Part shown: piece after piece, positions 1-64,000 of the stretch
Position numbering within the stretch: position 1 is the first letter of the stretch
How the letters are laid out: every line of letters begins with the position of its first letter
Source: Anaerolineaceae bacterium
Lineage (GTDB): Bacteria; Chloroflexota; Anaerolineae; Anaerolineales; Anaerolineaceae
Assembly: GCA_040769645.1 (NCBI GenBank)
Contig: JAXGKP010000002.1
Coordinates: 10,754-74,753 of the forward strand
Direction of reading: 5' to 3'
DNA length: 64,000 nt
Position numbers and translations under genes: made by a program
Notes under the pieces: model-generated
The model's input: only the letters and a program-made list of their open reading frames with translations
Databases searched by the model: none
Told to the model about the DNA's origin: nothing

Positions 1-774
1 ATAAGTCCCTTCAATATCTGTGTAGACCACCCCGGTTTGCTGATTTGTAAATGTATTTGCTTCCCGGTCGTAGACGAATAATGGCAGAAGTTCAGCCGCT
101 TCGGAAGGGCTGCGAACCTGGATTGTTTTTTCAGGGTTCCCAAACTTGATATTGGTCAGGTTTTTGTCAGTCGCCGCGGTGATGCGGTTGAGGCGGACGT
201 AGCCTTCAATGGTTTTTGGTACGCCGTCTTCATCCAGCTCACCAATGCCATTTTGCCCTGGTATCACTTCGAGGGTGTGATCTTCCGCGTTCGCATCCAC
301 CATACGCACAATGCTGGTGTGGCCTTCGGTATCTTTCAGCCAGAGCAGATAGGTATTTTCGGGAGAACGGAAAGCGACCCATTTATAGGCTTTTCCGGTT
401 TCAGGCAGGTAGGTTTGTGACTCAATCTGATTGATGGCTTGCGTTTGCGTAATCAGGTGGGCGTCGCCGTAGTTGGTGAAAGCGTTGTATATAGTATAGA
501 GAATCGGAAAGATGGAAAATAAAAGCCAGGCAGCCAACCCGACCGCCATCCAGCGGAACATATGGGCTTTTGGAATGAGGAACGAGAAGCTGATAAGCGC
601 GATAATCAAAATGAAAACAATCGCGAGCGGGATGTACCCCAGATTAATTAATCGATACGTGAAATATCCAAGGAGCGCATCAACGATGAGGACGATTATG
701 GTGGTGATAAACGAGGAAACTTCCAGAATCGTCCGCTTTGCAAACTGAGCTTTCGTGATAGTTGTTTCACCCAT
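1..774 (-). CDS. maltose/maltodextrin-type ABC transporter permease, MalF-like (N-terminal part only; gene runs off the left edge)
   Basis: Absent from the ORF track because no stop lies in the window. Reverse-strand ATG at 772-774 is preceded by AAAGGAG. My translation is MGETTITKAQFAKRTILEVSSFITTIIVLIVDALLGYFTYRLINLGYIPLAIVFILIIALISF...FSIFPILYTIYNAFTNYGDAHL, followed by a long hydrophilic loop, which is the MalF-type layout. It lies directly downstream of the MalE-like gene. Confidence 0.75.
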   Translation of the reverse strand, partial: MGETTITKAQFAKRTILEVSSFITTIIVLIVDALLGYFTYRLINLGYIPLAIVFILIIALISFSFLIPKAHMFRWMAVGLAAWLLFSIFPILYTIYNAFTNYGDAHLITQTQAINQIESQTYLPETGKAYKWVAFRSPENTYLLWLKDTEGHTSIVRMVDANAEDHTLEVIPGQNGIGELDEDGVPKTIEGYVRLNRITAATDKNLTNIKFGNPEKTIQVRSPSEAAELLPLFVYDREANTFTNQQTGVVYTDIEGTY

Positions 775-862
775 TACCTGTCACTCCTTTCTGTTTCCAA
801 GCACACTTTGTGTCGCGAAGCATACGTTGCACCCCGAAACACGCCTGGTATTAAATTGTTTG

Positions 863-890
863 GAGGAGACCAGGCATGCCTGGTCTCCTC
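863..890 (-). promoter_or_regulatory. intercistronic stem-loop between binding-protein and permease genes
   Basis: GAGGAGACCAGGCA|TGCCTGGTCTCCTC forms perfect 14-nt inverted arms. No T-run follows it on the minus strand, so it looks more like an mRNA-stabilising or attenuating hairpin than a full terminator. Confidence 0.5.
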
Positions 891-908
891 ATTAACTAAG
901 TAACTGAC

Positions 909-2447
909 TTATGGAACGATGATCTGGAGAGTTGTGGTCTCGGGATCAAAGATGAAGGTCACGTTGCCATCAGCGGCAACCGTGAACTTGTAATTGCCTT
1001 CGCCATCGCCGTAGGAAACAGCCCAGCCGCCGTCAAGGGCAACTTTGCATTCGTATTCGCCAGCGGGGATCAGGAAGGTGCCGGTGTATTTGCCGTCTTC
1101 GCCCTTCACCAGAGCGGTCTGAGCGCAGTAAGGCATCCAATCGGAGGCGCAGCCGACTTTGGTCTGGTAAGAACCAGGCACGTTGACCATGCCCTTGGAG
1201 GCAATCGCAATCTTGATGTTGTTGGCGGCATCGGTGTAAGCCTGTTCGGGGGTCTTATCGCCGTTGAAGATAAAGGTCAGGGCATTGCCCCAGTCAGACC
1301 AGACAGCGCCCATTTCGGGGATAGCGGGCATAGGCAGAGCGCCTTCGCCGGCTTCCGCAATCGCCTTCAGATCCGGGTCGTCCACTTTCTCGAGGGCGGG
1401 GATATAGGCGGGGCCGCGGGGGTCAGCTTCGTAGAGCTTGAGCATTGCGTCTTCGGTCGCGACGAATTCAGTCAGGAAGGTCTGCGCAAGCAGGATATTC
1501 TCGCTGAAGGCATTCACAACAAAGCCCTGGACGCCGAGGAAGGGGGTGCCGCCATCCGGGAACTTGGTGATGGCAAAGGGAGTACCAGCTTTGCGCAGGT
1601 TTTTAATTTCCCAGGGGCCATTCATGAAGAACGCCACGTTGCCGTCTTTGAACATGGATTTCGCGGTGGTGTTGTCAGTGTTGCTGGAAAGCGTACCGTC
1701 TTTGACCCAATCCAACGCCATTTGGCCGAACTTGATCATGCCTTCACCGCCGACGCCGATGTCTGCCGGGTTGTAATCGCCATTGGCATCCACACCAAAG
1801 ATATAGCCGCCCTGAGAGGTCATCCAGGGATAGGCGTCATAGGAGGTGCCGGCCAAAACAATGCCGTATTCCACTTTACCGTCAGCAATCAACTGCTGGC
1901 TGATATCGTGAACTTCCTGCCAGGTGGTGGGAGGCGTTGGGACGAGCTCGGTGTTGTAGAAGAAACCGAGGTTTTCCTGGGCATAGGGCATTCCGTAGAG
2001 CTTACCTCCGTAGGTAAAAGCTTTAATGGAGGACTCGACGAAATCGGATTTCTTTTCACCAAGGTCGATTTCGGCGGCCAGACCAGAGGCAACCAAAGCG
2101 GGCACCTGATCATGGGGAATCACGATAATATCGGGACCTTCGCCAGCGGGAGCGGCAACGGTGAATTGATCGCGAATACCGGAGATATTCTCAACGACCA
2201 CATCCACGTTGTACTCAGCCTTGAACTTCGCGCCCAATTCAGCAAGAACGGGAGCGCGCTGTTCGTCCGCCCAGATGCGCAGAGTGCCAGCGACGGCTTC
2301 GGTCGGAGCCTCAGTCGGGGCTTCGGTTACTACAGGAGCCTCAGTCGGGGCTTCAGTAACGACCGGGACTTCTGCTGCTTTGGCGCAAGCGCCAAGCACC
2401 ATACTTGCAATCAAAAAGATTGCGACGAGCATAATACTTTTCTTCAT
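909..2447 (-). CDS. maltodextrin-binding lipoprotein (MalE-like family-1 SBP) with an extra C-terminal glucan-binding-like beta-sandwich domain
   Basis: From ORF 909..2507. The likely start is MKKSIMLVAIFLIASMVLGAC at 2447 (AAGGAG upstream, lipobox LGAC). It has a VVTEAPTEAP repeat linker and a MalE-like core (RIWADEQRAPVL, NGPWEIKNLRKAG, GVQGFVVNAFS). About 95 further residues follow (GSYQTKVGCASDWMPYCAQT...AGEYECKVALDGGWAVSYG), resembling modules seen at the N-termini of pullulanases. Confidence 0.85.
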   Translation of the reverse strand: MKKSIMLVAIFLIASMVLGACAKAAEVPVVTEAPTEAPVVTEAPTEAPTEAVAGTLRIWADEQRAPVLAELGAKFKAEYNVDVVVENISGIRDQFTVAAPAGEGPDIIVIPHDQVPALVASGLAAEIDLGEKKSDFVESSIKAFTYGGKLYGMPYAQENLGFFYNTELVPTPPTTWQEVHDISQQLIADGKVEYGIVLAGTSYDAYPWMTSQGGYIFGVDANGDYNPADIGVGGEGMIKFGQMALDWVKDGTLSSNTDNTTAKSMFKDGNVAFFMNGPWEIKNLRKAGTPFAITKFPDGGTPFLGVQGFVVNAFSENILLAQTFLTEFVATEDAMLKLYEADPRGPAYIPALEKVDDPDLKAIAEAGEGALPMPAIPEMGAVWSDWGNALTFIFNGDKTPEQAYTDAANNIKIAIASKGMVNVPGSYQTKVGCASDWMPYCAQTALVKGEDGKYTGTFLIPAGEYECKVALDGGWAVSYGDGEGNYKFTVAADGNVTFIFDPETTTLQIIVP

Positions 2448-2514
2448 TAGTTTCTCCTTTGAAACACTCGAATGATTTGGCTGTATTTGCCATTGTTTTA
2501 CGGACATCCTGACC

Positions 2515-3036
2515 TCAATTGATGAACGTTGAAATGGGCCGCGCGTTTCCCAGGTGCTGCGCGGCTTTCTGGCTCACTGTATTTTTGGGGGCCAGGGTGT
2601 TTTCGATGTGACTGCTTACGGCGGTGTAACGGTTCAGCTCTTCTTCGCTAAAAAGTGACATCAGGTGGTCTACGAGTGCCAGATACTCCGGATAGACCCG
2701 TTCAAAAAGCATGCAGCCGGATTCGGTTAACGAAAGTTGGAAGCTTCGGCGGTCTTCCGGGTGCGCCTTACGCAATACCAGCCCATCTTTTTGCATTCCC
2801 TGAACGACGCGCGTGGTGTTGGACTTGGTGCACAGCATCAGATCACTCAGATCCATGTAAGTAATTCCGGGGTGATTTTGGATATGTAACAAGGCATAGA
2901 AACGGGGAATCGAAAGGTTGTACTGACTGAGAAAGGCTTTCTCATGGTTATCAATATGAAGAAAAATAGCCTTCAAAGATTCGTAAAAAGTCATGCCTTC
3001 CGGTACCATTTTCCAACAGACTAAGCGCTGCAGCAA
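2515..3036 (-). CDS. MarR-family transcriptional regulator
   Basis: Winged-helix region RFYALLHIQNHPGITYMDLSDLMLCTKSNTTRVVQGMQKDGLVLRKAHPEDRRSFQLSLTESG. It sits upstream of and on the same strand as the MalE-like gene. The start codon is uncertain (M1, M10 or M15). Confidence 0.8.
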   Translation of the reverse strand: MLQRLVCWKMVPEGMTFYESLKAIFLHIDNHEKAFLSQYNLSIPRFYALLHIQNHPGITYMDLSDLMLCTKSNTTRVVQGMQKDGLVLRKAHPEDRRSFQLSLTESGCMLFERVYPEYLALVDHLMSLFSEEELNRYTAVSSHIENTLAPKNTVSQKAAQHLGNARPISTFIN

Positions 3037-3280
3037 TTAGTTAACATATCAACCATTTTAGTATTAAAGTGATTTTTGTCAAGAATTAATCCAAGCTTAA
3101 CATTGTCATGCGTTGCACTTTAAGGAAACAGCAATACGGCTGGTCGGGTACATCTCCGCCGGCATTCACACCGACCGTGAACGGCGCTCTGCCGCCGCAG
3201 TGATGCTGATAGTTTTTATGCGGACTGCAAATGCCGGGGGTCTTCTTGACGTTTTACTGTCTGAATGTTAACCTTAGCCC

Positions 3281-4072
3281 ATGACAACAATATCCCTCAC
3301 AACTGACTTCGGAAACCTGAATGGTTTTGTCGGCACCCTGAAAGGGGTGATTTGGAACATCGCGCCAGGCGCGCAGATTGCCGATATTACCCACGATATC
3401 CCCGCCCAGGATGTTCGCCAGGGCGCGATCGCCCTCTGGCGGGCCGCGCCTTTCTTCCCGCCCGGCTCGGTACACATTGCCGTCGTTGACCCTGGCGTGG
3501 GTACTGACCGCCGCCCGATTGGGGCGCGCTTTGGAAACCAATTTTTCATCGCGCCGGATAACGGTTTGCTGACCCCGATGTTGGAGGATGCCGAGGCTGC
3601 CGGGGAATCCGTGCAAATTATCTGCTTGGATCAATCCCGATTTTGGCTCCCCAGCGTAAGCCGCACCTTCCACGGGCGGGATATCTTTGCACCTTGCGGG
3701 GCGCATCTTGCAAATGGTGTCCCATTATCCGAACTGGGCACGCCTGTAACCGAAATCGTACGCAAACCCCTGCCAAAACCCGAACAAACAGAACTGGGCT
3801 TTCGCGCTCATATCCTCCTGGCAGACGTGTTCGGCAATCTCACCACGGACCTGCCCGCCAGCTGGGTCAGAGACTACGAAAAGGTCACTTTCACGCTGCA
3901 CGGCAAAACAATTGAGGGTCTGACGCTCTCTTATGGACATAAGCAAATTGGCGACCTGGTTGCCCTGGAAGACAGCGAAGGTTATATTGAAATCGCGGTG
4001 GTTAATGGCAGCGCGAAAAACTTTCTTTCCGCCCAAATTGATGACGTGGTTGAGGTCTGCCTGAATGCCTGA
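3281..4072 (+). CDS. SAM hydrolase / SAM-dependent chlorinase-fluorinase family protein (DUF62, S-adenosyl-L-methionine hydroxide adenosyltransferase)
   Basis: N-terminus ISLTTDFGNLNGFVGTLKGVIWNIAPGAQIADITHDIPAQDV...IAVVDPGVGTDRRPI is typical of the DUF62 family. The last 8 nt overlap the ECF ATPase gene. Confidence 0.8.
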   Translation: MTTISLTTDFGNLNGFVGTLKGVIWNIAPGAQIADITHDIPAQDVRQGAIALWRAAPFFPPGSVHIAVVDPGVGTDRRPIGARFGNQFFIAPDNGLLTPMLEDAEAAGESVQIICLDQSRFWLPSVSRTFHGRDIFAPCGAHLANGVPLSELGTPVTEIVRKPLPKPEQTELGFRAHILLADVFGNLTTDLPASWVRDYEKVTFTLHGKTIEGLTLSYGHKQIGDLVALEDSEGYIEIAVVNGSAKNFLSAQIDDVVEVCLNA

Positions 4073-5687
4073 GCAAGACGCCCTGCCCCTCGTTATTCGG
4101 GACCTGTCCTTTCGCTACAACTCTCGCAGCGCGCCAGCCATTAAAAATATAAACCTGGAGCTGTACCCAGGGGAAGTGCTGCTGTTGGCGGGCTCGAGCG
4201 GCTGTGGGAAAACCACCCTGATGCGCTGCATCAACGGGCTCATTCCGGAAGCTTATCACGGCGAAATGACAGGCGACATCCTGCTTTACGGCGAAAGCGT
4301 GCGCGGGAAAAAACTCTCGGATATCTCTCAGCATGTCGGCACGCTGCTGCAAGACCCTGAGCGACAAATCCTGGGCACTTACGTGCTCAATGAAGTTTGT
4401 TTCGGGCTGGAGTGTCTGGGTTTGGAACGTTCGGAGATGATTCGCCGCGGAGAGGAAGCCCTGCGGCGGTTGAATATCCTGCACCTGCGCGATAAAGAAA
4501 CCTTCGGTACATCCGGTGGGGAAAAGCAAAAGGTGGCGCTGGCTGGCGTGCTGGCCATGCAGCCGAAAATCCTGCTTCTGGATGAACCGCTCGCGAGCCT
4601 GGACCCCGCCTCCGCGCGCGAAGCGCTGCTGGCTTTCAGGCAGCTGGCGGATGAAGGTCTGGCAGTCATGATCGTGGAACACCGCGTCGAGGATGTGCTC
4701 GCGATTCATCCCGAACGCGTTATCTATATGGAAGATGGCGAGATAACCTACCAGGGCAGTCCCGCCGGGCTAAGTCAGGTGGTGGATTATCACAAGATAA
4801 AACTGCCCGCTGAGGATATCCTCGCGCGGGCAAAAAAAGAGCCCGAAGCTGATTTTGTGCCGGCGGTGCCAAAACTGGATTACTCCAAACCCCTGCTTCA
4901 ATTCAATGAGGTCGGCTTTCACTATCATGAAGATTTGCCCGAGGTATTGCACGGGATTAATCTGAATATCTATACCGGCGAGGTAATCGCAATCCTGGGG
5001 CACAACGGCTCCGGGAAAACCACGCTCGTCAAACACGCGCTCGGTTTGCTCAAACCCACCCGCGGCAGCGTGCTGCTGGAGGGTATGAATTCCAAATCAA
5101 CAACAGTGGCCAAAGCCGCCCGCACTGTAGGTTACGTCTTCCAAAGCCCGACGCAGATGCTTTTTGCCGCAACTGTCGAAGACGAACTTTCTTTTGGACC
5201 GCAAAACCTGGGCTTTTCAAAAGAAACCATCGCGGAAAATGTGCGTTGGGCAATTCAATCTGTGCACCTCGAGGAAGAGCTGGGCACCCCACCGCTGGCG
5301 CTTTCTTTTGGTCAGCAAAAGCGGGTCAGCATCGCTTCCGTGCTTTCCATGCGCTCACGCATCCTGATGATGGACGAGCCCACCGCCGGGCAGGATTACT
5401 GGAACTACCAATCCTTTATGGACACTATCCTGCAAATGCCGGGCTTTGATTCAATTATTTTTATCACGCATGACCTGGACCTGGCGCTGACTTACGCGAA
5501 CCGCATCATTGTGCTCTTTGACGGCGAAATCGTGGCGGACGGCGCCCCGCAGGACGTGCTCCAGGATACCGACCGGCTGCTTCAATGGAGGCTGCTGCCA
5601 ACCAGCCTTCTCGAATTGAACTTCCGGATGCTCCCCCGGACGGGGAAGTTTCAGCGCGCTGAAGCGTTGGCGCGTTATGTCGGATAG
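4065..5687 (+). CDS. ECF transporter ATPase, fused EcfA-EcfA' (duplicated ABC ATPase)
   Basis: 540 aa with two Walker A motifs (GSSGCGKTT, GHNGSGKTT), two signature motifs (SGGEKQKV, SFGQQKRV) and two Walker B motifs (LLLDEP, LMMDEP). Confidence 0.9.
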   Translation: MPEQDALPLVIRDLSFRYNSRSAPAIKNINLELYPGEVLLLAGSSGCGKTTLMRCINGLIPEAYHGEMTGDILLYGESVRGKKLSDISQHVGTLLQDPERQILGTYVLNEVCFGLECLGLERSEMIRRGEEALRRLNILHLRDKETFGTSGGEKQKVALAGVLAMQPKILLLDEPLASLDPASAREALLAFRQLADEGLAVMIVEHRVEDVLAIHPERVIYMEDGEITYQGSPAGLSQVVDYHKIKLPAEDILARAKKEPEADFVPAVPKLDYSKPLLQFNEVGFHYHEDLPEVLHGINLNIYTGEVIAILGHNGSGKTTLVKHALGLLKPTRGSVLLEGMNSKSTTVAKAARTVGYVFQSPTQMLFAATVEDELSFGPQNLGFSKETIAENVRWAIQSVHLEEELGTPPLALSFGQQKRVSIASVLSMRSRILMMDEPTAGQDYWNYQSFMDTILQMPGFDSIIFITHDLDLALTYANRIIVLFDGEIVADGAPQDVLQDTDRLLQWRLLPTSLLELNFRMLPRTGKFQRAEALARYVG

Positions 5688-5891
5688 GGCTTGTTCTTTC
5701 AAAGTTCGGCGTTTGGTCTGCGGAGAAAGCAGAATTTTTGGCTGCTCAAAGCAATGCACTAAAATAACTGTGTTCATTTTCGGGTCAGTCAAAATGTTCA
5801 TTGAACAAGGTATAAGCCGCAGAGACCCGCAGCTGTTTATCGGGTAGAATTGCACTGTATTATTCGTGATTACTGATTCAGGAGGTTTTGT

Positions 5892-6446
5892 ATGCAAGAA
5901 AAGAAGTCTTTATGGAAATTTGGTACGAAGCAAGTTGTGTTTGCCGCCATTGGCGCGGCTTTGTATGCTGTCCTGGCATATGCCACCAACATGTTCCAGC
6001 TGCCCGGCGCTGGTAATGTGTCATTCAGACCTGCTGTCGTCATTCCGATGTTCTTCGGCATCGCGTTTGGACCGATTGTCGGTTTCATCGCCGGATTTGT
6101 TGGCAACATCCTGGCAGACCTGCTCTCCGGTTACGGCTTTTGGTTTTGGTGGGATCTGGGCAACGGTCTCCTCGGCCTGGTGCCGGGGCTTATCTATCCC
6201 CTCATTGAAAACTACAAAGCCGGCAAGTCTATCCTGCTCGCCGAACTTTTTGTAGTACTCGGTTCCGCGATTGGCATGGGCGTGGCATCTTTATCCGAAA
6301 TGTGGGTCTCCGGCGCGGATTTGAACACGGTCATTTTCGCGAATTTCGTGCCAGCCCTCATCCCCGATGTGATCAATGGACTGGTACTGGTTCCGCTTCT
6401 GATGATTGCCTACGCTGCCATAACCCAGCGCAGCGGTCGCAGCTAA
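5892..6446 (+). CDS. ECF transporter substrate-specific (S) component, specificity unknown
   Basis: 184 aa, roughly six hydrophobic helices, Gly/Phe/Trp-rich (GFWFWWDLGNGLLGLVPG). AGGAGG RBS upstream. Sits between the ECF ATPase and T component. Confidence 0.75.
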   Translation: MQEKKSLWKFGTKQVVFAAIGAALYAVLAYATNMFQLPGAGNVSFRPAVVIPMFFGIAFGPIVGFIAGFVGNILADLLSGYGFWFWWDLGNGLLGLVPGLIYPLIENYKAGKSILLAELFVVLGSAIGMGVASLSEMWVSGADLNTVIFANFVPALIPDVINGLVLVPLLMIAYAAITQRSGRS

Positions 6447-6500
6447 CTTTTGCTTCCCGGGCAGGCGGCAGTGCCGCCTGCCCAGTGATACCACCTTCCC

Positions 6501-7373
6501 ATGCTCGTAAGCTGGCACTACAAATATCGCGGCAGCCCGATGGATCAGATTGATCCCCGGGCGCGTTGGATTTTCTCCTTCGCTTTTCTGGTGGCCGCAA
6601 CCTCCACCTGGAACAGCGCCATGCTGGCAGTTCTGTTTGTCATTGCCATCATCTGGTACAGCCTGGGGAAAACCACCTGGAAAGAAACGCGCCGCGGCTG
6701 GACTCTGGTCTTAATCATGCTTTTTACCATGATTGTGGTCAACACCATCATTACCGGCGGTGGTGCAGGCGGCGTGGTACCCGAAGGCGGAAAATTGGTT
6801 TGGCCCGAAGGCATCCGTTTGTTTGGCAAGCTGCTGAGACCTGGCCTGACCGTTGACCGGATTTGGTTTGCCCTTTGTCAGCTGATGCGCATCGGCGGTA
6901 TCTCAATGTTTTTTATTCTGATCCCCTATACGATGGATTCACGCTCCTACGGCGCCACCTTCAGCAAGCTGGGGCTGCCAGACAAACTGGCATACACCAT
7001 GGAACTGTCCATTCGTTTCATTCCCAGCCTGGCGCGCAGTTTCTCAATCACCCTGGATGCCCAGCGCGCCCGCGCTTTCGAACTGGATGACGTAAAGGGC
7101 GGAATTATCCGGAAAATTGGCCGGATCGCGCCGCTCATCATCCCTGTGACGATGAATGCTATCCTCTCCAGCGAAGACATCGCCAACGCCATGGATTTGC
7201 GCGGTTTTGGACAGCGCAAACGCACCTGGCTGTTCGAGTTGAAATACCATTGGTGGGATTACCTGGTCATCGCGTTTGGTTTTCTGATAGCTGCTGGAAG
7301 TCTGATTTTGGTTTATGTCTACAAACTCGGTTCGTTTTCTGTTCCCCTGTTCTTCTATCAACTCTTTCAATAG
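6501..7373 (+). CDS. ecfT: ECF transporter transmembrane (T) component, EcfT/CbiQ family
   Basis: Polytopic membrane protein with CbiQ-like motifs (DPRARWIFSFAFL, LDAQRARAFELD). The start may instead be MDQIDPR at 6540. Confidence 0.8.
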   Translation: MLVSWHYKYRGSPMDQIDPRARWIFSFAFLVAATSTWNSAMLAVLFVIAIIWYSLGKTTWKETRRGWTLVLIMLFTMIVVNTIITGGGAGGVVPEGGKLVWPEGIRLFGKLLRPGLTVDRIWFALCQLMRIGGISMFFILIPYTMDSRSYGATFSKLGLPDKLAYTMELSIRFIPSLARSFSITLDAQRARAFELDDVKGGIIRKIGRIAPLIIPVTMNAILSSEDIANAMDLRGFGQRKRTWLFELKYHWWDYLVIAFGFLIAAGSLILVYVYKLGSFSVPLFFYQLFQ

Positions 7374-7482
7374 GATTCGTTCTTCCCGGCGGGACGACCC
7401 GAAAACCCTGATAACAGGGAGTGATTAAAACGCTGCGGTAAATAACTCGAATTGAAATGGGTTATCTCAGGAGACCCGCGTG

Positions 7483-8340
7483 TCAGGCATCATCTGGCAG
7501 CGGGGACAGGGCCGTCTGTTCAAATTCCGTCAGGATTTCTCGCAAATAAACACGGGGAGAAAGGGTTTTATCGCGCGCCAAAGGGTTCAGGTCCATTGCG
7601 TACGCCACGGCGCGAGCGTTATCCACGGCGTTGGGTTCATCCATGGTGGCGTTGGCGGCGCGCCTGCCCGGAATCGCACGATCATAGCGTTTGCCGCTCT
7701 CGACCTGGGTGCCAAATACTTTCAAAAGTTCGCGCTGCAGCTCCAGGCGCTCAGAACAATCAAAAGCTATCCGAAAGCGCTCTGGCAGCCATTCCAAACC
7801 GCGCCAGACCTCGCAGCCGAAGACTCTTTCCGGGAGCATCGCTGCCGGCAGGCCGCGCAGCGCCTGAATAACGCGCCAGGCAGCCGCGGTATGAGTCGGG
7901 TGCGAATCTAACAGGCTGTGGGTATAAACCCAGCAGGGCCGCGCCATGATCAGCAGGCTGGCGAGGCTTTGCACGACCGCGTTTCTCTGGCGAATATCCT
8001 GGCTGGCATAATTCATGAAGACGAGCGCCCCATACCTGCCAATCCGGGCTGCGGTCTTTTGCTCTTCCTTACGCAAGGCGGCCAGCTGGTCGTCGCTCCA
8101 GGCGGCAAACTTACCCGCGCGCGGCGCGCCTCTGCCATCCGTGAGCACCACACCGCCAAAGACGCTGCCACCTTTGGCGTATCCTTTGAGGATGCCGTCT
8201 ATTGCCATGATTTCCAGGTCATCCGGGTGCGCGGCAATCCCCAGGTGCGTGATTGAAGCCAATAACTCCTGTTCAGCCGCCGCATCGGAGACAAGCTCCC
8301 CTGTTTCTGGCACATAAACTTCAAATATCGCTGCGCTCAT
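7483..8340 (-). CDS. PIG-L/LmbE-family N-acetylglucosaminyl deacetylase
   Basis: Motif THLGIAAHPDDLEIMAIDG (AHPDD zinc-binding signature of the PIG-L family). Confidence 0.75.
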   Translation of the reverse strand: MSAAIFEVYVPETGELVSDAAAEQELLASITHLGIAAHPDDLEIMAIDGILKGYAKGGSVFGGVVLTDGRGAPRAGKFAAWSDDQLAALRKEEQKTAARIGRYGALVFMNYASQDIRQRNAVVQSLASLLIMARPCWVYTHSLLDSHPTHTAAAWRVIQALRGLPAAMLPERVFGCEVWRGLEWLPERFRIAFDCSERLELQRELLKVFGTQVESGKRYDRAIPGRRAANATMDEPNAVDNARAVAYAMDLNPLARDKTLSPRVYLREILTEFEQTALSPLPDDA

Positions 8341-8371
8341 CCACCTTTTCTTCCGGTGTCAGGTGAGAAAA

Positions 8372-8405
8372 GCCAGGCGTGGGAAGATCGCACCCCGCGC
8401 CTGGC
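8372..8405 (-). terminator. rho-independent terminator after the PD40 lipoprotein gene
   Basis: GCCAGGCG...CGCCTGGC stem, followed on the minus strand by TTTTCTC. Confidence 0.55.
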
Positions 8406-8420
8406 ATTGGTAAGTTGTGG

Positions 8421-9632
8421 TTATAGGCCCAGGTCTCCGATTGAAAGCCTGCCCCAATCTACCGCGCTGTCGGAATACGCGTCGATAACAAAGGGAAGCA
8501 AGGTCCGCGTTTCGGACACTCTGTCGTAGACATAGACTTGGCGCACGCCGCCAAATTCCCGGGAATAAAGAATCCGGCTGCTATCCGGCGACCAGGCCAG
8601 GAATTCCGCGTTGCCGCTTTCCACCAGAAGCTGTTCGTGCCCATCCGGACTTATGAGGATGACCATATGCTCTGTGGCGGTCCTTTGCACAGGGTCAATC
8701 TCGACCAGGGTAAAGGCTATCATGCTTCCATCCGGAGACCATTCCTGGCGGATAGGCGCGGTATCTGAGCGGTTGTAAATCGTTATGGGGCTGCTCAGGT
8801 TGCTGCCGGCGGTATAGAGCGCGCTTTCCTCATAACCGTACATCTGCCACTGTCCGAACACCGTCCGGGAGCTATCGGGGGAGAAATCAATCGCGCCAAT
8901 TTGGAAGCTGAACGGCGGGCTTATCTGGTTGAGAGTAGGCAGATGCCAGACTGATTCGCTGCCGCACTCGGAATAACAGCCGCAGCTGTTGGCAACCAGC
9001 CACTGCCCATCGTTGGAGATGGTATTGACGAACTTCAAACCTCCGCCGATGTTGCCCAGATTGGTCGAGCTGCTCAGATTGGTCTGGTCATAGCGCATGA
9101 CGTTAAAGTTCAATAAGGATTGGTCTTCCAGGTTCTCGACAGGCGGGCAGGTCATATTCCCAAGCATGGTGAAAAACTGTCGGCCAACCCCGTTCCACTT
9201 GATGAACTTGCCGTAGGCGCTCATATCAACCTTCGTTCCGCTGGTGAAATCATTCATATAGCTGTTCTCACCTTTGATATACGCCAACACTGCTCCGTCA
9301 GGAGAAATTTCCGCTTTATTATAGGCATTCCCGTAATCCCCCGGCACGCCATCAAAGGTCAACTGCTCCAGGGTTCCCGAATCAACCAGATAGCGCCAGA
9401 GGTTAGCGTTGTATCGGAAAATAATTTGACCGTTCGGAGGAGCCAGCGCCTCAGTTGGCTCGAGGGTGGGTGTGGGTTCCAGGGTTGGCTCCGAGTGTTC
9501 TGTCGGTATGGCGGGCGGCAGGGTCGGGGCTTCAGTTGGGAGTTTTGGGATGAAAGAGGGAAAACAAGCCTGCAGCAAAAGCAGGCAAACAATAATCAGA
9601 AAGATTTCCAAGGGTCGGCGGCTGCGCATCAT
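8421..9632 (-). CDS. secreted lipoprotein with TolB-like PD40 beta-propeller repeats
   Basis: Signal/lipobox LLLLQAC, a Pro/Thr/Glu linker, and repeated SPDG/SPDS motifs (SPDGAVLAY, SPDSSRTVF, SPDGSMIAF, SPDGHEQLL, SPDSSRILY). Confidence 0.75.
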   Translation of the reverse strand: MMRSRRPLEIFLIIVCLLLLQACFPSFIPKLPTEAPTLPPAIPTEHSEPTLEPTPTLEPTEALAPPNGQIIFRYNANLWRYLVDSGTLEQLTFDGVPGDYGNAYNKAEISPDGAVLAYIKGENSYMNDFTSGTKVDMSAYGKFIKWNGVGRQFFTMLGNMTCPPVENLEDQSLLNFNVMRYDQTNLSSSTNLGNIGGGLKFVNTISNDGQWLVANSCGCYSECGSESVWHLPTLNQISPPFSFQIGAIDFSPDSSRTVFGQWQMYGYEESALYTAGSNLSSPITIYNRSDTAPIRQEWSPDGSMIAFTLVEIDPVQRTATEHMVILISPDGHEQLLVESGNAEFLAWSPDSSRILYSREFGGVRQVYVYDRVSETRTLLPFVIDAYSDSAVDWGRLSIGDLGL

Positions 9633-10418
9633 TATCTCCTTTGCGAATTGATTTAATGGACGTGGTTCTAAGCGTGTGTAATCAGTTTGAAAGGTTTATT
9701 AATGCTTAGTGTTCATTCATTATACCCGGTGTGCCAGGTCAAAAAAATGGGCTGTAACAGCTTAATATCTCATAAATGAAATTCGCTTTTTAAACCACCC
9801 GACTCGGAAATTTAATCGGAAAAATTTCACTGCGACAGGAGCGGAGATCCGCGCAATTTCTTGGACCTAACTCAGGTGAAGGCAGCCCGAAAAAGACTCT
9901 GGATTTGGGTTTTCTTTGGTTATCCTGTTGTCCACCAGCTGTCCCCCGCGTGCTCTGGCTCAGGCTGGTAGTTATTTACCGCGACAAAAGCCAGGCCGTG
10001 CTAATCCGTCTGAACGCGATTTCCGAAAACTTTGAGAGACGAGTATAAGCGAATTAAACAAGGCATGTTGCCTAGGCAGGGGTAAGCAGGGTCGCCTTCC
10101 GCGGCATGAAAGAATTGCCGGGGTTCCGCAGCCAGCTTGCCGCTTGAGAATCCATAGACTGGCGTGCCTTCAATAGATTCAAGATTAGCTGTCGCGTACC
10201 CATCCGATTTTTACCGACGGCCGAACCTTGCCGCGCGGCGGGAATTTGCTGGCGATTCAGCGCAAAAGGTTTCTGGAAATAACCACGGCGGCAGGTATTC
10301 AAGGGAATAGGAACTGCAGCCCGCCGCGTTTTGGTTGGTCTCCTCCCCTCCCCTGCTTCGCGCGAATCAGCGCGGAGGGCTCCTATCGGTTATATCCGCG
10401 CTTGTTTTTCTTGAAGGG

Positions 10419-10458
10419 TAAGAAAAATACTCAGGCGCTCCGGAAAGGGAGCGCCTGA
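10419..10458 (-). terminator. rho-independent terminator downstream of bfr
   Basis: TCAGGCGCTCC-GGAAAG-GGAGCGCCTGA (11-bp perfect stem), followed on the minus strand by GTATTTTTCTT. Confidence 0.7.
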
Positions 10459-10555
10459 TTGATGGATTTGTGCAACGTAGACAACGACTGATTATTTGGC
10501 TACGCGCAACCGCGACTCTGCTGTTTCCTAACAAGGCCGCGGCTTTAGGGGCTAT

Positions 10556-11029
10556 TTAGTCTTCTTTGGTAAGGGTGGACAGATAGAAGGTCAGCCCCAT
10601 CTGTTCCATCTTGCTCATTTCGGTCTCGATATAATCGATGTGGTCTTCTTCTTCCACCAGGATGGAATCGAGCAGTTCCTTGGTGCCGTTGTCGCTGGCA
10701 TCCACGGCCACTTTAATTGCGGCGTTGTACTTATCGATGGCTTCCTGTTCGGCAGCGTGGTCATTCGCGAAAATCTTGGGGACGTCCGCGCCAATATGGA
10801 TTGCCTTTAGGTTGCTTACAATCGGCACGCCTTCCAGGAACAGGATGCGGGCGATGAGCTTTTCGGCATGGCGCATTTCTGTAATGGCACGTTTTTCAAT
10901 CGTTTCATGCAGCACAGGGTAACCCCAGTCTTCAGCCATCTCGCCGTGAACCATATACTGGTTGATGGCGGTCAATTCATCCGAGAGTAAATCATTTAAA
11001 ACTTCCAAAACTTTCTTATTACCTTTCAT
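10556..11029 (-). CDS. bfr: bacterioferritin
   Basis: 157 aa. MKGNKKVLEVLNDLLSDELTAINQYMVHGEM...EMRHAEKLIARILFLEG...EEEDHIDYIETEM is a classic Bfr di-iron and haem-Met pattern. Confidence 0.92.
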   Translation of the reverse strand: MKGNKKVLEVLNDLLSDELTAINQYMVHGEMAEDWGYPVLHETIEKRAITEMRHAEKLIARILFLEGVPIVSNLKAIHIGADVPKIFANDHAAEQEAIDKYNAAIKVAVDASDNGTKELLDSILVEEEDHIDYIETEMSKMEQMGLTFYLSTLTKED

Positions 11030-11225
11030 GTTCAGCTCCTTAAGTTAAACGTTTGTAGTGCTTATTATAGCATAGGCTGTCTGCAACGAATTTATCCCGA
11101 GAAGGCAAGGCATTATTCCAGGAAGCGCCTTCCCCGGGGATTCCCAACTTCCAAACCCTCCTTTGCAACCGCAATTTTTCCGGTTGTGTTTGTGGGTGAA
11201 GGCAAACAAGTAATATAATTCTGGC

Positions 11226-14048
11226 ATGGCAAATATCGCATTGCGCGTCAACGGCAGTCCCTATTCCCTCCCCGAAGTTCCCAACGAAACGCTCGCGTCC
11301 CTGTTGCGCGAGCGTTTGCGCCTGACCGGCACCAAAATTGGCTGCGGCGAGGGGCGCTGCGGCATTTGCACGGTGCTGGTGGAAGATCAACCGGTTAAGT
11401 CTTGCTTGTATCCCGTTAAAAAAGCCGCGGGCAAGTCTGTCCTAACGATTGAGGGGCTGCGCGCGCTCTCCCCCACCCCAGGCAGCCCGCATCCATTGCA
11501 AGAGGCTTTCCTTGCCTACGGCGCGATACAGTGCGGTTTTTGTACGCCCGCGCAAATAATCAACGCTTACGCTTACCTTTTGAAGCACCCGGACCCGGAT
11601 TACGAAGCGTTGAAAGCCGCGCTCAAGGATGTGCTTTGCCGCTGCGGCGCCTACGAGTCAATTCTCCAGGCAGTCCTCACTGCCGCTCAAGTGATGCGCG
11701 GCGGAGGTCCCCTGCCCCTTCCACAAATCAGCCTGACGTCAACCGAAACCCGAGCAATCGGCACCCTGCATCCCAGACCCGACGCGAGTGCGAAAGCTGA
11801 CGGTTCTGCTGTTTTTACCGATGACCTGAGCTTCCCCGGCATGCTCTACGCCCGCGTACTGCGCGCGAACACGCCCAGCGCAATACTGCGCTCGCTGGAT
11901 ATCACCCAGGCTTTGGCGCACCCGGGCGTACGCGCGGTTCTCACAGCCGAAGACCTGCCCGCGGCCCGTCGGCATGGTTTGTTCATCAATGACTGGCCGA
12001 TTTTGGTCGGACAGGGAGAACGCATCCGCACCATGGGGGACGCCCTGGCCTTAATCGCCGCGGAAACCCAGGCAGACGCCGACTCCGCGCTAAAGCTTAT
12101 TCGGGTGGAATTGGAGCCCCTGCCAGTGTTTTCCACGCCCCACCAGGCACTCGCTCCTGAGTCAGCCCCGCTGCACGAAAACGGCAACCTGCTGAAACAT
12201 ATCAAGGTGCGCAAAGGCGATCCCGGGCTGGGTTTTAAGGATGCGGAAATAATCGTTGAGCACAACTTCTACACACCATTTACTGACCATTTGTTTATGG
12301 AACCGGAATGCAGCATTGCCGTTCCCCTTTCAGACGGACGCATGGAAGTGTACGTGGGTTCTCAGATTCCCTATTCTGACCGCAGCCAGGTTGCAGCCGC
12401 CCTGGGCGTTCCGGAAGAGCAGGTGCGCATCCGCGGGCAGCTTACCGGTGGCGGCTTTGGCGGAAAAGAGGATATCGCCGGGCAGATTCACGCCGCTCTG
12501 CTTGCCCGGGCGGCAGGCAGGCCGGTTAAGCTGCTTTTTAGCCGGCGGGAGAGCCTGCTGGTGCACCCGAAACGGCACGCCACCCAAATCCGGGTGAAAT
12601 TGGGCGCGCGCAAAAATGGGGTGTTGGTTGCCGCGGAGACGGAGCTGTATGGAGATACCGGCGCGTATGCTTCGCTTGGCGAGAAAGTGATGACGCGCGC
12701 GACAACACATTCCACCGGGCCGTATGTCATTCCACACGTGAAAGCCGACTGTTTCGCTGTCTACACGAACAACCCGCCAGCCGGGGCGTTTCGCGGTTTT
12801 GGTGTTTTGCAGTCCGCCTTCGCGGTAGAAAGCACAATGGACATCCTCGCGCATGCGCTGGGAATGGACCCACTGGAGCTGCGTAAGATTAACGCTTTGC
12901 ATGAAGGCAGCCTGACCAATACCAATCAGCTGCTGGAAAACAGTGTTGGTTTACCAGATTGTCTTGAAGCGGTTGAACAAACCTTGCGTCAAGTGGCTGG
13001 TACAGAGCCATTTGCGCCCAAATCTCACACCCGCGCCGGAAAACAGTACTTGCGCTGCTGGGGGGTGGCGGCAGCTTACAAAAATACAGGTTTGGGAAGC
13101 GGCGCGGACGATGTCGGGGCTGCTGACGTTGAATTGCAATTGAACGGCAGGCTGCAGGTGCGCACTGCCGCGGCGGAAATCGGGCAGGGTTTGGTTACCA
13201 CCCTGCAGCTCATCGCGGCGGAGGTGTTCGCGCGAGACCCTGAAGACGTGGATGTGTTGGTTATGGATACCGACCTCACGCCCGACAGCGGCCCAACAAC
13301 GGCATCACGCCAGACGTTTGTGACTGGCGGGGCGGCTTTGCTTGCCGCTAAAGAGCTCAGGCAGCACATTCTGACGTACCTGGCTGTGCTCTGGAATGTG
13401 GAACCAGGGGTGATTTCCTTTAATGCTGAAGGCGCCCGTTCTGAGCTGCCTGAAATGACAGCCGCGGCTTACACGCATAGAATGCGCTGGGACGAAATCG
13501 CCGCGCTCATGGAGGCGAGCCCAGCCGGCCGGTCTATCCGCCGCGCGTATCACGCGCCGGAGACCAGCCCGCTCGGCGAAAGTGGGCCGATTCACTTTGC
13601 TTATTCATTCAGCGCGCAAGCGGTCGAGATTGAGGTGGAACTGGAGAGCGGCAGGGTACGGGTGCTACGGGTAATATCCGCCAATGACGCCGGGCGCGTG
13701 CTGAATCCCCTGGGCTTTCAGGGGCAGGTAGAAGGCGGGGTAATCATGGGTTTAGGGCACGCTTTGATGGAAGAATTCCGCGTGACCGGAGGCGTCATTG
13801 AATCCGATCGGATGGCACGCTGCCCAATCCCGCGCATGTCAGACAGCCCGCAGGTAATTTCCATCCCCGTAGAACATCCTACGGCCGAGGGTCCCTTCGG
13901 CGCCAAGGGCGTCGGCGAAATTGTTTGCATCCCGACCCCGCCCGCGATCGCAAACGCGCTGTACAACGCGATTGGGCTGCGGGTGTTCCGCCTGCCCATT
14001 CGACCGGAGGAAGTACTCGCTTTCCTGCAAGAGCACCCGCGAATTTAG
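11226..14048 (+). CDS. MOP-type aldehyde oxidoreductase / xanthine dehydrogenase family protein (fused 2x[2Fe-2S] + molybdopterin-binding domains, no FAD domain)
   Basis: 940 aa. N-terminal CGEGRCGICTV and CGFCTP...CRCGAY cluster motifs are followed directly by the aldehyde oxidase/XDH a/b-hammerhead and Moco domains (GGGFGGKE, GPYVIPH..., AGAFRGFG, GEIVCIPTPPAIANA). Length and layout match Desulfovibrio gigas MOP (about 907 aa). Confidence 0.85.
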   Translation: MANIALRVNGSPYSLPEVPNETLASLLRERLRLTGTKIGCGEGRCGICTVLVEDQPVKSCLYPVKKAAGKSVLTIEGLRALSPTPGSPHPLQEAFLAYGAIQCGFCTPAQIINAYAYLLKHPDPDYEALKAALKDVLCRCGAYESILQAVLTAAQVMRGGGPLPLPQISLTSTETRAIGTLHPRPDASAKADGSAVFTDDLSFPGMLYARVLRANTPSAILRSLDITQALAHPGVRAVLTAEDLPAARRHGLFINDWPILVGQGERIRTMGDALALIAAETQADADSALKLIRVELEPLPVFSTPHQALAPESAPLHENGNLLKHIKVRKGDPGLGFKDAEIIVEHNFYTPFTDHLFMEPECSIAVPLSDGRMEVYVGSQIPYSDRSQVAAALGVPEEQVRIRGQLTGGGFGGKEDIAGQIHAALLARAAGRPVKLLFSRRESLLVHPKRHATQIRVKLGARKNGVLVAAETELYGDTGAYASLGEKVMTRATTHSTGPYVIPHVKADCFAVYTNNPPAGAFRGFGVLQSAFAVESTMDILAHALGMDPLELRKINALHEGSLTNTNQLLENSVGLPDCLEAVEQTLRQVAGTEPFAPKSHTRAGKQYLRCWGVAAAYKNTGLGSGADDVGAADVELQLNGRLQVRTAAAEIGQGLVTTLQLIAAEVFARDPEDVDVLVMDTDLTPDSGPTTASRQTFVTGGAALLAAKELRQHILTYLAVLWNVEPGVISFNAEGARSELPEMTAAAYTHRMRWDEIAALMEASPAGRSIRRAYHAPETSPLGESGPIHFAYSFSAQAVEIEVELESGRVRVLRVISANDAGRVLNPLGFQGQVEGGVIMGLGHALMEEFRVTGGVIESDRMARCPIPRMSDSPQVISIPVEHPTAEGPFGAKGVGEIVCIPTPPAIANALYNAIGLRVFRLPIRPEEVLAFLQEHPRI

Positions 14049-14050
14049 CA

Positions 14051-14791
14051 TTATCCGTCCACTTTTTTCTTCCACTCAGCTTTCCATTCGGCATCGCGCC
14101 GGTGGGTGCCGTCGCAAAGCGGTTTATTGCTGGAATTCCCGCAGCAGCACAAAGTCACCCGGTTGCGCGCGACAAATGGGAGGCCGTCTGAACGTTTGAT
14201 GGCTAAATACCCTGTAACCCATAAGGGACCCCGGATTCGGCCTTGAGAAGTGACTTCAAAAGTCTCGGCAATTTCTTGCGGTAAGTCTGGTTCCACATCC
14301 GGTTCATCCGGGTCCAGCTGATAGGTCAGCGCGCCGGAAGGACAGCGTTCTATCATCGCAATAGCGAGAGAGCGCTTCAGCGTATCCTCAGATTCCGCCG
14401 TCAGCTGCACAATTCCGATGTCGCGCAGATTACAAAAACCCGAATTCATGCAGAGATCCCGTGATAGATGAACGATTATCTGTTTGCCGCCGGGGAGTAA
14501 CATAAAATCATCCGCGGTGCCATCGGTAACGGCTGTCTCTTTGCCATCAAAGGGTTTGAAGAGGTGGGTTTTATCGCAGAAAGGCATGTGTTTCGAGTTC
14601 CCACAGCGGCAGAGAGAATAGCGCTCACCTGGCAGCTGCAGCCGTTCGAGCAGCTGCCAACTCAGGGGTTCCCCATATTCTGAGACGATTTGAATCTTGC
14701 GAACGAGAGGAACCGCACCCTCAACGATATACGGACCCTTTTTCATAATAGAAATCCGCACGGGGTCTTTTTTGGCTGTTTCCTGGTCCAT
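14051..14791 (-). CDS. CDGSH-type iron-sulfur protein with two CDGSH motifs flanking a ferredoxin-like segment
   Basis: CRCGNSKHMPFCDKTH and CCCGNSSNKPLCDGTH. The ORF track gives 14051..14866. I prefer the MDQETAKK start at 14791 (AAGGA upstream). Confidence 0.75.
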   Translation of the reverse strand: MDQETAKKDPVRISIMKKGPYIVEGAVPLVRKIQIVSEYGEPLSWQLLERLQLPGERYSLCRCGNSKHMPFCDKTHLFKPFDGKETAVTDGTADDFMLLPGGKQIIVHLSRDLCMNSGFCNLRDIGIVQLTAESEDTLKRSLAIAMIERCPSGALTYQLDPDEPDVEPDLPQEIAETFEVTSQGRIRGPLWVTGYLAIKRSDGLPFVARNRVTLCCCGNSSNKPLCDGTHRRDAEWKAEWKKKVDG

Positions 14792-14984
14792 TAGTCCATC
14801 CTTTGTTTCCGGATATTCGGATAAATAATCATCTCCATTCTGAGAGTGCCTGCTTAATAATAGCAAGACTCCTGATTTTTAGAGTGTATAGTCTTTGTAT
14901 AGCCATTGCCTTGACAATAATAACTTGTGGAAGCTAAAATGTAAGCGGCATTAACAATGATCAATATTTAAATAGGAGCTTATC

Positions 14985-15155
14985 GTGAGACTCAATCAAC
15001 CCAAAGTGTTTACCTTTATCGTTTCTGTCGTGCTCGTCCTGATTGGCGTCATTGCTAAATTGGGAGTCATCGCCGCGCTGGCAAATTTCGCCTTCTGGTT
15101 TGTCTTGGTTGGCTTTATCCTGCTGGCTTTAGCTGTCCTCCTGAAGAATCTTTAA
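14985..15155 (+). CDS. small two-helix membrane protein (56 aa), GTG start
   Basis: Below the ORF-track size cut-off. AGGAGC lies 6 nt upstream of the GTG. Translation VRLNQPKVFTFIVSVVLVLIGVIAKLGVIAALANFAFWFVLVGFILLALAVLLKNL, followed by a strong hairpin. Confidence 0.45.
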   Translation: MRLNQPKVFTFIVSVVLVLIGVIAKLGVIAALANFAFWFVLVGFILLALAVLLKNL

Positions 15156-15170
15156 TCAACCGGTTTTGAG

Positions 15171-15200
15171 AATAATGGCTGCCTTGAGGCAGCCATTATT
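15171..15200. terminator. bidirectional terminator hairpin between convergent genes
   Basis: AATAATGGCTGCC-TTGA-GGCAGCCATTATT, a 13-bp perfect stem. Confidence 0.65.
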
Positions 15201-15215
15201 GTTTAATCCAGCCCT

Positions 15216-16376
15216 TCAGAGTTTTCGCGTATATTGCGCGGCGCCGGAACACCATACCTGGTTTTCCGGATCAATCCGATACCAGTTGTTCGTCACCTCG
15301 TAGACAGAAATCTGTTCACCTTTCCGCAGGTAGCCCGTAATGGCATAACTCGCGCTGGGTCCGCGCCGCTTATAAAGCGCCGTCACAATCACCTCTGCTT
15401 TGAACAGCGGTTGTTTCACCGGGTCGGGTTGACCTGGATCCAAGGGGCGCATGTAGCGCGCGTTTCCGGAACACCAAACGGAAGCCTGTGGATCAATCCG
15501 ATACCAATCTTCCTTAACCTCATAAACATCCACTTCTTCTCCCAGATTCAGCGAACCGACGACACTATATCGCGTGCCTGGACCTTCGCGCTTATAAAGC
15601 GCCGAGACTACGCAGCGGGCGCGGAATAGCACCTTGCCTGGTTCTGGTTGGGGTGGATTGGGCGTCCCATTGACCGGATAATTAAAGTAACGCAAGACAT
15701 CCGCCTTGCCGCCGTTCCAGCGGTCAAAATCCATATAGCGGCTGGCAGAGCCGATAGCTTTGTTTTTGTCGCCGGTCTGTTGAATCAGGTAAGTGTCGAC
15801 CCCTCTGGGTAAAGCGGGGGGCCCGGGGTGTTCCGGGGTGAAGCTGGGGTAAGGAAAAGGCTTTCGATAAGTTGCCAGCCACCAATCCAGGCGCGGCAGC
15901 TGTTCAATTTTGAGATAAGTGTCCACCCAGGACGCGCGCGAATAGCAAATCGGATACAAGCCGGTGCGCGCTTTGCAGATATCCAGGCATTTTTGGGTGG
16001 TTGAGGTAATGCGTTCGCGGGTATTGATTCCCGCCACTTCCAGGTCGAGAACCAGGCGGTCGTGAGTCCAATTTGCTTTGCCTTCAACAATCTTAAAGAG
16101 GGCGTCCATCTGGGATATCGCGCTTTCGCCGAAGTAGACAACCAGGTATGCCATGCGGCACACCTGAATGCGCGCCATTTCGCTCCAGTAATAATCAAAC
16201 TGGGGATCCTTATACCCCCAACACACCCCAGCCCGCGCGGCAATAAAGACCACCTCTTCGTTGTGAGCTTTCAAGGCATTAAAGTCCTGCCGTTTGGTAC
16301 CATCCTGGCTGGTTTGATATTTACTGATGTCTACACCAAATGCTCTGGTCATCGCGTCCTCCGGGGCGACCGGCAC
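15216..16376 (-). CDS. GH25 muramidase (lysozyme) with two C-terminal SH3b cell-wall-binding domains
   Basis: N-terminal FGVDISKYQ...VFIAARAG...LVLDLE resembles GH25. Two roughly 60-aa repeats follow (ALYKREGPGTRYSVVG...EDWYRIDP and ALYKRRGPSASYAITG...NNWYRIDP). No signal peptide. Confidence 0.75.
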   Translation of the reverse strand: MPVAPEDAMTRAFGVDISKYQTSQDGTKRQDFNALKAHNEEVVFIAARAGVCWGYKDPQFDYYWSEMARIQVCRMAYLVVYFGESAISQMDALFKIVEGKANWTHDRLVLDLEVAGINTRERITSTTQKCLDICKARTGLYPICYSRASWVDTYLKIEQLPRLDWWLATYRKPFPYPSFTPEHPGPPALPRGVDTYLIQQTGDKNKAIGSASRYMDFDRWNGGKADVLRYFNYPVNGTPNPPQPEPGKVLFRARCVVSALYKREGPGTRYSVVGSLNLGEEVDVYEVKEDWYRIDPQASVWCSGNARYMRPLDPGQPDPVKQPLFKAEVIVTALYKRRGPSASYAITGYLRKGEQISVYEVTNNWYRIDPENQVWCSGAAQYTRKL

Positions 16377-16578
16377 GCTTACATGGGATTGCTGGCGCCT
16401 GAATGCACGCCCAGCGAGCGGCGGGTCGTATTATCCTTAGAGTTGCAATAACAATGCCAGCACTGGAAGCTCATGTTTCCGCGGCTGGAGCTGGCATTTA
16501 GATACCTGGTAGGTTTTCACGACCTCCCTAGGCAGAATCAGGGAGTATCAAGGTCTCGCGAATAGGGGTCTTGCCCGC

Positions 16579-16704
16579 TTAACGCAGAAGTAAATACAAG
16601 GCGGCAAGCGAAAGGAACAGCGCAAGCTGAAGAACGATTATCCAATTCAGTTTCCGGTTGAGAATCTTACTGGGAATATGTTCGTGGTCGGATTGCTTTG
16701 GCAT
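16579..16704 (-). CDS. possible small membrane protein (41 aa)
   Basis: MPKQSDHEHIPSKILNRKLNWIIVLQLALFLSLAALYLLLR, with GAAAGG upstream of the ATG. No other support. Confidence 0.25.
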   Translation of the reverse strand: MPKQSDHEHIPSKILNRKLNWIIVLQLALFLSLAALYLLLR

Positions 16705-16813
16705 TCAATTACCTTTCTTCAATGCGGCGGATTAATCAGGGGGTTAGTTCGCACATTAAGAGTTCTTTATCCCACCGGGCAAACAAGCGGCATCCTGCTC
16801 GCGGTCTCCGCCT

Positions 16814-16848
16814 CAAAAATGACAGACCTCCCCAAAGGGAGGTCTGTC
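16814..16848 (-). terminator. rho-independent terminator ending the cytochrome/NOX-like transcription unit
   Basis: GACAGACCTCCC-CAAA-GGGAGGTCTGTC (12-bp perfect stem), followed on the minus strand by ATTTTTGAGG. Confidence 0.8.
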
Positions 16849-16863
16849 TCTTACGTTTAGGTT

Positions 16864-18156
16864 TTATGCCATCTCGTACTTTTCAGTTGCGATTTGGGCA
16901 TGGTCCACACCCATAGCTGCAAGGTGTTTATTCATCGCGTTCATCATAGGCATCGGACCGCACATAAAATAGAACAGTTCTTTGTAATTTTCCGGCAGGG
17001 TGCTGAGCAGCAGGTCTTTTGTGATGTAGCCCTTGTATTTACAGGCTTCAGGGCTTATCGGCTTCTCAAGCACTTTGACCACAGTCAGGTTCATGCGCGC
17101 TTTCAGCGCATCGAATTCTTGATCGAAAGCAGCGGTCTCCTCATTCAAGTCGCCGTAAAACACATACACAGGACGTTTATCACCGGTATCCGCGATGGTA
17201 TTGACCATACTCATCACCGGCGCGATACCAATCCCGCCGCCCATCAGAACCAGCCCCTTTTGCATACGCTCGTTCTTCAAATCAAATGTGCCGTGGGGAC
17301 CATCAATAAAGAACCGATCGCCAGGTTTCAGGTTCGGAATTGTATTGGTGAAGTCACCAGCTTTCTTGATTGAGAAGCGTACTTCGTCCCATTCCGTACT
17401 TCCGGAGTAAGAGAAGGGGTTTCTGCTGATTACAAAGGGCGAAGGTCCTTTGCTAATCCAGGCAACCTGACCCGCCTTGAAAGCAGGGCGTTTGAAGCCT
17501 TCCGGTTTCAAATAGACAGAGTAGGTGTCTTTGCCTTCTTCCACAACCTTGCTCACAGCATACGGATGTTTTCCAAGAATCAACGGACGAATCAACCGCA
17601 TGTACAACATAAGGCCGCCCCAGATAACGATCAACAGAATCCAGGCCGCAGCCATCGCGGGATCGCGCATATAGTAATTCCGCTTGAACATGTGCTGCAA
17701 ACCGAAAACCATGATCAATAGGGTGAGAAGATCATGCATCAGCAGCCAGGTAGTGTAACTGATTTTCAGCTGTTTACGGTAGATAGATGTAATCGCGATC
17801 AGAACCAAACCCGCCAAACCAATCCACCCGCCAATGATGAGGAAGCCTGAATAATATACGCTGCTGGTAAGCAACAGGATAAGTGGGTGCAGGGCAACCA
17901 GTAAGACCGAGGAAGCCGAGACAACATGGTGAATTTTGTACATCTTGTCCAATTCCACCACATCCGACAGCCAGGGGATTCTGGCAATGGGGAGAAATTG
18001 CATCCCCGCGATTGCCATCCCAAAGAATGCCAGCCCAACAGAGATATCCCGGATGGGCAGCGCCCAATTGGCTTTGACCAGCATGATTGCCAGGGGGGTC
18101 AGTGCGAGCGCAGCTGAAAGCGCCACAAATAATAGTAGTTTGGTTTTTAGGCTCAT
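16864..18156 (-). CDS. NOX/ferric-reductase-family flavocytochrome b (FRD transmembrane domain fused to FAD/NAD(P)H-binding dehydrogenase domain)
   Basis: 430 aa. The six-helix N-terminal half has two His pairs spaced 13-14 residues apart in separate helices (HHVVSASSVLLVALH; MHDLLTLLIMVFGLQH). FAD motif NPFSYS, NAD(P)H motif GGGIGIAP, C-terminal FMCGP. Confidence 0.8.
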   Translation of the reverse strand: MSLKTKLLLFVALSAALALTPLAIMLVKANWALPIRDISVGLAFFGMAIAGMQFLPIARIPWLSDVVELDKMYKIHHVVSASSVLLVALHPLILLLTSSVYYSGFLIIGGWIGLAGLVLIAITSIYRKQLKISYTTWLLMHDLLTLLIMVFGLQHMFKRNYYMRDPAMAAAWILLIVIWGGLMLYMRLIRPLILGKHPYAVSKVVEEGKDTYSVYLKPEGFKRPAFKAGQVAWISKGPSPFVISRNPFSYSGSTEWDEVRFSIKKAGDFTNTIPNLKPGDRFFIDGPHGTFDLKNERMQKGLVLMGGGIGIAPVMSMVNTIADTGDKRPVYVFYGDLNEETAAFDQEFDALKARMNLTVVKVLEKPISPEACKYKGYITKDLLLSTLPENYKELFYFMCGPMPMMNAMNKHLAAMGVDHAQIATEKYEMA

Positions 18157-18197
18157 GGTTGACGCGTCTCGATTTTTATAAGCGTTTCCGCGCCTGA

Positions 18198-19343
18198 TCA
18201 GGGGCGAACCAAACCCTTGGTGCTGACACCACTGAACTCAGACAGGTTCTCGATGGAGTCATACATCAACTGTAACGCGTATCTCGCGTTGTGAATGTAC
18301 GCAGCCGGATCCTTGGTAACGAACATCAGGTTGTAAGCCGCTTTGAGCATGCGGGGGGTGAAGGCTTTGAACTGATTCATGTATGCGGCTTCTTCTTCGC
18401 TAATGGTTCCGTCACCGTTCGTGTCAATGAAGGCGTATGGGTAGGCCATGGGGTTGAAGCCGAAGGTCGCGCCGGATTTGGCGGTGGAGTAGCCTGCGAG
18501 CGCTTTAACCAGAATGGCTTTCATGCCTTCGATTTCATCGTAGGTGCTCTCCACGGTCCCGTCACCGTCGTAGTCAACCTTTGCCAAAGAGATTTTCTTG
18601 TAATCCTGGTAGCTCTTGACATCGGAATGGCAGGTTGAGCACAGGTTGGCATCGCTGCCGGGGATTTTCTGCGTGTGCAGGCTGTGGGGGTCGTGGCATT
18701 CCGTGCAGGAATTCACAGGTTCGGCGTGCTTGAATGTACCAACATAGGATTTGCCTGGATATTGGAAGCCCATGCCGCCGTCAGCCCCAGCCATGGTAGC
18801 GGCCGCAGCCAAATAATGGTCAGCCATCATTTCCTGATCGGGCATGACATCATCTTCAGCCACACCCTTGACGGCATCGGTTACGTCCTTAGAAGAACCC
18901 AGACCGCTGTGGCAGGTGGCGCAAATCGCGCTCTTGCCAAGACCGGTCAATTGTTTTCCGTTGCCCAGGGTGGCGGCGTCCAGTTTATCTGCCGCATCGT
19001 TATGACATGCCGCGCAATTAATCGGATCCATCACCTTACCGGGCGCGTCAACTTTTCCAGCCTCGGAGCCATCGGCGCCCAGATAATCCCGGAAACCGGT
19101 GGTGCTGTGGCATTTTGCGCAGTACGTGGGGATTTCCTTAGGGTCTTCCGTGTTCCAATGATTAAAGGCATACGAGGACGCATCAGCATGTGCCGAACCA
19201 GCCCATTTCGCAGAAAAAGCATTCAGCTCCGCGGTAATTTCTTCAGCTGGTTCTTCAACTGCTGCTTTGGTAGTGCATCCGACCCAGGCGACCAGGGCCA
19301 ACGCGACTACGGCCAACAAAACGAACAACGTGCTCTTTTTCAT
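18198..19343 (-). CDS. pentahaem c-type cytochrome lipoprotein with EF-hand-like Ca-binding loops
   Basis: Signal/lipobox LVAWVGC. Five CxxCH motifs (CAKCH, CAACH, CATCH, CTECH, CSTCH). DTNGDGTISEEE is a canonical EF-hand loop, and DYDGDGTVES is a second, weaker one. Confidence 0.85.
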   Translation of the reverse strand: MKKSTLFVLLAVVALALVAWVGCTTKAAVEEPAEEITAELNAFSAKWAGSAHADASSYAFNHWNTEDPKEIPTYCAKCHSTTGFRDYLGADGSEAGKVDAPGKVMDPINCAACHNDAADKLDAATLGNGKQLTGLGKSAICATCHSGLGSSKDVTDAVKGVAEDDVMPDQEMMADHYLAAAATMAGADGGMGFQYPGKSYVGTFKHAEPVNSCTECHDPHSLHTQKIPGSDANLCSTCHSDVKSYQDYKKISLAKVDYDGDGTVESTYDEIEGMKAILVKALAGYSTAKSGATFGFNPMAYPYAFIDTNGDGTISEEEAAYMNQFKAFTPRMLKAAYNLMFVTKDPAAYIHNARYALQLMYDSIENLSEFSGVSTKGLVRP

Positions 19344-19391
19344 AAACCTCTCCAGTAATATTAAAGATATTTACGATATTAATCGGACATA

Positions 19392-19435
19392 ATTATAAAA
19401 CTAAGTGCCTGTTTGTCAATGTGATAAAAAGCACA
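19392..19435 (-). promoter_or_regulatory. sigma-70-like promoter with an adjacent CRP/FNR-type half-palindrome, upstream of the cytochrome gene
   Basis: Minus strand reads TTGACA (19419-19414), 16 nt, TATAAT (19397-19392). Immediately upstream lies TGTGA-N6-GCACA (19420-19435), one mismatch from TGTGA-N6-TCACA. Confidence 0.4.
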
Positions 19436-19445
19436 AATCGACCAT

Positions 19446-19607
19446 TTAATTTGCATTTTCCAAATGCGGTTGAACGCTGTCTTTTTTCAAAGACGCGAGA
19501 GCCCGCCCGATCTTCCGGCTTTGCAAAAAAAGAATCACACAATACGCTGCCAGAAGCCCAAGAATGACGGCATACCCGGCAATAAAATAATTCAAAGTTT
19601 GCGCCAT
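19446..19607 (-). CDS. ccmD: CcmD-like small haem-exporter subunit (53 aa)
   Basis: Below the ORF-track cut-off. GGAGAATGAGATA precedes the ATG. MAQTLNYFIAGYAVILGLLAAYCVILFLQSRKIGRALASLKK... has a single TM helix and sits in the expected position directly after ccmC. Confidence 0.5.
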   Translation of the reverse strand: MAQTLNYFIAGYAVILGLLAAYCVILFLQSRKIGRALASLKKDSVQPHLENAN

Positions 19608-19611
19608 TATC

Positions 19612-20322
19612 TCATTCTCCCCAGTCGTAATCGCTGTCTACGGCAGCCATTTGTTGATTGAGTTCCTCCTGCTGTGCCATCAAGCGGGCTCGCTGCAGCA
19701 GCAGAGCAATGTATAAGACCGTAAACGCCGCCAAGGATATAAAAAGCGTAGCCACCATTTGCGGGTTGAGGTTCATCTCAGTTTCACCACCTCCAAAGAC
19801 CACCGGATGAATCGTGCGCAGCAAACGGGCGGAGAAAAAAGTAAGCGGCACGCTGATAAATCCAATAATTGCGTATACAGCGCTGAAACGGGCTCGTCGA
19901 GCCGGGTTGTCCACTCCCCTGCGCAGCAGAATGAACGCGATGTAGGTGAAAGCCATGATCGTGACCGTGGTCAGACGCGGGTCCCAGGTCCACCAGGTAT
20001 TCCAGATAGGACGCGCCCAAATCATCCCGCTAAGAATGCAAATAATGGTAAACAACAGCCCGACCTCCACGCTTGCCGCGGTCAGGGTATCCCACTTCAG
20101 ATCCTTCCGCGAGAGGTACAGGATGCCAAACGCCGCTGCCGCGAGAAATGCCAGCATTCCCACCCAGGCAGCGCTCATGTGGAAGTAAAAGACTTTCTGG
20201 ACCAGACCCATGGTTTGTTCTACCGGCGTGAAAAAAAGCACCCGAACGAACGCAAACAGGACCAGCGCAAATGCCAGAATTGAAAGGTACGACAAGAATT
20301 TATTCCTGGATGACATATTCAA
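19612..20322 (-). CDS. ccmC: haem exporter/haem lyase subunit CcmC
   Basis: WWD motif WNTWWTWDPRLT, polytopic, 236 aa. Confidence 0.88.
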   Translation of the reverse strand: MNMSSRNKFLSYLSILAFALVLFAFVRVLFFTPVEQTMGLVQKVFYFHMSAAWVGMLAFLAAAAFGILYLSRKDLKWDTLTAASVEVGLLFTIICILSGMIWARPIWNTWWTWDPRLTTVTIMAFTYIAFILLRRGVDNPARRARFSAVYAIIGFISVPLTFFSARLLRTIHPVVFGGGETEMNLNPQMVATLFISLAAFTVLYIALLLQRARLMAQQEELNQQMAAVDSDYDWGE

Positions 20323-20974
20323 ACACCATGATTGACAGCATAGTAACTACGGCGTCATATACCAACAGCAGGTTGAGCCAGCCGTTGATATCCTGCCCGG
20401 CTACGGAGCCAAGCAGCACACCACAGGATTTTACCACTGCCATATTAACCGGCAGCAGCAGCGGGAAAAGCAGGACGGGTAAAAGCAGGTCCCGCATGCG
20501 GGTTTGTACGGTCATGCTGGAGATAAGGGTGCCAGCCGCGCTGTAACCCCAGGCACCCAAAGCCAGCACGCCAAAAAACGCCCAGTTAAACAGAGACTGA
20601 TTATAGAGAATGGAATAGATCGGGATGACGAGCACAGCCAAAAAGACCATCATCAAAAGGTTGGTGAGCAGCTTCGCGAAATAAATCGCGGAAAGATCCG
20701 GCACCGCCATGATGAGCCCTTCAAAGCAGCCTTGGTCCTGTTCGGCGGTAAAGGAGCGGTTCAAACCGAGCGTGCCCGCGAATACCATCACCACCCACAC
20801 GATTCCGGGGGCAATTTCCGACCGGTTTATCGGCGAAAGCTCCAGCGCGTAATTAAAGATGAACAGCGAGAGCACCGCGAACGCCAACATGGAAGTGAGG
20901 ATATCGCGGCTGCGCCACTCCTGGAGCAAATCTTTCCAGACCAAAACGCGCACGGAGTGAAGCCAGGCTTTCAT
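20300..20974 (-). CDS. ccmB: haem exporter permease CcmB
   Basis: 224-aa six-helix membrane protein between ccmA and ccmC, with overlapping stop/start codons on both sides. Confidence 0.8.
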   Translation of the reverse strand: MKAWLHSVRVLVWKDLLQEWRSRDILTSMLAFAVLSLFIFNYALELSPINRSEIAPGIVWVVMVFAGTLGLNRSFTAEQDQGCFEGLIMAVPDLSAIYFAKLLTNLLMMVFLAVLVIPIYSILYNQSLFNWAFFGVLALGAWGYSAAGTLISSMTVQTRMRDLLLPVLLFPLLLPVNMAVVKSCGVLLGSVAGQDINGWLNLLLVYDAVVTMLSIMVFEYVIQE

Positions 20975-21699
20975 AACCGCTCCATCAGGGGCTTTTTTTC
21001 AGCGCCAAGCGCCGTGCTGTATTGTTCCTGCAAAGCGTCCAGGCTGACCCCGGCGTTTGGAAACTCAGCGGCAATCCTGCCGTGATGCAGGATAGCAAAG
21101 CGCGTGGCAATCTGACGGATGAAACTCAGTTCGTGCGTGGTCAGCAGAATCAATTTGTTGCGGGCGCTTTCTTCCTGTATCAACTGGTTCAACATACCGC
21201 AGCCCTGTTGGTCGAGCCCGGTATAGGGCTCATCGAACAAGAGAATTTGCGGGTCACATAAGAGCGCCCGCGCGATGGTCAGGCGCTGTTTCATCCCGCG
21301 TGAAAAGGCGCGGACCGGAATCGGGCGGGTTTTTCCCAACCCGACCCTGCTCATGAGCCTGTGTAAATCCCCCTCGTCGAGCGCAGTTTCGTAAAGACGG
21401 GAATAGAAGCGCAGATTCTCCATTCCGGTCAGGTGCTCATATAAGAATGGTTGGTGCAAGATTATTCCAATGTTTCGGCGCAATTTCAGAATGTTTTCGT
21501 CCTCCGCTTCAACGCCGAATAGTACCTTGCCGCTGTCTGGTTTCTGCAGCCCGCTGAGCGTACGGATGAGGGTGGTTTTCCCGGCTCCGTTTGGACCCAA
21601 AAGGCAAACAACCTCCCCCGCGTCAATGGACAGGTCCAGCCTATCCAAAACGCGCTGCGCGCCGTACGCTTTAGAGACCTGCCGCGCTTGTAGTCTCAA
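20971..21699 (-). CDS. ccmA: haem exporter ATPase CcmA
   Basis: ABC ATPase with GPNGAGKTT, FSRGMKQRLTIA and LLFDEP. Confidence 0.8.
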   Translation of the reverse strand: MRLQARQVSKAYGAQRVLDRLDLSIDAGEVVCLLGPNGAGKTTLIRTLSGLQKPDSGKVLFGVEAEDENILKLRRNIGIILHQPFLYEHLTGMENLRFYSRLYETALDEGDLHRLMSRVGLGKTRPIPVRAFSRGMKQRLTIARALLCDPQILLFDEPYTGLDQQGCGMLNQLIQEESARNKLILLTTHELSFIRQIATRFAILHHGRIAAEFPNAGVSLDALQEQYSTALGAEKKPLMERL

Positions 21700-23710
21700 G
21701 AGTATCCTCCATCAGCCGTGTTTCCTCATCCTGATCCCCGCGTTTGCCGGGCAATGTGACAGCCAGCGCGCCGCCCAAGGTCATGAAAACCCCGCCAATC
21801 CACATTAAGTTGACCAGAGGGTTATCGGACAGGCGCAAAGTTATATAAGGAACATCAATGTCGTAGCCAGCCAACAGAGTATAGACATCTCCCTGCAGGG
21901 TGGCACGCGCGTCTGGGATGGTGATGTACTGTTGGCGGTCCGGATAGATGTGCTGCGCCGGGCTCAGGCGCGCGATTTCTTTACCGTCTTTATAGAGAAT
22001 CGTTTCAGCCTTGACGGTCTTGTACTCGGGATTTTCATAACTTTCGTTCACGGAGACAAACTCAATCTCGTAGCCGCGCAGGGGCATCTTTTCCCCGGGC
22101 AGCATAGTTCCCTCAATACTGGCCGAGAGATTTCCCATCCCGATAACCCCAAGGGCAATCAGAAGTATGCCGGCATGAACCAGCCAGGCGCCGTAGCGCG
22201 CGCGCTGATTCCACCAGAGGTTCGGAAAACGCTTTAAACCAACCGCTTTCGCATCCAGTGCGGTCAGGTAAATCAATGTGGTCAACCCCAGGATGACGAT
22301 AAAAACCCCTCCAAGCGCCCAAACCTGACGCACGCCGCTCAGGAAGACCGCCAATAGGCCCAGCCCGCCGGCGCTCAGTGGAATCCAAAACTTTTTTCCG
22401 AATTGCTTGAGTCTGGCAGCATTCCAACCCACCAGGGGGCAAACCGCCATCAGAACCACCAGCAGCGCGAAAAGCGGCGTGGTGCTGCGGTCATAAAATC
22501 CTCGATGCAGGGTCATCTCAACCCCGGATAGCGCGCCTTTAGCCATTGGGTAGAGCAGCCCCCACAGACAAATCAGTACAAGCGCGATCAGGATAATGTT
22601 GGTATAGAGAAATAAGGCTTCCCGACTGAAAGCCGAACCAAATTTCCACTCGCGGTCGAGCGCTTTCCAGCGCCACACCAACAAAATAGTCGAGCCAATT
22701 AACAGAATCAGCAAAAAGCCGAGCAGAGGGAGAGCGATACTGCTTTCTCCAAACGCGTGCACCGAGCTGACCAAACCCGACCTTGTGACAAAAATGCTGA
22801 AGACAACCAACAAATAGCTTAGCAGAACGAGCAGCAAATTAAAGCGTTGGAATATTTTTTGCCGCCTTTCCAACAGTAAGCTGTGCAGCAGCGCGGTGCT
22901 GGAAAGCCAGGGCAGCAGCGAGGCGGTTTCGACGGGGTCCCAGGCCCAATACCCGCCCCACCCCAATACATCATAAGACCACCAACTGCCCAGGACAATC
23001 CCGGCGCCAAGGAAGACCCAGGCGCCCAAGAGCCAGGCGCGGGATTGGTCCAGAAGCTGATCACCCTCAACGCCGCGGATGAGCCCAGAGATGCCTAAGG
23101 CAAATGGGACCAGATAGAGAGCGTAACCGATATAGAGCAGCGGTGGATGGATGACCATGCCGGGATGCCGCAGCAAAGGATTCAGGCCCATACCATTGTT
23201 AAGTTTTTCAACAAGCGCGCCCACCCCAGGCGCGAACAGACTTGTAGTCAGGCTGCCATCAGCCAGCGTCCAAATGCGGGTAAAAGGGTTGTCTGCCACG
23301 AGAGATAACCCGAGAAACAGGATTTGGTTTAAATTAACGACAAGAAAAGACCAATTATCCAGCAAAGGTTTCTTACCGGAAAGCGCCAAAAAGGCGCATA
23401 ATGAGACTATCCAACTCCAGAAGAATAGTGAGCCGGTCTGCCCGCCCCACAGGGCTGTAAGTTTGAGGATCCACGGCATCGCCGGGTTGATAACCGAGAC
23501 GACATGCATATTGGTGTAATCTTGTGTTACCTGCATGATCATCAGAGTAAGCAGCGCGGCGCTGTGAGTAAAGAAACCTAGTTTGGTCAGCAAAACAGCC
23601 GCGCCAGGCAGCCGGGTTTGTTTGCGAATTAGGGCAACAATCACCAAAACCAGCGCCACAGCGCTGGCAGCCATGGCGAAAGAAGACGTCAGAAAACCAA
23701 GATAGAACAT
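21671..23710 (-). CDS. ccmF: cytochrome c haem lyase subunit CcmF
   Basis: 679 aa, polytopic, WWD motif WGGYWAWDPVETASLLPW. Confidence 0.9.
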   Translation of the reverse strand: MFYLGFLTSSFAMAASAVALVLVIVALIRKQTRLPGAAVLLTKLGFFTHSAALLTLMIMQVTQDYTNMHVVSVINPAMPWILKLTALWGGQTGSLFFWSWIVSLCAFLALSGKKPLLDNWSFLVVNLNQILFLGLSLVADNPFTRIWTLADGSLTTSLFAPGVGALVEKLNNGMGLNPLLRHPGMVIHPPLLYIGYALYLVPFALGISGLIRGVEGDQLLDQSRAWLLGAWVFLGAGIVLGSWWSYDVLGWGGYWAWDPVETASLLPWLSSTALLHSLLLERRQKIFQRFNLLLVLLSYLLVVFSIFVTRSGLVSSVHAFGESSIALPLLGFLLILLIGSTILLVWRWKALDREWKFGSAFSREALFLYTNIILIALVLICLWGLLYPMAKGALSGVEMTLHRGFYDRSTTPLFALLVVLMAVCPLVGWNAARLKQFGKKFWIPLSAGGLGLLAVFLSGVRQVWALGGVFIVILGLTTLIYLTALDAKAVGLKRFPNLWWNQRARYGAWLVHAGILLIALGVIGMGNLSASIEGTMLPGEKMPLRGYEIEFVSVNESYENPEYKTVKAETILYKDGKEIARLSPAQHIYPDRQQYITIPDARATLQGDVYTLLAGYDIDVPYITLRLSDNPLVNLMWIGGVFMTLGGALAVTLPGKRGDQDEETRLMEDTLETTSAAGL

Positions 23711-23732
23711 AGAGGGTGCCTCGGGGTTTGCG

Positions 23733-24218
23733 TTAGTTGGGCTTATCGGGCAAATCAGCTTCGTATTTTGATGGACATTTCAGGAGCAGTTCGCTCACCT
23801 GAAAAACGCCATTTTTGTCCAGGGCGCCGGTCATAATCGCCTGGGCTTCGTCTTTCAGAAGGTCGGGCCGGGGTCCTTTGTAATGCACGGTCATCTTTGG
23901 CAGGTTTGGGTCATGCGCAGCCTGCGCGAGCACTACCGACATCCCACCCATTGCTTTAATGAGCTTGTGGTCACCCGGAATCTGGGCGACTTCAAAGCTA
24001 AGGTCCAACGTTTTTGGGTCATAAGAAATCGTATCGCCCAGCACAACCCCGGAAACGCGAAGGTTTTTTCCGACGAGTTCGGCTTGACCGGATTTCAGTT
24101 CCTCAACCGTCATAAAGTATTGCGACTGTGACAAAGTGGAACTGATAACAAGGTATAAGAGCGCAGCTGTAATCACCACAATGCCAATGATAAGCTTAAT
24201 ATTTTTCTTTGTTTTCAA
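23733..24218 (-). CDS. ccmE: haem chaperone CcmE, variant with Cys in place of the haem-binding His (CxxxY)
   Basis: The ORF track extends to 24383, but a TTG at 24218 preceded by GAGGTG gives MKTKKNIKLIIGIVVITAALLYLV (membrane anchor) plus an OB-fold region (NLRVSGVVLGDTISYD). The C-terminal motif is LLLKCPSKYEAD, with the CPSKY codons at 23763-23777. Confidence 0.8.
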   Translation of the reverse strand: MKTKKNIKLIIGIVVITAALLYLVISSTLSQSQYFMTVEELKSGQAELVGKNLRVSGVVLGDTISYDPKTLDLSFEVAQIPGDHKLIKAMGGMSVVLAQAAHDPNLPKMTVHYKGPRPDLLKDEAQAIMTGALDKNGVFQVSELLLKCPSKYEADLPDKPN

Positions 24219-24383
24219 GTAATTTAACACCTCAAATAAAATGGGCTTTATTGTAGTTGATATTATACATTTATGGGTGTCAACCCATATCCGTGTAGAC
24301 CTCTGAAAACAGTTCCGCGGCCCGCCCTTGCCCATTGAAGGCGGCGCTGGAACGCGCCCCAGGTCAAATCGCTTTTCGCGCAA

Positions 24384-24402
24384 GAATATGTCATTTTGAG
24401 AC
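24384..24402 (+). repeat. orphan copy of the 33-bp repeat core found at 29268-29422
   Basis: AATATGTCATTTTGAGAC lies in non-coding DNA between the parB terminator and ccmE. About 20 of 23 nt are identical to repeat 3 of the array. Confidence 0.7.
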
Positions 24403-24572
24403 TATAGTTTTTTGCAGGAATGCCTATGCGCATTATTCGTCGTTCAGCGGAATGCGCTTACCCGGGCTTTCAGTAGCTCCGGCCTACCGATACACCCGAT
24501 ATCCCGCACCCACTCTCAGTTTGTACGCAATGGGTTGAAAGAATACTCGTTCCAGCCAGAATGGGTAAATAA

Positions 24573-24605
24573 AATGACCGCGCTGGGGTTTCCAGCGCGG
24601 TCATT
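24573..24605 (-). terminator. rho-independent terminator after parB
   Basis: AATGACCGCGCTGG-GGTTT-CCAGCGCGGTCATT (14-bp perfect stem), followed on the minus strand by TTATTTACC. Confidence 0.7.
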
Positions 24606-24624
24606 ATGCCTTCAGAATTTAGCC

Positions 24625-25767
24625 CTATCGCAGGCTGCCCAGGCGCTGTTTAACCGCCTTGGTTAACTCCTCCAGATGCGTCATCAGGCGTTGGACCTCT
24701 TCTTTGTCGGATTCACTGACCAGCGCGTCCGCAAGGGAGCCGATTTTGTCATCCTGCGGCAGTTCATCCACGTTCAACAAAACGCGTTTGAGTGAGCGCG
24801 CCGATTTGGTCGCCGGGTCAGCTGGCAGTCGTACCGCGCGTTGTTTTTCGCGCCCGCAAGCACGTTCCAGGAAGGAATGCACATCCTGATAGGTGCGTCC
24901 TTCGTGTTCCGCGTAGTATGCCACCGCGCCCGCCCAGTATTGCGGGTCGTACGCCATAATTTCTCTTAACACTCTTTCCGGCATCTCGGCCCGGTCGCAG
25001 ATTTCCAAGAGGTTTTCCGGCAGTTCAAAAAACTTCATCAATCGTCCGTAGTAGGTGCGTTCCAGCTGCAGGGTTTTCATCAGCACATCGCGGGTCTCAT
25101 CACTCAGGCGCACCTCACCAATTTTCCGAAAGAAAGCAAACTCATCTTCCTCATTTCCGGGTTTGATGTTATTTGCCTCCAAGACCATACGAGCCGCCGC
25201 GCGTGCTTTGCCCACCGGAGTCAGAGCCTTATAGGCCATATTCTCCGCGATTTGCTTCTCGAGACTGGGCTGATTGTCAATCAGGGCGAGCACGTACGGT
25301 TCCTCTTCCAACCCTTCGCGCACCGACTTGAGGGCGGTGGCCCAGAACCGTCTTTCGCCGGTCAGCATCTGGAATATGTCCCTGCCCTGGATGTTGATTA
25401 CCTGCCCGGTAACCGGTTTGATTTGCCCGGTATCGTGAAGGGAGTCCCCCAACGCGATAAGTTCTTCAATTTCGCGTCGGATAAGTCGGTCGTGTTCAGC
25501 CAGCTTAAGCCACCTGCGCACGGTCTCCGCCCATCCGGCTTTTTGGGAAAAGAAATCTTCCCGCAATTCATACGGCAGCATAAAGCGCGCCTGAAAACGG
25601 TCCGGCCGGATCATGGAAAGCGGCACGCGGTATACACTTTGCCGGTTGTTCACCATCTTTGGAGCATCTTCCGGGTAAGACGCCTCAGATTCAGCCGTGC
25701 TGGCTCCAAACGCGGTGGTCGTAATATTAATTAAATCTCCAAAACCTTTTTTCTTTGGTTCAGCCAT
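24625..25767 (-). CDS. ParB/Srx-family N-terminal-domain protein (atypical ParB, 380 aa)
   Basis: VPLSMIRPDRFQARF plus the arginine-patch-like LTGERRFWATAL. AAAGGAAG RBS. Directly downstream of parA. Confidence 0.75.
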   Translation of the reverse strand: MAEPKKKGFGDLINITTTAFGASTAESEASYPEDAPKMVNNRQSVYRVPLSMIRPDRFQARFMLPYELREDFFSQKAGWAETVRRWLKLAEHDRLIRREIEELIALGDSLHDTGQIKPVTGQVINIQGRDIFQMLTGERRFWATALKSVREGLEEEPYVLALIDNQPSLEKQIAENMAYKALTPVGKARAAARMVLEANNIKPGNEEDEFAFFRKIGEVRLSDETRDVLMKTLQLERTYYGRLMKFFELPENLLEICDRAEMPERVLREIMAYDPQYWAGAVAYYAEHEGRTYQDVHSFLERACGREKQRAVRLPADPATKSARSLKRVLLNVDELPQDDKIGSLADALVSESDKEEVQRLMTHLEELTKAVKQRLGSLR

Positions 25768-25804
25768 TTTACAGCTTCCTTTCTAACTTTCTCGCTTTCC
25801 AAAC

Positions 25805-25820
25805 TGTGCCCATGGGCACA
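25805..25820. repeat. 16-bp perfect palindrome TGTGCCCATGGGCACA (copy 1), candidate parS-like site
   Basis: Located in the 87-bp parA-parB spacer. The 22-nt block CAAACTGTGCCCATGGGCACAC is identical to the one at 28015-28037. Confidence 0.6.
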
Positions 25821-25854
25821 CCCTCCGGTTTTGTACACGCTGCTCGCGTTCAGG

Positions 25855-26685
25855 TTATGCCTGCCCTAATTTACCCAGGACGGCATCCACCAGATTTGAA
25901 AAACAGCGGTAGGCTTGCGACTTTTCGGGACAATACGAAAACACATCAAACCCCGCTGTCGTTGCCGCCGAAATCTCCGCCAGATCTTTGATGTACGGCA
26001 AAAGCAGGTGCCCATACATGCGTTCCATATCGCCGATTACATCACGGGATTGCCGTCGGATCATCCGAAACCGGGAAGGAATAATTCCCAGAATTTTTAG
26101 GTCGGGATTGGTGTTTTTATGGACGCCTTCAATCATTCTCAGAATATCTGCCAACCCAATCAGACTTAAGCCGTCGGGTTCAATTGGAATTAAAACATGG
26201 GTGCTTGCCACCAGCGAGTTCATGGGCACAATCCCGGCTGATGGGGGGTTGTCGATGATGATGTAGGAGTATTCGTCCTTAATGGATTCCAGGAAATACG
26301 TCAGCTGGAAAGCAGAATCTTCACGGGTTTTCAAAGCGGCTTCCAAGCCTTCCATGCGGGTCTTGTTTGTGCGGAAAAGGCGGACCTTATCTTCACGCTT
26401 GCGCGGCAATAAGGAGTTGCTGATAATCGATTCAGAAGCTCCATACCCGTTTGCCAGGGCGTTCGGAAAGTTATTCTCCGCCGTGATCAGCGGGACAAAT
26501 TGGTCGTCCAATCCGCCTCCCATCGCGGTGATTGTGGCGCTCAATTGATCATCCATATCAATCAGCAACACCGGCCTGCTGCGCGCCTTGCGGGATTCGT
26601 AGATTGCCAGCCCAGCTGCCAGGTTGATGCTGATAGTGGATTTTCCGACGCCGCCCTTCCGATTAATCAAAGATATAATTGCCAT
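25855..26685 (-). CDS. parA: ParA/Soj-family partition ATPase
   Basis: Deviant Walker A NRKGGVGKSTISINLAAG, 276 aa, AAGGAG RBS. Confidence 0.88.
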   Translation of the reverse strand: MAIISLINRKGGVGKSTISINLAAGLAIYESRKARSRPVLLIDMDDQLSATITAMGGGLDDQFVPLITAENNFPNALANGYGASESIISNSLLPRKREDKVRLFRTNKTRMEGLEAALKTREDSAFQLTYFLESIKDEYSYIIIDNPPSAGIVPMNSLVASTHVLIPIEPDGLSLIGLADILRMIEGVHKNTNPDLKILGIIPSRFRMIRRQSRDVIGDMERMYGHLLLPYIKDLAEISAATTAGFDVFSYCPEKSQAYRCFSNLVDAVLGKLGQA

Positions 26686-26783
26686 AAGCGCTCGCGCTCC
26701 TTTTCCATGAAATCAAGCTCTTAGTTATTTTACATTACTTTTTGTCTTTTTCAAGTTATTCCTGAATATTGATTGTAATTTCC

Positions 26784-26812
26784 TTCTCAGTTACCTAAAG
26801 TGAGCATATAAT
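26784..26812 (+). promoter_or_regulatory. candidate promoter in the AT-rich divergent region
   Basis: TTCTCA, 17 nt, TATAAT, about 65 nt upstream of the AAA+ gene. Confidence 0.3.
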
Positions 26813-26877
26813 ATTATGCACTTGACTTAATTCAACGCGCATGCTAACCTGTTAGTACATATAAGGAGCCGCAGCCT

Positions 26878-27684
26878 ATGATTTCTTCAATGGATTTACT
26901 CTCTTCTGGTTTGCTTGAGCACCCGTTTTTATATTACCCGGATACCCGCTTTTTTTATCCACAAATTGCTGAGCAGCGCCGTGTTCTTGAAGTTGCCTCC
27001 AGCTTTATTATGGACGAAAAGGATCCTTCAAAGAACCTGGGGGTCATCGCTGGAACGGTAGGCAGCGGGAAAAGTATGCTGGCGATGAAACTCGCCGCCA
27101 CGCGTTTCCTTGCCAGTTCACGCGGCTCAGTCCTGGGTTTGTACATGAATACCAATACGGTGACCGAACCCCGTCATTTTCTGATGGCGGTGATTGAAAC
27201 CTTAGGTCTCCCCTCCGCGCGTTCCAATGCCAACCGGATAGACAGCATATTGGACTATTTGGATGAGCATGACGATGAGTTGCTGCTGGTATTAGACGGC
27301 CCGCCGGTGGATCAGGAATATCTGACCCAACTGTTGTCCTGGTCTGTGGAACACACAAAGAAAATCCGAACGCTTATTTTTCTGCAGGACCTTAATAACA
27401 CAACCAGCAACATTGGCAGTCTTAATCAATTCCTCGGCTTGTATGTTCCTTTTCGGGCTCCCAGCCTGCAAGAGATTGCCAGTCTGCTTTACGGTCGGAT
27501 GAAGATGGCCGGTTTATTGGACCCGCTGACGCTTCTGCCGGAAATTGCCGCGTTGGAAATCGCTGAACAAGCCCGGGGTTCGCTTACCAACGCGCTGGCA
27601 CTATCCAAAACGTATCTTGAGGAGCAAATTGAGCTTCGGAAAAATCGTCTGCTCATTCCGGATATCAGTTTACGCGGCTTCTGA
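26878..27684 (+). CDS. ExeA/TniB-like AAA+ ATPase (AAA_22-type)
   Basis: N-terminal HPFLYYPDTRFFYPQIAEQRRVLEV matches the ExeA-type lead-in. Walker A GTVGSGKS, Walker B LLLVLDG. Confidence 0.7.
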   Translation: MISSMDLLSSGLLEHPFLYYPDTRFFYPQIAEQRRVLEVASSFIMDEKDPSKNLGVIAGTVGSGKSMLAMKLAATRFLASSRGSVLGLYMNTNTVTEPRHFLMAVIETLGLPSARSNANRIDSILDYLDEHDDELLLVLDGPPVDQEYLTQLLSWSVEHTKKIRTLIFLQDLNNTTSNIGSLNQFLGLYVPFRAPSLQEIASLLYGRMKMAGLLDPLTLLPEIAALEIAEQARGSLTNALALSKTYLEEQIELRKNRLLIPDISLRGF

Positions 27685-27790
27685 TCCTCGTAATTTCTGT
27701 GTGTATTACTGGCGCTTTGGATTATGCAAAGAGCAACCTTACAAATATTCTTATGGACATCGGTAATCTACTGAAAGCAGCTAAAGGTTC

Positions 27791-29950
27791 ATGATGAACT
27801 CGGATGGTAATTCCTGGCCGGACATTGAAGCGGCGTTGATCGCGACGCAAGACCCTGATCTTGCCCGGTTGTTGGATTCTTCCGATGTTACCTATAACGG
27901 CGCCTATCAACTTTCCGCGCCTCCCAGGGTATATGCCAGCCTCTGCCGTTATTACCCTATGATTGAAACCGTAGTTCAAGACCTGACCGGGAAGCAGTTC
28001 CAGCTTTCGCTCTCTCAAACTGTGCCCATGGGCACACTTCCACCTGATTCTGATGAGGCGGTTGACGAAGGTTTGATGAGTTTTGATCTGAGCTCTGCGG
28101 ATGTGACCGAAGCCATCCTGGCACCGGAATCCATCGCTGCAATTCCATCGTACACACTGCGGTTTGTTCCTTATGTCGGGTCGAGCGCGGTGTTAATCGC
28201 GAGCGCCTTGCGGCAGGCTTTTTATCGGCGTTCCCGGGAACACGGCGCTGACCAACTTTATCCCCGTCAGGGAGACGCGGTCACCATTGATGTGGACAGG
28301 CTGTTACAAATGCTCGGACGCGTATTCAGCCGGGCGACCTTCTTTCGCGTCTTTAAAAGCGGGGCTATGGATTGGTTCGTTCGTCGGGCAGACCCCGTTC
28401 ATCGCTTTGTGAATGGCAAGGTAATCCGCCAGGCGAATACCTATACTTATCGCGGTCTTCTGCTGACCCCCGGAGACGCGCAGGACCTTTTTGAGTGGCT
28501 TGTGAAATCGGGCGCCACCGAGGAACCGGCCGAAGCCCTCAAATTATCCATAGAGACCCCCAGAGATCAGATTTTGACCTTTCCTTACCGGGTTCCGGAT
28601 CCATTGCGAGATAAACGATTTGATTCTGCGGTTTCGGTGCATGAGGTCCTTCAATCCGTCATGGGAGCCTCCCGCCTGACCCCCGCGCTGGCTGGATTGT
28701 GTGACCGGCTTTCAGTTCATCTTATCCGCCCCGAAAGCTTTTTGGCTGTTCCCTGGTATTGGTTTCATCGCGTGCTGCCGGATCTTGGCGCCGATCTTGG
28801 AGTGCTTTATTTGATGAGTAAAAACTGTTGTTATATTGACTGGGCGCGCGGAAAAGATCGCAGCACTTTTTGGGTTTCCGGAGGGATGACAACCCTTCAA
28901 AAGTGGATCGGTTCTGAAACTTTGCCTGCTCGTATTCCGCATCAAAATCCAAGTTCCCGCGGGCGGCCGCGTAAGGAACAAGTGAGCGTGGAGTCGCAGT
29001 ATACCCGCGATTGGCGCGCGGCAAACCGTAAACTTGCCAGCCAATATCTTTGCCGGGTGGCAACCCGAGCTGGTAATAACGGCACCGACTGGCAGCTTCG
29101 GGTTGAAGAGGTGCGGCTTACGGCTTCGGATGAAATTCTTAAAGGCGCTTTGTATAGTTTCTTGCTTGGGGAGCACAGCGTACAAGCCTTGGAGGCGATC
29201 CGCGCTTTTTCTGCCGAGCCGCTTCTCAGACAGCTTTTATTGAACGCTTTACGCCTTGATCCCGTTCAAATTAGTCATTATGAGACCTTAGTAAAGCACG
29301 ATATTTGTCATTCTGAGACCTTAGCTGCTGATCAAATATGTCATTTTGATACTTTGGCAGACAGCCTAAATTGTCATTTTGAGACCCTTGTCCGAGCCGA
29401 TATTTGTCAATTTGACACGATAATTAAAATACTTATCAGACTCAAAGATTCCGCATTATTTCCAAATATGGCTAACCAACCAGATACAATCGCGGATCAA
29501 TCGACCGCGGTAATTGAAACCAATGAGGTGGTGGGTTATTTTACCGGAGCTGAATGGGATTTTGGCGTGATTTTGGAGAGGATTAATCCCAAATTGCGTG
29601 AGAGATTACTTACACCCTCACATCAGTCAAGGTTTCTTTCCTGGCTCATTTACGGCTGCTTAACTGATTCCATACACAGTCCGTTGAGTTTTGCGGTAAG
29701 CCGCACTTTGGAAAGCGCGGGCGATGCTGGCGGACCTGCCGTACGTTTGGCTGCCTTGCCCGCCGCGCAATTAGCCGGCCTTCTTTGGGATGAGCGACTG
29801 CGCGTTCAGGCGGGATACATCGGCAGAAACGTTTTCGCCCAAACCGGCGCGGAGGACCTGGAAGCGCTGCTGCTTTCAGCACCCGACAGCGCTAGCCGAA
29901 GCCGACTGCTCCAACGCGCGCTGGATGCGCTGGGTGTTCGGGCAGCCTAA
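27791..29950 (+). CDS. large hypothetical protein with two RepA_N/DnaD-like winged-helix-looking segments and an 11-residue Cys-His repeat block
   Basis: 719 aa. FLAVPWYWFHRVLPDLGADLGVLYLMSKNCCYIDWARGKDRSTFWVSGGMTTLQKWIG and RFVPYVGSSAVLIASALRQAFY...VTIDVDRLLQMLG resemble replication-initiator N-terminal domains; this is pattern recognition only. The repeat block is ISHYETLVKHD ICHSETLAADQ ICHFDTLADSL NCHFETLVRAD ICQFDTIIKIL. Confidence 0.55.
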   Translation: MMNSDGNSWPDIEAALIATQDPDLARLLDSSDVTYNGAYQLSAPPRVYASLCRYYPMIETVVQDLTGKQFQLSLSQTVPMGTLPPDSDEAVDEGLMSFDLSSADVTEAILAPESIAAIPSYTLRFVPYVGSSAVLIASALRQAFYRRSREHGADQLYPRQGDAVTIDVDRLLQMLGRVFSRATFFRVFKSGAMDWFVRRADPVHRFVNGKVIRQANTYTYRGLLLTPGDAQDLFEWLVKSGATEEPAEALKLSIETPRDQILTFPYRVPDPLRDKRFDSAVSVHEVLQSVMGASRLTPALAGLCDRLSVHLIRPESFLAVPWYWFHRVLPDLGADLGVLYLMSKNCCYIDWARGKDRSTFWVSGGMTTLQKWIGSETLPARIPHQNPSSRGRPRKEQVSVESQYTRDWRAANRKLASQYLCRVATRAGNNGTDWQLRVEEVRLTASDEILKGALYSFLLGEHSVQALEAIRAFSAEPLLRQLLLNALRLDPVQISHYETLVKHDICHSETLAADQICHFDTLADSLNCHFETLVRADICQFDTIIKILIRLKDSALFPNMANQPDTIADQSTAVIETNEVVGYFTGAEWDFGVILERINPKLRERLLTPSHQSRFLSWLIYGCLTDSIHSPLSFAVSRTLESAGDAGGPAVRLAALPAAQLAGLLWDERLRVQAGYIGRNVFAQTGAEDLEALLLSAPDSASRSRLLQRALDALGVRAA
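28021..28036. repeat. 16-bp perfect palindrome TGTGCCCATGGGCACA (copy 2)
   Basis: Lies inside the 5' part of the 719-aa ORF, with the same 22-nt block as at 25799-25821. Confidence 0.6.
29268..29422 (+). repeat. five tandem 33-bp repeats (iteron-like) inside the 719-aa ORF
   Basis: GTCA(T/A) cores at 29274, 29307, 29340, 29373 and 29406 give an exact 33-bp period. The core is roughly AT(T/A)TGTCATTTTGAGAC. The stretch is locally AT-rich. Confidence 0.85.
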
Positions 29951-30570
29951 ACTGCTTGCGCGCATAAACCTCTTCGGTCAGATGGATGGATGGCCGGGGA
30001 GAACAACACCCTAGGTTTAATTAATATGTAAGAGGGACGACCCCGGGCGCGAGGTTTGGAAGACAAAGGCTGAATATCACCCGCCTGGATAAAACCGATT
30101 GGCAAAAAAACTGACGAGATAAATACGGAATGATAAGCTCTCATTCAGGGTAAACCAATGAGGTGGAAAAGATTGGGGCGTGCTTCATTGTAGGCTGCTG
30201 CCTCCCAACGTTTGATAAGCAGAGAATTACAATCCAGGCATAAGAGAGTGCGAATTGGATATCAATCAGGGGAGAGTCATCGAACCGGTGGACGTGCCCA
30301 ACCGCCTTGCAACAGGGCCACCAGCTGCCTGATGATTATCTAGTTTCATTCTCTATACGCATTGCGCGTAGAATAATAACAGATTACCTCCTTTACGAGG
30401 GGTGTGTCCATGAAGTATCAGCTGCCGCGTGCCACGAACGGTGATAAAAAAAGCATCACTGTAATAGGATTGCGCATAGCATAATATCCCGTCTCTTTGT
30501 CACGCAAACGCTGGGGTGGGGGAGGATGTATGCGCTATAATTCCACAAAACAAGAAATCTTGGAGGCAGT

Positions 30571-31641
30571 ATGAATTACGCAGTCATTATGGCTGGCGGC
30601 GCTGGAACCCGTCTTTGGCCAATCTCCCGGGAGCGATTGCCAAAGCCCGCGCTTCGCCTTTACAGCGATGAGAGCATGTTTCAGATTGCCGTGAAAAGGC
30701 TCTCGCCTTTGTTTACACCTCAACAGGTTATCGTGGTGGCTGGCGCCGGGCATACTGCCGTCCTCTCAGAACAAGTCCCTGAGATCCCGCCGGAAAACTT
30801 CATCGTGGAACCGGAAGGGCGCGGCACCGCTTCTGCGATCGCCTTGACAGCTGTCCATCTGGCGGCACGCGACCCGGAAGCGACTATGGCAGTTTTAACC
30901 GCAGACCACTTTATCGGCAACGAGGTCGTCTTTCGCGAAGCCGTCGCTGCCGCTCTGACTGCTGCGGAAGATGACTGCCTGGTGACGTTAGGGATCACCC
31001 CGGAATTTCCTTCCACCGAGTACGGCTACATTCAACAAGGCCAGGTGCTTCGGGAGATCGCGGGCCATAAAGTTTTGGAAGCGCTGCGCTTTGTGGAAAA
31101 ACCAGACTTGGAACGCGCCAAAGAAATGCTCCAGTCTGGTGATTACTCATGGAACAGCGGGATGTTTATTTGGAAGGTCAGCGTTATCCTGGACGAATTT
31201 TCGCGCCAGATGCCCGAGCTGTTCGATCAGATTACTTGTATCGGCAGGGCAGTCAATACGCACGCTTACGCTGTCACCCTGGGGGAAACCTGGCCAAAAA
31301 TCCGCAAACAAACCATTGATTACGGCATTATGGAAGGGGCGCGCAAGGTGGTTGTTATTCCCGTCGCGATGCAGTGGACGGATGTGGGTAACTGGAACAG
31401 CCTGAAAGCGCTTCTACCGGAGGACGCACGGGGAAACACCATCCGGGGAGATGCGTTCTTGCTCGACTGTGATGGATCGCTCATTGTCGGCGCTCAAAAA
31501 CTGATCGCGGGTGTGGGCTTGGAAGATCTGATTGTGGTGGATACCCCAGACGCGCTTCTCGTCTGCCGCAAAGACCGAGTTCAGGACGTCCGAAAAATCG
31601 CGGATACTTTGAAAGCAGCCGGGCGGCTGGATTTAATTTAA
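30571..31641 (+). CDS. manC: mannose-1-phosphate guanylyltransferase (GDP-mannose pyrophosphorylase)
   Basis: MNYAVIMAGGAGTRLWPISRE..., 356 aa, GGAGG RBS. Confidence 0.85.
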   Translation: MNYAVIMAGGAGTRLWPISRERLPKPALRLYSDESMFQIAVKRLSPLFTPQQVIVVAGAGHTAVLSEQVPEIPPENFIVEPEGRGTASAIALTAVHLAARDPEATMAVLTADHFIGNEVVFREAVAAALTAAEDDCLVTLGITPEFPSTEYGYIQQGQVLREIAGHKVLEALRFVEKPDLERAKEMLQSGDYSWNSGMFIWKVSVILDEFSRQMPELFDQITCIGRAVNTHAYAVTLGETWPKIRKQTIDYGIMEGARKVVVIPVAMQWTDVGNWNSLKALLPEDARGNTIRGDAFLLDCDGSLIVGAQKLIAGVGLEDLIVVDTPDALLVCRKDRVQDVRKIADTLKAAGRLDLI

Positions 31642-31647
31642 TTATCT

Positions 31648-31675
31648 AGCCGGCGGGGCGAAACGGCTGGTTTTT
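31648..31675 (+). terminator. weak terminator after manC
   Basis: AGCCG...CGGCT stem followed by GGTTTTT. Confidence 0.35.
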
Positions 31676-31879
31676 GATCTCACACTGTCTTTTCAGCAGG
31701 ATGCCGGATAGGAAAGCAGCCGCGGCAAGTCCCACAGACCATCAGCCGAAAATAATCCGCGCGGGTTGTTGAACTAACAGACCTAAACCCCGGGCATGTT
31801 CACGAAATGCCGCACAAGTGTGTACGTTAGCTTTCTTTTCAAACCTGAATATGTAAAAATTCCGCCAGTGAGAGGTAAA

Positions 31880-32344
31880 ATGCGGATACCAAATAAGCAA
31901 CTGAATAGAAAGAACAGCGCGCTGCCGGTGGTATTGTTTCTGTTTGCGGCGCTCATCAGCCTGGGGGTATTGGTTTATCGGGGCGCGCGTGCTCTCGGCG
32001 GCAACCCGATAGTTAAATCGCAGGATGACGTTCCCCGCCTGACTGTTCAGGAAGCGTATCAAGCTGTCCGGGATGGAAAAGCGATACTGGTAGACACGCG
32101 TTCCGCTGAACAATACGCGGCGCAGCACGCGGCCGGCGCGATCAGCCTGCCGGTCTCCAACCTGGAGGCTAATCTCCCGGCTTTAGACCCAGAGCAGTGG
32201 TATATAACCTACTGCACCTGACCGGCTGAAAATACGAGCGCCCGTGCGGCGTTCCTGATGCTGCAAGCAGGTTTTTCCAAAGTCAACCCGATAAAAGGCG
32301 GCTTTGAAGCCTGGATAAATGCCGGCTATCCTACCGAACCATAG
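31880..32344 (+). CDS. membrane-anchored rhodanese-domain protein interrupted by an in-frame TGA at the catalytic Cys position (candidate selenoprotein or very recent pseudogene)
   Basis: The ORF track stops at TGA 32219-32221 (...WYITYCT*). The same frame continues for 40 codons (PAENTSARAAFLMLQAGFSKVNPIKGGFEAWINAGYPTEP) to TAG 32342-32344, which completes the rhodanese fold. The likely start is MRIPNKQ at 31880. Confidence 0.55.
32236..32254 (+). promoter_or_regulatory. hairpin 14 nt downstream of the in-frame TGA (possible bacterial SECIS-like element)
   Basis: GAGCGCC-CGUGC-GGCGUUC, a 7-bp stem including one G-U pair, with G at loop position 2. Confidence 0.25.
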
Positions 32345-32469
32345 GACCGCGTCGCAATCAGTTGAGCCTGTTGTGTAATCCTTTTCGCCCTGGATAACAA
32401 GCTGCTCTGATGTAATTTGCATCAGGGCATTATAAAATCGGGAAATCACCCCTGAAGGCACAACGGAGC

Positions 32470-33200
32470 ATGGATATGAAACGCAGGGCGCGAAGAATTA
32501 CGGCTTTCATTAGTTTCCTTCTATTTCCAATTACCCTGAATTTCTTTTCTTCTTATGTCAGGATTGACGGCGCGTTGAACGGGATTATCTAGGGCAGCCT
32601 GATCGTCTTCCTGATCATGTTTTTGACCGGTTTGTTTTTAGGACGTGCCGGTGTTCATATGTTTGTCTGTGGGCGGCGCCCTCGGAATATCTTCAAGCAG
32701 TCAATAACCGGCCCGTAAATCGCAAACACCTGGCAGTCCTTCGCTATGCGATCTTTGGTTTCTGGTTTGGGGCTGTGATTGTCTCGTTTCTCCTGGCAGG
32801 CGGGATTCGCGGCATTAATCCGCTTCACCTGACTGAGACAGGCGTTTCTGTGGACGTCCCGCTTAAGTATATAACCTATTACATGGTTGTCCTCCTGCTT
32901 TTCTTACTGACCTGGTTGATCGGCAGACGGGGCGCTTGCCATGCCATATGTTGGATGTCACCCTTTCTCGTTGCGGGTACCTGGCTTGGCCGGAAGCTGC
33001 GCATGCCGCAGTTTAAGGTGTATTCAGAGACTGAAAAATGTATCGCTTGCGGTAAATGCACGCGCGATTGCCCGATGAGTATTGATGTAGAGCAGGAACA
33101 AAAGGCAGGCTTGGTGGCAAGTTTTGATTGCATTCTCTGCGGTAATTGCGTGGATGTATGCCCGAAAGACGTTCTAAAAATCAAAGCAAGCCGACACTAA
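32470..33200 (+). pseudogene. decayed membrane-bound 4Fe-4S-binding protein gene (NapH/polyferredoxin-like)
   Basis: MKRRARRITAFISFLLFPITLNFFSSYVRIDGALNGII runs into TAG at 32590-32592. The reading frame then shifts at least once before the intact tail (ORF 32775..33200), which carries CIACGKCTRDCP and CILCGNCVDVCP. Confidence 0.6.
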
Positions 33201-33255
33201 GGGCAGGCTCTCTAAGCTGCCGGCCGCTTTCTGACTTCTCATTAATCGAGATTAG

Positions 33256-33310
33256 CTTAAAAACACTGCACCCCCTCGTTCGGTTTTGATGCCGACTTTG
33301 GGGGTGCAGT
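33256..33310 (-). terminator. terminator after glnA
   Basis: ACTGCACCCCC...GGGGGTGCAGT (11-bp stem with an internally paired loop), followed on the minus strand by GTTTTTAAGC. Confidence 0.6.
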
Positions 33311-33338
33311 TGGTTAGGCGAACTTTATATCAGGCTGA

Positions 33339-34757
33339 TTAGCAGTCGTAATAAGTTTCAATCTCAAACGGGCTGGGACGCTGATTAACCTGGTCTGCCT
33401 CTTTTCTTTTGGCATTAACCCAGGTTCGAATCAGAGTCTCGTCAAAAATCCCAGATTCCGTGAGGAAAGAAGCACCGTTTTCCAGAGCGCTCATGGCCGC
33501 ATCCACCGAGGTAGGAAGAGACTTAATCGTTGCCCGCCGCTCTTCAGACCAATCAAAGATATTGTCGTAAATCGGTCCAAAGCCCGCTTCGGTCGGATCG
33601 ATGCCTGCCTGGATACCAGCCAGCCCAGCCATCAGCATGGCTGCCATAGAAAGGTAGGCGTTGCCGGTGGCATCGGGTGGCCGAAATTCCATCCGGACTG
33701 CATCAGGGGCGGTGGCATATTTCGGGATACGGATGGCCGCGCTGCGGTTGGCAACGGAAAAAATGGCTTTGATTGGCGCTTCGAAGCCGGGCACCAACCG
33801 GCGGTATGAGTTGGGGCTGGGGTTGGTGAAGGCCATCACCGCCGGGGCGTGCGTGAGCAGCCCTCCGATATACCGCAAGGCAGTCTGGCTGAGCAATGAC
33901 AAGCCGTCAGGGTCATAAAACTGGTTTACGCCGTTTTTGGTCAGCATCTGATGATAGTGCGTGCTGCTGCCAGCCAACCCGTAAATCGGCTTGGGAAGGA
34001 ATGTGGCGGTTTTTCCTGCGCGCATGGCTATCATCTTGACGACGTACTTCACAAGCAATGCAGTATCCCCCGCCTCGGTTATGCCCAGCAAAGGCGTTTC
34101 AATTTCGGATTGTCCGGGACCGCCAACTTCGTGATGATGGTATTTGACGGGGACACCGAGTTTTTCGAGGGTGACGACGATTTCGTCCCGGATTTGGTAG
34201 TAGTTATCGCAGGGTGGTGCGGCTTGATAGGCCTGATTATCCGGAAGGGAGTAACCATTGGGATTGATGAAGGTGCCCCAGTTTGCCTCCCCAGAGTCTA
34301 TCTGACACAAGGTGTATGCGGGACTGTTTTTCAGGGTAATCCGGTCAAAGATATAGAACTCAAACTCCGGACCCCACAGCGATTTATCCGCGATGCCGCT
34401 TGAAATCAGCTTTTGTTCAGCTCGGCGGGCAATTTCGCGCGGGTCAAACAGATATAGCTCCTTGGTATCTGCCTCATATACGCTGCACAGGCAGGCAAGG
34501 GTGGGCTGGCTGTGGAAAGGGTCCACAAAGGCTGTACCCAGGTCAGGGATAAGCACCATATCGCCGGCATTCACGTGTTTGAACCCCACGCTGGAACCGT
34601 CAAAGCCGACGCCTTCTGTCATCGCTTCCTGAGTGAATTCTCTGGATGTCAGGGTGACGTGGTGCAGGTTCCCCCACAGGTCGCAGTACAGCAAGTCAAT
34701 CAATTCGATGTGTTGTGCGCGGACAAAATCGCGCGCTTCTTTGAATGAAGAAAACAT
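33339..34757 (-). CDS. glnA: glutamine synthetase, type I
   Basis: 472 aa with GS-I beta-grasp and catalytic-domain motifs (GFDGSSVGF, PEFEFYIF, KYHHHEVGGPGQSEIE, NSYRRLVPGFEAP). GAGGAG RBS. Confidence 0.9.
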   Translation of the reverse strand: MFSSFKEARDFVRAQHIELIDLLYCDLWGNLHHVTLTSREFTQEAMTEGVGFDGSSVGFKHVNAGDMVLIPDLGTAFVDPFHSQPTLACLCSVYEADTKELYLFDPREIARRAEQKLISSGIADKSLWGPEFEFYIFDRITLKNSPAYTLCQIDSGEANWGTFINPNGYSLPDNQAYQAAPPCDNYYQIRDEIVVTLEKLGVPVKYHHHEVGGPGQSEIETPLLGITEAGDTALLVKYVVKMIAMRAGKTATFLPKPIYGLAGSSTHYHQMLTKNGVNQFYDPDGLSLLSQTALRYIGGLLTHAPAVMAFTNPSPNSYRRLVPGFEAPIKAIFSVANRSAAIRIPKYATAPDAVRMEFRPPDATGNAYLSMAAMLMAGLAGIQAGIDPTEAGFGPIYDNIFDWSEERRATIKSLPTSVDAAMSALENGASFLTESGIFDETLIRTWVNAKRKEADQVNQRPSPFEIETYYDC

Positions 34758-34801
34758 AGGCTCCTCTACGCAATGGATTGGGTGAGTGTCATCGCGTTTG
34801 A

Positions 34802-34830
34802 ATTATAACAAGAAGCAGGTGTTGAATGAA
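34802..34830 (-). promoter_or_regulatory. candidate glnA promoter with extended -10
   Basis: Minus strand reads TTCATT, 17 nt (ending TGT), TATAAT. Confidence 0.35.
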
Positions 34831-35152
34831 TGGGTTTTTCCAACCGCGTGCGCTTCAAATCCGTAATCTAGGAAAACCAATCAAAATGCTTTGCTGTGTT
34901 TGGCAAATTAGCCCCAAGGCGGCTGAGAGATACCCTTGCCCCTGTCGTTATTTGGCGGCTCTGTTGGGGGCTGAAGGCCAAAACCCGCGCTGCTGCTCGT
35001 GACCGCTTTTCTTCCACAGGTAAAACCCAGCCCCAGAAGGCAAACTATTCAAGCGCTGATTGAAGACACCCAAATTCTTTTAATTCACGGAATTTCGACA
35101 GGGGTGCTGACTATGGAATTGAATTGGGGAGCGGATTCGATGAGGCTCAGAC

Positions 35153-36253
35153 TCAAGCAGCCCAACACAGGAAGGGCAGCTTTTTGAGACCATAAATCAC
35201 GCCAGCGCTGAATAAGAAAACCAACAGCGTCAGCACTGGAACAGACAGGATCGGGTTGAACGACAACAAGGTAAGCCCGAATGTTTTGCCAAGAAAAAAG
35301 GACACCAGCGGATGAATCAGATAAACACCCAGGGTAAGCCGGGAAAGATTCGCAATAAGGCAGCGTGCCCGTTCAGAAAAGTGGACCTGACTCACCTGAA
35401 ATCTGAAAAATGTGAAGATTGAAGCAGCCACAAAAAAGGTCATCAGGGTGAGCGGGTCCGAAAAGCGCAAATCCGTCGCCCCAACTCTTTGGGAGGCAAG
35501 CAGCGTCACCGCGGCATTGGCAAGCATACCCAACAGACCTAGAAGGTAAATTATCGCGCGGGTTTTACGGTCTGTTAAGAAATAAAAGAGCAAATAATTG
35601 CTTATGAGGAAATAACCGGCGAAGAGCAAGACCTTTCCGACCGGAAATTTCTCCGCGATGGAACTGACCCAATCTGCCATCGGGAGGAAATCACCGCTCA
35701 GCACCAAAGTATGCCCCAGAAGACCCAACACAAGCAGGACAAGCGCGTACTTGAGGGTTTGTTCTCCGCCGCGGTCCACAATAAGCTGAAGAAAGGGAGA
35801 GAGCAGGTAGAGACTGATCAGGACAGGCAGAAACCAAAGGTGATAGTGACTGTTAACCACCAGGGCCGCGAAGCGCGCGACCAGGGGGCCAGGGGCGGCA
35901 GGCTCAGAAAGCAAGCTGAACAAAGCGTAGAGAATTGTCCAAAAAACGTAGATGATTCCAATTTTCTTTACAGGACCACTCAGGAGCTGCTTAAACGTGC
36001 GCTGCTTTCCCAAACCGAGAAACAGAATGCCGCTCACCAGTGTGAACAGAGGGGTTGCGGCGCGCGCCGCCCCCATATACAGATTAATTGCCCGCCAACC
36101 CGACGCGTTTACGGGCAGGGTTCTAAGCTGAACCGAGCTCAGGTTCAACATCACGATCAGGAGCGAGGCTGTAATACGCAGCAGGTCAAGCCATACCAGG
36201 CGGTTTGGGTCCCCGGAAGACGGTTTAGCGAGGGTGGTGTCTGGTTGGTTCAT
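35153..36253 (-). CDS. acyltransferase family 3 (OafA/YrhL-like) membrane protein
   Basis: RLVWLDLLRITASLLIVMLN lead motif followed by about 10 TM helices. The ORF track extends to 36388, but the N-terminal 45 aa look non-genuine. Start uncertain. Confidence 0.7.
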   Translation of the reverse strand: MNQPDTTLAKPSSGDPNRLVWLDLLRITASLLIVMLNLSSVQLRTLPVNASGWRAINLYMGAARAATPLFTLVSGILFLGLGKQRTFKQLLSGPVKKIGIIYVFWTILYALFSLLSEPAAPGPLVARFAALVVNSHYHLWFLPVLISLYLLSPFLQLIVDRGGEQTLKYALVLLVLGLLGHTLVLSGDFLPMADWVSSIAEKFPVGKVLLFAGYFLISNYLLFYFLTDRKTRAIIYLLGLLGMLANAAVTLLASQRVGATDLRFSDPLTLMTFFVAASIFTFFRFQVSQVHFSERARCLIANLSRLTLGVYLIHPLVSFFLGKTFGLTLLSFNPILSVPVLTLLVFLFSAGVIYGLKKLPFLCWAA

Positions 36254-36437
36254 AAGGCTGTGATTTCCAAGGCGGGATTGTAGAGGATAACCCAATAAAA
36301 AGCCAATCTTTGTAAAAGAAATCGTTCCCCCGGGGCAGATACCCCTTGGTCTGAATGCCATTAATAATCTTTTCATAAGCCCAAACACAACCGCGGAGAG
36401 TCCGTATTCATCAGGGTTGGCTGGTGAACGAGCGGAT

Positions 36438-36900
36438 ATGCAATCCGGTTACTTTGATGACAAAGCCCGGGAATATGTAATTACCCGACCGGATACACCC
36501 CTTCCCTGGATTAATTATCTCAGCAGCCGGGTTTTTTTCAGTTTAATTTGCAACACCGGCAGCGGCTACTGCATTAATAACGACGCGCGTTAGCGCCGGA
36601 TAACCCGCTACCGCTACAATAACGCGCCATTGGATATGGGTGGGCGCTGCCTCTGCCTGCGCGACGATGAAAACGGGCAGCATTGGCCTGTGGGGTGGAT
36701 GCCGGAACCTTCCCAACTGGACGTGTATGAATGCCGCCACGGGCCTGCGGATCCAATCGAAATCCATGGGGATTGATGCAAAGGTCAGATTCTTTGTGCC
36801 CTTGGACGCTCCCATAGATATCTGGGGTCTCACGCTCAGGAACCAACGCGAAACGCCGGCTGAAATCAGCTTGTTTTCCGCTTTTCAGTTGAGCCCCGCG
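36438..36900 (+). pseudogene. N-terminal remnant of a GH94 (cellobiose/chitobiose phosphorylase-like) gene
   Basis: [30 protein letters not shown]...NNDAR then TAG, then RRITRYRYNNAPLDMGGR. Homology continues in other frames (MGIDAKVRFFVPLDAPIDIWGLTLRNQRETPAEISLFSAFQ) and stops after about 0.5 kb of an expected 2.4 kb. Confidence 0.6.
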
Positions 36901-37140
36901 AGGAAGATTATGTTGAAGTCCGGTTGGGCATGCCGGCGGCTTAGCGTTGCAGCTGTCCGGAGAGTTGGAACGCGGCCGGAGATGGCAGAATAAAGGACAG
37001 ATAATGGAAAACCCTTCCGGCGGCTAAATGACCGGCGCGCCTCGGCTGGTTGTTTCACAGGGGGTCGATAGAGCCGGTTTTAATACTATTCCTTACCAAA
37101 AAAAGAGGAGGCTCTTGGCCTCCTCTTCATGTCAAAAAAC

Positions 37141-38103
37141 TCAGCGCCTTTCTCCGCGAATATACGGAACGGCAAGCGCGCCAGGCGCTCCAATGCGCTG
37201 CCTGCGCGCGGAAGCTGAACCCCACACCAGCGCGATGATTGTCAGCAAAAATGGCATCATCTGCAGGAAAAAAACCAGGTTATGATTGTAGAAGAAAGGG
37301 TTGCGCAGCCCAAATATGAGCATTGGACCCTGTAAATCGAGCATGAAACGGCGGAGCATCCCGAATAGATAGCCGCCCAAAGCCGCCCGCAGAGGGTTCC
37401 ACTGCGCGAAAATAACCAGTGCCACCGCAATCCAACCTTGCCCGGAGGTGGTCAGGTTGCTATACCATCCCGGGGAAATCGCGATGCTGATTGATGCTCC
37501 TGCCAGGCCAGCCAGGCAGCCCCCGATAAACGTGTAAAGGTAGCGCACTCCATAGACATTAATGCCCAGGCTGTCGGCTGCCGCGGGTTTTTCGCCAACA
37601 GCGCGCAAATGCATGCCGGGGCGGGTTTTGTTGATATACCACCAGGAAAAGGGTATCAGCAGGTAGCCCAGAAACACCAAAACGTTCAGGTCAGAAAAGA
37701 AAACCCGTCCCAGTATAGGAATATTTGAAAGCAGAGGAATAGACGCGTTCGGGATAAGCGGGGCGTTTTGGCCGGACAAACCCTCACCCAGAACAAGCGC
37801 GAGTCCGGTTCCCAAAAAAGTGAGCGATAAACCGCTGACCACCTGGTCGGCCTGAAAGTGAATGGTCACCAGGGCATGCGCGAGGCTGAGCAGTCCGCCC
37901 GCGGCGATACCCGCCAATAAACCCAACCAAGGGCTGCCTGTCAGGAGGGAGGTTTTGAAGGCTGCCATGGCGCCCAAGAGCATCATGCCCTCCACGCCGA
38001 GATTCTGAACACCGGAAAGTTCGGTTAATATTTCGCCGATTGCCGCGAACAGAAGAATTGTGCCGGTGGAAAGACCGGATCTGAGGATGATTTCTAAGCT
38101 CAC
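37141..38103 (-). CDS. ABC transporter permease (BMP/nucleoside uptake family, second permease)
   Basis: 320-aa polytopic protein. Its start overlaps the stop of the upstream permease. Confidence 0.8.
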   Translation of the reverse strand: MSLEIILRSGLSTGTILLFAAIGEILTELSGVQNLGVEGMMLLGAMAAFKTSLLTGSPWLGLLAGIAAGGLLSLAHALVTIHFQADQVVSGLSLTFLGTGLALVLGEGLSGQNAPLIPNASIPLLSNIPILGRVFFSDLNVLVFLGYLLIPFSWWYINKTRPGMHLRAVGEKPAAADSLGINVYGVRYLYTFIGGCLAGLAGASISIAISPGWYSNLTTSGQGWIAVALVIFAQWNPLRAALGGYLFGMLRRFMLDLQGPMLIFGLRNPFFYNHNLVFFLQMMPFLLTIIALVWGSASARRQRIGAPGALAVPYIRGERR

Positions 38104-39227
38104 TTGCGTTCCTCCGGAGCCGCGCGGACAAGCTCAATTTTGTAATGCAGCAAAACATCACTGCTGATAACCAGGAAAAGTATCATTCCCTGGATGAAGA
38201 AATACAGACCGGAAGGTTGGATTTCCCTTCCGGCGACAATCAACGCACCAAACAGGAAGGAAACCAGGATAGTGGCAAAGGGATTGAGTTTTGACAGCCA
38301 GGCCACAATCACACCGGAGAAGCCATAGTTGGTGGAGATGCGCTCTTGCAAGCGGTGCACCACGCCGCTGACCTCGGACATGCCCGCCAGCCCGGCTAAG
38401 GCACCAGAGAGCATAAAGACCAGGATGATATTCCGGGAAATATCAATGCCGGCGTAGCGGGCGGCCTGTGGGTTATCACCAACCAGGTTGATTTCATAAC
38501 CCCAGCGGCTGCGGGTAATAATTACCCAGATAATGACCGCGGCAACCAGGCCAAACACGACGCCAAGGTGCAGCGTGATTCCGGAGAAAGCTTTTACTTG
38601 CCGGGCATAATCCGCAAGGCGCGGAAGCCAGGCGGATTTCGGGAACATGGGGGTCATCTGAAAACCCGCGTCGCTGAATTTGCTGTATATCCAGTAATTA
38701 TTGAAAAATACCGCTACATAGTTCAACATCAAGGTGGAAATAATCTCACTTACCTGGAATTTTGCTTTCAACCAACCGGGGATTAAGCCGTACAATCCGC
38801 CGCCCAGCATTCCAAGCAGCCCCATAATCAGCAAAATGACAAACTTGGGCGTCGTTTCCATATTCACCAACGGCACCAGGGGTACCAGGCTGGCAAAAAA
38901 CGCGCCAATATAGAATTGACCTTCCGCGCCAATGTTCCACAGACGCATGCGGAATGCCAGGCCGCAGCCCAAGCCAATCAGCAGCAAAGGAGTGGCCTTC
39001 ACAACCACATCCGAGAGGGCTCCCCAGCTGCCGAAAGCCGCGTTGAAGAAATATCCGAATGTCCGGATTGGATCCCCGCCGATCAGGAGGAGAATCAACG
39101 CGCTGATGAGGAAAGCGAGGACAATCGCGCCGACCGAAGTCGCCAGCGGCAGCCAACGCGAGACTTCATCAGTGCGTTTCTGAATGTGAAGCTTATAAGG
39201 AAGGAAACGTGCGAAGCTGAAACTCAT
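38100..39227 (-). CDS. ABC transporter permease (BMP/nucleoside uptake family, first permease)
   Basis: 375-aa polytopic protein. Its start overlaps the stop of the ATPase gene. Confidence 0.8.
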   Translation of the reverse strand: MSFSFARFLPYKLHIQKRTDEVSRWLPLATSVGAIVLAFLISALILLLIGGDPIRTFGYFFNAAFGSWGALSDVVVKATPLLLIGLGCGLAFRMRLWNIGAEGQFYIGAFFASLVPLVPLVNMETTPKFVILLIMGLLGMLGGGLYGLIPGWLKAKFQVSEIISTLMLNYVAVFFNNYWIYSKFSDAGFQMTPMFPKSAWLPRLADYARQVKAFSGITLHLGVVFGLVAAVIIWVIITRSRWGYEINLVGDNPQAARYAGIDISRNIILVFMLSGALAGLAGMSEVSGVVHRLQERISTNYGFSGVIVAWLSKLNPFATILVSFLFGALIVAGREIQPSGLYFFIQGMILFLVISSDVLLHYKIELVRAAPEERK

Positions 39228-40759
39228 TCCTGCCTCCGTAATTCTCCCGTCATCAGTAAGCCGATGGTTTTTACGTCAGCCTCTTCCGTGGGGAATATCC
39301 CGGCTAATTCGCCCTCAAATATCACCGCGATCCGGTCGGAAAGATCCAGCAGTTCATCCAATTCCTCTGAAATTAAAAGCACCGCCGCGTCCTTCTCACG
39401 CTGCTCTAATAACAGGTTCTGAATACCCTCAATCGCCCCGACGTCCAATCCGCGCGTCGGTTGGACTGCCACGATAAGAGTAGGTCCGCAGGATATTTCC
39501 CGCGCGAGGATGACTTTTTGCAGGTTACCACCCGAAAGCTTATTTACCTGCGTGGAAAGGCTGGGCGCCTGGATGTTGTATTTTTCTTTGAGGTTGCTCG
39601 CGAACTCCCGTGCGGCTGTGTAGCTGATGCGCCATTTCTGACTGATTGGGGCATGATCGTAAGATTTCATAATCATGTTTCCTGTCAGCGCCATTCCCGG
39701 AGCCGTCCCCACGCCTGTGCGGTCTTCGGGGATATGCGCGGTGCCCTGCTCAATCGCGCGTTTGGGAGACTGATTGGCAACCTGTTTACAATTCACCAGG
39801 ATATTACCCTGGCAGGCGCGCAATCCGGTGATGACCTCTGCCAGTTCGCTTTGACCATTCCCCGCGATACCAGCAATTCCCAGTATCTCGCCTTTGCGGA
39901 GTTGGAAAGAAACGTTTTTCAGGGCTGGCAGACCGCGGTTATTCAACGCAGATACGTTTTGAACGTCCAGAACGACATCTCCCGGGGTGTGAGGATTTTT
40001 ATTTAATTGAAACAGGACTTTACGTCCCACCATTAATTCAGCCAAAGTTTCTTTGGTTATGTTTTCAAGGCCAATCCCGTCCGCGGTTACCTTGCCTTTG
40101 CGAAGCACTGTCAATCGATCCGCTACCCGTTTGACCTCATTCAGTTTGTGGCTGATAAACACAATGGATTTTCCCTGTTGAACCATCAGGCGCATCGTTT
40201 CCATCAGCTCCTGAATTTCCTGCGGGGCAAGCACGGCGGTTGGTTCGTCCAATATCAGGATTTCCGCTCCGCGATAGAGTGTTTTCAAAATCTCAACCCG
40301 CTGTTGTTCCCCCACGGAGAGCTGCCATATTTTAGCGGTCGGTTGAACTTTGAGCCCGTATTTCTCAGCCAGGTCGGCAACTTTTTGGTCATAGCGAGGC
40401 AGGTGCATGATGAATCCGGGGTCATTCAGTCCTAACAGGATGTTTTCGGTTACAGTTTGGGTTGGCACGAGCATAAAATGCTGATGAACCATACCGATTC
40501 CGCGGTTGATTGCGTCTTTGGGAGAGTTGAAAACCGCGCGATCTCCGTTTACCAGGATCGTGCCAGATTCGGGTTTATAAATCCCGGCGAGGATGTTCAT
40601 TAAGGTGCTTTTGCCCGCGCCGTTTTCCCCCAGGAGCGCGTGGATTTCTCCGCGCCTGAGCGTAAAGTTGACGTGGTCATTGGCAAGCACGCCCGGAAAG
40701 CGCAATACAATATCACGCATTTCGACCGCGTTGGTTTGTTCCTTGGATGTAATCGTCAT
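39224..40759 (-). CDS. ABC transporter ATPase, duplicated (sugar/nucleoside type)
   Basis: 511 aa with GENGAGKSTLMN, LSVGEQQRVEIL, ILDEPT and a degenerate second half (LSGGNLQKVILA). Confidence 0.88.
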   Translation of the reverse strand: MTITSKEQTNAVEMRDIVLRFPGVLANDHVNFTLRRGEIHALLGENGAGKSTLMNILAGIYKPESGTILVNGDRAVFNSPKDAINRGIGMVHQHFMLVPTQTVTENILLGLNDPGFIMHLPRYDQKVADLAEKYGLKVQPTAKIWQLSVGEQQRVEILKTLYRGAEILILDEPTAVLAPQEIQELMETMRLMVQQGKSIVFISHKLNEVKRVADRLTVLRKGKVTADGIGLENITKETLAELMVGRKVLFQLNKNPHTPGDVVLDVQNVSALNNRGLPALKNVSFQLRKGEILGIAGIAGNGQSELAEVITGLRACQGNILVNCKQVANQSPKRAIEQGTAHIPEDRTGVGTAPGMALTGNMIMKSYDHAPISQKWRISYTAAREFASNLKEKYNIQAPSLSTQVNKLSGGNLQKVILAREISCGPTLIVAVQPTRGLDVGAIEGIQNLLLEQREKDAAVLLISEELDELLDLSDRIAVIFEGELAGIFPTEEADVKTIGLLMTGELRRQE

Positions 40760-40903
40760 GAGTTCTTTCCGATAAGCAATGCGCTTGGTCTAGAACAGCC
40801 GTGTAACTCCCGGAAGAGTGGGGAGTTTGGTTTTGGCTGGCAGATAGCATGACAAACCAGGAGATGATCAAAAGATCATCTCCTGGAATCACGCTCAAAA
40901 TTT

Positions 40904-42136
40904 CTATAGGTCAGGCAGTTTTGCGGAAATATTTTCGTTCCACCAATACATGCAGGTCTTGCATTCGCTGCCGAATTGTTTAAACCCATCCAGATCCAGC
41001 TGCTCCATGCTGACGCCGTCCGGCAGGACCAGGTTGCCCTGATTATCAGTAATCGGACCTTTGAAGACGTCGAAACGGGTAAATTCGCCCTTGAGCATCT
41101 TATCCAGAGTTTCGCGCACCAGCTGCAGGTCAGCTTCGGGAAGGTTTGCCACGCCGGGCATCATCGTTTCGCCTTTCATGAAACCATACAGACCCAGACC
41201 GCCGGAATCGCCATCGAAGTATTCCCAACCGCCCTTCCAGGTGCCAGCGCGGCATTTATCCACGATATCCGCATAAATCACGCCCCAGTTCCAGTACATA
41301 GAGGTAAGGCAGCTATCCAGCGTGCAGTTGCCAACATAGTCATAGGTGATGCCCCATTTTCCTGCGGGAGCAGCCAGAGCGGGGGCGGGGGTATCTGCGC
41401 CAGTCATGACGACCTGCGCGCCAGCGTCAAAGAGTGATTTTGCGCCTTCCTGTTCAAGGATTGGGTCGTGCCAGGTGTTGATGAAGCGTACGTCAATGGT
41501 GCATTCAGGGCAGGTCTTCTGCACACCAAGGGCGAACGCGTTCCCCAGGCGGAACTCTTCGGGGATTGGGAAAGTGGCCATGTAGCCCAGTTTCGGGTTT
41601 CCGTCAACTTTGGCGCGGGAACCAGCCAACATGCCTGCCAGGTATTTAATGTCTTCCATGGCACCCATCACGTTGCCAAAATTCGCGCCGTTGGCTTTGA
41701 AACCGCTGACGTGGATGATGTCCACATCCGGAAATTCATTGGCAACTGTTTCGGAAGAATCCATGAAACCGAACGAGGTGGTGAAAATCACATTGAAGCC
41801 TTTGCGCGCCAGAGAGCGGGTAACCTGCTCGGAGTCCGCGCCTTCCGCCACGTTCTCAACGTAGGCAGTATGAACGCCTTCCATGTGTTGTTCCACATAA
41901 ATACGCCCTACATCGTGCGATTGCGACCAACCGCCGTCGTCATGAGGTCCGACATAAACAAATGCGACATTGTAGCATCCTTCGATAGGCGCCGGCACCT
42001 GATAGGAACCGACTGCTTCGGAGGTGGTTTGCGCCCGGCAATCGACAGCTGGGGCTTCAGCCGGGGTCTTGGCACAGGCGGCAAGCACCAGCGCGAGGAC
42101 CAGGAACAAATTAAACAGCCAAATACTTTTTTTCAT
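40904..42136 (-). CDS. BMP-family (PnrA/Med-like) ABC substrate-binding lipoprotein
   Basis: MKKSIWLFNLFLVLALVLAACAK (AGGAGAAAAG RBS; the ORF track extends to 42262). BMP-like core VAFVYVGPHDDGGWSQSHD...FTTSFGF. Confidence 0.8.
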   Translation of the reverse strand: MKKSIWLFNLFLVLALVLAACAKTPAEAPAVDCRAQTTSEAVGSYQVPAPIEGCYNVAFVYVGPHDDGGWSQSHDVGRIYVEQHMEGVHTAYVENVAEGADSEQVTRSLARKGFNVIFTTSFGFMDSSETVANEFPDVDIIHVSGFKANGANFGNVMGAMEDIKYLAGMLAGSRAKVDGNPKLGYMATFPIPEEFRLGNAFALGVQKTCPECTIDVRFINTWHDPILEQEGAKSLFDAGAQVVMTGADTPAPALAAPAGKWGITYDYVGNCTLDSCLTSMYWNWGVIYADIVDKCRAGTWKGGWEYFDGDSGGLGLYGFMKGETMMPGVANLPEADLQLVRETLDKMLKGEFTRFDVFKGPITDNQGNLVLPDGVSMEQLDLDGFKQFGSECKTCMYWWNENISAKLPDL

Positions 42137-42445
42137 CTTTTCTCCTGAATAGTTTTGTGGGTGGTGTAGGAAGAGTAGCGTTTTAATGAAGTCACCTGCT
42201 CCTTTCGGTAAACATAACGACGCTTGCTTAATTGTACTGCAAACGAGCGAAAAAAATGCCAAAATGGGGCGAACTTAAATATGAACCGATTGCAAAAATG
42301 CAAGGCTGATTTCAGGTGGATGATTCGTTCGGGCGGAGGAACCTCCGCCCAACCGCCCAAACCCAGCGCGGGAAAATAATGCATCTGCGCTCCATTCCAT
42401 GGATACGCCGGATACAGGCTTTCCGAATTGCGCATAGCCACCCTA

Positions 42446-43216
42446 TTAATGAAGTCGAGCTGATTTAATCACTGGCCCATCGCTGCAAATCAGAAAACCA
42501 GAGGGAACGCCAAGCTGTTGACAAGTTTCTTCGCTCAACTCGCACGAACCACACAGACCGATGCCGCAGCGAATCAGGGCTTCAAAAGAGAGCTGCGCAG
42601 AGAGGTTGACGCGCCGGCACAGCGTGTGAACGGCCAACAGCATACCGGTTGGTCCGCACGCGTACACTTCAGCCCTCAGGTTCTGCTCCAGCGCCTGCAG
42701 CAGGGGCAGGCTGACCAAACCCTGCGCGCCGGCGCTGCCGTCTTCGGTGGCAAGTAAGACTCGGCATCTCAACGCCTCAAATTGGTCCAGCAAAATCAGG
42801 TCAGCCCGGGTCTTCGCGCCAAGGCAAAGGGTCACTTCATGATTCAGCGCGCGAGCCTTCTTAGCCAGAAAGTACAACGGCGCTGCCCCATACCCTCCGC
42901 CCACCAGGATATGTGTCTCGCCAGAAAGGACGAATCCTTTCCCAAGGGGGCCGCGTACCCAAAGCTGGTCTGCGGGCTTAAGTTCGCATAGGGCGCGGCT
43001 GACCGGACCAACCGCGCACACGGTCAGGGTCAGCGGGTCGTTTCCACTGATGCTGAAGGGCTTTTCGCCAACGCCCGGCAGCCATGCCATCACGAATTGC
43101 CCGGGGGCGGCGTCTGGCAGGCTGGCATCCAGAAACAGGGTCAGGGTGTCAGCATTTTCTTTACGAACGCGGTCAATGCGAGAGGCTTGAAAGAGTCCAT
43201 TTACTTTATGAGGCAT
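42446..43216 (-). CDS. pyrK: dihydroorotate dehydrogenase electron-transfer subunit PyrK
   Basis: FNR-like FAD/NAD fold plus a C-terminal 2Fe-2S motif CGIGLCGSCEL...C. Its ATG lies inside the last codons of abiEii. Confidence 0.85.
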   Translation of the reverse strand: MPHKVNGLFQASRIDRVRKENADTLTLFLDASLPDAAPGQFVMAWLPGVGEKPFSISGNDPLTLTVCAVGPVSRALCELKPADQLWVRGPLGKGFVLSGETHILVGGGYGAAPLYFLAKKARALNHEVTLCLGAKTRADLILLDQFEALRCRVLLATEDGSAGAQGLVSLPLLQALEQNLRAEVYACGPTGMLLAVHTLCRRVNLSAQLSFEALIRCGIGLCGSCELSEETCQQLGVPSGFLICSDGPVIKSARLH

Positions 43217-44048
43217 TTTTTACTAACTCCAACAAATAGCTGCAGGCTTGAATGGTGTCCGCGAATGGTATTCCGGAAACGAAAGGATTATTTCTCGAGA
43301 AAGCAATCCAGCGCGTGTTCATCAGGGGGTTTTCCCGTATTGTGATTAATAGTTGGGAGAATTGATCGAAATGGATTGGTGTTTTTCGATAGGCAAATGT
43401 ATTTTCAAAGGCTGCCTTCAGAATCTGTCTGTCTATTTGATTTTCTTTCAATCTGACGATCGCGTACATGTCATAAAAATCTTTGCTGCGGCTGTTGGCT
43501 AAGCCCCGAGAAATGATCGTGTGAAATTTTTCAGCCAGGATCGTTTCAATATTCACGCTGAGGAATGAAAAAATCTCTTTGTTAAATAACGGTTGATAGA
43601 CGTAATTCTCTGCGCCGGGTGTGATAGGGTCGCCGGCAGCGATGTCAATCGCCACAGATTGTTTCATGTTTTCCAACGAACAAACGATTTTACAGCGTAA
43701 ACCACCGTAAGGTTCCAACTCACGGATGGGCTCGCAGCCGATGATTTCATAGGAAACCCGGTCATCAAGTTCCAGCTTCAGGATATCCCCCAGCGCGTCA
43801 AGCAAAGTTGCAGGCTCCAGATCCATACTCTGAACCTGAAGATCCAGATCTTTGGTCGTGCGCAATCTGATTCCCAGAGAAGATGAAAGTAAAAAACCGC
43901 CCTTAATAACAAAGACAGCCTTCTTTTCACTCAATGAAATTCGCCGCAATATTGATTCCAGAAAATACAGGGTCAGAATAGTATTGGAGCTTGCGCCTGT
44001 TTCTTCCCTGAGGGCGTGAATGCGGTTCCTGAGTTGGTCTTTATTCAA
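43206..44048 (-). CDS. AbiEii/AbiGii-family nucleotidyltransferase toxin (type IV toxin-antitoxin / abortive infection)
   Basis: 280 aa. FVIKGGFLLSSSLGIRLRTTKDLDL resembles the AbiEii NTase signature. Visibly more AT-rich than the flanking pyr genes. Confidence 0.8.
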   Translation of the reverse strand: MNKDQLRNRIHALREETGASSNTILTLYFLESILRRISLSEKKAVFVIKGGFLLSSSLGIRLRTTKDLDLQVQSMDLEPATLLDALGDILKLELDDRVSYEIIGCEPIRELEPYGGLRCKIVCSLENMKQSVAIDIAAGDPITPGAENYVYQPLFNKEIFSFLSVNIETILAEKFHTIISRGLANSRSKDFYDMYAIVRLKENQIDRQILKAAFENTFAYRKTPIHFDQFSQLLITIRENPLMNTRWIAFSRNNPFVSGIPFADTIQACSYLLELVKNAS

Positions 44049-44646
44049 TCAACACCTCGAGCAATTCCTGTGTTGCTTGTAAGATTTTAATCCTGGCGGC
44101 ATAGTCAAACAGCTTGGGCAGGTCTTTTTCGGGGTGTCTGACATAGTTCCGCAGAGCTTGCGAGAAAACTTCGCCTTCAATGTCCGCCCTGTTCTTAATA
44201 AGGTCGCACAGTGTTCTTTCCCGATCGTAAACTTTCACCGGGTTTCCGAATACCGTCAGAGCCTGTGTAATGCCGAGGGGATAGATATCTTTATTAACAT
44301 AGTGAACGCGCACATGCTCCGGGATGCGATGCGCGTTGTAGCCGCGGTAGACCGTCACATCCATTCTGCCGGGCAGACGGTCGGTCAGTCCATGCAGACT
44401 GAGAGCGGAGTGGTAGGAAAAAATGCAGCGTTTGTTTCTGGACTGAAAGATAAATTCTTCATCATGGGCAAGCGGCGCGGAAGCATAAACCCCCCTGCCA
44501 ACTCTGTGAATAGAGCCTTCACGCACCAGTTGTGTCAGGTAAATGGAAGGAATGCCGATACGTCGGCAGTCAGCCGCGGTGATATAAGCGCCCTTTTGAG
44601 TTAGCAGGCTCATTATTTGTTGTTTATAAGGCACAGTGTTTTTCAT
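44041..44646 (-). CDS. AbiEi-family antitoxin / transcriptional regulator
   Basis: 201 aa. N-terminal wHTH ITAADCRRIGIPSIYLTQLVREGSIHRVGRGVYA. Overlaps abiEii by 8 nt. Confidence 0.8.
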   Translation of the reverse strand: MKNTVPYKQQIMSLLTQKGAYITAADCRRIGIPSIYLTQLVREGSIHRVGRGVYASAPLAHDEEFIFQSRNKRCIFSYHSALSLHGLTDRLPGRMDVTVYRGYNAHRIPEHVRVHYVNKDIYPLGITQALTVFGNPVKVYDRERTLCDLIKNRADIEGEVFSQALRNYVRHPEKDLPKLFDYAARIKILQATQELLEVLIE

Positions 44647-44688
44647 TAGTGCTTACATTATATCATATTGTACGCATATAAAGAAATA

Positions 44689-45621
44689 TTACCAAGCAAT
44701 CGCCCTTCCGCGCAGGTCCTTGACCGTGCCATACCCGGCCCTCTGCATAAAGGCCAGCAGTTCGGCACCAATGCGGGCAAAAGCCGCCGGCCCATCCTGC
44801 CAAACGGCCGAGCCAACCCCGACAAGGCTGGCGCCAGCCATGAGCATTTCCGCGGCATCAATCCCCGTGGAAACGCCGCCAGTTCCGATAATTGGCAGGC
44901 TTACCGCCTGGGCAATTTCGTACACGCAGCGCAGCGCGATGGGTTTGAGCGCGGGCCCGGAAAGCCCCCCGCTGCGGTTATGCAGAACCGGTTTGCCAGC
45001 CGCCGCGTCAATCAGCATGGCGGGCATGGTGTTAATCGCGGTAATGGCGTCCGCGCCTTCCTCCGCGGCGGCTTTGGCAATCTGGCCAATATTCGCCACA
45101 TTTGGCGCCAACTTGATACTAATCGGCAGCCTTACCGCCCGGCGCACGACACGCGTGACGGCAGCCGCGCTGGCGGCAGCAGCAGAGAAGGGGGTGCCAA
45201 ACTCACTGGCGACGTTTGGGCAGGAGATATTTACCTCAATCAGGTCTGGTTCCGCTTCGGCGATGATACGTGCCACCTCGCCGAATTGCTCAGTGGTGGG
45301 AGCGAAAATACTGGCGAAAACCGGCACGCCCAGCCCCGCGAGCCGCGCTTTGGCTGCCCACAGCAGGGGTACTTCCTCCTGCGCGCCGGGGTTAGTCAGC
45401 CCCACCGCGTTAATAACCCCGGCATCCCACGCCAGGGCGACCGGGTTGGGGTGCCCCGCCCTGGGTTCCGGCCCGCAGCTCTTGGTTGTGACAGCCCCCG
45501 CGCCTTCCCTTGCCGCTCTTTCCAGCAGGCTGGCGCTGGTGCCAAGAATTCCCGACGCCAGCACGAGAGGATTTGGCAGGTTCAGCCCAAGAAATTCACA
45601 AGACAATCCGGGATCAGTCAT
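44689..45621 (-). CDS. pyrD: dihydroorotate dehydrogenase, class 1B catalytic subunit
   Basis: 310 aa with [25 protein letters not shown] overlap with the upstream pyrF/E gene. Confidence 0.9.
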
Positions 45622-47012
45622 GCCGCTCCGTCGAGATACTGCTTTACTTCCAGAAAGGTGCTTTGGTCAATCAGATCCTGCGCCTGCAGGCGCTCGAGGA
45701 TCTGGCGCATGCTGAGCACCGCGCGCGCGTTTATCCCCTGAGCCGCGAGCGCGGCCACCCCGCCTTGTTCCCGGTCTACCAGTACCACCGCGTCCCGCAC
45801 GGTCAGACCAGCCGCGCGCAAAGTTTCAGCGGCTGTGAGGATGCTGCCGCCGCTGGTGATAACATCTTCCAGCAGCAGCGCGCGCTGCCCTTGCTGAAAC
45901 ACGCCCTCAACCATCTGCGAGGTGCCGTGCGTTTTAGCTTCTTTACGTGGATAGATCATCGGGCGCTTAAGCCTCGAAGCGGCAATCGCGGCAATAGGCA
46001 GCGCGGCATATGGAACGCCTGCCAGGCAGTCGTAGTCAAGCGAAATCAGCCGGTCAATATAGGCTTCTACCGCCATATCCAGCACATCCGGGTAAGAAAC
46101 CAGGCGGCGCAAATCCAGATAAACGGGCGATCGCTGACCTGACGCCAGGGTGAAGCTGCCAAACTTAACGCAGCCAGATGAGAACAAACCGTTAACCAGC
46201 GCGCGGAATGGGTCAAGCGGGCTGGGCGTAATCTCCGCGATGGCGGTATTGATTTGTTCGCGCAGGGTTTCCGCGGCTTTTCGCGGTGAAGCGGCAGCAA
46301 TAACGGCGCGGGAGACAGGCACAAGGATGCCTTTTTTATCCGCGCGCAAACCTGCCGTCAAGGCAGTATTTAAGTCCGCTCCCTGCGCCCCGACCCCCGG
46401 CGCCAGGAACCAGGCATCCGGGCAAATCGCGCGCACGCGCTGGAGCGCTTCGGGCTGGGTTGCTCCGATGACCAACCCAATCTGCCCGGGGGAACCCCAG
46501 GTCTGGCTGACCCGGGCGACATATTCATACAGATCCGGCGTGCCGTAGCCTTGTATCTCGTTCGCGGAGGGATTGGAAGTCTGGCACAGAATGAAAGCGA
46601 ACTTTTCCGGATCCGCGAGGAAGGGTTTAATGCTGTCCTGACCAAGGTAAGGGCTGAGGGTTATCGCGTCGGCGTGGAATTGTTCATAGGCGGCGCGGGC
46701 GTAGGCTTGCGCGGTGGAACCGATATCTCCGCGTTTGGCATCCAGCAGGACAGGAATGTCAGAAGCTACTGCCCCGACGGTTTCCTGAAGCGCCCGCAGA
46801 CCGGCTGGTCCGTACTGCTCATAGAATGCCATGTTAGGCTTATAGCCGCAAACAAGGTCGCTGGTTTGTTCAATAACCGCTTTCCCCCAATCCCGCAGGC
46901 GCGTGTAGATATCTCCTGTAGAAGGCAGGAATTCCTCCTGCGGATCCAATCCAATGATGAGCAAACTGCGGTTCTTTTCAACAGCGTGTTCCAGTTTTTC
47001 CAGAAATTTCAT
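45618..47012 (-). CDS. bifunctional OMP decarboxylase (N-terminal) - orotate phosphoribosyltransferase (C-terminal) fusion
   Basis: 464 aa. The N-terminal half is LLIIGLDPQ...[12 protein letters not shown] (type-2 PyrF). The C-terminal half is [19 protein letters not shown]...[12 protein letters not shown] (PyrE PRPP motif). Confidence 0.85.
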
Positions 47013-47124
47013 TTTGCCTCCTGTCGCGCGGGGCGCTGAATGCTTTATATCAGCAGTATAAACCGGTTGGCATCGTTTTCCGCTTTTTAGCGGTTACCTA
47101 ATCGGAGAAACGCTTCCGCTTTGG

Positions 47125-48120
47125 TCAAGCTTGACCTAAAACGGCTGCCAGGAGCGCCATGCGGATGTACAGGCCGTTTTGCACCTGACGAAAGTACGCG
47201 GCGCGCGGGTCGCGGTCTACCTTATAGTGAATTTCGCCAACGCGCGGCAGGGGATGCATCACAACCATCTTTTGTTTAGCGCGTTCCATCAGCTCGGGGG
47301 TAATCTCGAAGTAGTTTTTAACTTCCTCATACTGCGCCAGGTCCGTAAAGCGCTCTTTTTGAATGCGGGTCACATAAAGCACGTCCGCGTTTTCAATCAC
47401 GTCTGCCACCTTGTTGGTCTCGCGGACTTTCACGCCTTTGTCTATCAGGTCATTCATCAGGTCCAAAGGCAGGCGCAATGTGTCGGGGGAAACAAAGCGC
47501 AGGGAAACGTCGTATTGCGAGAGCAGGCGCGTCAGGCTGTGAACAGTACGCCCGAAGCGCAAGTCACCAACCATCGCGACTTTCAACCCATCCAAAGTGC
47601 CCATCTCGCTCTTGATAGTATACAGGTCCAGCAGGGCCTGGGTGGGGTGTTCGCCCGCGCCGTCACCCGCGTTGATAATCGGCACCTGCACGTATTTTGC
47701 GGCTGTGGCGGAGGAACCAATCTCGGGGTGGCGCAAAACGATGACATCGCAGTACTGCTCGAGGGTAATCATACTGTCAATCAGCGATTCACCTTTGGAG
47801 ACGGATGAAAACTGAATACCTTCGGTGATTGGAATTACCCGGCCGCCCAGACGAACCATCGCGGAGATAAAAGAAGAGCTGGTGCGGGTGCTTGGTTCGT
47901 AAAAGACACAAGCCAGGGTGTAATCCTTGAGCAGGTCGCAAGTACCCCGGCGGCGGCACATACCCATCATTTCATCCGCCCGGTGAAAAATGTAATCGAT
48001 TTCATCCTTGCTGAACTGGCTTACTGAAAGGATATCCTGCTGGTAAAACGGACTCTCGAATTTTGCGGCGCGTTGGTATTTATCCAGCTTGAAGAGAGGT
48101 TCGGGGTTTTCGGTCATCAT
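47125..48120 (-). CDS. pyrB: aspartate carbamoyltransferase catalytic subunit
   Basis: 331 aa with [26 protein letters not shown]. Confidence 0.9.
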
Positions 48121-48144
48121 GTTGTTTGCTCCAAAGGTGAAAAA

Positions 48145-49197
48145 TTATAATTTTTGATAGTTCAATACAATGCCATCGCGGACGACTTCCCGCCCGCGCA
48201 GTACAACGCGCGTAATTCTGCCGCGCAGGCGCATTCCTTCGAAAGGAGACCAGCCGCATTTGGTGTAGAGTGGGTGTTCCGGGAAAACAAACTCAGCCTC
48301 CGGATCCACCTCTACCCAGGTCTCCGCCTGTTCCGGCAAATTAAAAATCCGGCGCGGGTTGCGCGCGAGCAGCTCCTCCAGGCGGCCGGCGCTCAGGCGG
48401 CCCTGGGCTACAGCTGTCAGCATCAGCGGCAGGGTGGATTCCAAACCCGGGACGCCAGGCGGCGCGCCTTCGGGGCGTTCCTTTTCGGCGCGGGTATGCG
48501 GGGCATGGTCGCTGGCGATACAGTCAACCGTGCTGTTGATGTGCTCCCAGAGCGCGGCCTGGTCGCCGGAAGAAGCCAGGGCAGGGCGCATGTCCCCGTA
48601 GGGTCCAAGCCGGCGGGCATCGTTTTCATTCAGGAACAGGTGGTGCGGTGTGACCTCGCAGGTGACGGGTAAGCCGCGTTCTTTCGCGCGGGCAATCAAT
48701 TCAATTTCGGACCGGCGTGAGACATGACAAAAATGGATGTGCCGGCCGAAAACAGCTGCCAGCGCGATGCCGACCGCGACGGATTCTTCTTCCGCGTGCA
48801 AGCAGATGGGTTTATCAACGTTCCAACCTGCCATAACCTCCTCAAGGGCGTTCAACCCACGCACCCGCAGCGGCCCATAGGTTTGATCCAGGTAGATTTT
48901 GAGGGCTGGAGCGCGCGCGGAAAGAAGGGGCAGCTGATCGAGGTGTTCGGCTGAGGCGCCCGCGTATAAAAAAACATCGCACAGACTTTGCGAAATTGCT
49001 TGGTTCTGTGCGACGCGCCAATAATCCAAACTGACCAGGGGCGGCTGCGTGTTGGGCATTGCCAGGAGGGTGGTGAAACCACCAGCCAGCGCCGCGGCGC
49101 TGCCGGTACGGAAATCCTCTTTATGCTCACCGCCGGGGCTGCGCAGGTGAACATGCACGTCAACCAAGCCCGGTAAAATCATCAGACCGCCTGTCAT
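48145..49197 (-). CDS. pyrC: dihydroorotase (short form)
   Basis: LPGLVDVHVHLR metal-binding motif, ...HAEE..., ...ASDHAPH. 350 aa. Confidence 0.8.
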   Translation of the reverse strand: MTGGLMILPGLVDVHVHLRSPGGEHKEDFRTGSAAALAGGFTTLLAMPNTQPPLVSLDYWRVAQNQAISQSLCDVFLYAGASAEHLDQLPLLSARAPALKIYLDQTYGPLRVRGLNALEEVMAGWNVDKPICLHAEEESVAVGIALAAVFGRHIHFCHVSRRSEIELIARAKERGLPVTCEVTPHHLFLNENDARRLGPYGDMRPALASSGDQAALWEHINSTVDCIASDHAPHTRAEKERPEGAPPGVPGLESTLPLMLTAVAQGRLSAGRLEELLARNPRRIFNLPEQAETWVEVDPEAEFVFPEHPLYTKCGWSPFEGMRLRGRITRVVLRGREVVRDGIVLNYQKL

Positions 49198-49417
49198 TAA
49201 ACTAATAAATTATACGAACGCAAGCGCTCTTCCGTCAAGTATTTTTGCCCGTGGATTTGTGCGCAGGTCAGCAGAGCGCATACACTTTATGAATTGGACC
49301 GATAAAGGATGCCGCACCTGATGTCCGGGGTTATGGGGGGTATCAGGTGAGGATATCGCGGTGTAAATTGATTAAAGAAATCAACCGACGATGGAACAGC
49401 GGCGGTGTCCGTCAATT

Positions 49418-52400
49418 TCAAGCATGTCCCATTAATTCAGTAAACAGCGTCTGGGTCTCCGCCGAAACCCCACTGCCAATTTCCCGGTTCAGGGTTTGCT
49501 GGCACTGCTGAAAAACTTGCAGCACGCTGCCCGGGTTTCCCATCCGGTGGTGAATGAGCATCAGACTGCGGTATGCCGGCTCCCAGAGCGCGTCCCGGCT
49601 GAGCAGAGTCCGGCTGTAGTTCAGCGCTTTCTCCCATTCATCGGACTTTATCGCGACCTGAATTAGCTGGTCCATCGTGTGCAGATAACGCTCGTGGTAA
49701 TACTGCCCTTCCGCGACAAAATATTGCCCGACTGCCTCGTTCTCAAAATAGCGCCCATGGTAGAGCTGGACGGCTGATTCCAGCAAGCTCGTGACCCCCG
49801 ACCGGCTAAGTTGGTCAAAGCGTACGGCATCGATGCTGATGCCAGCATTCGGGTTGAGCATATATTGGCTTCCGCGCCGCAGAACGAACACCGGCTTTTT
49901 CCCTTCCGGCCTGTCCGGTTCGAGCGCCTGATTCAGACTGCTAAGAGTTACCTTCAGATTATTTGAGGCGGTGGCTGGTTCTGCGTCGGGCCAGAGGAAC
50001 AGGGTCAGTTGGTCGCGGCTCAACCACCTGCCAGCGTTGCCAACCAGAATCTGCAGAAGCTGGCGCGCTTTTTCCCGCTTCCAGTCGGCGGTATCCAATA
50101 GTTTACTGCCGCGCCAGACGGAAAATTCGCCGAAAGTTCTGATGCGCAGGGTGTAACCCGGGTGATAATCCAGGTTTTCTGCTCCGATTTCCTCCAGAAT
50201 TTGCTGCGTGAGGGCTGGTTGAATTCCCTGCAGCCTGGCTTGCAGCAATAGTGGCAAAAAGACCATCGGGTTATCCCCGCCGAGCATGGTTGGTTTTGTC
50301 AGCAAGAATTGATAATGATGCTGATTGATCAGCGCCAATCCTTGTTCCAGGTAAAGCCACAGCGAGCTTTCGTAGCCCTGATGGAGCGAACAGTACCCCA
50401 ACCACAACAGCGCGGCCGACCGGGAGAGGTCATCGCCCGCGCGGGCGGCAATCGATTCCGCGATTGAAAGCTCCAGATTGGCAGCCTCATATTGACCGGA
50501 TAGCGCCAGACTGGCTCCCAGCGAGAGCCGGACCAACATGCCTATCCAGATATCCCCGGAACTGTTGGCGATGGAAAGAGCTTGCTCCGCGACTTTGCGG
50601 GCCTCTTCCTGCCGGCCGGAAAAGCCAAGCAGGCGGCACATTCCCCATAGGGGTTCCACATGGATGCGGGCGATATCCACACCAACCATGGATTCCTGGT
50701 ACAGGCTGATGATTTTCTTATACTCATGCTCATCTTCGTCAAACGAGCGGCTAAGCTGGAGCGCGTGTCCGAGGCGCATAAAGCCGACGCTGCGCACAAA
50801 CACAGACCGGTAGTGATGCCCGAGTTCAATTCCGCGCCGTGCATAGTTGAGGGCGATATCAGGTTCGCCGCAGAATGAATAGAACAATGAGAGCAAGAGT
50901 GAGGCCTCACGGTGAAACCGCTGTGGTCGGCTCATTTGATCAAAATCGGCTGTGGGTTCCAGCTTTTGCAGGAGCTCTATGCCTTCGGGGATGCGTCCGG
51001 TGCGCAAAAACAGGCGCGCCTGGATGAAATCGTTTTCATCTGAATCGCCGTGTGAAAGCTCCCTGGAACGCTGCAGGCTTTGCTCCGCCTGTTCCATATC
51101 GCCCTGGTTAACCTGATTCTCTGCCATCTGCGTCAGCAATTCCGCCACCTCCAGCCGGTTCTCCGCCGGATCCAGAAGGGCAAGCGCGCGGTGTAAAAGC
51201 TGGTTGGCATTGATTGGTCGGATAGTGTCCAGATAGACTTGCGCTTGCCCGCGCAGGGCAAGGCTGATGCCCCATTGGTGGTTGTCCCGCTGATAAGCAC
51301 GCTGGGCGGTGCGATAATCCTCCAGCGCGAGTTCAAAGAAACCGTTGTATCGGTTCACTTCGCCCAGGAGGAAGTTCACGTAAGGGTACAAAGCCCGCTG
51401 GGATTCCGGAAACTGTTCAATCCAATAGCGCAGGCTTTCATGGCGGTTTGTGAGAATAAAATCCTTCCCGACGTTTTCCAGAATGAGATTAATTTGCGGA
51501 TAGTCCCCAACCTTCAGGAGATGCCCGACAGCGCTTTCCCAATATTGATGCGCGGCGAAGTAGCTGCCAATTTTCCGGTGCAGCTCGCGCTCCAGGCCGG
51601 CATTTTTACTCAGACGGCTCTCCAGAAACTCCCGGAACATATGGTGATAACGATAAACCCCCGGGCGCAGCTGCTCCAAAAACAGACCTGAGCGGTAAAG
51701 CTCGTTCAGGATGTCAATGCTGTTCTGGCTGTCCATCAGAAAATCACAGGTTTCGGTATCCAGGAATGACAGGATAGAGGTTCTGACCAGAAAATTCTGG
51801 TACGCGGGCGCCTGGTTTTCCAGCACTTCCTCCGCCAGATAGGCAAAAAGGTTTTTGCGCGATTCGCTTTCCTCTCTAAGCGTTTCCATAACCGTCCCCT
51901 GCGTTTGCCCCTTGATGGACTGCCAGACCATCTGCAAACCGATAACCCAACCCTCCGTGCGTTGGATGAGCTGTTCCACTTCTTCCTGGCTTAGCTGCAG
52001 TTGATATTGGGAATGGAACAGCGTTTCCACTTCTTCGGGGGTGAAGGTCAGCTCGCGCTTGCCGAGTTCGAGCACGGTGCCCTTGGCGCGCCAGCGATGA
52101 ATGGAAGGGAAGTCGAGCGCGCGGCGCGTGGAGAGGATGACATGTAAAGAACGGGGCAAATGATCGATAAACCAGTTCAGCAGGTTCAGAATTGCCGGGG
52201 AATTATCAATGTATTGCACATCGTCCAAAATCAGGAGGCAGCGGTCGGGTATCCGGTTGGCAATCGCGTTCACGAGCGCGATAAGTCCATCCGTAGGTTC
52301 CGAATCTGGCGTGTTCAGGATGCGCAGAGCTTCCGCACCCATTCCATAGGAATGCTGATTGAAGGCTGTATAGAGGTTCATCAGGAACAAGGTAGGGTCG

Positions 52401-52624
52401 CGGTCATCGGCAGACACGGAAAACCAAAAAACCGGGAAATCTAATGGTTCAATGAACGTCAGCAGAGAGGTGCTTTTGCCGTAGCCTGTACCGGCCTGAA
52501 GGATGGTAAGCGGGTATTGCAGAGAGCCGCTCAGCAGCGAGGTGACGCGCTCCCGGGGGAGGATGTTTGAGCGCTGCGCGGGCGGCGCCAGCCGGCTGAG
52601 GATGATAAGGCTGCGGTTGCTCAT
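49418..52624 (-). CDS. STAND (MalT-like) NTPase - TPR - C-terminal winged-helix/BTAD transcriptional regulator
   Basis: 1068 aa. Walker A GTGYGKST and Walker B LILDDVQ, then long TPR-like helical repeats. The C-terminus has IRTFGEFSVWRGSKLL (OmpR-type wHTH) plus a BTAD segment (WEPAYRSLMLIHHRMGNPGSVLQVFQQCQQTL). Confidence 0.8.
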   Translation of the reverse strand: MSNRSLIILSRLAPPAQRSNILPRERVTSLLSGSLQYPLTILQAGTGYGKSTSLLTFIEPLDFPVFWFSVSADDRDPTLFLMNLYTAFNQHSYGMGAEALRILNTPDSEPTDGLIALVNAIANRIPDRCLLILDDVQYIDNSPAILNLLNWFIDHLPRSLHVILSTRRALDFPSIHRWRAKGTVLELGKRELTFTPEEVETLFHSQYQLQLSQEEVEQLIQRTEGWVIGLQMVWQSIKGQTQGTVMETLREESESRKNLFAYLAEEVLENQAPAYQNFLVRTSILSFLDTETCDFLMDSQNSIDILNELYRSGLFLEQLRPGVYRYHHMFREFLESRLSKNAGLERELHRKIGSYFAAHQYWESAVGHLLKVGDYPQINLILENVGKDFILTNRHESLRYWIEQFPESQRALYPYVNFLLGEVNRYNGFFELALEDYRTAQRAYQRDNHQWGISLALRGQAQVYLDTIRPINANQLLHRALALLDPAENRLEVAELLTQMAENQVNQGDMEQAEQSLQRSRELSHGDSDENDFIQARLFLRTGRIPEGIELLQKLEPTADFDQMSRPQRFHREASLLLSLFYSFCGEPDIALNYARRGIELGHHYRSVFVRSVGFMRLGHALQLSRSFDEDEHEYKKIISLYQESMVGVDIARIHVEPLWGMCRLLGFSGRQEEARKVAEQALSIANSSGDIWIGMLVRLSLGASLALSGQYEAANLELSIAESIAARAGDDLSRSAALLWLGYCSLHQGYESSLWLYLEQGLALINQHHYQFLLTKPTMLGGDNPMVFLPLLLQARLQGIQPALTQQILEEIGAENLDYHPGYTLRIRTFGEFSVWRGSKLLDTADWKREKARQLLQILVGNAGRWLSRDQLTLFLWPDAEPATASNNLKVTLSSLNQALEPDRPEGKKPVFVLRRGSQYMLNPNAGISIDAVRFDQLSRSGVTSLLESAVQLYHGRYFENEAVGQYFVAEGQYYHERYLHTMDQLIQVAIKSDEWEKALNYSRTLLSRDALWEPAYRSLMLIHHRMGNPGSVLQVFQQCQQTLNREIGSGVSAETQTLFTELMGHA

Positions 52625-52881
52625 GGCCTTATTTTACCAGCCAGAGAAGCCTGCTTCCTGAACTGAAAAACTCCATTTGTCGGGTTTAGTTGACTCAGGC
52701 GCGAAAAAACAAAAGAACACTAACTTTTTCCGGCGGTCTCTGAGGAGAACGATTTTACTGATGGGCATCGGCAGATGACACACCATCAAGAAAGTTGTTA
52801 TTTCGGAAATGAAAAATCAACAAAAACTGCCGGATGGGCGTTTCACATCCGGCAGTTGGTCTTGATGCTTGGTTTGCGCGT

Positions 52882-53103
52882 TTATTTCTTTTGGTTGATT
52901 TCAGCCAGAACCTTGGTGACAATCTCACTGGTCAGCCCGGCGCTTTTGGCTTGAGGCAGCTCCAACAGGGACTGCAGCGTTTTGCCCTTTGCCAGCAGTA
53001 CCAGCGGATTTTTGCTTATTCCGGGCACGTAACGTTCAACCACTTCCACTGCGTGGGGGTCTTTTAATAAATCGCCAACTTTGGATAAAAGTGTGTAAAC
53101 CAT
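52882..53103 (-). CDS. small hypothetical protein (73 aa)
   Basis: AAGGAGAAG RBS and clean helical-looking sequence. No family recognised. Confidence 0.5.
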   Translation of the reverse strand: MVYTLLSKVGDLLKDPHAVEVVERYVPGISKNPLVLLAKGKTLQSLLELPQAKSAGLTSEIVTKVLAEINQKK

Positions 53104-53603
53104 GCTTCTCCTTATCTCTAATTTGTGCCATTGTAACGTATTCCAAGAGCCTTCCGAAAGAACGTACTACCCTCACACGCGCTTCACAAGCTATGGGGTA
53201 GGGCAAACCAACTAAAAACTCAGCTTTACGTCCTGTTCTGTTGGCTCCTAGAAAATGTGAATTTCCCCCGGTGTTTTGCGGCGGCCCTGAAAGGGTGCGG
53301 ATGCAGGCAAACCCGGGCTTTTCCCGTGCCGCTTTGCTACTCGCGATAACATCTTCCACCCTGGCTCCTTTAGGTCAATCTAACCCGGCTCTGACATAAG
53401 AACACCTGTTTCGCCTGTCAAACTATTCAGGGCGGTCATGGAGCGCGATTTGGCTCTGTCAAATATATACACAAAAAAAGGAAACTGATGCATTATTCGC
53501 GGAAAGCCTCAGGGATTAGGCGGCGTGAATCCACCCTCCCTGATGTGGGTGCTTCACCCAGGACAACATTATACAATTCAGCTGGTTTAATTAAAATAAA
53601 CTA

Positions 53604-53632
53604 TTGACTTTCATCCGCATTAGTTCTATGAT
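53604..53632 (+). promoter_or_regulatory. candidate promoter for the paralog pair
   Basis: TTGACT, 17 nt, TATGAT in a strongly AT-rich stretch. It would give a leader of about 150 nt. Confidence 0.35.
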
Positions 53633-53788
53633 GTATATTATTAACTGACAGTTTATTGTCCTTCGTTCGAGTTAGTAATTTATTGCCTACTTATTGTTAA
53701 GCACGCATTATTTGAGTTCAGTTTAGCAATTCCGACTCGTACACAAAAAGCCGGATTGCGATGACCTACTTAGAATATCGGAGGAAAA

Positions 53789-54532
53789 ATGTCAGCAAAG
53801 CGAATTTGGATTTTGATCGCGTCCGTGGTAATCCTGGGGGCATTGACAGTAGTCACTGTCATGGCAAATCCGTTCTCACAAGCATCCAGTGAGGATGGGG
53901 TGGTTACCCAAGAATGGAAAGGCGTTGTGGATACCGTAATCGGCGATGACCCCGACGAGAACGGCTACACAGGCCCAGTTATTAACAGCTCAGGTGTTGA
54001 GGTTCTTTCAGAGGGAACGAACGACCTGGAAACCTTGCCCGCTCAACCTGGAAACGAAGGTGAAATTCGCCCGGACGAAATCCAACCCCTGACATTGGAA
54101 GCTGAACCGCAGTGGACTGGTTTCTACTATGATTACTCTGCCGGCTCGACGATGCGCCCGCGCAGCAGTCTGACCAATTGGGCTTATAGCGGTGGAGGCT
54201 GTATTTATCCCCCAAAAGGCGGTGAGCTGTTCACCCTACCACTTAATCTGCCCCAAGGAGCCCGCATAGATTACCTGAGGCTCTTATTTTATAACAGCTC
54301 TGTCCTAGGCCATGTCCAGGCTTGGATCACTACCTATGACGGCGCTGGTGGTATCACTGATTTAATCTCAGTTACATCCAGTGGCACCGCCGGTTATGGC
54401 TTTGTCGTTAGCAACTATTTGGGGCACGTGGTGGACAATGTGAATAACGCCTATGTTCTGAATGTGGACTTCGGAGTTAATGATGCCAGCAATAGACTCT
54501 GCGGCCTGCGCGTAGCTTATATGTTGCCCTAG
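53789..54532 (+). CDS. exported/membrane-anchored hypothetical protein, paralog 1
   Basis: GGAGGAAAAATG. N-terminal hydrophobic helix WILIASVVILGALTVVTVMA. The C-terminal roughly 130 aa align with the next gene (ARIDYLRLLFYN...AWITTYDGAGGITDLISVTSSGTAGYG...HVVDN...YVLN...RLCGLRVAYMLP). Confidence 0.7.
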   Translation: MSAKRIWILIASVVILGALTVVTVMANPFSQASSEDGVVTQEWKGVVDTVIGDDPDENGYTGPVINSSGVEVLSEGTNDLETLPAQPGNEGEIRPDEIQPLTLEAEPQWTGFYYDYSAGSTMRPRSSLTNWAYSGGGCIYPPKGGELFTLPLNLPQGARIDYLRLLFYNSSVLGHVQAWITTYDGAGGITDLISVTSSGTAGYGFVVSNYLGHVVDNVNNAYVLNVDFGVNDASNRLCGLRVAYMLP

Positions 54533-54570
54533 GTCTGGTTCACATTACCTGGAAAAGGATGAGGTGAACC

Positions 54571-55155
54571 ATGAAACAGACAACACACGGAACACAACGG
54601 GTGGGATGGCGGATACTGGTAGTCGGGATTTTGCTGGCAGTCCTGCTGAACGCTGTTCCAACTGGTACGGTCAGCGCATCGCTGACCTCTTATGAGATAT
54701 TCTCTCTTCAGATCCATTTGCCGGAAGGGGCTCGCATTGAATGGCTGCGGCTGTATTTTTATGACAGCAACCCTTCCGTGGACAGCATTGCCTGGATTAC
54801 CACTTATGATGGAGCGGGAACCACAACTGACTTGATCAATGTTACATCGTCCGGGTCCGGTGGGTACGGCCAGGCGCTCAGCGCCTATTTCGAGCATGTT
54901 GTGGATAACGAAGCGGCAACGTATGTGCTTAACTGGCGGCCGATGGTATTTGATTCGAGTATGCGTTTGATGGGTATGCGCGTCGCATATCGACTGCCTG
55001 ACGGGGCTGGCGGTTGGTCAGCAGCTTACAGTTACTTGCATGTAGCGGGGTGTACCTTTACCCCGCGTTCCAGCAGCGCGGAATGGCGGTATCCAGGAGG
55101 TGGTGGAGTGTATGCCACCAGTTGGGATCACTTCCTGCCCTTCCTGAGGAAGTAA
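54571..55155 (+). CDS. exported/membrane-anchored hypothetical protein, paralog 2
   Basis: GAGGTG RBS and N-terminal helix ILVVGILLAVLLNAV. ARIEWLRLYFYD...AWITTYDGAGTTTDLINVTSSGSGGYG...HVVDN...YVLN...RLMGMRVAYRLP, followed by a segment matching the N-terminal part of paralog 1. Confidence 0.7.
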   Translation: MKQTTHGTQRVGWRILVVGILLAVLLNAVPTGTVSASLTSYEIFSLQIHLPEGARIEWLRLYFYDSNPSVDSIAWITTYDGAGTTTDLINVTSSGSGGYGQALSAYFEHVVDNEAATYVLNWRPMVFDSSMRLMGMRVAYRLPDGAGGWSAAYSYLHVAGCTFTPRSSSAEWRYPGGGGVYATSWDHFLPFLRK

Positions 55156-55223
55156 AATTTCCCGGAAGAACCGAAAGCGCTTTGTCAGGCTTTTTGGTTG
55201 TCAGTTGGAATTCGATGAATGAA

Positions 55224-55255
55224 AAAACAGCGGTCCGCAACAGGACCGCTGTTTT
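55224..55255. terminator. terminator after the paralog pair
   Basis: AAAACAGCGGTCC-GCAACA-GGACCGCTGTTTT, a 13-bp stem including the A/T run. Confidence 0.75.
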
Positions 55256-55345
55256 CATCAGGGTTCCCTGCAATTCCGTCAGCGCGCCGCTTAAGACCAA
55301 GCGCGGGGGTATGTTTCGTATAAAATAGATACAAAGGAGCTTGTA

Positions 55346-55585
55346 ATGGCGATAATCATTGTCATATCGGTCCTGGTCCTCAGTATGTTCAGCTCATTAC
55401 CCTTTCAGGCGGACCCCAACGGCTTGCCTTGGTGCGGCTGGGCTCTGCTTGGCTTTCTGGCAGCCATAGCGCTCAGCCTGGCCCTCAAGAAGCAAGCACC
55501 GGAAGGACATACCTTGCATCCGGGAACAGAAGAAGCCAAGGCGGAAGGTCAGACGGAGGATAATGAACGCGCTGACCGGTTGTAG
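55346..55585 (+). CDS. small membrane protein (79 aa)
   Basis: AAAGGAG RBS, two hydrophobic helices, then an acidic/lysine-rich tail. Confidence 0.5.
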   Translation: MAIIIVISVLVLSMFSSLPFQADPNGLPWCGWALLGFLAAIALSLALKKQAPEGHTLHPGTEEAKAEGQTEDNERADRL

Positions 55586-55842
55586 CAAGCCAAGGCGTTG
55601 GTTGATGAGAACCCAGGAAAGATACTGAACGACCAAACCGGGGGAGCTTCCCCTGAAGAGGGCAAAGGTAAAACAACGGACAATGCCCCGGGCGCAGAAA
55701 CGGGAGAAGGGGGTTAAGTCCGGCTCCTGGGCATTTGTACAAACTCCCAGGCGGCAGGTCATTGGTTTTCCGCCTGGTTTTCTTTATAATTCGTCAGCAC
55801 TTGGAACCGAAGCGGTGATGCGGCACAAAGTGCTGTATTTTT

Positions 55843-56310
55843 ATGATGCAAAGAGGACCCTCAGTGAATACCAGGAAACACACCCCAAAACCCCGTCGCA
55901 CAAAAACCCCTGCCTGGGCGTGGCTTTTAGTGGTCGCGGCTGCCGCGCTGCTGGTATATTTTTTAATTCCACAAGGGTACGCCAGCAGCCAGAAATTGAA
56001 GCGGGAGCTGAGCCCGGCAGAAGTCATGGCGCTGCGGGAGGGGGGCGCGTTTATTGTGGATGTGCGTGAACAGAGTGAATGGGAGCAAGGGCATATCGAA
56101 GGCGCAGCGCTGATTCCCCTTGGTCAGCTTTTACAGCGCTCGGGCGAACTGCCCACAGACCGGACGATCGTGGTGGTCTGCCGCTCCGGGAACCGCAGCG
56201 CGCAGGGCAGGGATATTCTGGAAACAGCAGGCTTTAAGACTGTCAGCTCCATGCGCGGCGGGATGAAAGCTTGGCAGGCGCAAGGTTACCCGGTGGTCAC
56301 AGGGCCATAA
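55843..56310 (+). CDS. membrane-anchored rhodanese-domain sulfurtransferase
   Basis: TM helix AWAWLLVVAAAALLVYFL, then a rhodanese domain with an intact active-site loop VVVCRSGNRSAQ and GGMKAWQAQGYP. The start may instead be the downstream GTG (AGAGGA RBS). Confidence 0.8.
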   Translation: MMQRGPSVNTRKHTPKPRRTKTPAWAWLLVVAAAALLVYFLIPQGYASSQKLKRELSPAEVMALREGGAFIVDVREQSEWEQGHIEGAALIPLGQLLQRSGELPTDRTIVVVCRSGNRSAQGRDILETAGFKTVSSMRGGMKAWQAQGYPVVTGP

Positions 56311-56499
56311 TAACTGCCGCAAGAAAAACAGCGGGAATCCTTGCGCGGCTATGCTGCCTGACCTCTTGCGGATAGGGGTGAAGCAACCCGTCCGGAAAAA
56401 TAATAAAAACATGAACGCGTTTACCGGATGACTCATCCGTACGCCTGAAAATCTCGACTGTGGGCGGCGTTCATCCCGCGGGGCTTGTGCCGCGTTTGA

Positions 56500-58449
56500 T
56501 CAACCAAACACCGAAAAATCGTAAGGAGGCAGGCTTAAAGTCCCGTTATCGTGCATCTGCCCCCTGCCAAACAGACGCTCTTTCCCGCTCAAATTGCATT
56601 GTCGGGCTGATAATGCGGAAATCACCTGCTCTTGTTCGCAAAAATTCGCGATAAGCACCAGACGGCGTGAGCCTTGGCTCGCGCGGGCAGCCATTAATAC
56701 CGCGCGGCTGCCGCTTTCAAGCACTTCCAGCTCCCCGCCAGCTAATTCGGGGCGCGCCTTGCGGAAGTTGATTGCCGCGCGCAGGTTGCCATAGACGCGG
56801 CCTTCCAGGCTCTGTGGGTCGTGCCGGCGCGCGTAACTTGCCGGGTCAGCTGCCACGCGGTGCACCCAGCGGCTGTCATCTTTGCGCGTCGGGTTATCCA
56901 GGTAGCTGTAGTCGTTAAGCGTGCCGATTTCATCACCCAGGTAAATCAGCGGGATCCCGCCGAGCATGAGCGTGAGGTCGTACAGCAGCGCGATACGGCG
57001 GACAGCCAATTCCACCTCGTTTGGACCTTCTTCCGCGAGCGCCTTCTCCAGCCCTGCCAACGAAGCGCAAGTGCCCGAGATACGGCAGTCGCCAGTTTTG
57101 GGGTTTTCCTGAAAAGGCAGCCCGCGCGCGAAACTGCCGGGGAAGCGCCCGCGGTAGAACGCGTTCAGAAATTGTCGGTGGTCGCTGCCGTTCACTCCCA
57201 GGCTCGCGGCATCCGCGTCATCAAAAGTCCAGCCGATGTCATCGTGACAGCGCACGTAATTGACCCAGGCGGTATGGGGATGGATGGCAAACCGGCGGCG
57301 CAGCGCCTGCTGCAGCAAATCGATATTGCGCGTAGCCATTGTGTTCCACAGCAGCGCCATGACCAGCGGATTGTACGAGAGCTGGCATTCCTCCGGTGAG
57401 ATGTAGCGCGCCACCTCGTCCGGGTGGACGATCGCTTCAGATTTAAGCAGGATGCAAGGCGCCGCGATCCGGGTGAGGGCGTTGAAAGCTTGCAAAATCA
57501 GATGCGCCTCCGGCAAATTCTCGCAAGTTGTGCCGAGCTCTTTCCAGATGAACGCGACCGCGTCCAAACGGAAGATTTCCACACCCTGGTTTGCCAGGAA
57601 AAGCAGCTCGCCCGCCATGCGGTTAAAGACATCCGGGTTGGCATAATCCAGGTCCCATTGATACGAGTGAAAGGTGGTCCAAACCCACTTACCCGGATCC
57701 TCAAACCAGGTAAACGCGCCGGGGTGTTCGTCCGGGAAGATTTCGCGCAGGTTGACCTCATACAAATCCGGGATAGTCCGGTCGGGGTAGATGCCATACA
57801 TCGCTTCATAGCGAGCCTCACCTGCCTTAGCGCGCCGCGCCCACGCGTGCTCGTCAGAAGTGTGGTTGATGACCAGGTCCAGCACCAGGCTGATACCTTC
57901 CACTCGCAGCGCGCGGGATAGCTCTGCCAGCTGAGCCATATCGCCGAGCGGCGGGTGCACCTCCCGGAAGCTGCTGACAGCATAACCGCCGTCATTTTCC
58001 CCGGCGGGCATACTGAAAAGCGGCATCAGGTGCAAATAGGTGAGCCCCAGCTCTTTGAAGTAGGGAATTTTGGCGCGAATACCTTCCAGATTCCCGGCAA
58101 AGAGGTCCACGTAACATACGCCGCCAAGCATTGTGTTGGATTGGAACCAGAGCGGGTTTTCTTCGCGGTTTGCGTCCAGCGCGCGTAAATCTGCTGGACG
58201 GGCGAATACGGCGCGTGCCAATTCGCTGAGGAGATCTTCCAGGTGATAGAAAAAGTCGTAGTGAGCGGCATAGAGGCGGTGGTACAAGCCAAACAGCCGG
58301 GGGAAGTGAAGGCTCAGACGCTGCGTGAAAACCAGCCAGGCTTGTGGATCGGCTGCGATTTGGTCAGCAAATGCCGCTTTTAGGCGCGGGAGGAGTTTTT
58401 CCAGGCTCTTCGCGGCTTCAACACTCAGGTTGATTTCACCGTGGATCAT
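56500..58449 (-). CDS. amylosucrase (GH13 subfamily 4)
   Basis: Near-colinear with the Neisseria polysaccharea amylosucrase as I remember it: [91 protein letters not shown]. The likely start is MIHGEINL at 58449 (the ORF track extends to 58497). Confidence 0.88.
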
Positions 58450-59360
58450 CTGGCAGCCTCGGCTGCGGCTTGCTGTGCCAGCGCAAAGGCTCCGCAAACC
58501 CCGGCGCGGGCGCCTAATCCGGGTGAGACGATGTAAGTATCCATATATGAGAGGATTGTTTCAGAGCTGATGTAATTATTCAGATAAGTCAGAACCTTGG
58601 CGCGCACCAGTGGCAAGAGAACGGGCTGCTGCGCGACGCCGCCGCCCAGGATAATGCGCTGTGGAGAAAAGCTGCAAATGAAGCCTTGCAGCGCCCGGGC
58701 GATATAGTGCGCTTCAAGCTCCCAGGCGGGGTGGTCGCCGGGCAGGTGCTCGGCAGGCCGACCCCAACGCTTTTCCATCGCCGGGCCGCTTGCCAGACCC
58801 TCAAAACAATCGCCGTGGAAAGGGCAGGACCCGGGGAAGGGGTCCTGCGTGAAAGAATGAGGGAGGGGGATGTGACCCATTTCAGGGTGGATTAATCCGT
58901 GTAAGAGCTTTCCTTCCACCATCGCGCCGCCGCCGATACCGGTGCCGACCGTGAAATACAGGAAGGTGGACAGGTTCTGTGCCGCGCCCCAGCGCCATTC
59001 GCCCAACGCCGCGCCGTTCACGTCGGTATCAAACGCGATTGGAACTGGCAGGGCTGATTGCAGCGCCCCGACAACATCCGTGCCAGCCCAGCCGGCTTTT
59101 GGCGTTGCCAGAATGCGCCCGTACGTGGGGGAAGCCGGGTTTGGGTCCAGCGGGCCAAAGCATGCGACACCCAACCCTGCGAGGGGGCCAAAGACGCGGG
59201 TCTGGTCCCTGAAAAAGTCGAGCGCGCGGCTGAGCGTATCTTCCGGGGTCGTGGTGGGGAAGCGTGTTTCTGCCAGGCTTTTTCCTTCCGCGTCACCTAT
59301 CGCGCACACAAATTTGGTGCCGCCGCCTTCAATGCCGCCATATAAGGGACTATTATTCAT
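58446..59360 (-). CDS. ROK-family sugar kinase, probably fructokinase
   Basis: [22 protein letters not shown] (GGAGGAGAATCG RBS; the ORF track extends to 59420) and ROK Zn motif HGDCFEG-like CPFHGDC. ATGA overlap with the amylosucrase gene. Confidence 0.75.
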
Positions 59361-59498
59361 CGATTCTCCTCCAAAAAACAGCAGGGCGACCCTTCTTTTT
59401 TGAGAAAACCGCACCAACAACCGCCGCGCGTGTTAACACTAATTCGCGAACAGAAGAACCGTCCATGCCGCGCCGCTTTGAGAGAACGCCTGGCTGGA

Positions 59499-61190
59499 TT
59501 ATTCCTTATCCGAGCCAAGATAATCTGGGCGGGGGGCGTTGGGTCCGTGCGGTTTGTTAGGCAGATCCGGGCCAATGGGCTTGAGCCAAACAAAACCGTA
59601 GGGCGGCAGGATGTAATCCCCTGGAAGAACGCGCGTGCCTGTCAGTAAGTCCTCAAAGGCGGCGGCCGTTTCAGGGATCCAGCCGTGAACCTCGGCATCC
59701 GTCAGGTTGTTCAGGACAACCACGCGCTGACCTTCATATTTGCGCTGGTAAGCCGCGACAGACTTCGCGTCATACGAAAAGTCCCGCCAGGCAAAGTCGC
59801 CCCAGCCAAACAGGGGATGCTGCTTCCGCACAGCAATAAGATGGCGGATGCGATGAAGCAGGGAGTCCGGGTCAGCCATCTGCGCGGCAACGTTCACCCG
59901 CGCGCTGCCGTATTCGGGGTCAGAAATGACCGGCGCAAAAAACTTCTCAGCCGGCGCTTCCGAAAAACCGGCGGAGGGGCTGTCATCCCATTGCATAGGG
60001 GTGCGCAAGCCGTTGCGGTCGTCCAGCCAGATGTTATCGCCCATGCCGATTTCATCGCCGTAATACAGGAACGGCGAGCCGCCCATGGTCAGCAGCAGGG
60101 AATACATCAGCAGGATTTTGCGTTTGTCGTTGCCCAGCAGGGGTGCCAGGCGGCGACGGATGCCCATATTAAGGCGCATGCGCTCTTCTGGCGCGTAAAT
60201 CTCCCACATCCACCGGCGTTCCTCGGGGGTGACCATTTCGAGAGTCAGCTCATCGTGGCAGCGCAGGAAGGTACCCCATTGGCAGTTGGCAGGCAGTTCT
60301 GGCGTGCGTGCCAGGATTTTCTCAATCGCGGTGCGGTCGCCCTGGGCCAGCGCCATGTAAAGATGCGGCATAAGCGGAAAATGGAAGTTCATGTGCATTT
60401 CATCGCCGCTGCCGAAGTAATGAATAACGTCCTCCGGAATTTGGTTGGCTTCTGAGAGGAGCAGAATACCCGGTTTATATTGGTCCACAAAAGCGCGCAG
60501 GCGTTTGAGGAATTGGTGCGTTTCGGGCAAATTCTCGCAGTTGGTGCCTTCGCGCTCAAACAAATACGGCGGGGCGTCCACGCGAATGCCATCGGCGCCC
60601 TGATCAATCCAGAATTTGACGGTTTGCAGCATAGCTTCCTGCACAGCCGGGTTGTCATAGTTCAGGTCTGGCTGATGATGGAAGAAGCGGTGCCAGAAAT
60701 ATTGTTTACGCACCGGGTCGTAGGTCCAATTAGACTTTTCGCTATCCACAAAGATGATGCGCGCGTCCTGATACTTCTGGTCTGTATCGCTCCAGACGTA
60801 GTAATCGCGATATTTATTGTGTTCCGGATGCTGCGGGTCGCGGGAAGCCTGGAACCAGGCATGCTGGTCGGAGGTGTGATTGGGCACCAGTTCGACCAGA
60901 ATTTTGAGAGAACGCTGATGCGCCTGGGCGACCAGGTCCTGAAAATCCTCTAAGTTCCCATACATAGGGTGAATGCCGCAATAATCGCTGACGTCGTAGC
61001 CGTCGTCGCGCAGCGGGGAAGGAGAAATTGGCAGCAGCCAGATGGTGTCCACGCCGAGAAAACTCAGATAGTCCAGTTTTTCGGTGACGCCTTTCAGGTC
61101 TCCCCATCCGTCGCCGTTACTGTCCCGGAAGGCGCGAACGTACAGCTCATAAAAAATATCGTTTTTGTACCAGTGGGCAGGGTTTGTCAT
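59499..61190 (-). CDS. treS: trehalose synthase / maltose alpha-D-glucosyltransferase (GH13)
   Basis: WYKNDIFYELYVRAFRDSNGDGWGDLKGVTEKLDYL, ARIIFVDSEKSNWTYDPVRKQYFWHRFFHHQPDLNYDNPAVQEAM, LFEREGTNCENLPETH, HDELTLEMVT, GIRRRLAPLLGND and LYYGDEIGMG are all TreS hallmarks. Confidence 0.85.
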   Translation of the reverse strand: MTNPAHWYKNDIFYELYVRAFRDSNGDGWGDLKGVTEKLDYLSFLGVDTIWLLPISPSPLRDDGYDVSDYCGIHPMYGNLEDFQDLVAQAHQRSLKILVELVPNHTSDQHAWFQASRDPQHPEHNKYRDYYVWSDTDQKYQDARIIFVDSEKSNWTYDPVRKQYFWHRFFHHQPDLNYDNPAVQEAMLQTVKFWIDQGADGIRVDAPPYLFEREGTNCENLPETHQFLKRLRAFVDQYKPGILLLSEANQIPEDVIHYFGSGDEMHMNFHFPLMPHLYMALAQGDRTAIEKILARTPELPANCQWGTFLRCHDELTLEMVTPEERRWMWEIYAPEERMRLNMGIRRRLAPLLGNDKRKILLMYSLLLTMGGSPFLYYGDEIGMGDNIWLDDRNGLRTPMQWDDSPSAGFSEAPAEKFFAPVISDPEYGSARVNVAAQMADPDSLLHRIRHLIAVRKQHPLFGWGDFAWRDFSYDAKSVAAYQRKYEGQRVVVLNNLTDAEVHGWIPETAAAFEDLLTGTRVLPGDYILPPYGFVWLKPIGPDLPNKPHGPNAPRPDYLGSDKE

Positions 61191-61446
61191 TTCAGTTCCT
61201 TATGGAGCATTTTCGTAATATTTTTTTAGAATTTTTCTGGCTGCTGGGTTCGGACTAGGTAATCCGAATGATCTTATGCACAGCCAAAACAACACGCATC
61301 GGGTTGTGTGCGGTGGTAAGCCCTTAAATTCTTCACCGCGTTCAGAATGGCAGCGCTTATGCACCCTGAGCGGAGGTGAAGGGTCTTGCCTGTTCAGGCA
61401 ACTTCGGTTGCGCGCCTGGCTGCAGACCAGATGCCAATCGCGGTTG

Positions 61447-62547
61447 TTAGCCCTTGACGGAGCCAGCCATCAGCCCGCGTACAAAGTAGCGCTGCAGACT
61501 GAGGAAAACAACCAGCGGCAAAATCATGCTGACGAACGCCGCCGCTGTCATCAGGTGCCAGTCCTGTCCTTTTTCGCCAACTAACTGCGCGACCGCGATG
61601 GTAACCGTCTGGTTCTTTTCACCGAGGAACACTAATGCGACCAGATAGTCATTCCACAACCACAGGAACTGGAAAATCGCGAAGGATGCCAGCGCGGGCA
61701 CAGAAAGAGGCAGGATAAGGTTGGTAAAGATTGTGAAGTTCGAAGCGCCGTCAATGTACGCGGATTCCAGCAGCTCCCGCGGTATCGTGCTGATGTAGTT
61801 AAAGAGCAGGTATGTTGCCAGGGGTAGACCGAAGCCTGTGTGAGCCAACCAGATTCCCAGGAAAGTCCCGTTCAGTTGTAATTTAACGTAATCCCGCAAA
61901 ATGGGCACCAACGCGATTTGCAGCGGTACCACCAGCAGGGCGACGATAATCGTAAACACGAGGTTTCTCCCCGGGAATTCCAGCCAGGCGAAGCCAAACG
62001 CGGCAAAAGCCGCGATAAGAATCGGGATAATCGTGCCCGGGATGGTAACTGCCAGCGAATTTAAAAATGCGCCGCTCAGATTATTGCCTGTTCGGGTGAT
62101 GGTCTGCCCCTGCGCGTTCTTGTAACTGATGGTCTTACCAGTCAGCACATCTTTGTAGTTCTTCAATGTCAAATTTGTAGCGAATCCGACCCATTCGTTT
62201 CCGGTAATGATTATCGTGCGTGTGCGTTTGTTACCGTACCAGGTGCCTTTTGCGCCGTCCTCCAATTGAACGCCGCGCTGCCATTCCTGGAACGTTGCGG
62301 TCCTTCCGCCGTACGTAATTGGCCCATCCAGGTTCACACCCTCTGGGAATGTGTAACGGTCGATTTCCAGGTCTTCCTTGTGGGGGAAAACGTTCCACCA
62401 ACCATTTCTGAAGATTTCTTCACTGGGGCGGAAAGAAGTAATCAGAATTCCCAGGATGGGTATCATCCACATTGCGCAGATGAAAATCAGAACGAAATTC
62501 GTCCAGAAGCTTTGGGATGATTTTTGGGATTTTTGACTCTTTGCCAT
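61447..62547 (-). CDS. carbohydrate ABC transporter permease (MalG-like, with enlarged extracytoplasmic loop)
   Basis: 366 aa with an EAA-type loop ESAYIDGASNFTIFTNLILPL. Confidence 0.85.
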   Translation of the reverse strand: MAKSQKSQKSSQSFWTNFVLIFICAMWMIPILGILITSFRPSEEIFRNGWWNVFPHKEDLEIDRYTFPEGVNLDGPITYGGRTATFQEWQRGVQLEDGAKGTWYGNKRTRTIIITGNEWVGFATNLTLKNYKDVLTGKTISYKNAQGQTITRTGNNLSGAFLNSLAVTIPGTIIPILIAAFAAFGFAWLEFPGRNLVFTIIVALLVVPLQIALVPILRDYVKLQLNGTFLGIWLAHTGFGLPLATYLLFNYISTIPRELLESAYIDGASNFTIFTNLILPLSVPALASFAIFQFLWLWNDYLVALVFLGEKNQTVTIAVAQLVGEKGQDWHLMTAAAFVSMILPLVVFLSLQRYFVRGLMAGSVKG

Positions 62548-63683
62548 TAGAACCCCCTTCGCTGTTGATTGAACGAGCGGATGTTATTAATAATCACCGG
62601 GGTGACCAACAGCAGCAAGATGATGGCGATTGCTGAAGCCCGACCCGCGTGGTTATAAGTGAAACTTTGCAGGTAGAACTCGTTGGCAATCACATTTGTG
62701 CCGTTATTCCCACCGGTCATTACACGAACAATATCAAAGGTCTTCAGGCTAAAAATTATGATGGTGGTCGTAACCGTCAGCAGGGTACCCTTGATATAAG
62801 GAATGATTATGCTGAAGAAAATTTTAAATTCGTTCGCGCCGTCAATGCGCGCTGCTTCAAGCAGTTCCGCGGGGACACCTTTAATCGCGCTGGATAGAAT
62901 CACCATGGCGTAACCTGTCTGCAGCCAAACCATGATGACAATCAGGAAAAAGTTGTTCCAGGGTGTCAGGTTCAGCCAGGGCTGCGGCGTACCTCCGAGG
63001 GCTGTCACCACAGCATTCAGCAAGCCAATTTCCCGGATGCCGACGCCGGTGCCTTTATAGGTATAGATGAATTTCCAAATAACGCCAGCGCCCACAAAAG
63101 ACAAGGCGTAGGGCGTGAAGATGATAGATTTATACAGCACTTCCGCTTTGGACCGGTCTGCCAGGGTGGCAATCAGGAGCCCGAAAGCCACGCTGAAGAA
63201 CGTTCCGAACACCAGCCAGAGCAGATTGTTGCGGAAGGTCTCTAGCATGCGCGGGTCGGTGAACGCGAATTTGTAATTCTCCAACCCAACCCAGGCTGTG
63301 CCGAGATAGTTGCGGAAGCTGGCAATCAGCGATCGCACCACCGGAACAGCCAGGAACCAACCCATAATGACCACGGCGGGCCCGACGAACACGAAAGGCT
63401 GTAATTTCCTCGCGATTTTGGTGGGAAGTTTAACAACCAGCCAGTTGGTTACGGTGAATAACAAAGCAACGCCGCCAACACCCCAAACAATCGCCACGAG
63501 CACCTGAACAATTTGGGGCGCTGCCGCCCGCTGCAAGAATATATAGCCTTGCCATAAAACCAAAAACGTAAGCGCTGGTATGAGAACTGAGATAAACAAT
63601 TGTCCGAGCGTGGTTCCGAACCAGGCAATGACTTTCGCAATCGGATTATTGGCGCCGGGGCTATTGGTTTGAGAAATATTCAT
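62547..63683 (-). CDS. carbohydrate ABC transporter permease (MalF-like)
   Basis: 378 aa with an EAA-type loop EAARIDGANEFKIFFSIIIPY. GAGGAGG RBS. Confidence 0.85.
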   Translation of the reverse strand: MNISQTNSPGANNPIAKVIAWFGTTLGQLFISVLIPALTFLVLWQGYIFLQRAAAPQIVQVLVAIVWGVGGVALLFTVTNWLVVKLPTKIARKLQPFVFVGPAVVIMGWFLAVPVVRSLIASFRNYLGTAWVGLENYKFAFTDPRMLETFRNNLLWLVFGTFFSVAFGLLIATLADRSKAEVLYKSIIFTPYALSFVGAGVIWKFIYTYKGTGVGIREIGLLNAVVTALGGTPQPWLNLTPWNNFFLIVIMVWLQTGYAMVILSSAIKGVPAELLEAARIDGANEFKIFFSIIIPYIKGTLLTVTTTIIIFSLKTFDIVRVMTGGNNGTNVIANEFYLQSFTYNHAGRASAIAIILLLLVTPVIINNIRSFNQQRRGF

Positions 63684-63811
63684 ACAAACACCTCCTCAGC
63701 AAGCTTCAATAGGAGTGGAGAGCAGGCAGGGTTTCCACCTGCTCTCCTTGCGCGGCATGTTTCGAATTAGGGAGCCTGCCGCGCGTTTTTAGCCTAGTTC
63801 AGCCTGGCTGG

Positions 63812-64000
63812 TTACCTTGGCCAGGATGCGTCAATTTGTTTCAGGGCCTCATCACGGGTGATGGTGCCGCTGACGTAGTCGGTCATATACTTCCAGAATG
63901 TACCAGCGCCAACCGCACCGGGCATCATATCCGAGCCGTCGAAGCGGAAGGTGGTCGCATTGCGGATGGTTTCAGCAACACCGCGTGTCACTGGATCCAC
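63812..64000 (-). CDS. carbohydrate ABC substrate-binding protein, C-terminal end only (gene runs off the right edge)
   Basis: The frame is open to the window edge. The tail ...FRFDGSDMMPGAVGAGTFWKYMTDYVSGTITRDEALKQIDASWPR is typical of trehalose/maltose-type SBPs. Confidence 0.7.
   Translation of the reverse strand: MDPVTRGVAETIRNATTFRFDGSDMMPGAVGAGTFWKYMTDYVSGTITRDEALKQIDASWPR

Follow-up and report, generated by a model that had tools for sequence, protein, structure and literature searches.

Within the window, by which we mean the whole 64,000-nucleotide stretch that was analysed, two adjacent genes encode a pentahaem cytochrome c and a membrane flavoprotein in which a ferric-reductase domain (FRD) is fused to an FNR-type dehydrogenase (hereafter the FRD-FNR protein). 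As the initial annotation stated, the two genes are co-directional and share one strong terminator. The gap between them is 41 bp and contains no terminator. The unit comprises the following features.

19392..19419, minus strand: sigma-70-type promoter, TTGACA-16-TATAAT, a 12/12 match in a consensus scan
18198..19343, minus strand: pentahaem cytochrome c, 381 aa, predicted to be extracytoplasmic and membrane-anchored (translation, Pfam, alignment)
16864..18156, minus strand: FRD-FNR protein, 430 aa, six-helix ferric-reductase domain plus FAD/NAD(P)H dehydrogenase (translation, Pfam)
17572..18156, minus strand: NOX-type ferric-reductase transmembrane (TM) domain, residues 1-195 (PF01794, invariant His, AF2 helices, SpNOX match)
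16864..17562, minus strand: predicted cytoplasmic FNR-type dehydrogenase domain, residues 199-430 (PF00175, NCBIfam FNR-family, motifs, structural matches)
16821..16848, minus strand: intrinsic terminator of the two-gene unit, 12-bp stem with 8 GC pairs, 4-nt loop, then ATTTTT

The -35 box CACATTGAC is invariant in seven relatives and TATAAT is retained in five, while the surrounding intergenic region has diverged. A ferritin gene lies 6 kb from the pair in the window.

The FRD-FNR protein belongs to the NOX/FRE long-form class

Pfam places Ferric_reduct (PF01794) at residues 45-151 of the FRD-FNR protein (30.7 bits against a cut-off of 28) and NAD_binding_1 (PF00175) at residues 304-409 (61.4 bits). 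A six-helix ferric-reductase domain with two His pairs in separate helices, fused to an FAD (NPFSYS) and NAD(P)H (GGGIGIAP) domain, had been described at first reading, and each element is present. The AF2 model (pLDDT 87.3) has six TM helices with very short outer loops above the outer haem; TM3 carries His76 and His90, TM5 carries His141 and His155, and all four are invariant among 20 aligned homologues. The FNR domain contains the FAD site R245-N-P-F-S-Y-S and the NAD(P)H site formed by G307-GGIGIAP and C399-G-P. The FAD, NAD and CGP motifs are invariant in the homologue alignment, and the C-terminal aromatic residue is Y427. His76/His141 are predicted to ligate the inner haem b and His90/His155 the outer one. 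An acidic, Arg-free stretch past the second Rossmann strand hints at NADH as the donor.

A published filter for long-form NOX/FRE proteins requires two haem-ligating His in each of TM3 and TM5, the members of a pair being separated by 12-14 residues (PMC5676040). The FRD-FNR protein has the six-helix PF01794 domain, four His within that spacing (13 intervening residues in each pair) and the C-terminal FAD/NAD(P)H domain. Its best solved relative by profile search is SpNOX, the NOX of Streptococcus pneumoniae, matched over the full length (E ~1e-25). SpNOX (8qt6) is also the top Foldseek match of the model, again over the full length (E 3.5e-22, TM 0.77/0.82), and human NOX2 reaches a TMq of 0.72.

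This full-length likeness to SpNOX in sequence and structure, together with the consumption of O2 by SpNOX in vitro (PMC5676040), would suit a true NADPH oxidase making superoxide or H2O2 from O2, the activity originally ascribed to SpNOX, with the cytochrome being incidental or a scavenger of the product. However, invariant Leu94 sits four residues beyond the outer-haem His, at the TM3 position where NOX enzymes carry His-119 (NOX2 numbering) and FRE metal reductases do not, a position that separates oxidases from metal reductases (PMC3591440). The NOX-specific His is absent from the FRD-FNR protein and its aligned homologues. The strict NOX FAD motif, H[PSA]F[TS][LIMV] (PMC5676040), is likewise missing, as the window protein reads NPFSY and the 20 aligned homologues all read NPFS[YFI]. 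Judged by these residues, the FRD-FNR protein does not appear to be an O2 specialist. An oxidase would also leave the near-obligate pairing with a cytochrome, detailed below, unexplained. In addition, the Anaerolineae hosts are obligate anaerobic fermenters. We therefore consider an NADPH oxidase very improbable.

The cytochrome carries five haem-binding sites and may be distantly NrfA/OcwA-like

Apart from the pentahaem cytochrome, no ORF of the 64-kb window contains more than one CxxCH motif. The cytochrome consists of a signal/lipobox, a flexible linker, a haem domain with five CxxCH motifs (CAKCH75, CAACH110, CATCH141, CTECH213 and CSTCH235), a C-terminal helical domain and two EF-hand-like Ca loops. 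In its N-terminus, MKKSTLFVLLAVVALALVAWVGC23, a K-rich n-region and a hydrophobic core precede the lipobox A-W-V-G-C23, and the window cytochrome is predicted to be a lipoprotein. The earlier description of a lipobox-anchored cytochrome with five CxxCH motifs holds for the window protein, with Cys23 as the predicted anchor, and does not extend beyond its closest clade. The lipobox Cys is confined to that clade in the alignment, and in most homologues the N-terminus is a hydrophobic helix that lacks the Cys.

The generic multihaem models Cytochrome_C7 and Paired_CXXCH_1 match the window cytochrome above their Pfam cut-offs. Among named Pfam/NCBIfam families, the NrfA, NrfB, MtrC and DmsE-type models were all below cut-off, so the cytochrome was assigned to none of them. 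Beyond the CxxCH motifs, five His are invariant in the alignment (52, 176, 206, 220 and 351), which would fit five bis-His haems or four bis-His haems plus one catalytic His equally well. The AF2 model, of moderate confidence (pLDDT 74.8), shows the haem domain followed by long C-terminal helices; two segments fall below 50, both carrying candidate distal ligands. [quoted passage not shown] With this model the top Foldseek match was OcwA (E 0.057, probability 0.92, TM 0.36/0.30), NrfA and ONR following at E >0.6, and no TM exceeded 0.37. A PDB sequence search with the cytochrome alone gave no meaningful match, while the profile of its family (A2) matched NrfA 3ubr in part (E 7e-6) and OcwA 6i5b (E 0.004). 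These matches faintly suggest that the cytochrome, an acidic protein, is a distant relative of NrfA and OcwA.

Since the NrfA/OcwA family includes enzymes with an open catalytic haem, these weak matches mean that the cytochrome may be a small-molecule reductase rather than a relay. The path through the membrane would be the same, with the pentahaem protein reducing a small extracytoplasmic oxidant such as nitrite, hydroxylamine, NO, sulfite or peroxide and the FRD-FNR protein replacing the quinol-dependent NrfH or NrfBCD donor. Besides the profile matches and the rank of OcwA in Foldseek, such a role is consistent with one HMMER alignment that sets haem 1 (CAKCH) against the NrfA active-site CWSCK, and with the invariant His read as four distal ligands and a catalytic one. 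A haem domain with long C-terminal helices is also typical of the NrfA family, and OcwA itself reduces nitrite and hydroxylamine (PMC6703420). On the other hand, CxxCK, the motif of a Lys-ligated haem 1, is absent from the cytochrome, as all five sites are CxxCH. Cytochrom_C552 (PF02335) has a sub-threshold match in only 11 of 28 family members, the window protein not being one of them, and the fold comparison scores low (E no better than 0.057, TM no higher than 0.37). The HMMER haem register is ambiguous too, as haems 2-3 pair both with NrfA haems 2-3 and with haems 4-5. Genes of the N or S cycle are not conserved near the pair in the examined loci, and doubled homologues of the cytochrome occur in multi-cytochrome clusters typical of electron-transfer chains. 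A catalytic reductase thus seems unlikely.

The two genes are paired across the Anaerolineae

Relatives are encoded by 163 species genomes, from which 80 loci were kept, all of them from Chloroflexota and mostly from Anaerolineae. Fifty-three loci were informative, having at least 1.3 kb of flank on both sides. In 52 of these a cytochrome homologue adjoins the FRD-FNR gene, down to about 36% identity, which answers the check on co-occurrence across Chloroflexota genomes that the initial annotation had called for. Three arrangements were found: the cytochrome gene is upstream and co-directional in 40 of the paired loci, convergent in eight and divergent in four. In the first class the median gap is 43 bp over all 57 such loci. 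Because convergent and divergent arrangements occur, co-transcription of the pair is not universal. Identity to the window pair covaries between the two proteins (r = 0.93, n = 71), and the pairing is far beyond chance. P. submarina MO-CFX1 (L044), a KSB1-labelled MAG and a 966-kb contig carry the pair as well. One locus (L075) has an FRD gene without any cytochrome within 6 kb. A distant paired relative (L080) has HPFSI at the FAD motif. No further conserved partner, be it a nanowire, a pilin or an additional cytochrome, was seen in the examined flanks of the pair (up to 10 kb).

Natural fusions unite c-type cytochrome domains and FRD-FNR in one protein. P0462 combines a signal peptide and three class-I cytochrome c domains with FRD-FNR, and P0481 combines a monohaem cytochrome c and an extra TM helix with FRD-FNR; both topologies put the cytochrome part outside. 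The cytochrome also occurs with other membrane modules. Doubled homologues (~650 aa) in other Chloroflexota are encoded beside a cytochrome b561-type gene, or beside NrfD, 4Fe-4S and NapC/NirT genes, and so adjoin quinol-type membrane modules, not FRD-FNR. The proposal made at the outset, that the co-encoded cytochrome and not O2 is the acceptor, is supported by the pairing, the fusions, the module swaps, the lack of His-119 and the SpNOX precedent, with the transfer itself being predicted.

The pair could instead be an assimilatory ferric reductase like yeast FRE or plant FRO, with an iron-facing cytochrome that turns extracellular Fe(III) chelates into Fe(II) for import. The 13 residues within both His pairs and the missing His-119 are FRE-like traits (PMC3591440), predicted 'MsrQ-like' systems have been tied to iron assimilation via VIT1 (PMC8238504), and the ferritin gene of the window would fit as well. 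But no iron transporter is conserved beside the pair in any examined locus, and the ferritin neighbour was not seen at the annotated distant loci. The hosts are strict anaerobes whose habitats, digesters and sediments, provide Fe(II). Devoting a five-haem protein and a Ccm system to iron uptake also seems costly, and we consider this role improbable.

The pair lies beside a cytochrome c maturation cluster but has its own promoter

Upstream of the pair is a System I cytochrome c maturation (ccm) cluster, assigned from Pfam, NCBIfam and gene calls on identical contigs.

19446..24383, minus strand: ccm System I cluster
23733..24383, minus strand: ccmE (Pfam/NCBIfam)
21671..23710, minus strand: ccmF (Pfam/NCBIfam)
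20971..21699, minus strand: ccmA (Pfam/NCBIfam)
20300..20974, minus strand: ccmB (Pfam/NCBIfam)
19612..20322, minus strand: ccmC (Pfam/NCBIfam)
19446..19607, minus strand: small 53-aa ORF in the CcmD position, without a Pfam match

From its size and position only, we suspect the 53-aa ORF to be CcmD-like. A terminator at 24605..24573 (minus strand) parts the cluster from a ParB-like gene upstream. The pair had been placed directly downstream of a complete ccm operon. It is downstream of ccmE-F-A-B-C and the 53-aa ORF. The full System I set comprises CcmABCDE, CcmF and the thiol-redox proteins CcmG/CcmH; neither CcmG nor CcmH was found among the scanned ORFs of the window, though they may be encoded elsewhere in the genome. 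Nor can the pair be read solely as the tail end of that operon, as it has its own consensus promoter with a conserved -35 box. The variable linkage speaks against such a tail as well, ccm genes flanking the pair in 28 of 49 loci and in three different arrangements. Read-through from ccm into the pair may still occur, since no terminator was found between the 53-aa ORF and the promoter.

The frequent presence of ccm genes beside the pair raises the question of whether the adjacency reflects shared haem/cytochrome biogenesis or a common regulon, with the FRD-FNR protein, for example, providing reductant for the handling of haem or apocytochrome by Ccm, or serving an unrelated acceptor. With no CcmG or CcmH among the scanned ORFs of the window, the route of reductant to the CxxCH thiols or haem is unaccounted for locally, which is consistent with such a role. 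However, FRD-cytochrome adjacency (52/53) is much tighter than that with ccm (28/49) and holds where ccm is absent, and the FRD-FNR protein is fused to cytochrome domains, not to Ccm proteins. We also know of no thiol-reductant role for a bis-haem b conduit. A biogenesis function is accordingly quite improbable.

Discussion

On balance, we think that the pair is probably a two-protein, quinone-independent transmembrane electron-export module running from NAD(P)H to an extracytoplasmic oxidant. Its observed basis is the domain architecture, the cofactor-binding residues, the NOX fold, the conserved pairing, the fusions and the module swaps. From these we infer electron transfer between the proteins, its direction and the acceptor. 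NAD(P)H would be oxidised by the cytoplasmic FNR-type domain, with the hydride taken onto FAD. Single electrons would then pass through the six-helix ferric-reductase domain from the inner haem b (His76/His141) to the outer haem b (His90/His155), and from there, under the very short loops, to the pentahaem cytochrome c, which would be tethered by its N-terminus to the outside of the cytoplasmic membrane. The cytochrome would finally reduce an extracytoplasmic oxidant. For the saccharolytic, fermentative Anaerolineaceae host the export module may be an electron sink, regenerating NAD+ without H2 or reduced fermentation products. The step would pump no protons and, being electrogenic, would consume membrane potential, so any gain must be wholly redox balancing.

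As acceptors we would expect soluble or shuttle-type compounds such as Fe(III) chelates, humic quinones and flavins rather than direct contact with minerals, and a partner cell is possible. It is doubtful that electrons from the pair truly leave the cell for minerals or partner cells, because one tethered protein of ~40 kDa probably cannot cross the cell wall. The host is presumed to lack quinones, in line with descriptions of Anaerolineae species. Many Chloroflexota lack quinone pathways, as a general statement has it (PMC13386864). We tentatively suggest, as a possible though not the leading scenario, that Anaerolineae use the pair for quinone-free, NADH-driven extracellular electron transfer (EET) to humics, Fe(III), conductive particles or methanogenic partners.

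In anaerobic digesters and anoxic sediments, fermentative Anaerolineae rank with the most abundant bacteria, and they have repeatedly been suspected of electron exchange with methanogens. We found no molecular mechanism described for this exchange, for which the pair is a candidate marker gene set. A 2026 preprint on multihaem cytochromes in peat and supplements on quinone distribution offered nothing on Anaerolineae. If the EET proposal is true, it would explain the frequent association of Anaerolineae with direct interspecies electron transfer, and at least one large clade of bacterial 'NADPH oxidases' would have c-type cytochromes, not oxygen, as native acceptors. In this clade a dedicated cytochrome nearly always accompanies the NOX-type protein and in some cases is fused to it, which offers a concrete, testable answer on the acceptor of NOX-type proteins. 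To our knowledge, extracellular and periplasmic multihaem pathways all begin at the quinone pool or at multi-subunit complexes. A single-polypeptide conduit from NAD(P)H to a cytochrome would be the simplest such route and workable in organisms without quinones. A two-gene module is also attractive for engineering electron export out of NADH pools.

We found no description in the literature of an FRD-FNR protein paired with a multihaem cytochrome. The initial claim that the route is not yet described stands for the pair, but an analogous FRD route has been predicted with a flavinylated partner (PMC8238504). Among described systems, SpNOX, MsrPQ and these predicted flavinylated 'MsrQ-like' clusters come closest.

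SpNOX (PDB 8qq7, 8qt6) is likewise a single chain with a six-TM bis-haem b domain, an FAD/NAD(P)H dehydrogenase and short outer loops. The FRD-FNR protein is only ~20% identical to it, has 13 intervening residues between the TM5 His where SpNOX has 12, and has NPFSY where SpNOX has HPF[TS]. SpNOX has no known partner protein, whereas the FRD-FNR protein of the window has a co-encoded, dedicated cytochrome. The SpNOX host, as far as we know, makes no c-type cytochromes. Under anoxia SpNOX passes electrons straight to cytochrome c at 124.7 per min, compared with 48 per min for O2; its outer haem is solvent-exposed with no recognisable O2 site, and its authors could not exclude a physiological acceptor other than O2 (PMC11564096). 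Reduction of cytochrome c by SpNOX in vitro is also described elsewhere (PMC5676040).

In MsrPQ, a membrane haem protein with a ferric-reductase domain, MsrQ (E. coli YedZ), hands electrons to a dedicated extracytoplasmic partner, periplasmic MsrP (YedY) (PMC11564096, PMC12525009). MsrQ differs in having no fused dehydrogenase and draws on quinol or Fre, while MsrP is a molybdoenzyme repairing methionine sulfoxide and not a multihaem cytochrome. In the 'MsrQ-like' systems of Méheust et al. (2021), a protein with PF01794 and a C-terminal PF00175 is predicted to deliver electrons from NAD(P)H to a redox protein outside the cytosol, and flavinylated proteins and cytochromes are described as interchangeable modules (PMC8238504). 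There, as for the window pair, the electron route is a prediction. Those clusters encode ApbE and an FMN-binding protein, mainly in Actinobacteria, in place of the pentahaem cytochrome, often with ccm nearby, of Anaerolineae. Neither ApbE nor an FMN-binding protein was among the Pfam families within 10 kb of the pair or at the examined distant loci.

OcwA (PDB 6i5b) of Thermincola, the best, though weak, fold match of the window cytochrome, is also an extracytoplasmic multihaem cytochrome c of a monoderm host, and its NrfA-like core and C-terminal helices (PMC6703420) may recur in the window protein. OcwA has nine haems and, at its site on the outer cell wall, receives electrons from a chain of further cytochromes, whereas the window cytochrome has five haems, a membrane tether and, as we propose, a direct NOX-type donor.

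In the flavin-based EET of Listeria and the Rnf-MmcA system of Methanosarcina, too, non-classical respirers shed cytoplasmic reducing power to the outside. The Listeria route requires Ndh2 and a demethylmenaquinone. In Rnf-MmcA a membrane complex delivers to a multihaem cytochrome (PMC6703419), with Rnf being a multi-subunit, ion-translocating, ferredoxin-driven complex. Compared with both, the module proposed here would consist of one NOX-type polypeptide and one cytochrome, with no coupling site.

Gene organization

Translation and Pfam searches confirmed the two open reading frames that the initial annotation had read as a possible transmembrane electron conduit, and the domains it assigned to them: a pentahaem cytochrome c and a six-helix ferric-reductase domain fused to a cytoplasmic FAD/NAD(P)H dehydrogenase (FRD-FNR). 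The strong terminator proposed to serve both genes is also present.

Features of the gene pair (window coordinates, strand, description)
18198..19343, minus strand: cytochrome ORF, 381 aa, five CxxCH motifs, generic multihaem Pfam models
16864..18156, minus strand: FRD-FNR ORF, 430 aa, Pfam Ferric_reduct and NAD_binding_1
16848..16821, minus strand: terminator, 12-bp GC-rich hairpin followed by a T-run

The genes are separated by 41 bp. A consensus scan found a perfect match to TTGACA-16-TATAAT 49 bp 5' of the cytochrome start codon. Seven relatives keep the -35 box unchanged within intergenic sequence that has otherwise diverged. A conserved promoter of its own indicates that the pair is a separate transcription unit. 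The window scan revealed no terminator between the cytochrome c maturation (ccm) genes and the pair, so read-through from ccm is possible.

The pair was thought to lie downstream of a complete ccm operon. Its position holds, as ccmE, ccmF, ccmA, ccmB, ccmC and a 53-aa ORF are encoded 5' of the pair on the same strand (Pfam, NCBIfam and gene calls), but the operon may be incomplete: CcmG and CcmH were not found among the scanned window ORFs. The 53-aa ORF beside ccmC had no family match and may be CcmD, judging only by its size and position. Counted from the first possible start codon, the ccmE ORF (23733..24383, minus strand) is 216 aa long, but gene callers give 161-165 aa for identical contigs, and translation probably starts internally.

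Further 5' of ccm (24625..29950), a 719-aa protein lacking a Pfam match is encoded with a ParB_N-like protein (380 aa) and two ATPases, one ParA/CbiA-like and one AAA_22; together they may form an island with a partition-like or defence-like role. The 3' side of the pair (10556..16376) encodes an SH3-domain GH25 lysozyme and a CDGSH/Fer4_19 iron-sulfur protein, both retained in close relatives only. A ferritin and a 940-aa molybdoenzyme of the xanthine dehydrogenase family, which has fused 2Fe-2S domains, are encoded there too. An ECF-type riboflavin transporter (4065..7373, plus strand; fused ATPase, riboflavin S component and CbiQ/EcfT subunit) suggests flavin uptake. An AbiEi/AbiEii toxin-antitoxin pair (43206..44646, minus strand) sits in the pyrimidine cluster between pyrK-like (42446..43216) and pyrD (44689..45621).

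Conservation of the pair in Chloroflexota

We scanned one genome per species for FRD-FNR relatives. They are encoded in 163 genomes, and all 80 loci kept are from Chloroflexota, mostly Anaerolineaceae. Other hosts are Ca. Mesolinea, Pelolinea (including the isolate P. submarina MO-CFX1), Brevefilum and Thermoflexales. By tblastn with the window proteins as query, a cytochrome homologue adjoins the FRD gene in 71 loci, bearing out co-occurrence across Chloroflexota genomes. Eight further loci have no cytochrome match, and their sequence ends at or near the upstream edge of the FRD gene. Where at least 1.3 kb was available on both sides of the FRD gene (n = 53), the two genes are adjacent in all loci except one, L075 (52/53). 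The cytochrome gene is upstream and co-directional in 40 of these loci, downstream and convergent in 8, and upstream and divergent in 4. The median gap over all 57 co-directional loci is 43 bp. Identity to the window pair covaries between the two proteins (r = 0.93, n = 71). That the genes stay adjacent in three arrangements, and down to about 36% identity, favours a functional link over operon inertia.

When the most distant paired FRD was used as the seed of a search, 5,135 related clusters were found. The pair also occurs on a 966-kb contig and in a MAG labelled candidate division KSB1 (locus L086, contig JAPDQB010000001.1, 304 kb). The KSB1-labelled occurrence might reflect horizontal acquisition by a diderm or, alternatively, a problem of binning or taxonomy; this contig also carries an Omp85-domain gene. 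The exact window protein is present in 169 sample blocks, indicating that the host organism is common.

Linkage to ccm is looser than that between FRD and cytochrome. Where at least 4.5 kb of upstream sequence was available (49 loci), ccm genes precede the pair co-directionally in 8 and divergently in 14, and are not upstream in 27. Six of these 27, from a Pelolinea-like clade (L045:7350-9356, also L042, L047, L048, L052 and L063), have a CcmF gene directly downstream of the FRD gene, a third mode of linkage between maturation genes and the pair. The downstream CcmF is divergent, with 28-30% identity to the window CcmF and a Pfam CcmF_C match.

Fusions and exchange of membrane partners

Among 150 representatives of the wider FRD-FNR family, two are fused to cytochromes, with both sets of domains confirmed by Pfam. 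P0462 (718 aa) has a signal peptide and three class-I cytochrome c domains N-terminal to the FRD-FNR core, and in P0481 (610 aa) one class-I cytochrome c domain and an extra TM helix are fused to the core. From the topology, the cytochrome is on the outer face in both. These fusions, together with the tighter FRD-cytochrome linkage, argue against adjacency reflecting only a biogenesis link to ccm, which we consider very improbable.

Caldilineaceae and other Anaerolineae encode longer homologues of the cytochrome (about 650 aa), presumably decahaem, in which the pentahaem module is duplicated (L084:8001-9956 and L085:5971-7974; proteins P0181 and P0164). The neighbourhoods at these loci lack an FRD gene beside the homologue. 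Their neighbours are instead a cytochrome b561-type gene with other multihaem proteins, or NrfD, 4Fe-4S and NapC/NirT genes. Genes of this kind usually provide the quinol-oxidising input, and the clusters look like quinol-fed electron-transfer chains. With its membrane neighbours swapped in this way, the cytochrome family appears to work with whichever membrane electron-input module is available in the lineage, the NOX-type protein in Anaerolineaceae-type fermenters.

The FRD-FNR membrane protein

Pfam places Ferric_reduct at residues 45-151 and NAD_binding_1 at residues 304-409 of the 430-aa protein, and NCBIfam gives FNR-family dehydrogenase matches alone, in the C-terminal half. With a profile of 20 homologues, the best solved relative is Streptococcus pneumoniae NOX (SpNOX), matched over nearly the full length (E ~1e-25), followed by FNR-family dehydrogenase domains and DUOX1. 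The AF2 model (pLDDT 87.3, pTM 0.80) has six TM helices (3-28, 34-52, 69-97, 105-125, 134-159 and 166-195), then an FAD beta-barrel and a Rossmann domain. Foldseek also ranks SpNOX first (E 3.5e-22, TM 0.77/0.82), and human NOX2 is matched as well (TMq 0.72).

The bis-haem b geometry first noted in the window protein holds across the family: His76, His90, His141 and His155 are invariant in the 20 homologues aligned, as are the motifs R245-N-P-F-S, G307-G-I-G-x-A-P and C399-G-P. By homology to SpNOX, with ligands H69/H129 for the inner and H83/H142 for the outer haem (PMC11564096), His76/His141 would ligate the inner haem and His90/His155 the outer. The three outer loops of the model are just 5-7 residues each, and short loops are shared with SpNOX, where they leave the outer haem solvent-exposed (PMC11564096).

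Four positions beyond the outer-haem His, NOX enzymes carry His-119, which FRE metal reductases lack (PMC3591440); in the FRD-FNR family this position is an invariant Leu. The FAD motif, NPFSY, also fails the filter H[PSA]F[TS][LIMV] that defines bacterial NOX (PMC5676040). These residues set FRD-FNR apart from dedicated oxidases. That it is a true oxidase is highly improbable, as the His-119 equivalent is missing, the hosts are anaerobic and the protein is itself paired with a cytochrome. The FRE-like features would suit an assimilatory iron reductase, but no transporter is linked to the pair in the loci examined and we regard this role as improbable. Public annotations of the pair proteins are 'ferric reductase-like', 'ferredoxin reductase family' and 'cytochrome c3 family'.

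The pentahaem cytochrome

The CxxCH motifs of the cytochrome start at Cys75, 110, 141, 213 and 235. All five, and five more His (52, 176, 206, 220 and 351), are invariant in 28 aligned homologues. The family is strongly acidic (mean net charge -31, pI ~4.6). The N-terminus is basic, then hydrophobic, and ends A-W-V-G-C23. The lipobox proposed earlier is present in the window protein, with Cys23, but the Cys is confined to the closest clade and other homologues have an N-terminal helix without it. Thus a membrane tether is general while lipidation is not.

The AF2 model (pLDDT 74.8) consists of the N-terminal helix, a disordered linker, the haem domain and long C-terminal helices. The top Foldseek match is weak, to OcwA (E 0.057, probability 0.92, TM 0.36/0.30), with NrfA and octahaem nitrite reductases next (E >0.6). 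Against PDB sequences, the family profile matched the pentahaem nitrite reductase NrfA (E 7e-6, partial and ambiguous) and OcwA (E 0.004). OcwA is a nonahaem cell-wall terminal reductase of Thermincola, whereas the window cytochrome is pentahaem and membrane-tethered. Beyond generic multihaem models, no Pfam family scored above threshold for the cytochrome family. Given such matches, we treat it as an unclassified pentahaem family, distant kin of the NrfA/OcwA group. A catalytic NrfA/OcwA-like reductase, which would keep the same membrane path and differ in the last step alone, is rather unlikely.

Two EF-hand-like loops, DYDGDG and DxNxDGxxxxxE, are conserved in the same alignment. In the window protein, DYDGDGTVE and DTNGDGTISEEE (18390..18581, minus strand; residues 255-318) are EF-hand- or dockerin-like and lie in the C-terminal helical domain. 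Pfam EF-hand_5 is just under its cut-off and Dockerin_1 has E 0.11. These loops could be for structural Ca binding or docking.

A possible route for electrons out of the cell

The pair is a real, strongly conserved and mechanistically coherent feature, from which we infer its function. Electrons would pass from NAD(P)H to FAD, the inner haem b, the outer haem b and the pentahaem c, and on to an extracytoplasmic acceptor. The core of this path is the best supported reading and somewhat probable. Its architecture, cofactor residues and gene linkage are observed; transfer between the proteins, and its direction, would follow from the precedent of NOX enzymes and MsrQ and from the behaviour of SpNOX. 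Under anoxia SpNOX reduces cytochrome c directly, at 124.7 per min versus 48 per min for O2, and its authors suggest that the physiological acceptor may not be O2 (PMC11564096).

Elsewhere, the window carries pyrimidine genes and codes for amylases, sugar ABC transporters, a ROK kinase and glutamine synthetase; no respiratory complexes were found in its scanned ORFs. This content fits a saccharolytic fermenter. Outward electron flow of the NOX type is electrogenic and uses up membrane potential, so the module would serve redox balancing, not energy conservation. To our knowledge, no quinones have been detected in cultured Anaerolineae. Quinone pathways are absent from many Chloroflexota (PMC13386864). 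A lone tethered cytochrome of about 40 kDa would probably not span a wall, making soluble or shuttle acceptors more plausible than direct mineral contact. That the pair is a genuine quinone-free route for extracellular electron transfer (EET), and provides a NOX clade with its native acceptor, is possible but less likely than not.

Comparison with known systems

In the literature searched, we found no description of an FRD-FNR and multihaem cytochrome pair, and Ardenticatena maritima was the sole Chloroflexota precedent for EET. Its EET was modelled via surface cytochromes and NADH-quinone oxidoreductase (PMC5808234). Among what has been characterised, SpNOX is the nearest protein and transfer from MsrQ to MsrP the nearest principle. 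Of the systems described so far, the most similar is the 'MsrQ-like' cluster predicted by Méheust et al. (PMC8238504), in which PF01794 and PF00175 occur with ApbE and an FMN-binding protein, mostly in Actinobacteria, and the same work describes flavinylated proteins and cytochromes as interchangeable (PMC8238504).

Follow-up and report, generated by a model that had tools for sequence, protein, structure and literature searches.

A four-gene cassette conserved in Anaerolineaceae

The window, by which we mean the whole 64,000-nucleotide stretch of Anaerolineaceae DNA that was analyzed, contains a compact cassette of four genes. A ParB-like protein and a ParA ATPase are encoded on the minus strand, followed by an AAA+ protein and a 719-aa protein on the plus strand. 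All four open reading frames are real and lie where the original prediction placed them, and their KGGVGKS, GERRFWA, GTVGSGKS and LLVLDG motifs were confirmed. The flanks are also as described there, with ccmF/ccmE on the left, and 0.6 kb of non-coding sequence (29951..30570) followed by manC on the right. The non-coding flank has no Rfam match and no convincing open reading frame, and carries a CTAYGCGCA motif in inverted copies at 30362 and 30470 (minus strand).

The same cassette is found in ~60 Anaerolineaceae species. Gene order and orientation are constant in all of the ~60 loci that are long enough, and the neighboring genes differ from one locus to another. There is one copy per locus, inherited vertically. 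A pattern scan did not find the cassette in cultured Anaerolineae, and no relatives were present in the phage or viral collections searched. The window also contains the core genes glnA, pyrF and ccm, and related contigs extend up to 392 kb. The replicon is therefore no small plasmid here, and could be the chromosome. In keeping with the earlier remark that no dnaA is visible, tblastn with the DnaA proteins of E. coli and B. subtilis as queries gave no DnaA homologue in the window or within ±10 kb in 66 related loci. There is no DnaA-box cluster or conserved DnaA box at the cassette or in the window.

The partition genes and their palindromes

The ParB-like protein (24625..25767, minus strand, 380 aa) is a divergent member of the ParB/Noc family, with FQAR, GERR (within GERRFWA) and ENMAYK boxes and a helix–turn–helix (HTH) region. 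The proposed check against the ParB profile gave a divided answer. The match to Pfam ParB_N (2e-4, 21.8 bits) falls under the Pfam cut-off of 26.3, but the family profile A2 reaches the structures of Noc (7nfu, 1.9e-5) and Spo0J (1vz0, 1.7e-3). The gene is kept in all loci with 60–87% identity. ParA (25855..26685, minus strand, 276 aa) is a deviant Walker-A ATPase with KGGVGKS at residue 10, and is the best-conserved protein of the cassette (77–93% identity). It matches AAA_31 (1e-35) and CbiA of Pfam and the PHROG ParA-like family (1e-40), and NCBIfam ParA_partition at 3e-22, which is under that model's own cut-off. Both proteins thus resemble Soj/Spo0J and Noc in their characteristic motifs, i.e. 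the deviant Walker A of ParA and the FQxR, GERR and EN... boxes and HTH of ParB. The ParB-like protein differs from Spo0J in having an insert of ~40 residues after box I, as well as in its score under the Pfam cut-off.

The parA/parB-like operon ends in a predicted intrinsic terminator (24573..24605, minus strand) comprising a perfect 14-bp stem and a 5-nt loop, followed by TTATTTA. The divergent spacer at its other end (26686..26877, 192 bp) has 36% G+C compared with 53.5% for the window, and has promoter-like sites on both strands at 26784–26812 (plus) and 26754–26727 (minus). It is therefore well described as an AT-rich divergent promoter region, as it had been from the start.

A perfect 16-bp palindrome, TGTGCCCATGGGCACA, has two exact copies in the window, and only within the cassette. 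The first copy (25805..25820) lies in the spacer between the parB-like gene and parA; it is at the same place in 59 of 61 loci, and exact in 51. The second (28021..28036) lies inside the 719-aa ORF, where it encodes an invariant VPMGT at the start of a linker predicted to be disordered (pLDDT <50 for residues 77–100). It keeps this position in 54 of 58 loci, 49 of them with the exact sequence, and 55 of 60 copies have the same codons, GTG CCC ATG GGC ACA. The arrangement is like that of chromosomal ParABS systems, with 16-bp palindromes clustered at the operon and one inside a gene, but the sequence is TGTGCCCATGGGCACA and not TGTTNCACGTGAAACA. The window has no match to the canonical parS TGTTNCACGTGAAACA within three mismatches. 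It is likely that TGTGCCCATGGGCACA is a new parS, used by this ParB-like protein.

The AAA+ protein is predicted to resemble Orc1/Cdc6

The first plus-strand gene (26878..27684) encodes a stand-alone AAA+ module of 268 aa, with Walker A GTVGSGKS and Walker B LLVLDG. It matches AAA_22 of Pfam at 1.2e-6, as anticipated. In a Foldseek search of the PDB with the AF2 model (pLDDT 84.6), the best nine matches were all Cdc6, Orc1 or Orc2 (7tji_I at 4e-8, 2qby_A, 2v1u_A, 1w5s). The similarity covers the AAA+ base and lid, with E values of 4e-8 to 1.5e-6 and query-normalized TM scores of 0.57–0.66. At the level of sequence the corresponding matches are weak (2qby at E = 0.02, NCBIfam ORC1-type at E = 0.04); the JGI label is 'Cdc6-like AAA superfamily ATPase'. 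The predicted fold is thus nearest to that of Orc1/Cdc6, and the protein is better described as a Cdc6/Orc1-like AAA+ module than as ExeA/TniB-like. It differs from the Orc1/Cdc6 proteins of archaea and eukaryotes in having no C-terminal winged-helix DNA-binding domain, and in a Walker B that lacks the catalytic Glu (D-G, not D-E).

The 719-aa protein and its family

The 719-aa protein (27791..29950, plus strand) is the candidate initiator, and looks to be previously undescribed. A DnaA-domain-I-like N-terminus (residues ~8–75) is followed by the disordered linker, HTH-like core domains, an invariant SxRGRPR, a helix of 11-aa repeats and a C-terminal helical domain. Neither Pfam nor NCBIfam has a family that matches it at E ≤ 1, and PHROG has none either. 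The resemblance of two segments to RepA_N/DnaD-type winged helices is therefore not reproduced, and there was no RepA_N or DnaD/DnaB_2 signal in the profile searches. In the structure prediction proposed earlier, the AF2 model (pLDDT 78.7) has the repeat region as a confident helix, and its best Foldseek match in the PDB is 4tps_D, a structure of DnaA domain I (E = 0.34, probability 1.0, TM 0.61).

The protein belongs to a family of ~300 clusters in which an N-terminal DnaA domain I is followed by HTH-like domains. Pfam DnaA_N is present in 32 of 46 family members (best 9e-19), and a family profile, A5, reaches the structure 8btg of DnaA domain I at 1.3e-17. Aligned with hhalign, our clade and distant family members match end to end (E = 1e-76); the 719-aa protein gave nothing with B. 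subtilis DnaA. Sequence comparison at the level of the family thus indicates that the N-terminus is homologous to DnaA domain I, and it is this homology, together with the Foldseek match at E = 0.34, that leads us to assign the domain to the 719-aa protein itself. The connection to initiators comes from DnaA domain I and from weak HTH-family matches in several relatives. The protein differs from DnaA in lacking both the AAA+ domain III (there is no P-loop) and the DnaA-box-binding domain IV. Distant members of the family sit in modules of ParA, a small protein, the homologue and SSB. These modules have no AAA+ partner, and the partner is therefore not a feature of the whole family.

Repeated sites inside and outside the 719-aa gene

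Five 33-bp iterons with the core TGTCATTTTGAGAC lie inside the 719-aa ORF (29266..29419, plus strand), and are candidate initiator-binding sites of an origin. The 14-mer has six matches in the window where 0.43 are expected, a number reached by 0 of 100 shuffles. With the palindrome confined to the cassette, this places the 'own repeated DNA motifs' of the original prediction above chance. Across 55 species the synonymous sites of the iterons are frozen (TGT in 219/219, CAT in 120/121, TTT in 209/209, GAG in 164/173 and TAT in 75/75), compared with a baseline of 33–55% elsewhere in the 719-aa gene. At an ordinary conserved control peptide, RFFYP, synonymous sites vary freely. This pattern argues for selection on the iterons and palindromes at the level of the nucleic acid, although constraint on the RNA could also freeze the codons of the repeats.

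The last iteron is abutted by an AT-rich stretch (29420..29480), a candidate DNA-unwinding element. Averaged over 61 loci, its A+T content is 78–83% at +10 to +30 and ~70% out to +60, over a background of ~50%. One further exact copy of the 14-mer lies outside the array, in a lone extragenic iteron (24385..24403, plus strand, core at 24389–24402) downstream of the ParB-like gene. In 43 related loci the ParB-like stop codon is likewise followed by an exact copy, oriented the same way. A CTATGCGCATTATT motif (24424..24437, plus strand) lies 21 nt beyond it; the motif and its spacing from the iteron are kept in most loci, and there are inverted copies downstream of the 719-aa gene.

A distant copy lies at the skew minimum of a plasmid

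A distant copy of the cassette is carried by plas-ZRK, a closed circular plasmid of 179,736 bp from Chloroflexota strain ZRK35. The PLSDB gene table lists no other rep or par genes there, but the table is incomplete so that a further rep gene is possible. The cumulative GC skew of plas-ZRK is a clean V. Its minimum at 106.5–107 kb is inside the ORF of the 719-aa homologue, no more than ~0.5 kb from the iterons, and the maximum is on the opposite side (17–18.5 kb). Skew is +0.065 along one arm and −0.059 along the other, and its sign follows the arm and not the strand of the genes. The amplitude is 5.66, and none of 2000 block shuffles exceeded 2.74. The minimum is resolved to ~1 kb, within a broad floor that spans 102–107.5 kb.

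The sites on the plasmid have changed with the proteins. The palindrome is TTTGCCACGTGGCAAA, in five copies found only at the cassette, and the ORF contains five 33-bp repeats of another sequence in the same layout, with AT-rich DNA after them. Relatives at ~24% identity have 4.5–4.7 copies of a 32–33-bp repeat at the same position in the ORF, with a core TTTGAGAC that lies in a dyad. The array, its 33-bp phase and the TTTGAGAC core persist down to ~20–25% protein identity. By this comparison, cis sites and proteins of the cassette co-vary.

In the window itself GC skew agrees weakly with an origin at the cassette. The raw cumulative minimum is at 28 kb, and blocks of minus-strand genes give −0.030 for the left side, compared with +0.012 and +0.026 for the right. 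Skew is higher on the right flank than on the left in 22 of 28 loci (p = 0.02). In the permutation test 331 of 5000 was obtained, and the best breakpoint is elsewhere.

The probable core of a plasmid-derived replicon

In uncultured Anaerolineaceae, the cassette looks like the unit by which a plasmid-derived replicon starts its replication and segregates its DNA. We think it probable that it is the maintenance core of such a replicon (a megaplasmid, a chromid, or one since joined to the chromosome), comprising ParABS, an iteron-type origin and initiator proteins. The ParB-like protein, a CTP-motif relative of ParB/Noc, would load at the TGTGCCCATGGGCACA palindromes around and inside the cassette, and with ParA would segregate the replicon. 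The HTH-like core domains of the 719-aa protein would bind what look like its target sites, the five phased iterons in its own coding sequence, and perhaps also the lone iteron beyond parB, possibly for control of copy number. Its Orc1/Cdc6-like partner may supply the nucleotide switch that it lacks. The AT-rich stretch beside the iterons would then melt, and the DnaA-domain-I N-terminus might bring in the replicative helicase of the host, or the loader of that helicase.

A plasmid-style partition and replication cassette, possibly a second origin, was the first suggestion of the original prediction. It is favored by the skew minimum of plas-ZRK, the DnaA domain I of the family and the Orc1/Cdc6-like fold. 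The fossil of an integrated replicon is unlikely, since across ~55 species the cis sites are preserved without change, synonymous positions included. A role unconnected with replication is unlikely too. A 719-aa protein with no initiator-like fold, at a dnaA/oriC location, would have indicated the ordinary par locus; we looked for this combination and did not find it.

A related alternative, which we consider improbable, is an ordinary chromosomal ParABS system with a lineage-specific parS, where the AAA+ and 719-aa proteins act in nucleoid organization or regulation of the par operon and the in-ORF repeats are regulatory or structural. The ParABS part is solid, given the ParA profiles, the Noc/Spo0J match and the conserved palindromes, and a parS inside a neighboring gene is common in chromosomal systems. 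The core metabolic genes, the 392-kb contigs and the weak skew of the window would also fit. However, the same four genes are the only par/rep-like module listed on a closed plasmid, at its skew minimum. Moreover, the 719-aa family combines DnaA domain I with an SSB-linked context, the AAA+ fold is nearest Orc1/Cdc6, phased iterons followed by AT-rich DNA have the layout of an origin, and the loci have variable neighbors, with no dnaA found by tblastn within ±10 kb in 66 of them.

There is also a small chance that this is a replication and partition module with its origin elsewhere, perhaps in the module on the left flank or in the AT-rich spacer from which the two operons diverge. The repeats would then serve the 11-residue protein repeat, a function of the mRNA, or copy control by handcuffing. 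Survival of the array, phase and core at such low protein identity argues against this, as do the frozen synonymous sites, the conserved AT-rich stretch abutting the array, and the position of the finest plasmid minimum beside it. On the other side stand the low G+C of the spacer between the two operons, the broad floor of the plasmid minimum, the confident helix predicted for the repeat region, and a left flank in which an extra iteron and a parS occur together.

It is very improbable that the cassette is a mobile element that has integrated here, or what remains of one. The AAA+ protein would then select targets in the manner of TnsC, MuB or TniB, the 719-aa protein would be an unrecognized transposase or recombinase, and the inverted flank motifs would be the ends. 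AAA_22 membership, a PHROG 'DNA transposition protein' match (2.5e-4), TnsC and MuB among the Foldseek matches and a CTAYGCGCATTAAT motif inverted on both flanks would be in favor of this reading. But TnsC and MuB reach only ~1e-5 and rank under Orc1/Cdc6, CTAYGCGCATTAAT is at a variable distance and absent from plas-ZRK, and a single vertically inherited copy per locus in ~60 species, the lack of relatives in the phage and viral collections searched, and a 719-aa protein with DnaA domain I in its family and no match in Pfam, NCBIfam or PHROG all point away from such an element. We would give as little credence to a primary chromosomal origin of this clade that initiates without DnaA or oriC: core genes with no dnaA or DnaA-box cluster in the window, the long contigs and the local skew minimum are set against a dnaA search that covered the window and related loci, a sole closed replicon with the cassette that is labeled a plasmid separate from the chromosome, a pattern scan that did not find the cassette in cultured Anaerolineae, and the rarity of DnaA loss among free-living bacteria.

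Comparison with known replicons

As the core of a plasmid-derived replicon, the cassette resembles repABC of Alphaproteobacteria, typical of megaplasmids and chromids, in which the partition proteins RepA and RepB and the initiator RepC form one compact cassette (PMC6090056). There the number and position of parS vary, and the origin, which has no iterons, is within the initiator coding sequence beside an AT-rich region (PMC6090056). The compact combination of partition and initiator genes and a candidate origin in the initiator gene beside AT-rich DNA are thus common to both. The differences are two divergent operons here instead of a single one, the five phased iterons, and the AAA+ partner and DnaA domain I, neither of which is found in repABC. 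RepC had no match to the cassette proteins in Pfam or PDB searches.

Chromosome 2 of V. cholerae (ori2, RctB, ParAB2) is a plasmid-derived chromid with core genes, whose large multidomain initiator RctB works through iterons; parAB and parS lie beside ori2, and further initiator sites serve for control (PMC6090056). The large multidomain candidate initiator, iterons, adjoining parAB and parS, and extra site are all paralleled here. However, RctB iterons are intergenic and ori2 has a DnaA box, whereas here no DnaA box is conserved, and the V. cholerae system has no Cdc6-like partner. RctB is not among the best 50 of 251 Foldseek matches of the 719-aa protein.

In phage lambda, the part of the O gene that encodes a segment between domains contains dyad-symmetric iterons and, after them, an AT-rich region. 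The placing of iterons and AT-rich DNA inside an initiator gene is therefore shared with ori-lambda. The proteins are unrelated; in lambda P brings in DnaB, there is no partition system, and the iterons are four of 19 bp, compared with five at a 33-bp phase in the cassette.

Organization and conservation of the cassette

The four open reading frames (ORFs) of the cassette lie exactly where the original prediction placed them, and are as it described. Those for the ParB-like protein (24625-25767) and ParA (25855-26685) are on the minus strand, and those for the AAA+ protein (26878-27684) and the large protein of 719 amino acids (27791-29950) are on the plus strand. The resulting divergent operons are separated by a 192-bp spacer of 36% G+C with promoter-like sites on both strands, and the stop codon of the ParB-like gene is followed by a strong intrinsic terminator.

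There are more than 150 close homologues of the 719-aa protein, and all those named come from Anaerolineaceae or Chloroflexi MAGs. A scan of one genome per species recovered 66 loci, all on Anaerolineaceae MAG contigs except for three short contigs that are apparently mis-binned. Two short cassette contigs, L014 (JAXDAO010000043.1) and L022 (CAZYTH010000077.1), lie inside MAGs labelled Bathyarchaeia and Saccharibacteria, labels that probably reflect binning contamination. The AnMBR.bin307 MAG has the full cassette on each of two contigs (L009 and L011) with a flank identity of ~97%, which points to a strain mixture or a duplication in the bin.

The order ParB-like(-)/ParA(-)/AAA+(+)/large protein(+) is kept in every sufficiently long locus. 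Identities across the loci are 77-93% for ParA, 60-87% for the ParB-like protein, 57-84% for the AAA+ protein and 39-71% for the large protein. manC is the usual downstream neighbour at a variable distance, and ccmFE lies upstream in a subset of loci only. Since the gene order is constant while the neighbourhood changes, the cassette is a vertically inherited unit. On the left side the mechanically called ccmE ORF (23733-24383, 216 aa, TTG start) reaches the extragenic iteron discussed below. Its orthologues are called at 161 aa, so that the real start probably lies ~160 nt inside the called ORF, which leaves a non-coding left flank of ~400 bp. Small ORFs in the 0.6-kb right flank were inspected and none was convincing. 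Rfam searches at both gathering and E-value thresholds gave nothing relevant, and a low-GC gap of 1.2 kb at 52.6-53.8 kb was judged ordinary. There was no match among the INPHARED phages, and a scan of viral contigs with the clade alignment found no relatives. We found no published description of this system in the literature on ZRK35, on DnaA_N-containing plasmid initiators or on Anaerolineae megaplasmids.

A circular plasmid carries the same cassette

A tblastn search of 72,556 plasmids returned one record, CP069395.1. This is plas-ZRK of Chloroflexota strain ZRK35, a circular molecule of 179,736 bp, and it carries all four cassette genes in the layout seen in the window. The identities are 40% for the ParB-like protein, 48% for ParA, 33% for the AAA+ protein and 29% over 92% of the length for the large protein. 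No other rep or par gene is present in the available gene table of the plasmid, which is incomplete.

The cumulative GC skew of plas-ZRK is a clean V. Its minimum at 106.5-107 kb falls within the large ORF (105,416-107,635), which has its repeats at 106,986-107,147, and its maximum at 17-18.5 kb is on the opposite side of the circle. The two arms have skews of +0.065 and -0.059, and same-strand gene blocks are opposite in skew between the arms. The skew amplitude is 5.66, compared with 2.74 or less in 2000 block shuffles. Such a V is characteristic of bidirectional replication from a start at the cassette, where the origin would fire.

Several genes of the window have counterparts on plas-ZRK (window positions 10556-11029, 49418-52624 and 59499-63683). 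These are a bacterioferritin (58%), a 1068-aa AAA_22/MalT-TPR/BTAD regulator (49%), sugar ABC permeases (46-47%) and an amylase (34%), and they hint at a shared ancestral replicon or a replicon gene pool. Near the cassette of L075 and L076, the two large contigs, there are again genes for peptidase S10, gamma-glutamyltransferase and DegV.

A predicted ParABS partition module

ParA has the deviant Walker A sequence KGGVGKS at residue 10, conforming to KGGxGK[ST]. With Pfam matches to AAA_31 (1e-35) and CbiA (4e-14) it is clearly a deviant Walker-A ATPase. In the ParB-like protein the FQAR, GERR and ENMAYK columns are invariant in the family alignment, and correspond to the FQxR, GERR and ENxxR-type boxes of an N-terminal ParB/Srx-type domain. 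The family profile matches the structures of Noc (7nfu, 1.9e-5) and Spo0J (1vz0, 1.7e-3), over a span that runs through the FQxR, GERR and EN boxes into the HTH region. Against Pfam ParB_N alone the protein scores 21.8 bits, under the cut-off of 26.3.

There are two copies of the 16-bp perfect palindrome TGTGCCCATGGGCACA in the window, both within the cassette, at 25805 in the spacer between the parB-like and parA genes and at 28021 inside the large ORF. The spacer palindrome is found in 59 of 61 loci (exact in 51), and that inside the ORF, ~230 nt from its start, in 54 of 58 (exact in 49). A third fixed place, downstream of the ParB-like gene, is occupied in 32 of 50 loci. The palindrome within the ORF codes for an invariant VPMGT, using the same codons in 55 of 60 copies, and this peptide sits where the AlphaFold-disordered linker of the large protein begins. 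The canonical parS pattern had no match in the window. In plas-ZRK the cassette has a different palindrome in the same layout, TTTGCCACGTGGCAAA, with five copies that are confined to the cassette. The palindromes are therefore clustered, candidate centromeres that are probably ParB-specific. Together the ParA motif, the ParB boxes with their HTH region and the clustered candidate parS palindromes place this predicted module among the ParABS systems, with a ParB of putatively new parS specificity.

A probable DnaA domain I in the large protein

The 719-aa protein had been suggested to resemble RepA_N and DnaD initiators. It has no match in Pfam (E ≤ 1), NCBIfam, PHROG or PADLOC, so that proposal was not reproduced; neither PF06970 nor DnaD/DnaB_2 was matched, and profile searches of the PDB returned no Rep or DnaD chain. 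Five isolated N-terminal fragments gave no Pfam match at E ≤ 10, a clade-only profile gave chance-level matches only against PDB sequences, and hhalign of the clade with B. subtilis DnaA gave nothing, the AAA+ domain included. Foldseek comparison with viral models found nothing at E ≤ 0.001, and a phage 'replication initiator' (E 0.3, rmsd 11) was discarded.

The structural model of the protein has a pLDDT of 78.7, and its best PDB match by Foldseek is DnaA domain I (4tps_D, E 0.34, probability 1.0, TM 0.61 on the target). As this match is weak alone, the family was widened. An exhaustive profile search gave 303 cluster representatives, mostly of 650-860 aa, that match the core of the protein. 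Pfam DnaA_N scores above the gathering threshold in 32 of 46 aligned family members (best 9e-19), and the family profile matches the DnaA domain I structures 8btg (1.3e-17), 4tps (6e-17) and 2e0g (1.4e-10). Alignment of the Anaerolineaceae clade with the distant members by hhalign covers 667 columns with E = 1e-76, and places residues 3-75 of the window protein on DnaA_N. Weak matches to families of the HTH or winged-HTH type occur in a few family members. The 719-aa protein is without a P-loop and lacks the AAA+ domain III of DnaA with its Walker A/B; there is neither a match to domain IV nor a cluster of cognate boxes. It also contains an invariant SxRGRPR, which may be an AT-hook-like motif.

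In L075 (11012-13347) and L076 (11002-13284), on contigs of 392 and 298 kb, gene calling splits the large protein into two ORFs, of 666 + 112 and 651 + 105 aa. The break falls in a variable linker just after the iteron array, and may reflect either a separately encoded C-terminal domain or an assembly frameshift.

The AAA+ protein resembles Orc1/Cdc6

The AAA+ protein matches AAA_22 in Pfam (1.2e-6), its Walker B reads D-G, and its structural model is confident (pLDDT 84.6). The nine best Foldseek matches in the PDB are all Cdc6, Orc1 or Orc2 (E 4e-8 to 1.5e-6), followed by TnsC and MuB at ~1e-5. The predicted structure has the fold of the Orc1/Cdc6 initiator clade. The C-terminal winged-helix domain is absent; the protein stops at 268 aa after the lid helices, where the matched Orc1/Cdc6 chains are 366-400 aa long. 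Its earlier description as ExeA/TniB-like did not hold in the comparison with the TniB/TnsC/MuB transposition ATPases. The cassette keeps its genomic position across species, TnsC and MuB rank below Orc1/Cdc6, and Pfam, NCBIfam and PHROG scans of the cassette proteins gave no transposase or integrase domain.

Iterons inside the candidate initiator gene

The 14-mer TGTCATTTTGAGAC occurs five times in the large ORF with a period of 33 bp (29266-29419), and once outside the genes at 24389. Synonymous positions of the iterons within the ORF are frozen over 55 species. In the repeats TGT is used at 219 of 219 positions, compared with 33% elsewhere in the same gene. The corresponding values are 120/121 and 51% for CAT, 209/209 and 55% for TTT, 164/173 and 36% for GAG, and 75/75 and 55% for TAT. 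The synonymous sites of a conserved control peptide in the AAA+ gene, RFFYP, vary freely while those of the iterons are frozen; selection is therefore at work on the nucleic acid itself. The mean A+T content just beyond the last iteron is 78-83% over 61 loci. The cassette thus has the layout of an iteron origin, with phased direct repeats and an AT-rich stretch near a candidate initiator gene. Tandem Repeats Finder misses the array in the window, where similarity between the repeat units is below 70%. In 43 related loci the extragenic copy is exact and has a shared orientation; the copy in L068, another cassette locus, is on the opposite strand. RNA pairing through a parAB 3' UTR carrying the iteron complement was set aside, as the strong terminator precedes the extragenic copy.

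plas-ZRK has five 33-bp repeats inside its large ORF, at the same relative position and next to AT-rich DNA. Two family members of ~24% identity, each with DnaA_N, lie in ParA/small protein/homologue/SSB modules. In each ORF, ~1.5 kb from its start, a 32-33-bp repeat is present in 4.5-4.7 copies, with the core TTTGAGAC within the dyad TTTGAGA-N-TCTCAAA. As such distant relatives keep the array, the repeat array within the gene is a property of the whole family. In the distant modules L077 (10212-12515) and L078 (10190-12430) the homologue is followed by SSB and two conserved uncharacterised proteins (~175-190 and ~430 aa), which may be additional replication factors in this branch.

The iterons encode an 11-residue repeat, I-C-H-F-E-T-L-x-x-x-x, over residues ~493-543, with Cys every 11 residues in a confidently predicted helix; the plas-ZRK version is I-S-x-F-E-T-P. 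Because the peptide repeat tracks the DNA repeat, the question arises whether this segment of the protein has a function of its own.

The replicon and its proposed initiator

The raw cumulative skew of the window has its minimum at 28 kb. Minus-strand gene blocks left of the cassette have a skew of -0.030, and those on its right +0.012 and +0.026. A permutation test gave an unconvincing 331 of 5000 and put the best breakpoint elsewhere. Over the related loci the right-flank skew exceeds the left in 22 of 28 (Wilcoxon p = 0.02). These results fit an origin at the cassette, though weakly. Among the other genes of the window are glnA, pyrF, ccm and transport genes, and contigs with the cassette extend to 298 and 392 kb, so that the replicon here is a large one with core genes. 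No dnaA was detected in the window and 69 loci (cassette ± 10 kb) by tblastn with E. coli and B. subtilis DnaA sequences. An extreme reading, in which a lineage independent of DnaA uses the cassette as its main chromosomal origin, seems to us very improbable.

We rate at about even the chance that an uncultured Anaerolineaceae clade and a cultured deep-sea Chloroflexota keep a conserved chromid with a new two-protein initiator. This would comprise a DNA-binding protein with a DnaA domain I joined to HTH-like domains plus a separate Orc1/Cdc6-like AAA+ protein, with iterons and one centromere site inside the initiator ORF. On such a chromid the protein sequence at these places would be dictated by its DNA targets. 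The large protein would bind the phased iterons within its own gene, the Cdc6-like ATPase would supply a nucleotide switch, and the AT-rich stretch would open. The DnaA-domain-I N-terminus could then bring in the host helicase or its loader. The ParB-like protein is predicted to load at the palindromes and, with ParA, to segregate the replicon.

The proteins would share one domain type with each of DnaA and Orc1/Cdc6, and neither set of family features is complete. In phage lambda there are iterons and AT-rich DNA within the O gene, and in the cassette too both lie inside the candidate initiator gene. Vibrio chromosome 2, a chromid, similarly combines a large initiator with iterons and a neighbouring parAB2, but the iterons lie between genes and a DnaA box is present in ori2. 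Extra iterons serve copy control in P1. Those of Vibrio ori2 also act in copy control (PMC6090056), and the lone iteron beyond parB, beside parS in many loci, may do the same. Like the cassette, repABC combines partition genes and initiator, with the origin within repC (PMC6090056), but it lacks iterons, an AAA+ partner and DnaA domain I.

To our knowledge, the initiators of secondary replicons are known in detail for few types (RepC, RctB and plasmid Rep), mostly from Proteobacteria. If correct, the present proposal would add a new Chloroflexota initiator family in which the helicase-recruiting domain of DnaA is paired with a separately encoded Orc1/Cdc6-like ATPase, linking bacterial and archaeal-type initiator parts. 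It would also be an unusually clear case of candidate DNA-binding sites constraining a protein sequence. Anaerolineaceae are abundant in anaerobic digesters, and the cassette could mark chromids or megaplasmids in their MAGs and help to split replicons in binning. We know of almost no genetic tools for Chloroflexota, and the cassette is a candidate replicon for building them.

Other motifs around the cassette

A scan for DnaA boxes found no cluster at the cassette and no conserved box. There is a single perfect box, TTATCCACA, at 26955-26963, 78 nt inside the AAA+ ORF. Related loci do not conserve the box and their codons vary freely there, so it is probably a chance match.

The motif CTAYGCGCATTAAT lies at 24424-24437 (plus strand), 21 nt after the extragenic iteron, with inverted copies at 30362 and 30470 (minus strand), such that the copies on both flanks point into the cassette. 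In most loci an inverted copy is found 150-900 nt beyond the end of the 719-aa gene, in many cases directly behind a TATAAT-like hexamer; plas-ZRK lacks the motif. It could represent promoters, small RNAs or a host-factor site. In two of the cassette loci, L028 (9270-10744) and L041 (~3870-5830), it recurs 12-16 times at a spacing of ~120 nt. L028 also has an unrelated tandem array at 11856-12417, with ~3.5 copies of a 151-152-nt unit running to the end of the contig.

Follow-up and report, generated by a model that had tools for sequence, protein, structure and literature searches.

In the RepA_N plasmid pSK41, the Rep boxes are located in the centre of rep, where they encode a dispensable linker (PMC5703833), and in repABC replicons oriV is located inside repC (PMC3155836). 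Across the RepA_N group, Rep-box DNA encodes a variable linker joining a conserved N-terminal DNA-binding/oligomerisation part to the C-terminal part of the initiator (PMC5703833). It is also generally known that ori2 of Vibrio cholerae combines short direct-repeat arrays with regulatory sites outside the minimal origin, and that chromosome 2 is a secondary replicon with housekeeping genes whose adjacent parAB/parS cross-talks with replication control; a review of that system is available (PMC6090056). Members of the Chloroflexota, notably Anaerolineae, dominate anaerobic digesters and many sediments. To our knowledge, the replication mode of large extrachromosomal replicons of Chloroflexota has not been established, and no genetic tools exist for the phylum.

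Here we analyze a 64-kb stretch of DNA (the window), in which a 719-aa open reading frame, designated P719, contains an array of short direct repeats. The most likely reading is that these repeats are the iterons of a plasmid-type origin (theta; plasmid or chromid) located inside its own initiator gene in Anaerolineae, with binding, unwinding and autonomous replication being inferred.

Repeat array and associated motifs

The array, M1, is composed of five ATWTGTCATTTTGAGAC words with an exact 33-bp spacing at 29270-29418, within the P719 frame; the preliminary description had reported five 33-bp-spaced repeats in a coding region, and this held. A pattern search located TGTCATTTTGAGAC-like words on the + strand at 29273, 29306, 29339, 29372 and 29405, with 2, 1, 1, 0 and 2 mismatches, respectively, and the repeats are translated in the P719 frame as ISHYETL / ICHSETL / ICHFDTL / NCHFETL / ICQFDTI. 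When up to two mismatches are allowed, the TGTCATTTTGAGAC word is found nowhere else in the window besides the array and one copy at 24389-24402. The two matches at 16492 and 17505, which have three mismatches, do not exceed chance, as 5.1 matches with up to three mismatches are expected. Tandem Repeats Finder did not report the array, because the 16-nt spacers between the cores are unrelated; M1 is an array of sites rather than a simple tandem duplication. The positions of the features are summarized in Table 1.

Table 1. Features of the cassette and its surroundings, with positions counted from the first nucleotide of the window.
Feature	Position	Strand	Remarks
Orphan, likely sixth M1 site, ATATGTCATTTTGAGAC	24386..24402	+	non-coding, ~170 nt past parB terminator
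M2 site, GCCTATGCGCATTATTC	24422..24438	+	36 nt past orphan M1 start
parB terminator	24605-24573	-	orphan M1 lies past it
Divergent ParB-like protein	24625..25767	-	380 aa; weak ParB_N (2e-4); Spo0J 1vz0 1.2e-5
M3 copy 2	25805..25820	.	parB-parA spacer; candidate parS
ParA-family partition ATPase	25855..26685	-	Pfam AAA_31 1.1e-35, CbiA; in every locus
Divergent promoter region parA / AAA22	26686..26877	.	-35/-10-like boxes conserved (61-locus alignment, promoter scan)
AAA22, AAA+ ATPase	26878..27684	+	268 aa; upstream of P719, co-transcribed; Pfam AAA_22 1.2e-6
P719, putative origin-binding initiator	27791..29950	+	719 aa; previously unannotated; hosts M1 array
M3 copy 1, perfect 16-bp palindrome, TGTGCCCATGGGCACA	28021..28036	.	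within P719 CDS, codons V-P-M-G-T; candidate parS
M1 array	29270-29286, 29303-29319, 29336-29352, 29369-29385, 29402-29418	+	five 17-bp sites; P719 codons 494-543
A+T-rich stretch, candidate DNA-unwinding element	29419..29479	+	starts GATAATTAAAATACTTATCAGACTCAAAGATT; directly 3' of last putative iteron
M2 sites 3' of P719 stop, intergenic	30351..30481		30362-30370 (-), 30470-30478 (-), overlapping 30354-30362 (+)

With five 17-bp sites placed 33 bp apart, the array satisfies the iteron criterion of at least three direct repeats of ~17-22 bp separated by integral helical turns. Its A+T content is 63%, compared with 47.5% across the whole P719 gene. The A+T content of the stretch that follows the array is 71% in this locus and averages 74% over 61 orthologues, with 40-nt windows peaking at 78%; within it, Ile is encoded by the rare ATA in 57/57 genes and Lys by AAA in 51/51. 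An equivalent TTTAAA-rich stretch is also present 3' of the arrays in distant relatives and on plas-ZRK, a complete Chloroflexota plasmid described below. This stretch may be an unwinding element, a possibility inferred from composition only.

The copy at 24389-24402 (+) reproduces the M1 word as an exact 14-mer between the parB terminator and a ccmE-like open reading frame. The preliminary description had placed this orphan past the parB terminator and before ccmE, in the orientation of the array, and had remarked that it translates as ICHFET in one frame. Both statements held, while its coordinates, given as 24384-24402, held only in part; the 18-mer AATATGTCATTTTGAGAC actually occupies 24385-24402. 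A check for intergenic copies, which that description had proposed, revealed exactly one orphan in 45 of the 50 orthologous loci with enough upstream DNA, identical at 14/14 positions in 40 of them, despite flanks that are non-alignable between loci. Array and orphan share a strand in 43 of these 45 loci (the orphan is inverted in L055 and L065), and the distance between them ranges from 4.6 to 8.5 kb. The caveat that the orphan could be a relic of a duplicated gene failed, since 14/14 identity in 40 species is unlike a decaying relic, and the orphan is most probably a conserved sixth M1 site. In the loci of distant relatives an orphan M1 was mostly undetected, with one possible copy in L117, and none was found on plas-ZRK; the orphan is therefore dispensable to the basic mechanism.

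Two further motifs, M2 and M3, were absent from the preliminary description, as was the position of the cassette at a complete-plasmid origin; its claim that sites bracket the ParAB-AAA-Rep-like cassette held. The 36-nt spacing between M1 and M2 recurs in many loci, and the right-hand M2 sites are inverted relative to the left-hand one. Every locus has 2-4 copies of M3 per cassette, located in the parA-parB spacer, downstream of parB and in the cassette interior. The position of copy 1 is occupied in every locus, the five consecutive codons that it spans are fixed over 57 genes, and it encodes a low-confidence loop of the P719 model. The counterpart on plas-ZRK is the palindrome TTTGCCACGTGGCAAA, of which four copies are confined to the cassette and which shares a CACGTG core with canonical parS. 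M3 could be the parS, or centromere, of the cassette; no binding data are available for this assignment.

Selection acts on the M1 DNA word

Codon usage in the repeat cores was compared over 62 orthologous loci, with the other occurrences of these amino acids in each gene as the control; this synonymous-site check had also been proposed in the preliminary description. Core Cys is always TGT (253/253), a codon with a share of 32% among Cys codons in the rest of these genes, and the corresponding values are 146/147 against 53% for His (CAT), 244/246 against 54% for Phe (TTT) and 191/200 against 35% for Glu (GAG). Core Asn is encoded by AAT in 47/47 cases and core Tyr by TAT in 88/88, while ATC, which accounts for 49% of Ile codons elsewhere, is never used for core Ile. 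The third positions of core Thr and Leu vary freely. Synonymous sites in the cores are essentially invariant across the 62 orthologues, with both codons being used elsewhere in the same genes.

An internal control sharing the same phylogeny is provided by the gene as a whole, where a near-fixed codon is found in just 21 of the 326 columns with a conserved amino acid; 15 of these 21 columns are located within or just past the M1 array, and 5 correspond to the M3 palindrome. The core synonymous sites are fixed across lineages with only 47-70% protein identity. In one locus, L126, the array is composed of seven 22-bp units that are out of codon phase. Codon fixation, the conserved orphan and the out-of-frame L126 array show that selection acts on the DNA word and not on the peptide. 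The first two of these also support the earlier proposal, made from sequence alone, of iterons or operators rather than a purely protein-level repeat.

The peptide ICHFETL is, in all likelihood, largely a passenger of the DNA word. Its Cys-His pair is not kept in homologues (e.g., LISDFETP, SNFETF, LGAFETQ), and the repeats of plas-ZRK and most distant relatives contain neither residue; repeat periods range from 8 to 22 aa. The pair is therefore a by-product of the word TGTCAT and no metal site, and the Cys-His metal-binding repeat, raised earlier as a caveat, failed on this ground. The AF2 model of P719 predicts helices with high confidence for the repeat-encoded region (pLDDT 85-92); therefore, the peptide is possibly more than a mere linker.

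The P719 family and its genomic setting

No direct Pfam or NCBIfam match was obtained for P719, PDB sequence searches gave nothing usable, and Foldseek with the full-length AF2 model (pLDDT 79) returned no PDB fold match at E below 0.001. The N-terminus of the model forms an alpha-alpha-beta-beta-alpha-alpha-beta unit, and the model has a weak fold match to the DnaA N-terminus 2jmp (E=5). P719 shows full-length homology to its superfamily (hhalign probability 100%, E 1.9e-84), in which Pfam DnaA_N is matched by 27 of the 30 sampled distant members (best 1.6e-12), with no direct detection in P719 itself. Several of these 30 members match winged-helix or HTH families (HTH_36, HTH_24, HTH_Crp_2), and for member P0240 a match to the N-termini of genuine DnaA proteins was obtained as well. 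The DnaA_N and winged-helix character of P719 is inferred via this transitive homology. RepA_N (PF06970) was not matched by P719, 28 orthologues or 30 distant relatives at E up to 0.1-1, neither Bac_DnaA nor Bac_DnaA_C was matched by P719 or the relatives searched, the AAA+ module being a separate gene, and no DDE or rve signal was detected in P719 by Pfam or fold search.

The family profile matches 303 clusters at 50% identity; the metagenome scan for relatives used the closer alignment subset A4. At the same relative position, a repeat array of lineage-specific sequence is found in nearly all full-length members. In P719 the array, at codons 494-543 of 719, falls within the sole region of the family alignment where sequence and period vary from one lineage to another. 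The periods are 8, 11, 15, 16, 18, 21 or 22 aa at the protein level and 21, 22, 24, 33, 45 (2 x 22.5), 48, 66 (3 x 22) or 69 (3 x 23) bp at the DNA level, approximating two or three helical turns. All family members met here are annotated as "hypothetical protein", and the literature searched contained nothing relevant that describes the family or the plasmid carried by strain ZRK35.

In the AF2 model of AAA22 (pLDDT 85), the lid helices are the last element, finishing near residue 256 of 268, and the C-terminal winged-helix domain of Orc1/Cdc6 is missing. The best Foldseek PDB matches of AAA22 are archaeal Cdc6/Orc1 2qby_A (2e-7), yeast Cdc6 7tjh_I, 2v1u_A, Drosophila Orc1 7jgr_A and 1w5s. 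The Orc1/Cdc6 matches range from 2e-7 to 1e-6, with PCH2, RFC and TnsC trailing by roughly one to two orders of magnitude, and the profile-to-PDB match to Cdc6 is weak (E=0.024). Based on these fold matches, AAA22 is predicted to be an Orc1/Cdc6-like ATPase module, other AAA+ clades being close behind. The ParB_N match of the ParB-like protein is under the Pfam cut-off (21.8 vs 26.3 bits). A parA-family gene adjoins the P719-like gene in nearly all distant loci, and in some of these ParB is replaced by an unrelated protein of ~200 aa, with the array still inside the P719-like gene. The divergent promoter region carries a CAGTT-N6-AACTG inverted repeat and is the most A+T-rich spot of the cassette (82%).

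A single cassette is present per genome, with flanks partly conserved across 66 species. The cumulative GC skew of the window reaches its minimum at 27-28 kb, 64 kb being too short to decide; the left/right skew difference across 22-kb orthologous loci is weak (19/26), and the gene-strand switch in the window is local only and not strong. No DnaA-box cluster was found at the cassette, and the window contains neither Rfam matches nor tRNA genes. The replicon spans at least 392 kb in a relative, and housekeeping-type genes, glnA and ccm among them, are located on it, so that an integrated, perhaps silent, plasmid origin in a chromosome is also conceivable for the cassette. The literature searched held nothing relevant on DnaA loss in Anaerolineae or on chromids in Anaerolineaceae.

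The four-gene cassette, arranged as ParB-ParA | AAA+-P719, is also found on plas-ZRK (CP069395.1), a complete circular Chloroflexota plasmid of 179,736 bp, where it is the only Rep/Par candidate, no further Rep or Par gene being annotated. Its P719 homologue contains five 33-bp-spaced repeats followed by A+T-rich DNA, its AAA22 orthologue is 32% identical (E 3e-42), and the window ParB is 40% identical to the plasmid protein annotated as "ParB N-terminal domain-containing protein". The cumulative GC skew of plas-ZRK forms a clean V, with its global minimum at 102-106 kb, which coincides with the cassette, and its maximum at ~18 kb, roughly opposite. On this GC-skew evidence, the homologous cassette sits at the replication origin of a complete plasmid.

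Proposed origin, alternatives and comparison with known systems

The origin reading builds on DNA-level selection, a conserved architecture, protein homologies and the position of the homologous cassette at the plas-ZRK origin, and the mechanism outlined here is an inference from them. P719 is predicted to comprise a DnaA-domain-I-like N-terminus, winged-helix DNA-binding domains, the repeat-encoded linker and a C-terminal domain. It would bind the five in-phase sites, three helical turns apart, via its winged-helix domains. A nucleoprotein complex of P719 and the Orc1/Cdc6-like AAA+ ATPase would then melt the A+T-rich DNA immediately 3' of the final iteron, and the DnaA-domain-I-like module of P719 would recruit the host helicase. 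The divergently transcribed ParA and ParB, with M3 as the putative centromere, would ensure segregation of the replicon. The role of the orphan, past parB and beside M2 and often M3, is likewise only inferred: it would most likely serve as a control site, which could loop to or pair with the array ("handcuffing") and so restrain initiation or tie it to partition. The pairing of proteins with sites, unwinding at the A+T-rich stretch and helicase recruitment all remain inferred; in particular, no binding, unwinding or replication data stand behind the choice of P719 as the M1-binding protein over ParB, the AAA+ protein or a host factor.

An alternative that we consider unlikely is that the array is a partition centromere of the sopC/parC type, bound by the divergent ParB or another adaptor, and not a set of initiator iterons. 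The cassette does encode ParA and ParB, and the orphan adjoins other candidate partition sites. Several plasmid centromeres are known to be direct-repeat arrays, and the B. subtilis parS is located inside spo0J. Against this view, the separate M3 palindrome has typical parS form and distribution, the plas-ZRK palindrome possesses the CACGTG core of canonical parS, the array stays in a P719-like gene where ParB has been replaced by the unrelated ~200 aa protein, and the A+T-rich stretch comes right after the array. It is similarly improbable that the sites are purely regulatory, acting as DNA operators or roadblocks, or as protein-binding sites in mRNA, that autoregulate P719 with no role in replication. 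The preference of the orphan for the array strand (43/45 loci) could hint at strand-specific or RNA-level reading, and initiators commonly autoregulate through their own sites. However, the orphan is antisense to parB and past its terminator, where neither a promoter nor the flanks are conserved, and is inverted in L055 and L065; the array periods follow the DNA helical repeat (21-24 or 33 bp) and not codons; no Rfam match was found; and the homologous cassette is located at the GC-skew origin of plas-ZRK. Autoregulation could nonetheless coexist with origin function.

A repeat operating at the protein level, either a Cys/His metal-binding or a structural 11-residue unit, whose DNA likeness would reflect recent duplication or concerted evolution and whose relic fragment would be the orphan, is all but excluded. 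In its favor, the peptide is conserved with position-specific variants (CQNETL in repeat 2, LNxYFETL in repeat 4, CQFDTI in repeat 5), the AF2 model contains confident helices in this region, and the orphan reads ICHFET in one frame. Nevertheless, the synonymous sites are fixed across lineages whose 47-70% protein identity also excludes recent horizontal copying of one sequence, homologues do not retain Cys and His, the repeat varies in period and sequence from lineage to lineage and is out of frame in L126, and the orphan is exact in 40 species with unrelated flanks. Very unlikely, too, is a domesticated transposon or integrative element, with a TnsC/TniB/MuB-like AAA+ protein, P719 as a DNA binder akin to transposases, and M1 and M2 as end-binding sites. 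TnsC structures do appear among the AAA22 fold matches (7m99_A, 1.2e-5; 7plh_A), and the M2 sites flank the cassette in inverted orientation. Yet Orc1/Cdc6 structures rank first among those matches, P719 is without a DDE or rve signal, the array and orphan are direct and not inverted repeats, genomes of 66 species carry a single cassette with partly conserved flanks, and on plas-ZRK the cassette is at the GC-skew origin.

The preferred reading, an iteron-type origin inside its initiator gene, can be extended to a bolder proposal, towards which the balance of evidence tips only slightly. In this extension, P719 and its AAA+ partner would represent an undescribed, widespread two-component bacterial initiator of "split DnaA/ORC-like" type, comprising at least 303 clusters and carrying the origin in its own coding sequence. 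It would maintain large secondary replicons of 180 kb to >390 kb, some of them probably chromids with housekeeping genes, in Anaerolineae and other Chloroflexota, and in the clade of the window the extra iteron beside centromere-like sites would couple initiation control to partition. If true, the cassette would provide a replicon-typing marker for Chloroflexota megaplasmids or chromids in metagenomes and a candidate minimal replicon for shuttle vectors. It would also constitute a new example of dual coding, in which an origin with three distinct protein-binding motifs constrains the codons of its host gene. Having the AAA+ motor on a different protein from DnaA domain I and the DNA-binding function would, if confirmed, bear on the kinship of bacterial and archaeal/eukaryotic initiators. 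For annotation, the locus is a warning that conserved peptide repeats may be shadows of DNA sites.

Among known systems, the initiator family is probably undescribed, with a mode of origin organization as in RepA_N and repABC replicons. As in the RepA_N theta replicons of Firmicutes (pSK41, pSK1, pAD1, pLS32), the origin iterons, there termed Rep boxes, are central in the initiator coding sequence (PMC5703833; also PMC3155836), and the repeat sequences vary among family members. The shared central position is a functional resemblance only: P719 has no RepA_N domain, is more than twice as long (719 aa vs about 320 aa), and combines a DnaA-domain-I-like N-terminus with a separate, co-transcribed Orc1/Cdc6-like AAA+ ATPase, and its hosts are Chloroflexota, with replicons of at least 180-390 kb. 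The repABC replicons of alphaproteobacterial plasmids and chromids likewise unite ParA, ParB, parS and the initiator in one compact cassette with oriV inside the initiator gene (PMC3155836), and maintain large low-copy secondary replicons with metabolic genes, whereas P719 is not homologous to RepC.

Chromosome 2 of V. cholerae (parAB2 - ori2 - rctB) also relies on a large, lineage-restricted winged-helix initiator with no obvious sequence relatives. Unlike the M1 array, RctB sites are intergenic and not within rctB, RctB is without a DnaA_N module or AAA+ partner, and no homology between P719 and RctB was detected by sequence. Compared with DnaA, P719 lacks the Bac_DnaA AAA+ domain and DnaA domain IV, and a DnaA-box cluster is missing from the cassette; compared with archaeal Orc1/Cdc6, AAA22 is without the winged-helix domain. 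With DnaA/oriC and the archaeal Orc1/Cdc6 system, the locus shares repeated binding sites, here putative, beside an A+T-rich element, and its predicted domain inventory resembles that of DnaA split over two genes, with domain I and DNA binding in P719 and the ATPase in AAA22.

The repeat array and its orphan copy are conserved as DNA

Sequence inspection and pattern search identified five TGTCATTTTGAGAC-like words (motif M1; extended consensus ATWTGTCATTTTGAGAC), each with 0-2 mismatches and spaced by exactly 33 bp, all lying within the gene for P719, a putative initiator of 719 aa. The preliminary description of five repeats with an exact 33-bp period in a coding region therefore held. Beyond the array and a sixth, orphan copy, the pattern search returned zero M1 matches with ≤2 mismatches across the 64-kb window. 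In the 60 nt that follow the final repeat, A+T content is 71%, compared with 47.5% over the P719 gene. P719, the AAA+ ATPase encoded upstream of it (AAA22), ParA and ParB form a four-gene cassette that is invariant across loci, with variable outer flanks.

P719 orthologues are numerous in Anaerolineaceae metagenome-assembled genomes (MAGs; identity 47-98%), and all of these retain the 11-residue repeat. We retrieved 66 genomic loci and inspected the repeats codon by codon, with core codon counts taken from 62 loci. Within the repeat cores, compared with elsewhere in the same genes, Cys is encoded by TGT in 253/253 cases (32% elsewhere), His by CAT in 146/147 (53%), Phe by TTT in 244/246 (54%), Glu by GAG in 191/200 (35%), Asn by AAT in 47/47 (50%) and Tyr by TAT in 88/88 (55%), while the Ile codon ATC is never used (49%). 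In Thr and Leu codons, the third position falls immediately outside the M1 word and varies freely. As a control on the same phylogeny, a near-fixed codon occurs in only 21 of 326 conserved-amino-acid alignment columns, 15 of which lie inside the array or directly after it. Core codon fixation, together with this control, therefore establishes that the M1 array is under selection as a nucleotide word. This supports the iteron or operator reading proposed from sequence alone, whereas the accompanying caveat of a Cys-His metal-binding repeat failed on the codon data and on the repeats of homologues.

The orphan is an exact, non-coding 14-mer about 170 nt past the parB terminator, confirming the further copy described between this terminator and ccmE in the same orientation. 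Of 50 loci in which ≥6 kb of sequence precedes the array, 45 carry exactly one extra M1 copy (40 exact at 14/14 and 43 on the array strand), located 4.6-8.5 kb upstream of the array and always on the far side of parB. The flanks are non-alignable except for the M1 word itself and a second motif. A single conserved copy with non-alignable flanks rules out a decaying gene fragment, so the orphan represents a conserved cis site and the earlier caveat of a duplicated-gene relic failed. For the loci searched, it is restricted to the clade of the window, being absent from plas-ZRK (a complete Chloroflexota plasmid with a homologous cassette) and mostly undetected in distant loci. Only by analogy with iterons located outside the origin in P1, F and Vibrio chromosome 2, it might be a control site acting through looping or handcuffing, or might couple initiation to partition, a role that we lean slightly against. 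The mechanical ccmE ORF abuts the orphan, extending as far as the TTG at position 24383; the CcmE domain begins only at residue 88, and the true start is probably further downstream, which would leave the orphan intergenic and not at the ccmE start codon.

Coordinates of cassette features, motifs and related loci
Feature	Position	Strand	Remark
Window: homologue on plas-ZRK	10556-11029	-	
Window: mechanical ccmE ORF	23733-24383	-	
Window: orphan M1	24389-24402	+	
Window: M2 near orphan	24422-24438	+	
Window: ParB-like gene	24625..25767	-	
Window: M3, parB-parA spacer	25805-25820		
Window: ParA	25855..26685	-	
Window: divergent promoter region	26686-26877		
Window: AAA_22 ATPase (AAA22)	26878..27684	+	268 aa
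Window: P719	27791..29950	+	
Window: M3 in P719 gene	28021-28036		codons S-V-P-M-G-T (28019-28036) fixed in 57 genes
Window: M1 words	29273, 29306, 29339, 29372, 29405	+	
Window: M2 after P719 stop	30354-30370 (about 30362); 30470-30478	-	
Window: homologue on plas-ZRK	49418-52624	-	
Window: homologue on plas-ZRK	59499-63683	-	
plas-ZRK: ParB	102049-103218	-	40% identity to window ParB
plas-ZRK: ParA	103248-104081	-	48% identity to window ParA
plas-ZRK: 271-aa protein	104240-105055	+	32% identity to AAA22
plas-ZRK: 739-aa P719 homologue	105416-107635	+	28.6% identity, 92% coverage
L025: M2	9270-11546		
L025: tandem repeat	11856-12417		
L038: M2	3873-5851		
L031, L036: M2			
L126: 22-bp units	6045-6179		
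L143: 22-bp units	3907-4064		listed with L126
L148: 295-aa protein	7944-8831		

Cassette proteins and their homologues

P719 itself has zero Pfam or NCBIfam matches. Searched with a profile, a set of 1.84 billion representative proteins yielded a family of 303 clusters of 50% identity at E ≤1e-3, and every member name retrieved is 'hypothetical protein'. Of 30 distant members, 27 match Pfam DnaA_N (best 1.6e-12) and several match winged-helix/HTH families including HTH_36, HTH_24 and HTH_Crp_2, and tblastn additionally matches one distant member to the N-termini of bona fide DnaA proteins. Since hhalign matches the P719 orthologues to distant members over their full length (probability 100%, E 1.9e-84), we infer, through transitive homology only, that P719 is a DnaA_N plus winged-helix protein. 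Its AlphaFold2 model (pLDDT 79) has no significant overall PDB match and contains an N-terminal α-α-β-β-α-α-β unit resembling DnaA domain I. The AAA22 model (pLDDT 85), which lacks a winged-helix domain, best matches archaeal and eukaryotic Orc1/Cdc6 (2e-7 to 1e-6), with other AAA+ proteins scoring not far behind.

A tandem repeat occupies the same relative position in almost every distant full-length homologue, although the peptides are unrelated in sequence, with periods of 8, 11, 15, 16, 18, 21 or 22 aa. In the 42 gene-bearing loci among 80 distant metagenome loci retrieved, the DNA periods are 21, 22, 24, 33, 45, 48, 66 or 69 bp, corresponding to units of ~21-24 or 33 bp, i.e. two or three turns of the helix. 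Each lineage has its own words (e.g., TGGCGCGAnTGACACC, GGTGACGCGATTTTCAG, CTGGACGCAAATGG), A+T-rich TTTAAA-type DNA lies 3′ of the arrays, and nearly all of these loci have a parA-family gene adjoining the P719-like gene. The L126 homologue carries seven units of 22 bp (TGAGACTCnnTTnnnGGAAAAG) within its ORF, out of codon phase; as 22 is not divisible by 3, the peptide recurs only at 66-bp intervals, a clear natural demonstration of arrays as DNA elements. Conserved architecture with divergent words very probably reflects co-evolution between iterons and the protein that binds them, the peptide being a passenger, although there are no binding data.

Searching 72,556 plasmids with P719 (tblastn) gave a single match (E 5e-49), plas-ZRK, a complete circular plasmid of 179,736 bp from Chloroflexota bacterium ZRK35, on which no replication or partition gene besides the cassette is annotated. 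Cumulative GC skew along the plasmid traces a clean V that peaks at ~18 kb and reaches its global minimum at 102-106 kb, the position of the cassette; in the window, it is lowest at 27-28 kb. The plasmid homologue contains 33-bp-spaced repeats, (T)TAATTTCCnnnTTTGAAACACCGG, four with ≤3 mismatches to the consensus and a more degenerate fifth, followed by A+T-rich DNA. Beyond the cassette, 13/46 window ORFs have homologues on plas-ZRK, including a bacterioferritin (58% identity; a neighbour of the cassette on plas-ZRK), a 1068-aa AAA/TPR/BTAD regulator (49%, full length) and sugar ABC-transporter genes, hinting that the window may derive from a related secondary replicon; the replicon could be a megaplasmid, a chromid or a chromosome into which the origin has integrated. 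The contig of a relative measures 392 kb.

The Anaerolineaceae cassette (57-71% identity to P719) also occurs on two short contigs assigned to an archaeal and a Saccharibacteria MAG (L011, JAXDAO010000043.1, 'Bathyarchaeia archaeon'; L019, CAZYTH010000077.1, 'Saccharibacteria'), most likely through binning contamination, and two copies in one MAG (L006 and L008, AnMBR.bin307) are probably strain mixtures. A 295-aa hypothetical protein on the complete 212-kb plasmid of Leptolinea sp. HRD-7 (L148, AP024711.1), with a Soj/ParA gene 6 kb upstream, resembles the superfamily only in its DnaA_N-like N-terminus (44% identity across 89 aa) and could represent a shorter type of initiator based on this module.

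Further motifs of the cassette

M3, TGTGCCCATGGGCACA, is a perfect 16-bp palindrome present in every locus at 2-4 copies per cassette, with further copies often beside the orphan and sometimes 3′ of P719. The copy in P719 explains 5/6 near-fixed codon columns outside the array region. A counterpart palindrome, TTTGCCACGTGGCAAA, occurs in four copies on plas-ZRK, only in the cassette. Given its form and distribution, M3 is probably the parS of the divergent ParB, without binding data.

M2, (G/A)GCTAYGCGCATTAAT, has a longer form in L038 (CAyCTACyAAGTGGCTAYGCGCATTAAT) and brackets the cassette in inverted orientation. Most loci contain 1-4 copies ~96 nt apart, and some genomes (L025, L038) contain arrays of 15-16 copies spaced by ~115-120 bp. 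Its binder is unidentified, and accessory centromere, fork-polar sites or loading site are possible roles. Downstream of the L025 array, in an Anaerolineaceae MAG, an unrelated ~151-152 bp tandem repeat of at least 3.5 copies runs off the contig end. In one sub-clade (L013 at 704/740/798, L015, L017, L039, L044, L045, L054, L059), the orphan, M2 (+36 nt) and M3 (+94 nt) form a compact node with fixed spacing, which points to a composite replication/partition control element; unlike this sub-clade, the lineage of the window has only M1 and M2 at the orphan.

In 61 loci, the divergent promoter region between parA and AAA22 shows strong conservation. The AAA22-P719 promoter reads ACTTGACTTAA, ~17 nt, then TGCTAAnCT; that of parA, on the opposite strand, reads ATTTTACATTA...CAAG. 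Between them, the inverted repeat CAGTT-N6-AACTG may be an operator.

Proposed mechanism, alternatives and known systems

The array is likely an iteron-type origin embedded in the initiator gene, although experimental evidence of binding or replication is lacking. In this reading, P719 would bind the iterons with the Orc1/Cdc6-like AAA22 as its partner, the A+T stretch 3′ of the array would serve as unwinding element, and partition would rely on ParA, ParB and M3.

Among the alternatives, a repeat acting at the protein level or binding metal, with the orphan as a relic, is all but excluded, being contradicted by the fixed core codons, the conservation of the orphan despite non-alignable flanks, the unrelated peptides and periods in homologues, and the out-of-phase array of L126. 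That the sites are transposon ends is likewise virtually excluded, and we regard as very unlikely both that the array is a centromere for ParB and that the sites act solely in regulation or at the RNA level.

An embedded iteron-type origin has parallels in the RepA_N plasmid pSK41, whose Rep boxes occupy the centre of rep and specify a linker that is dispensable (PMC5703833), and in repABC replicons, in which oriV lies inside repC (PMC3155836). Membership of either family fails because the cassette proteins are unrelated to those of both, yet the working principle of an origin within the initiator gene matches.
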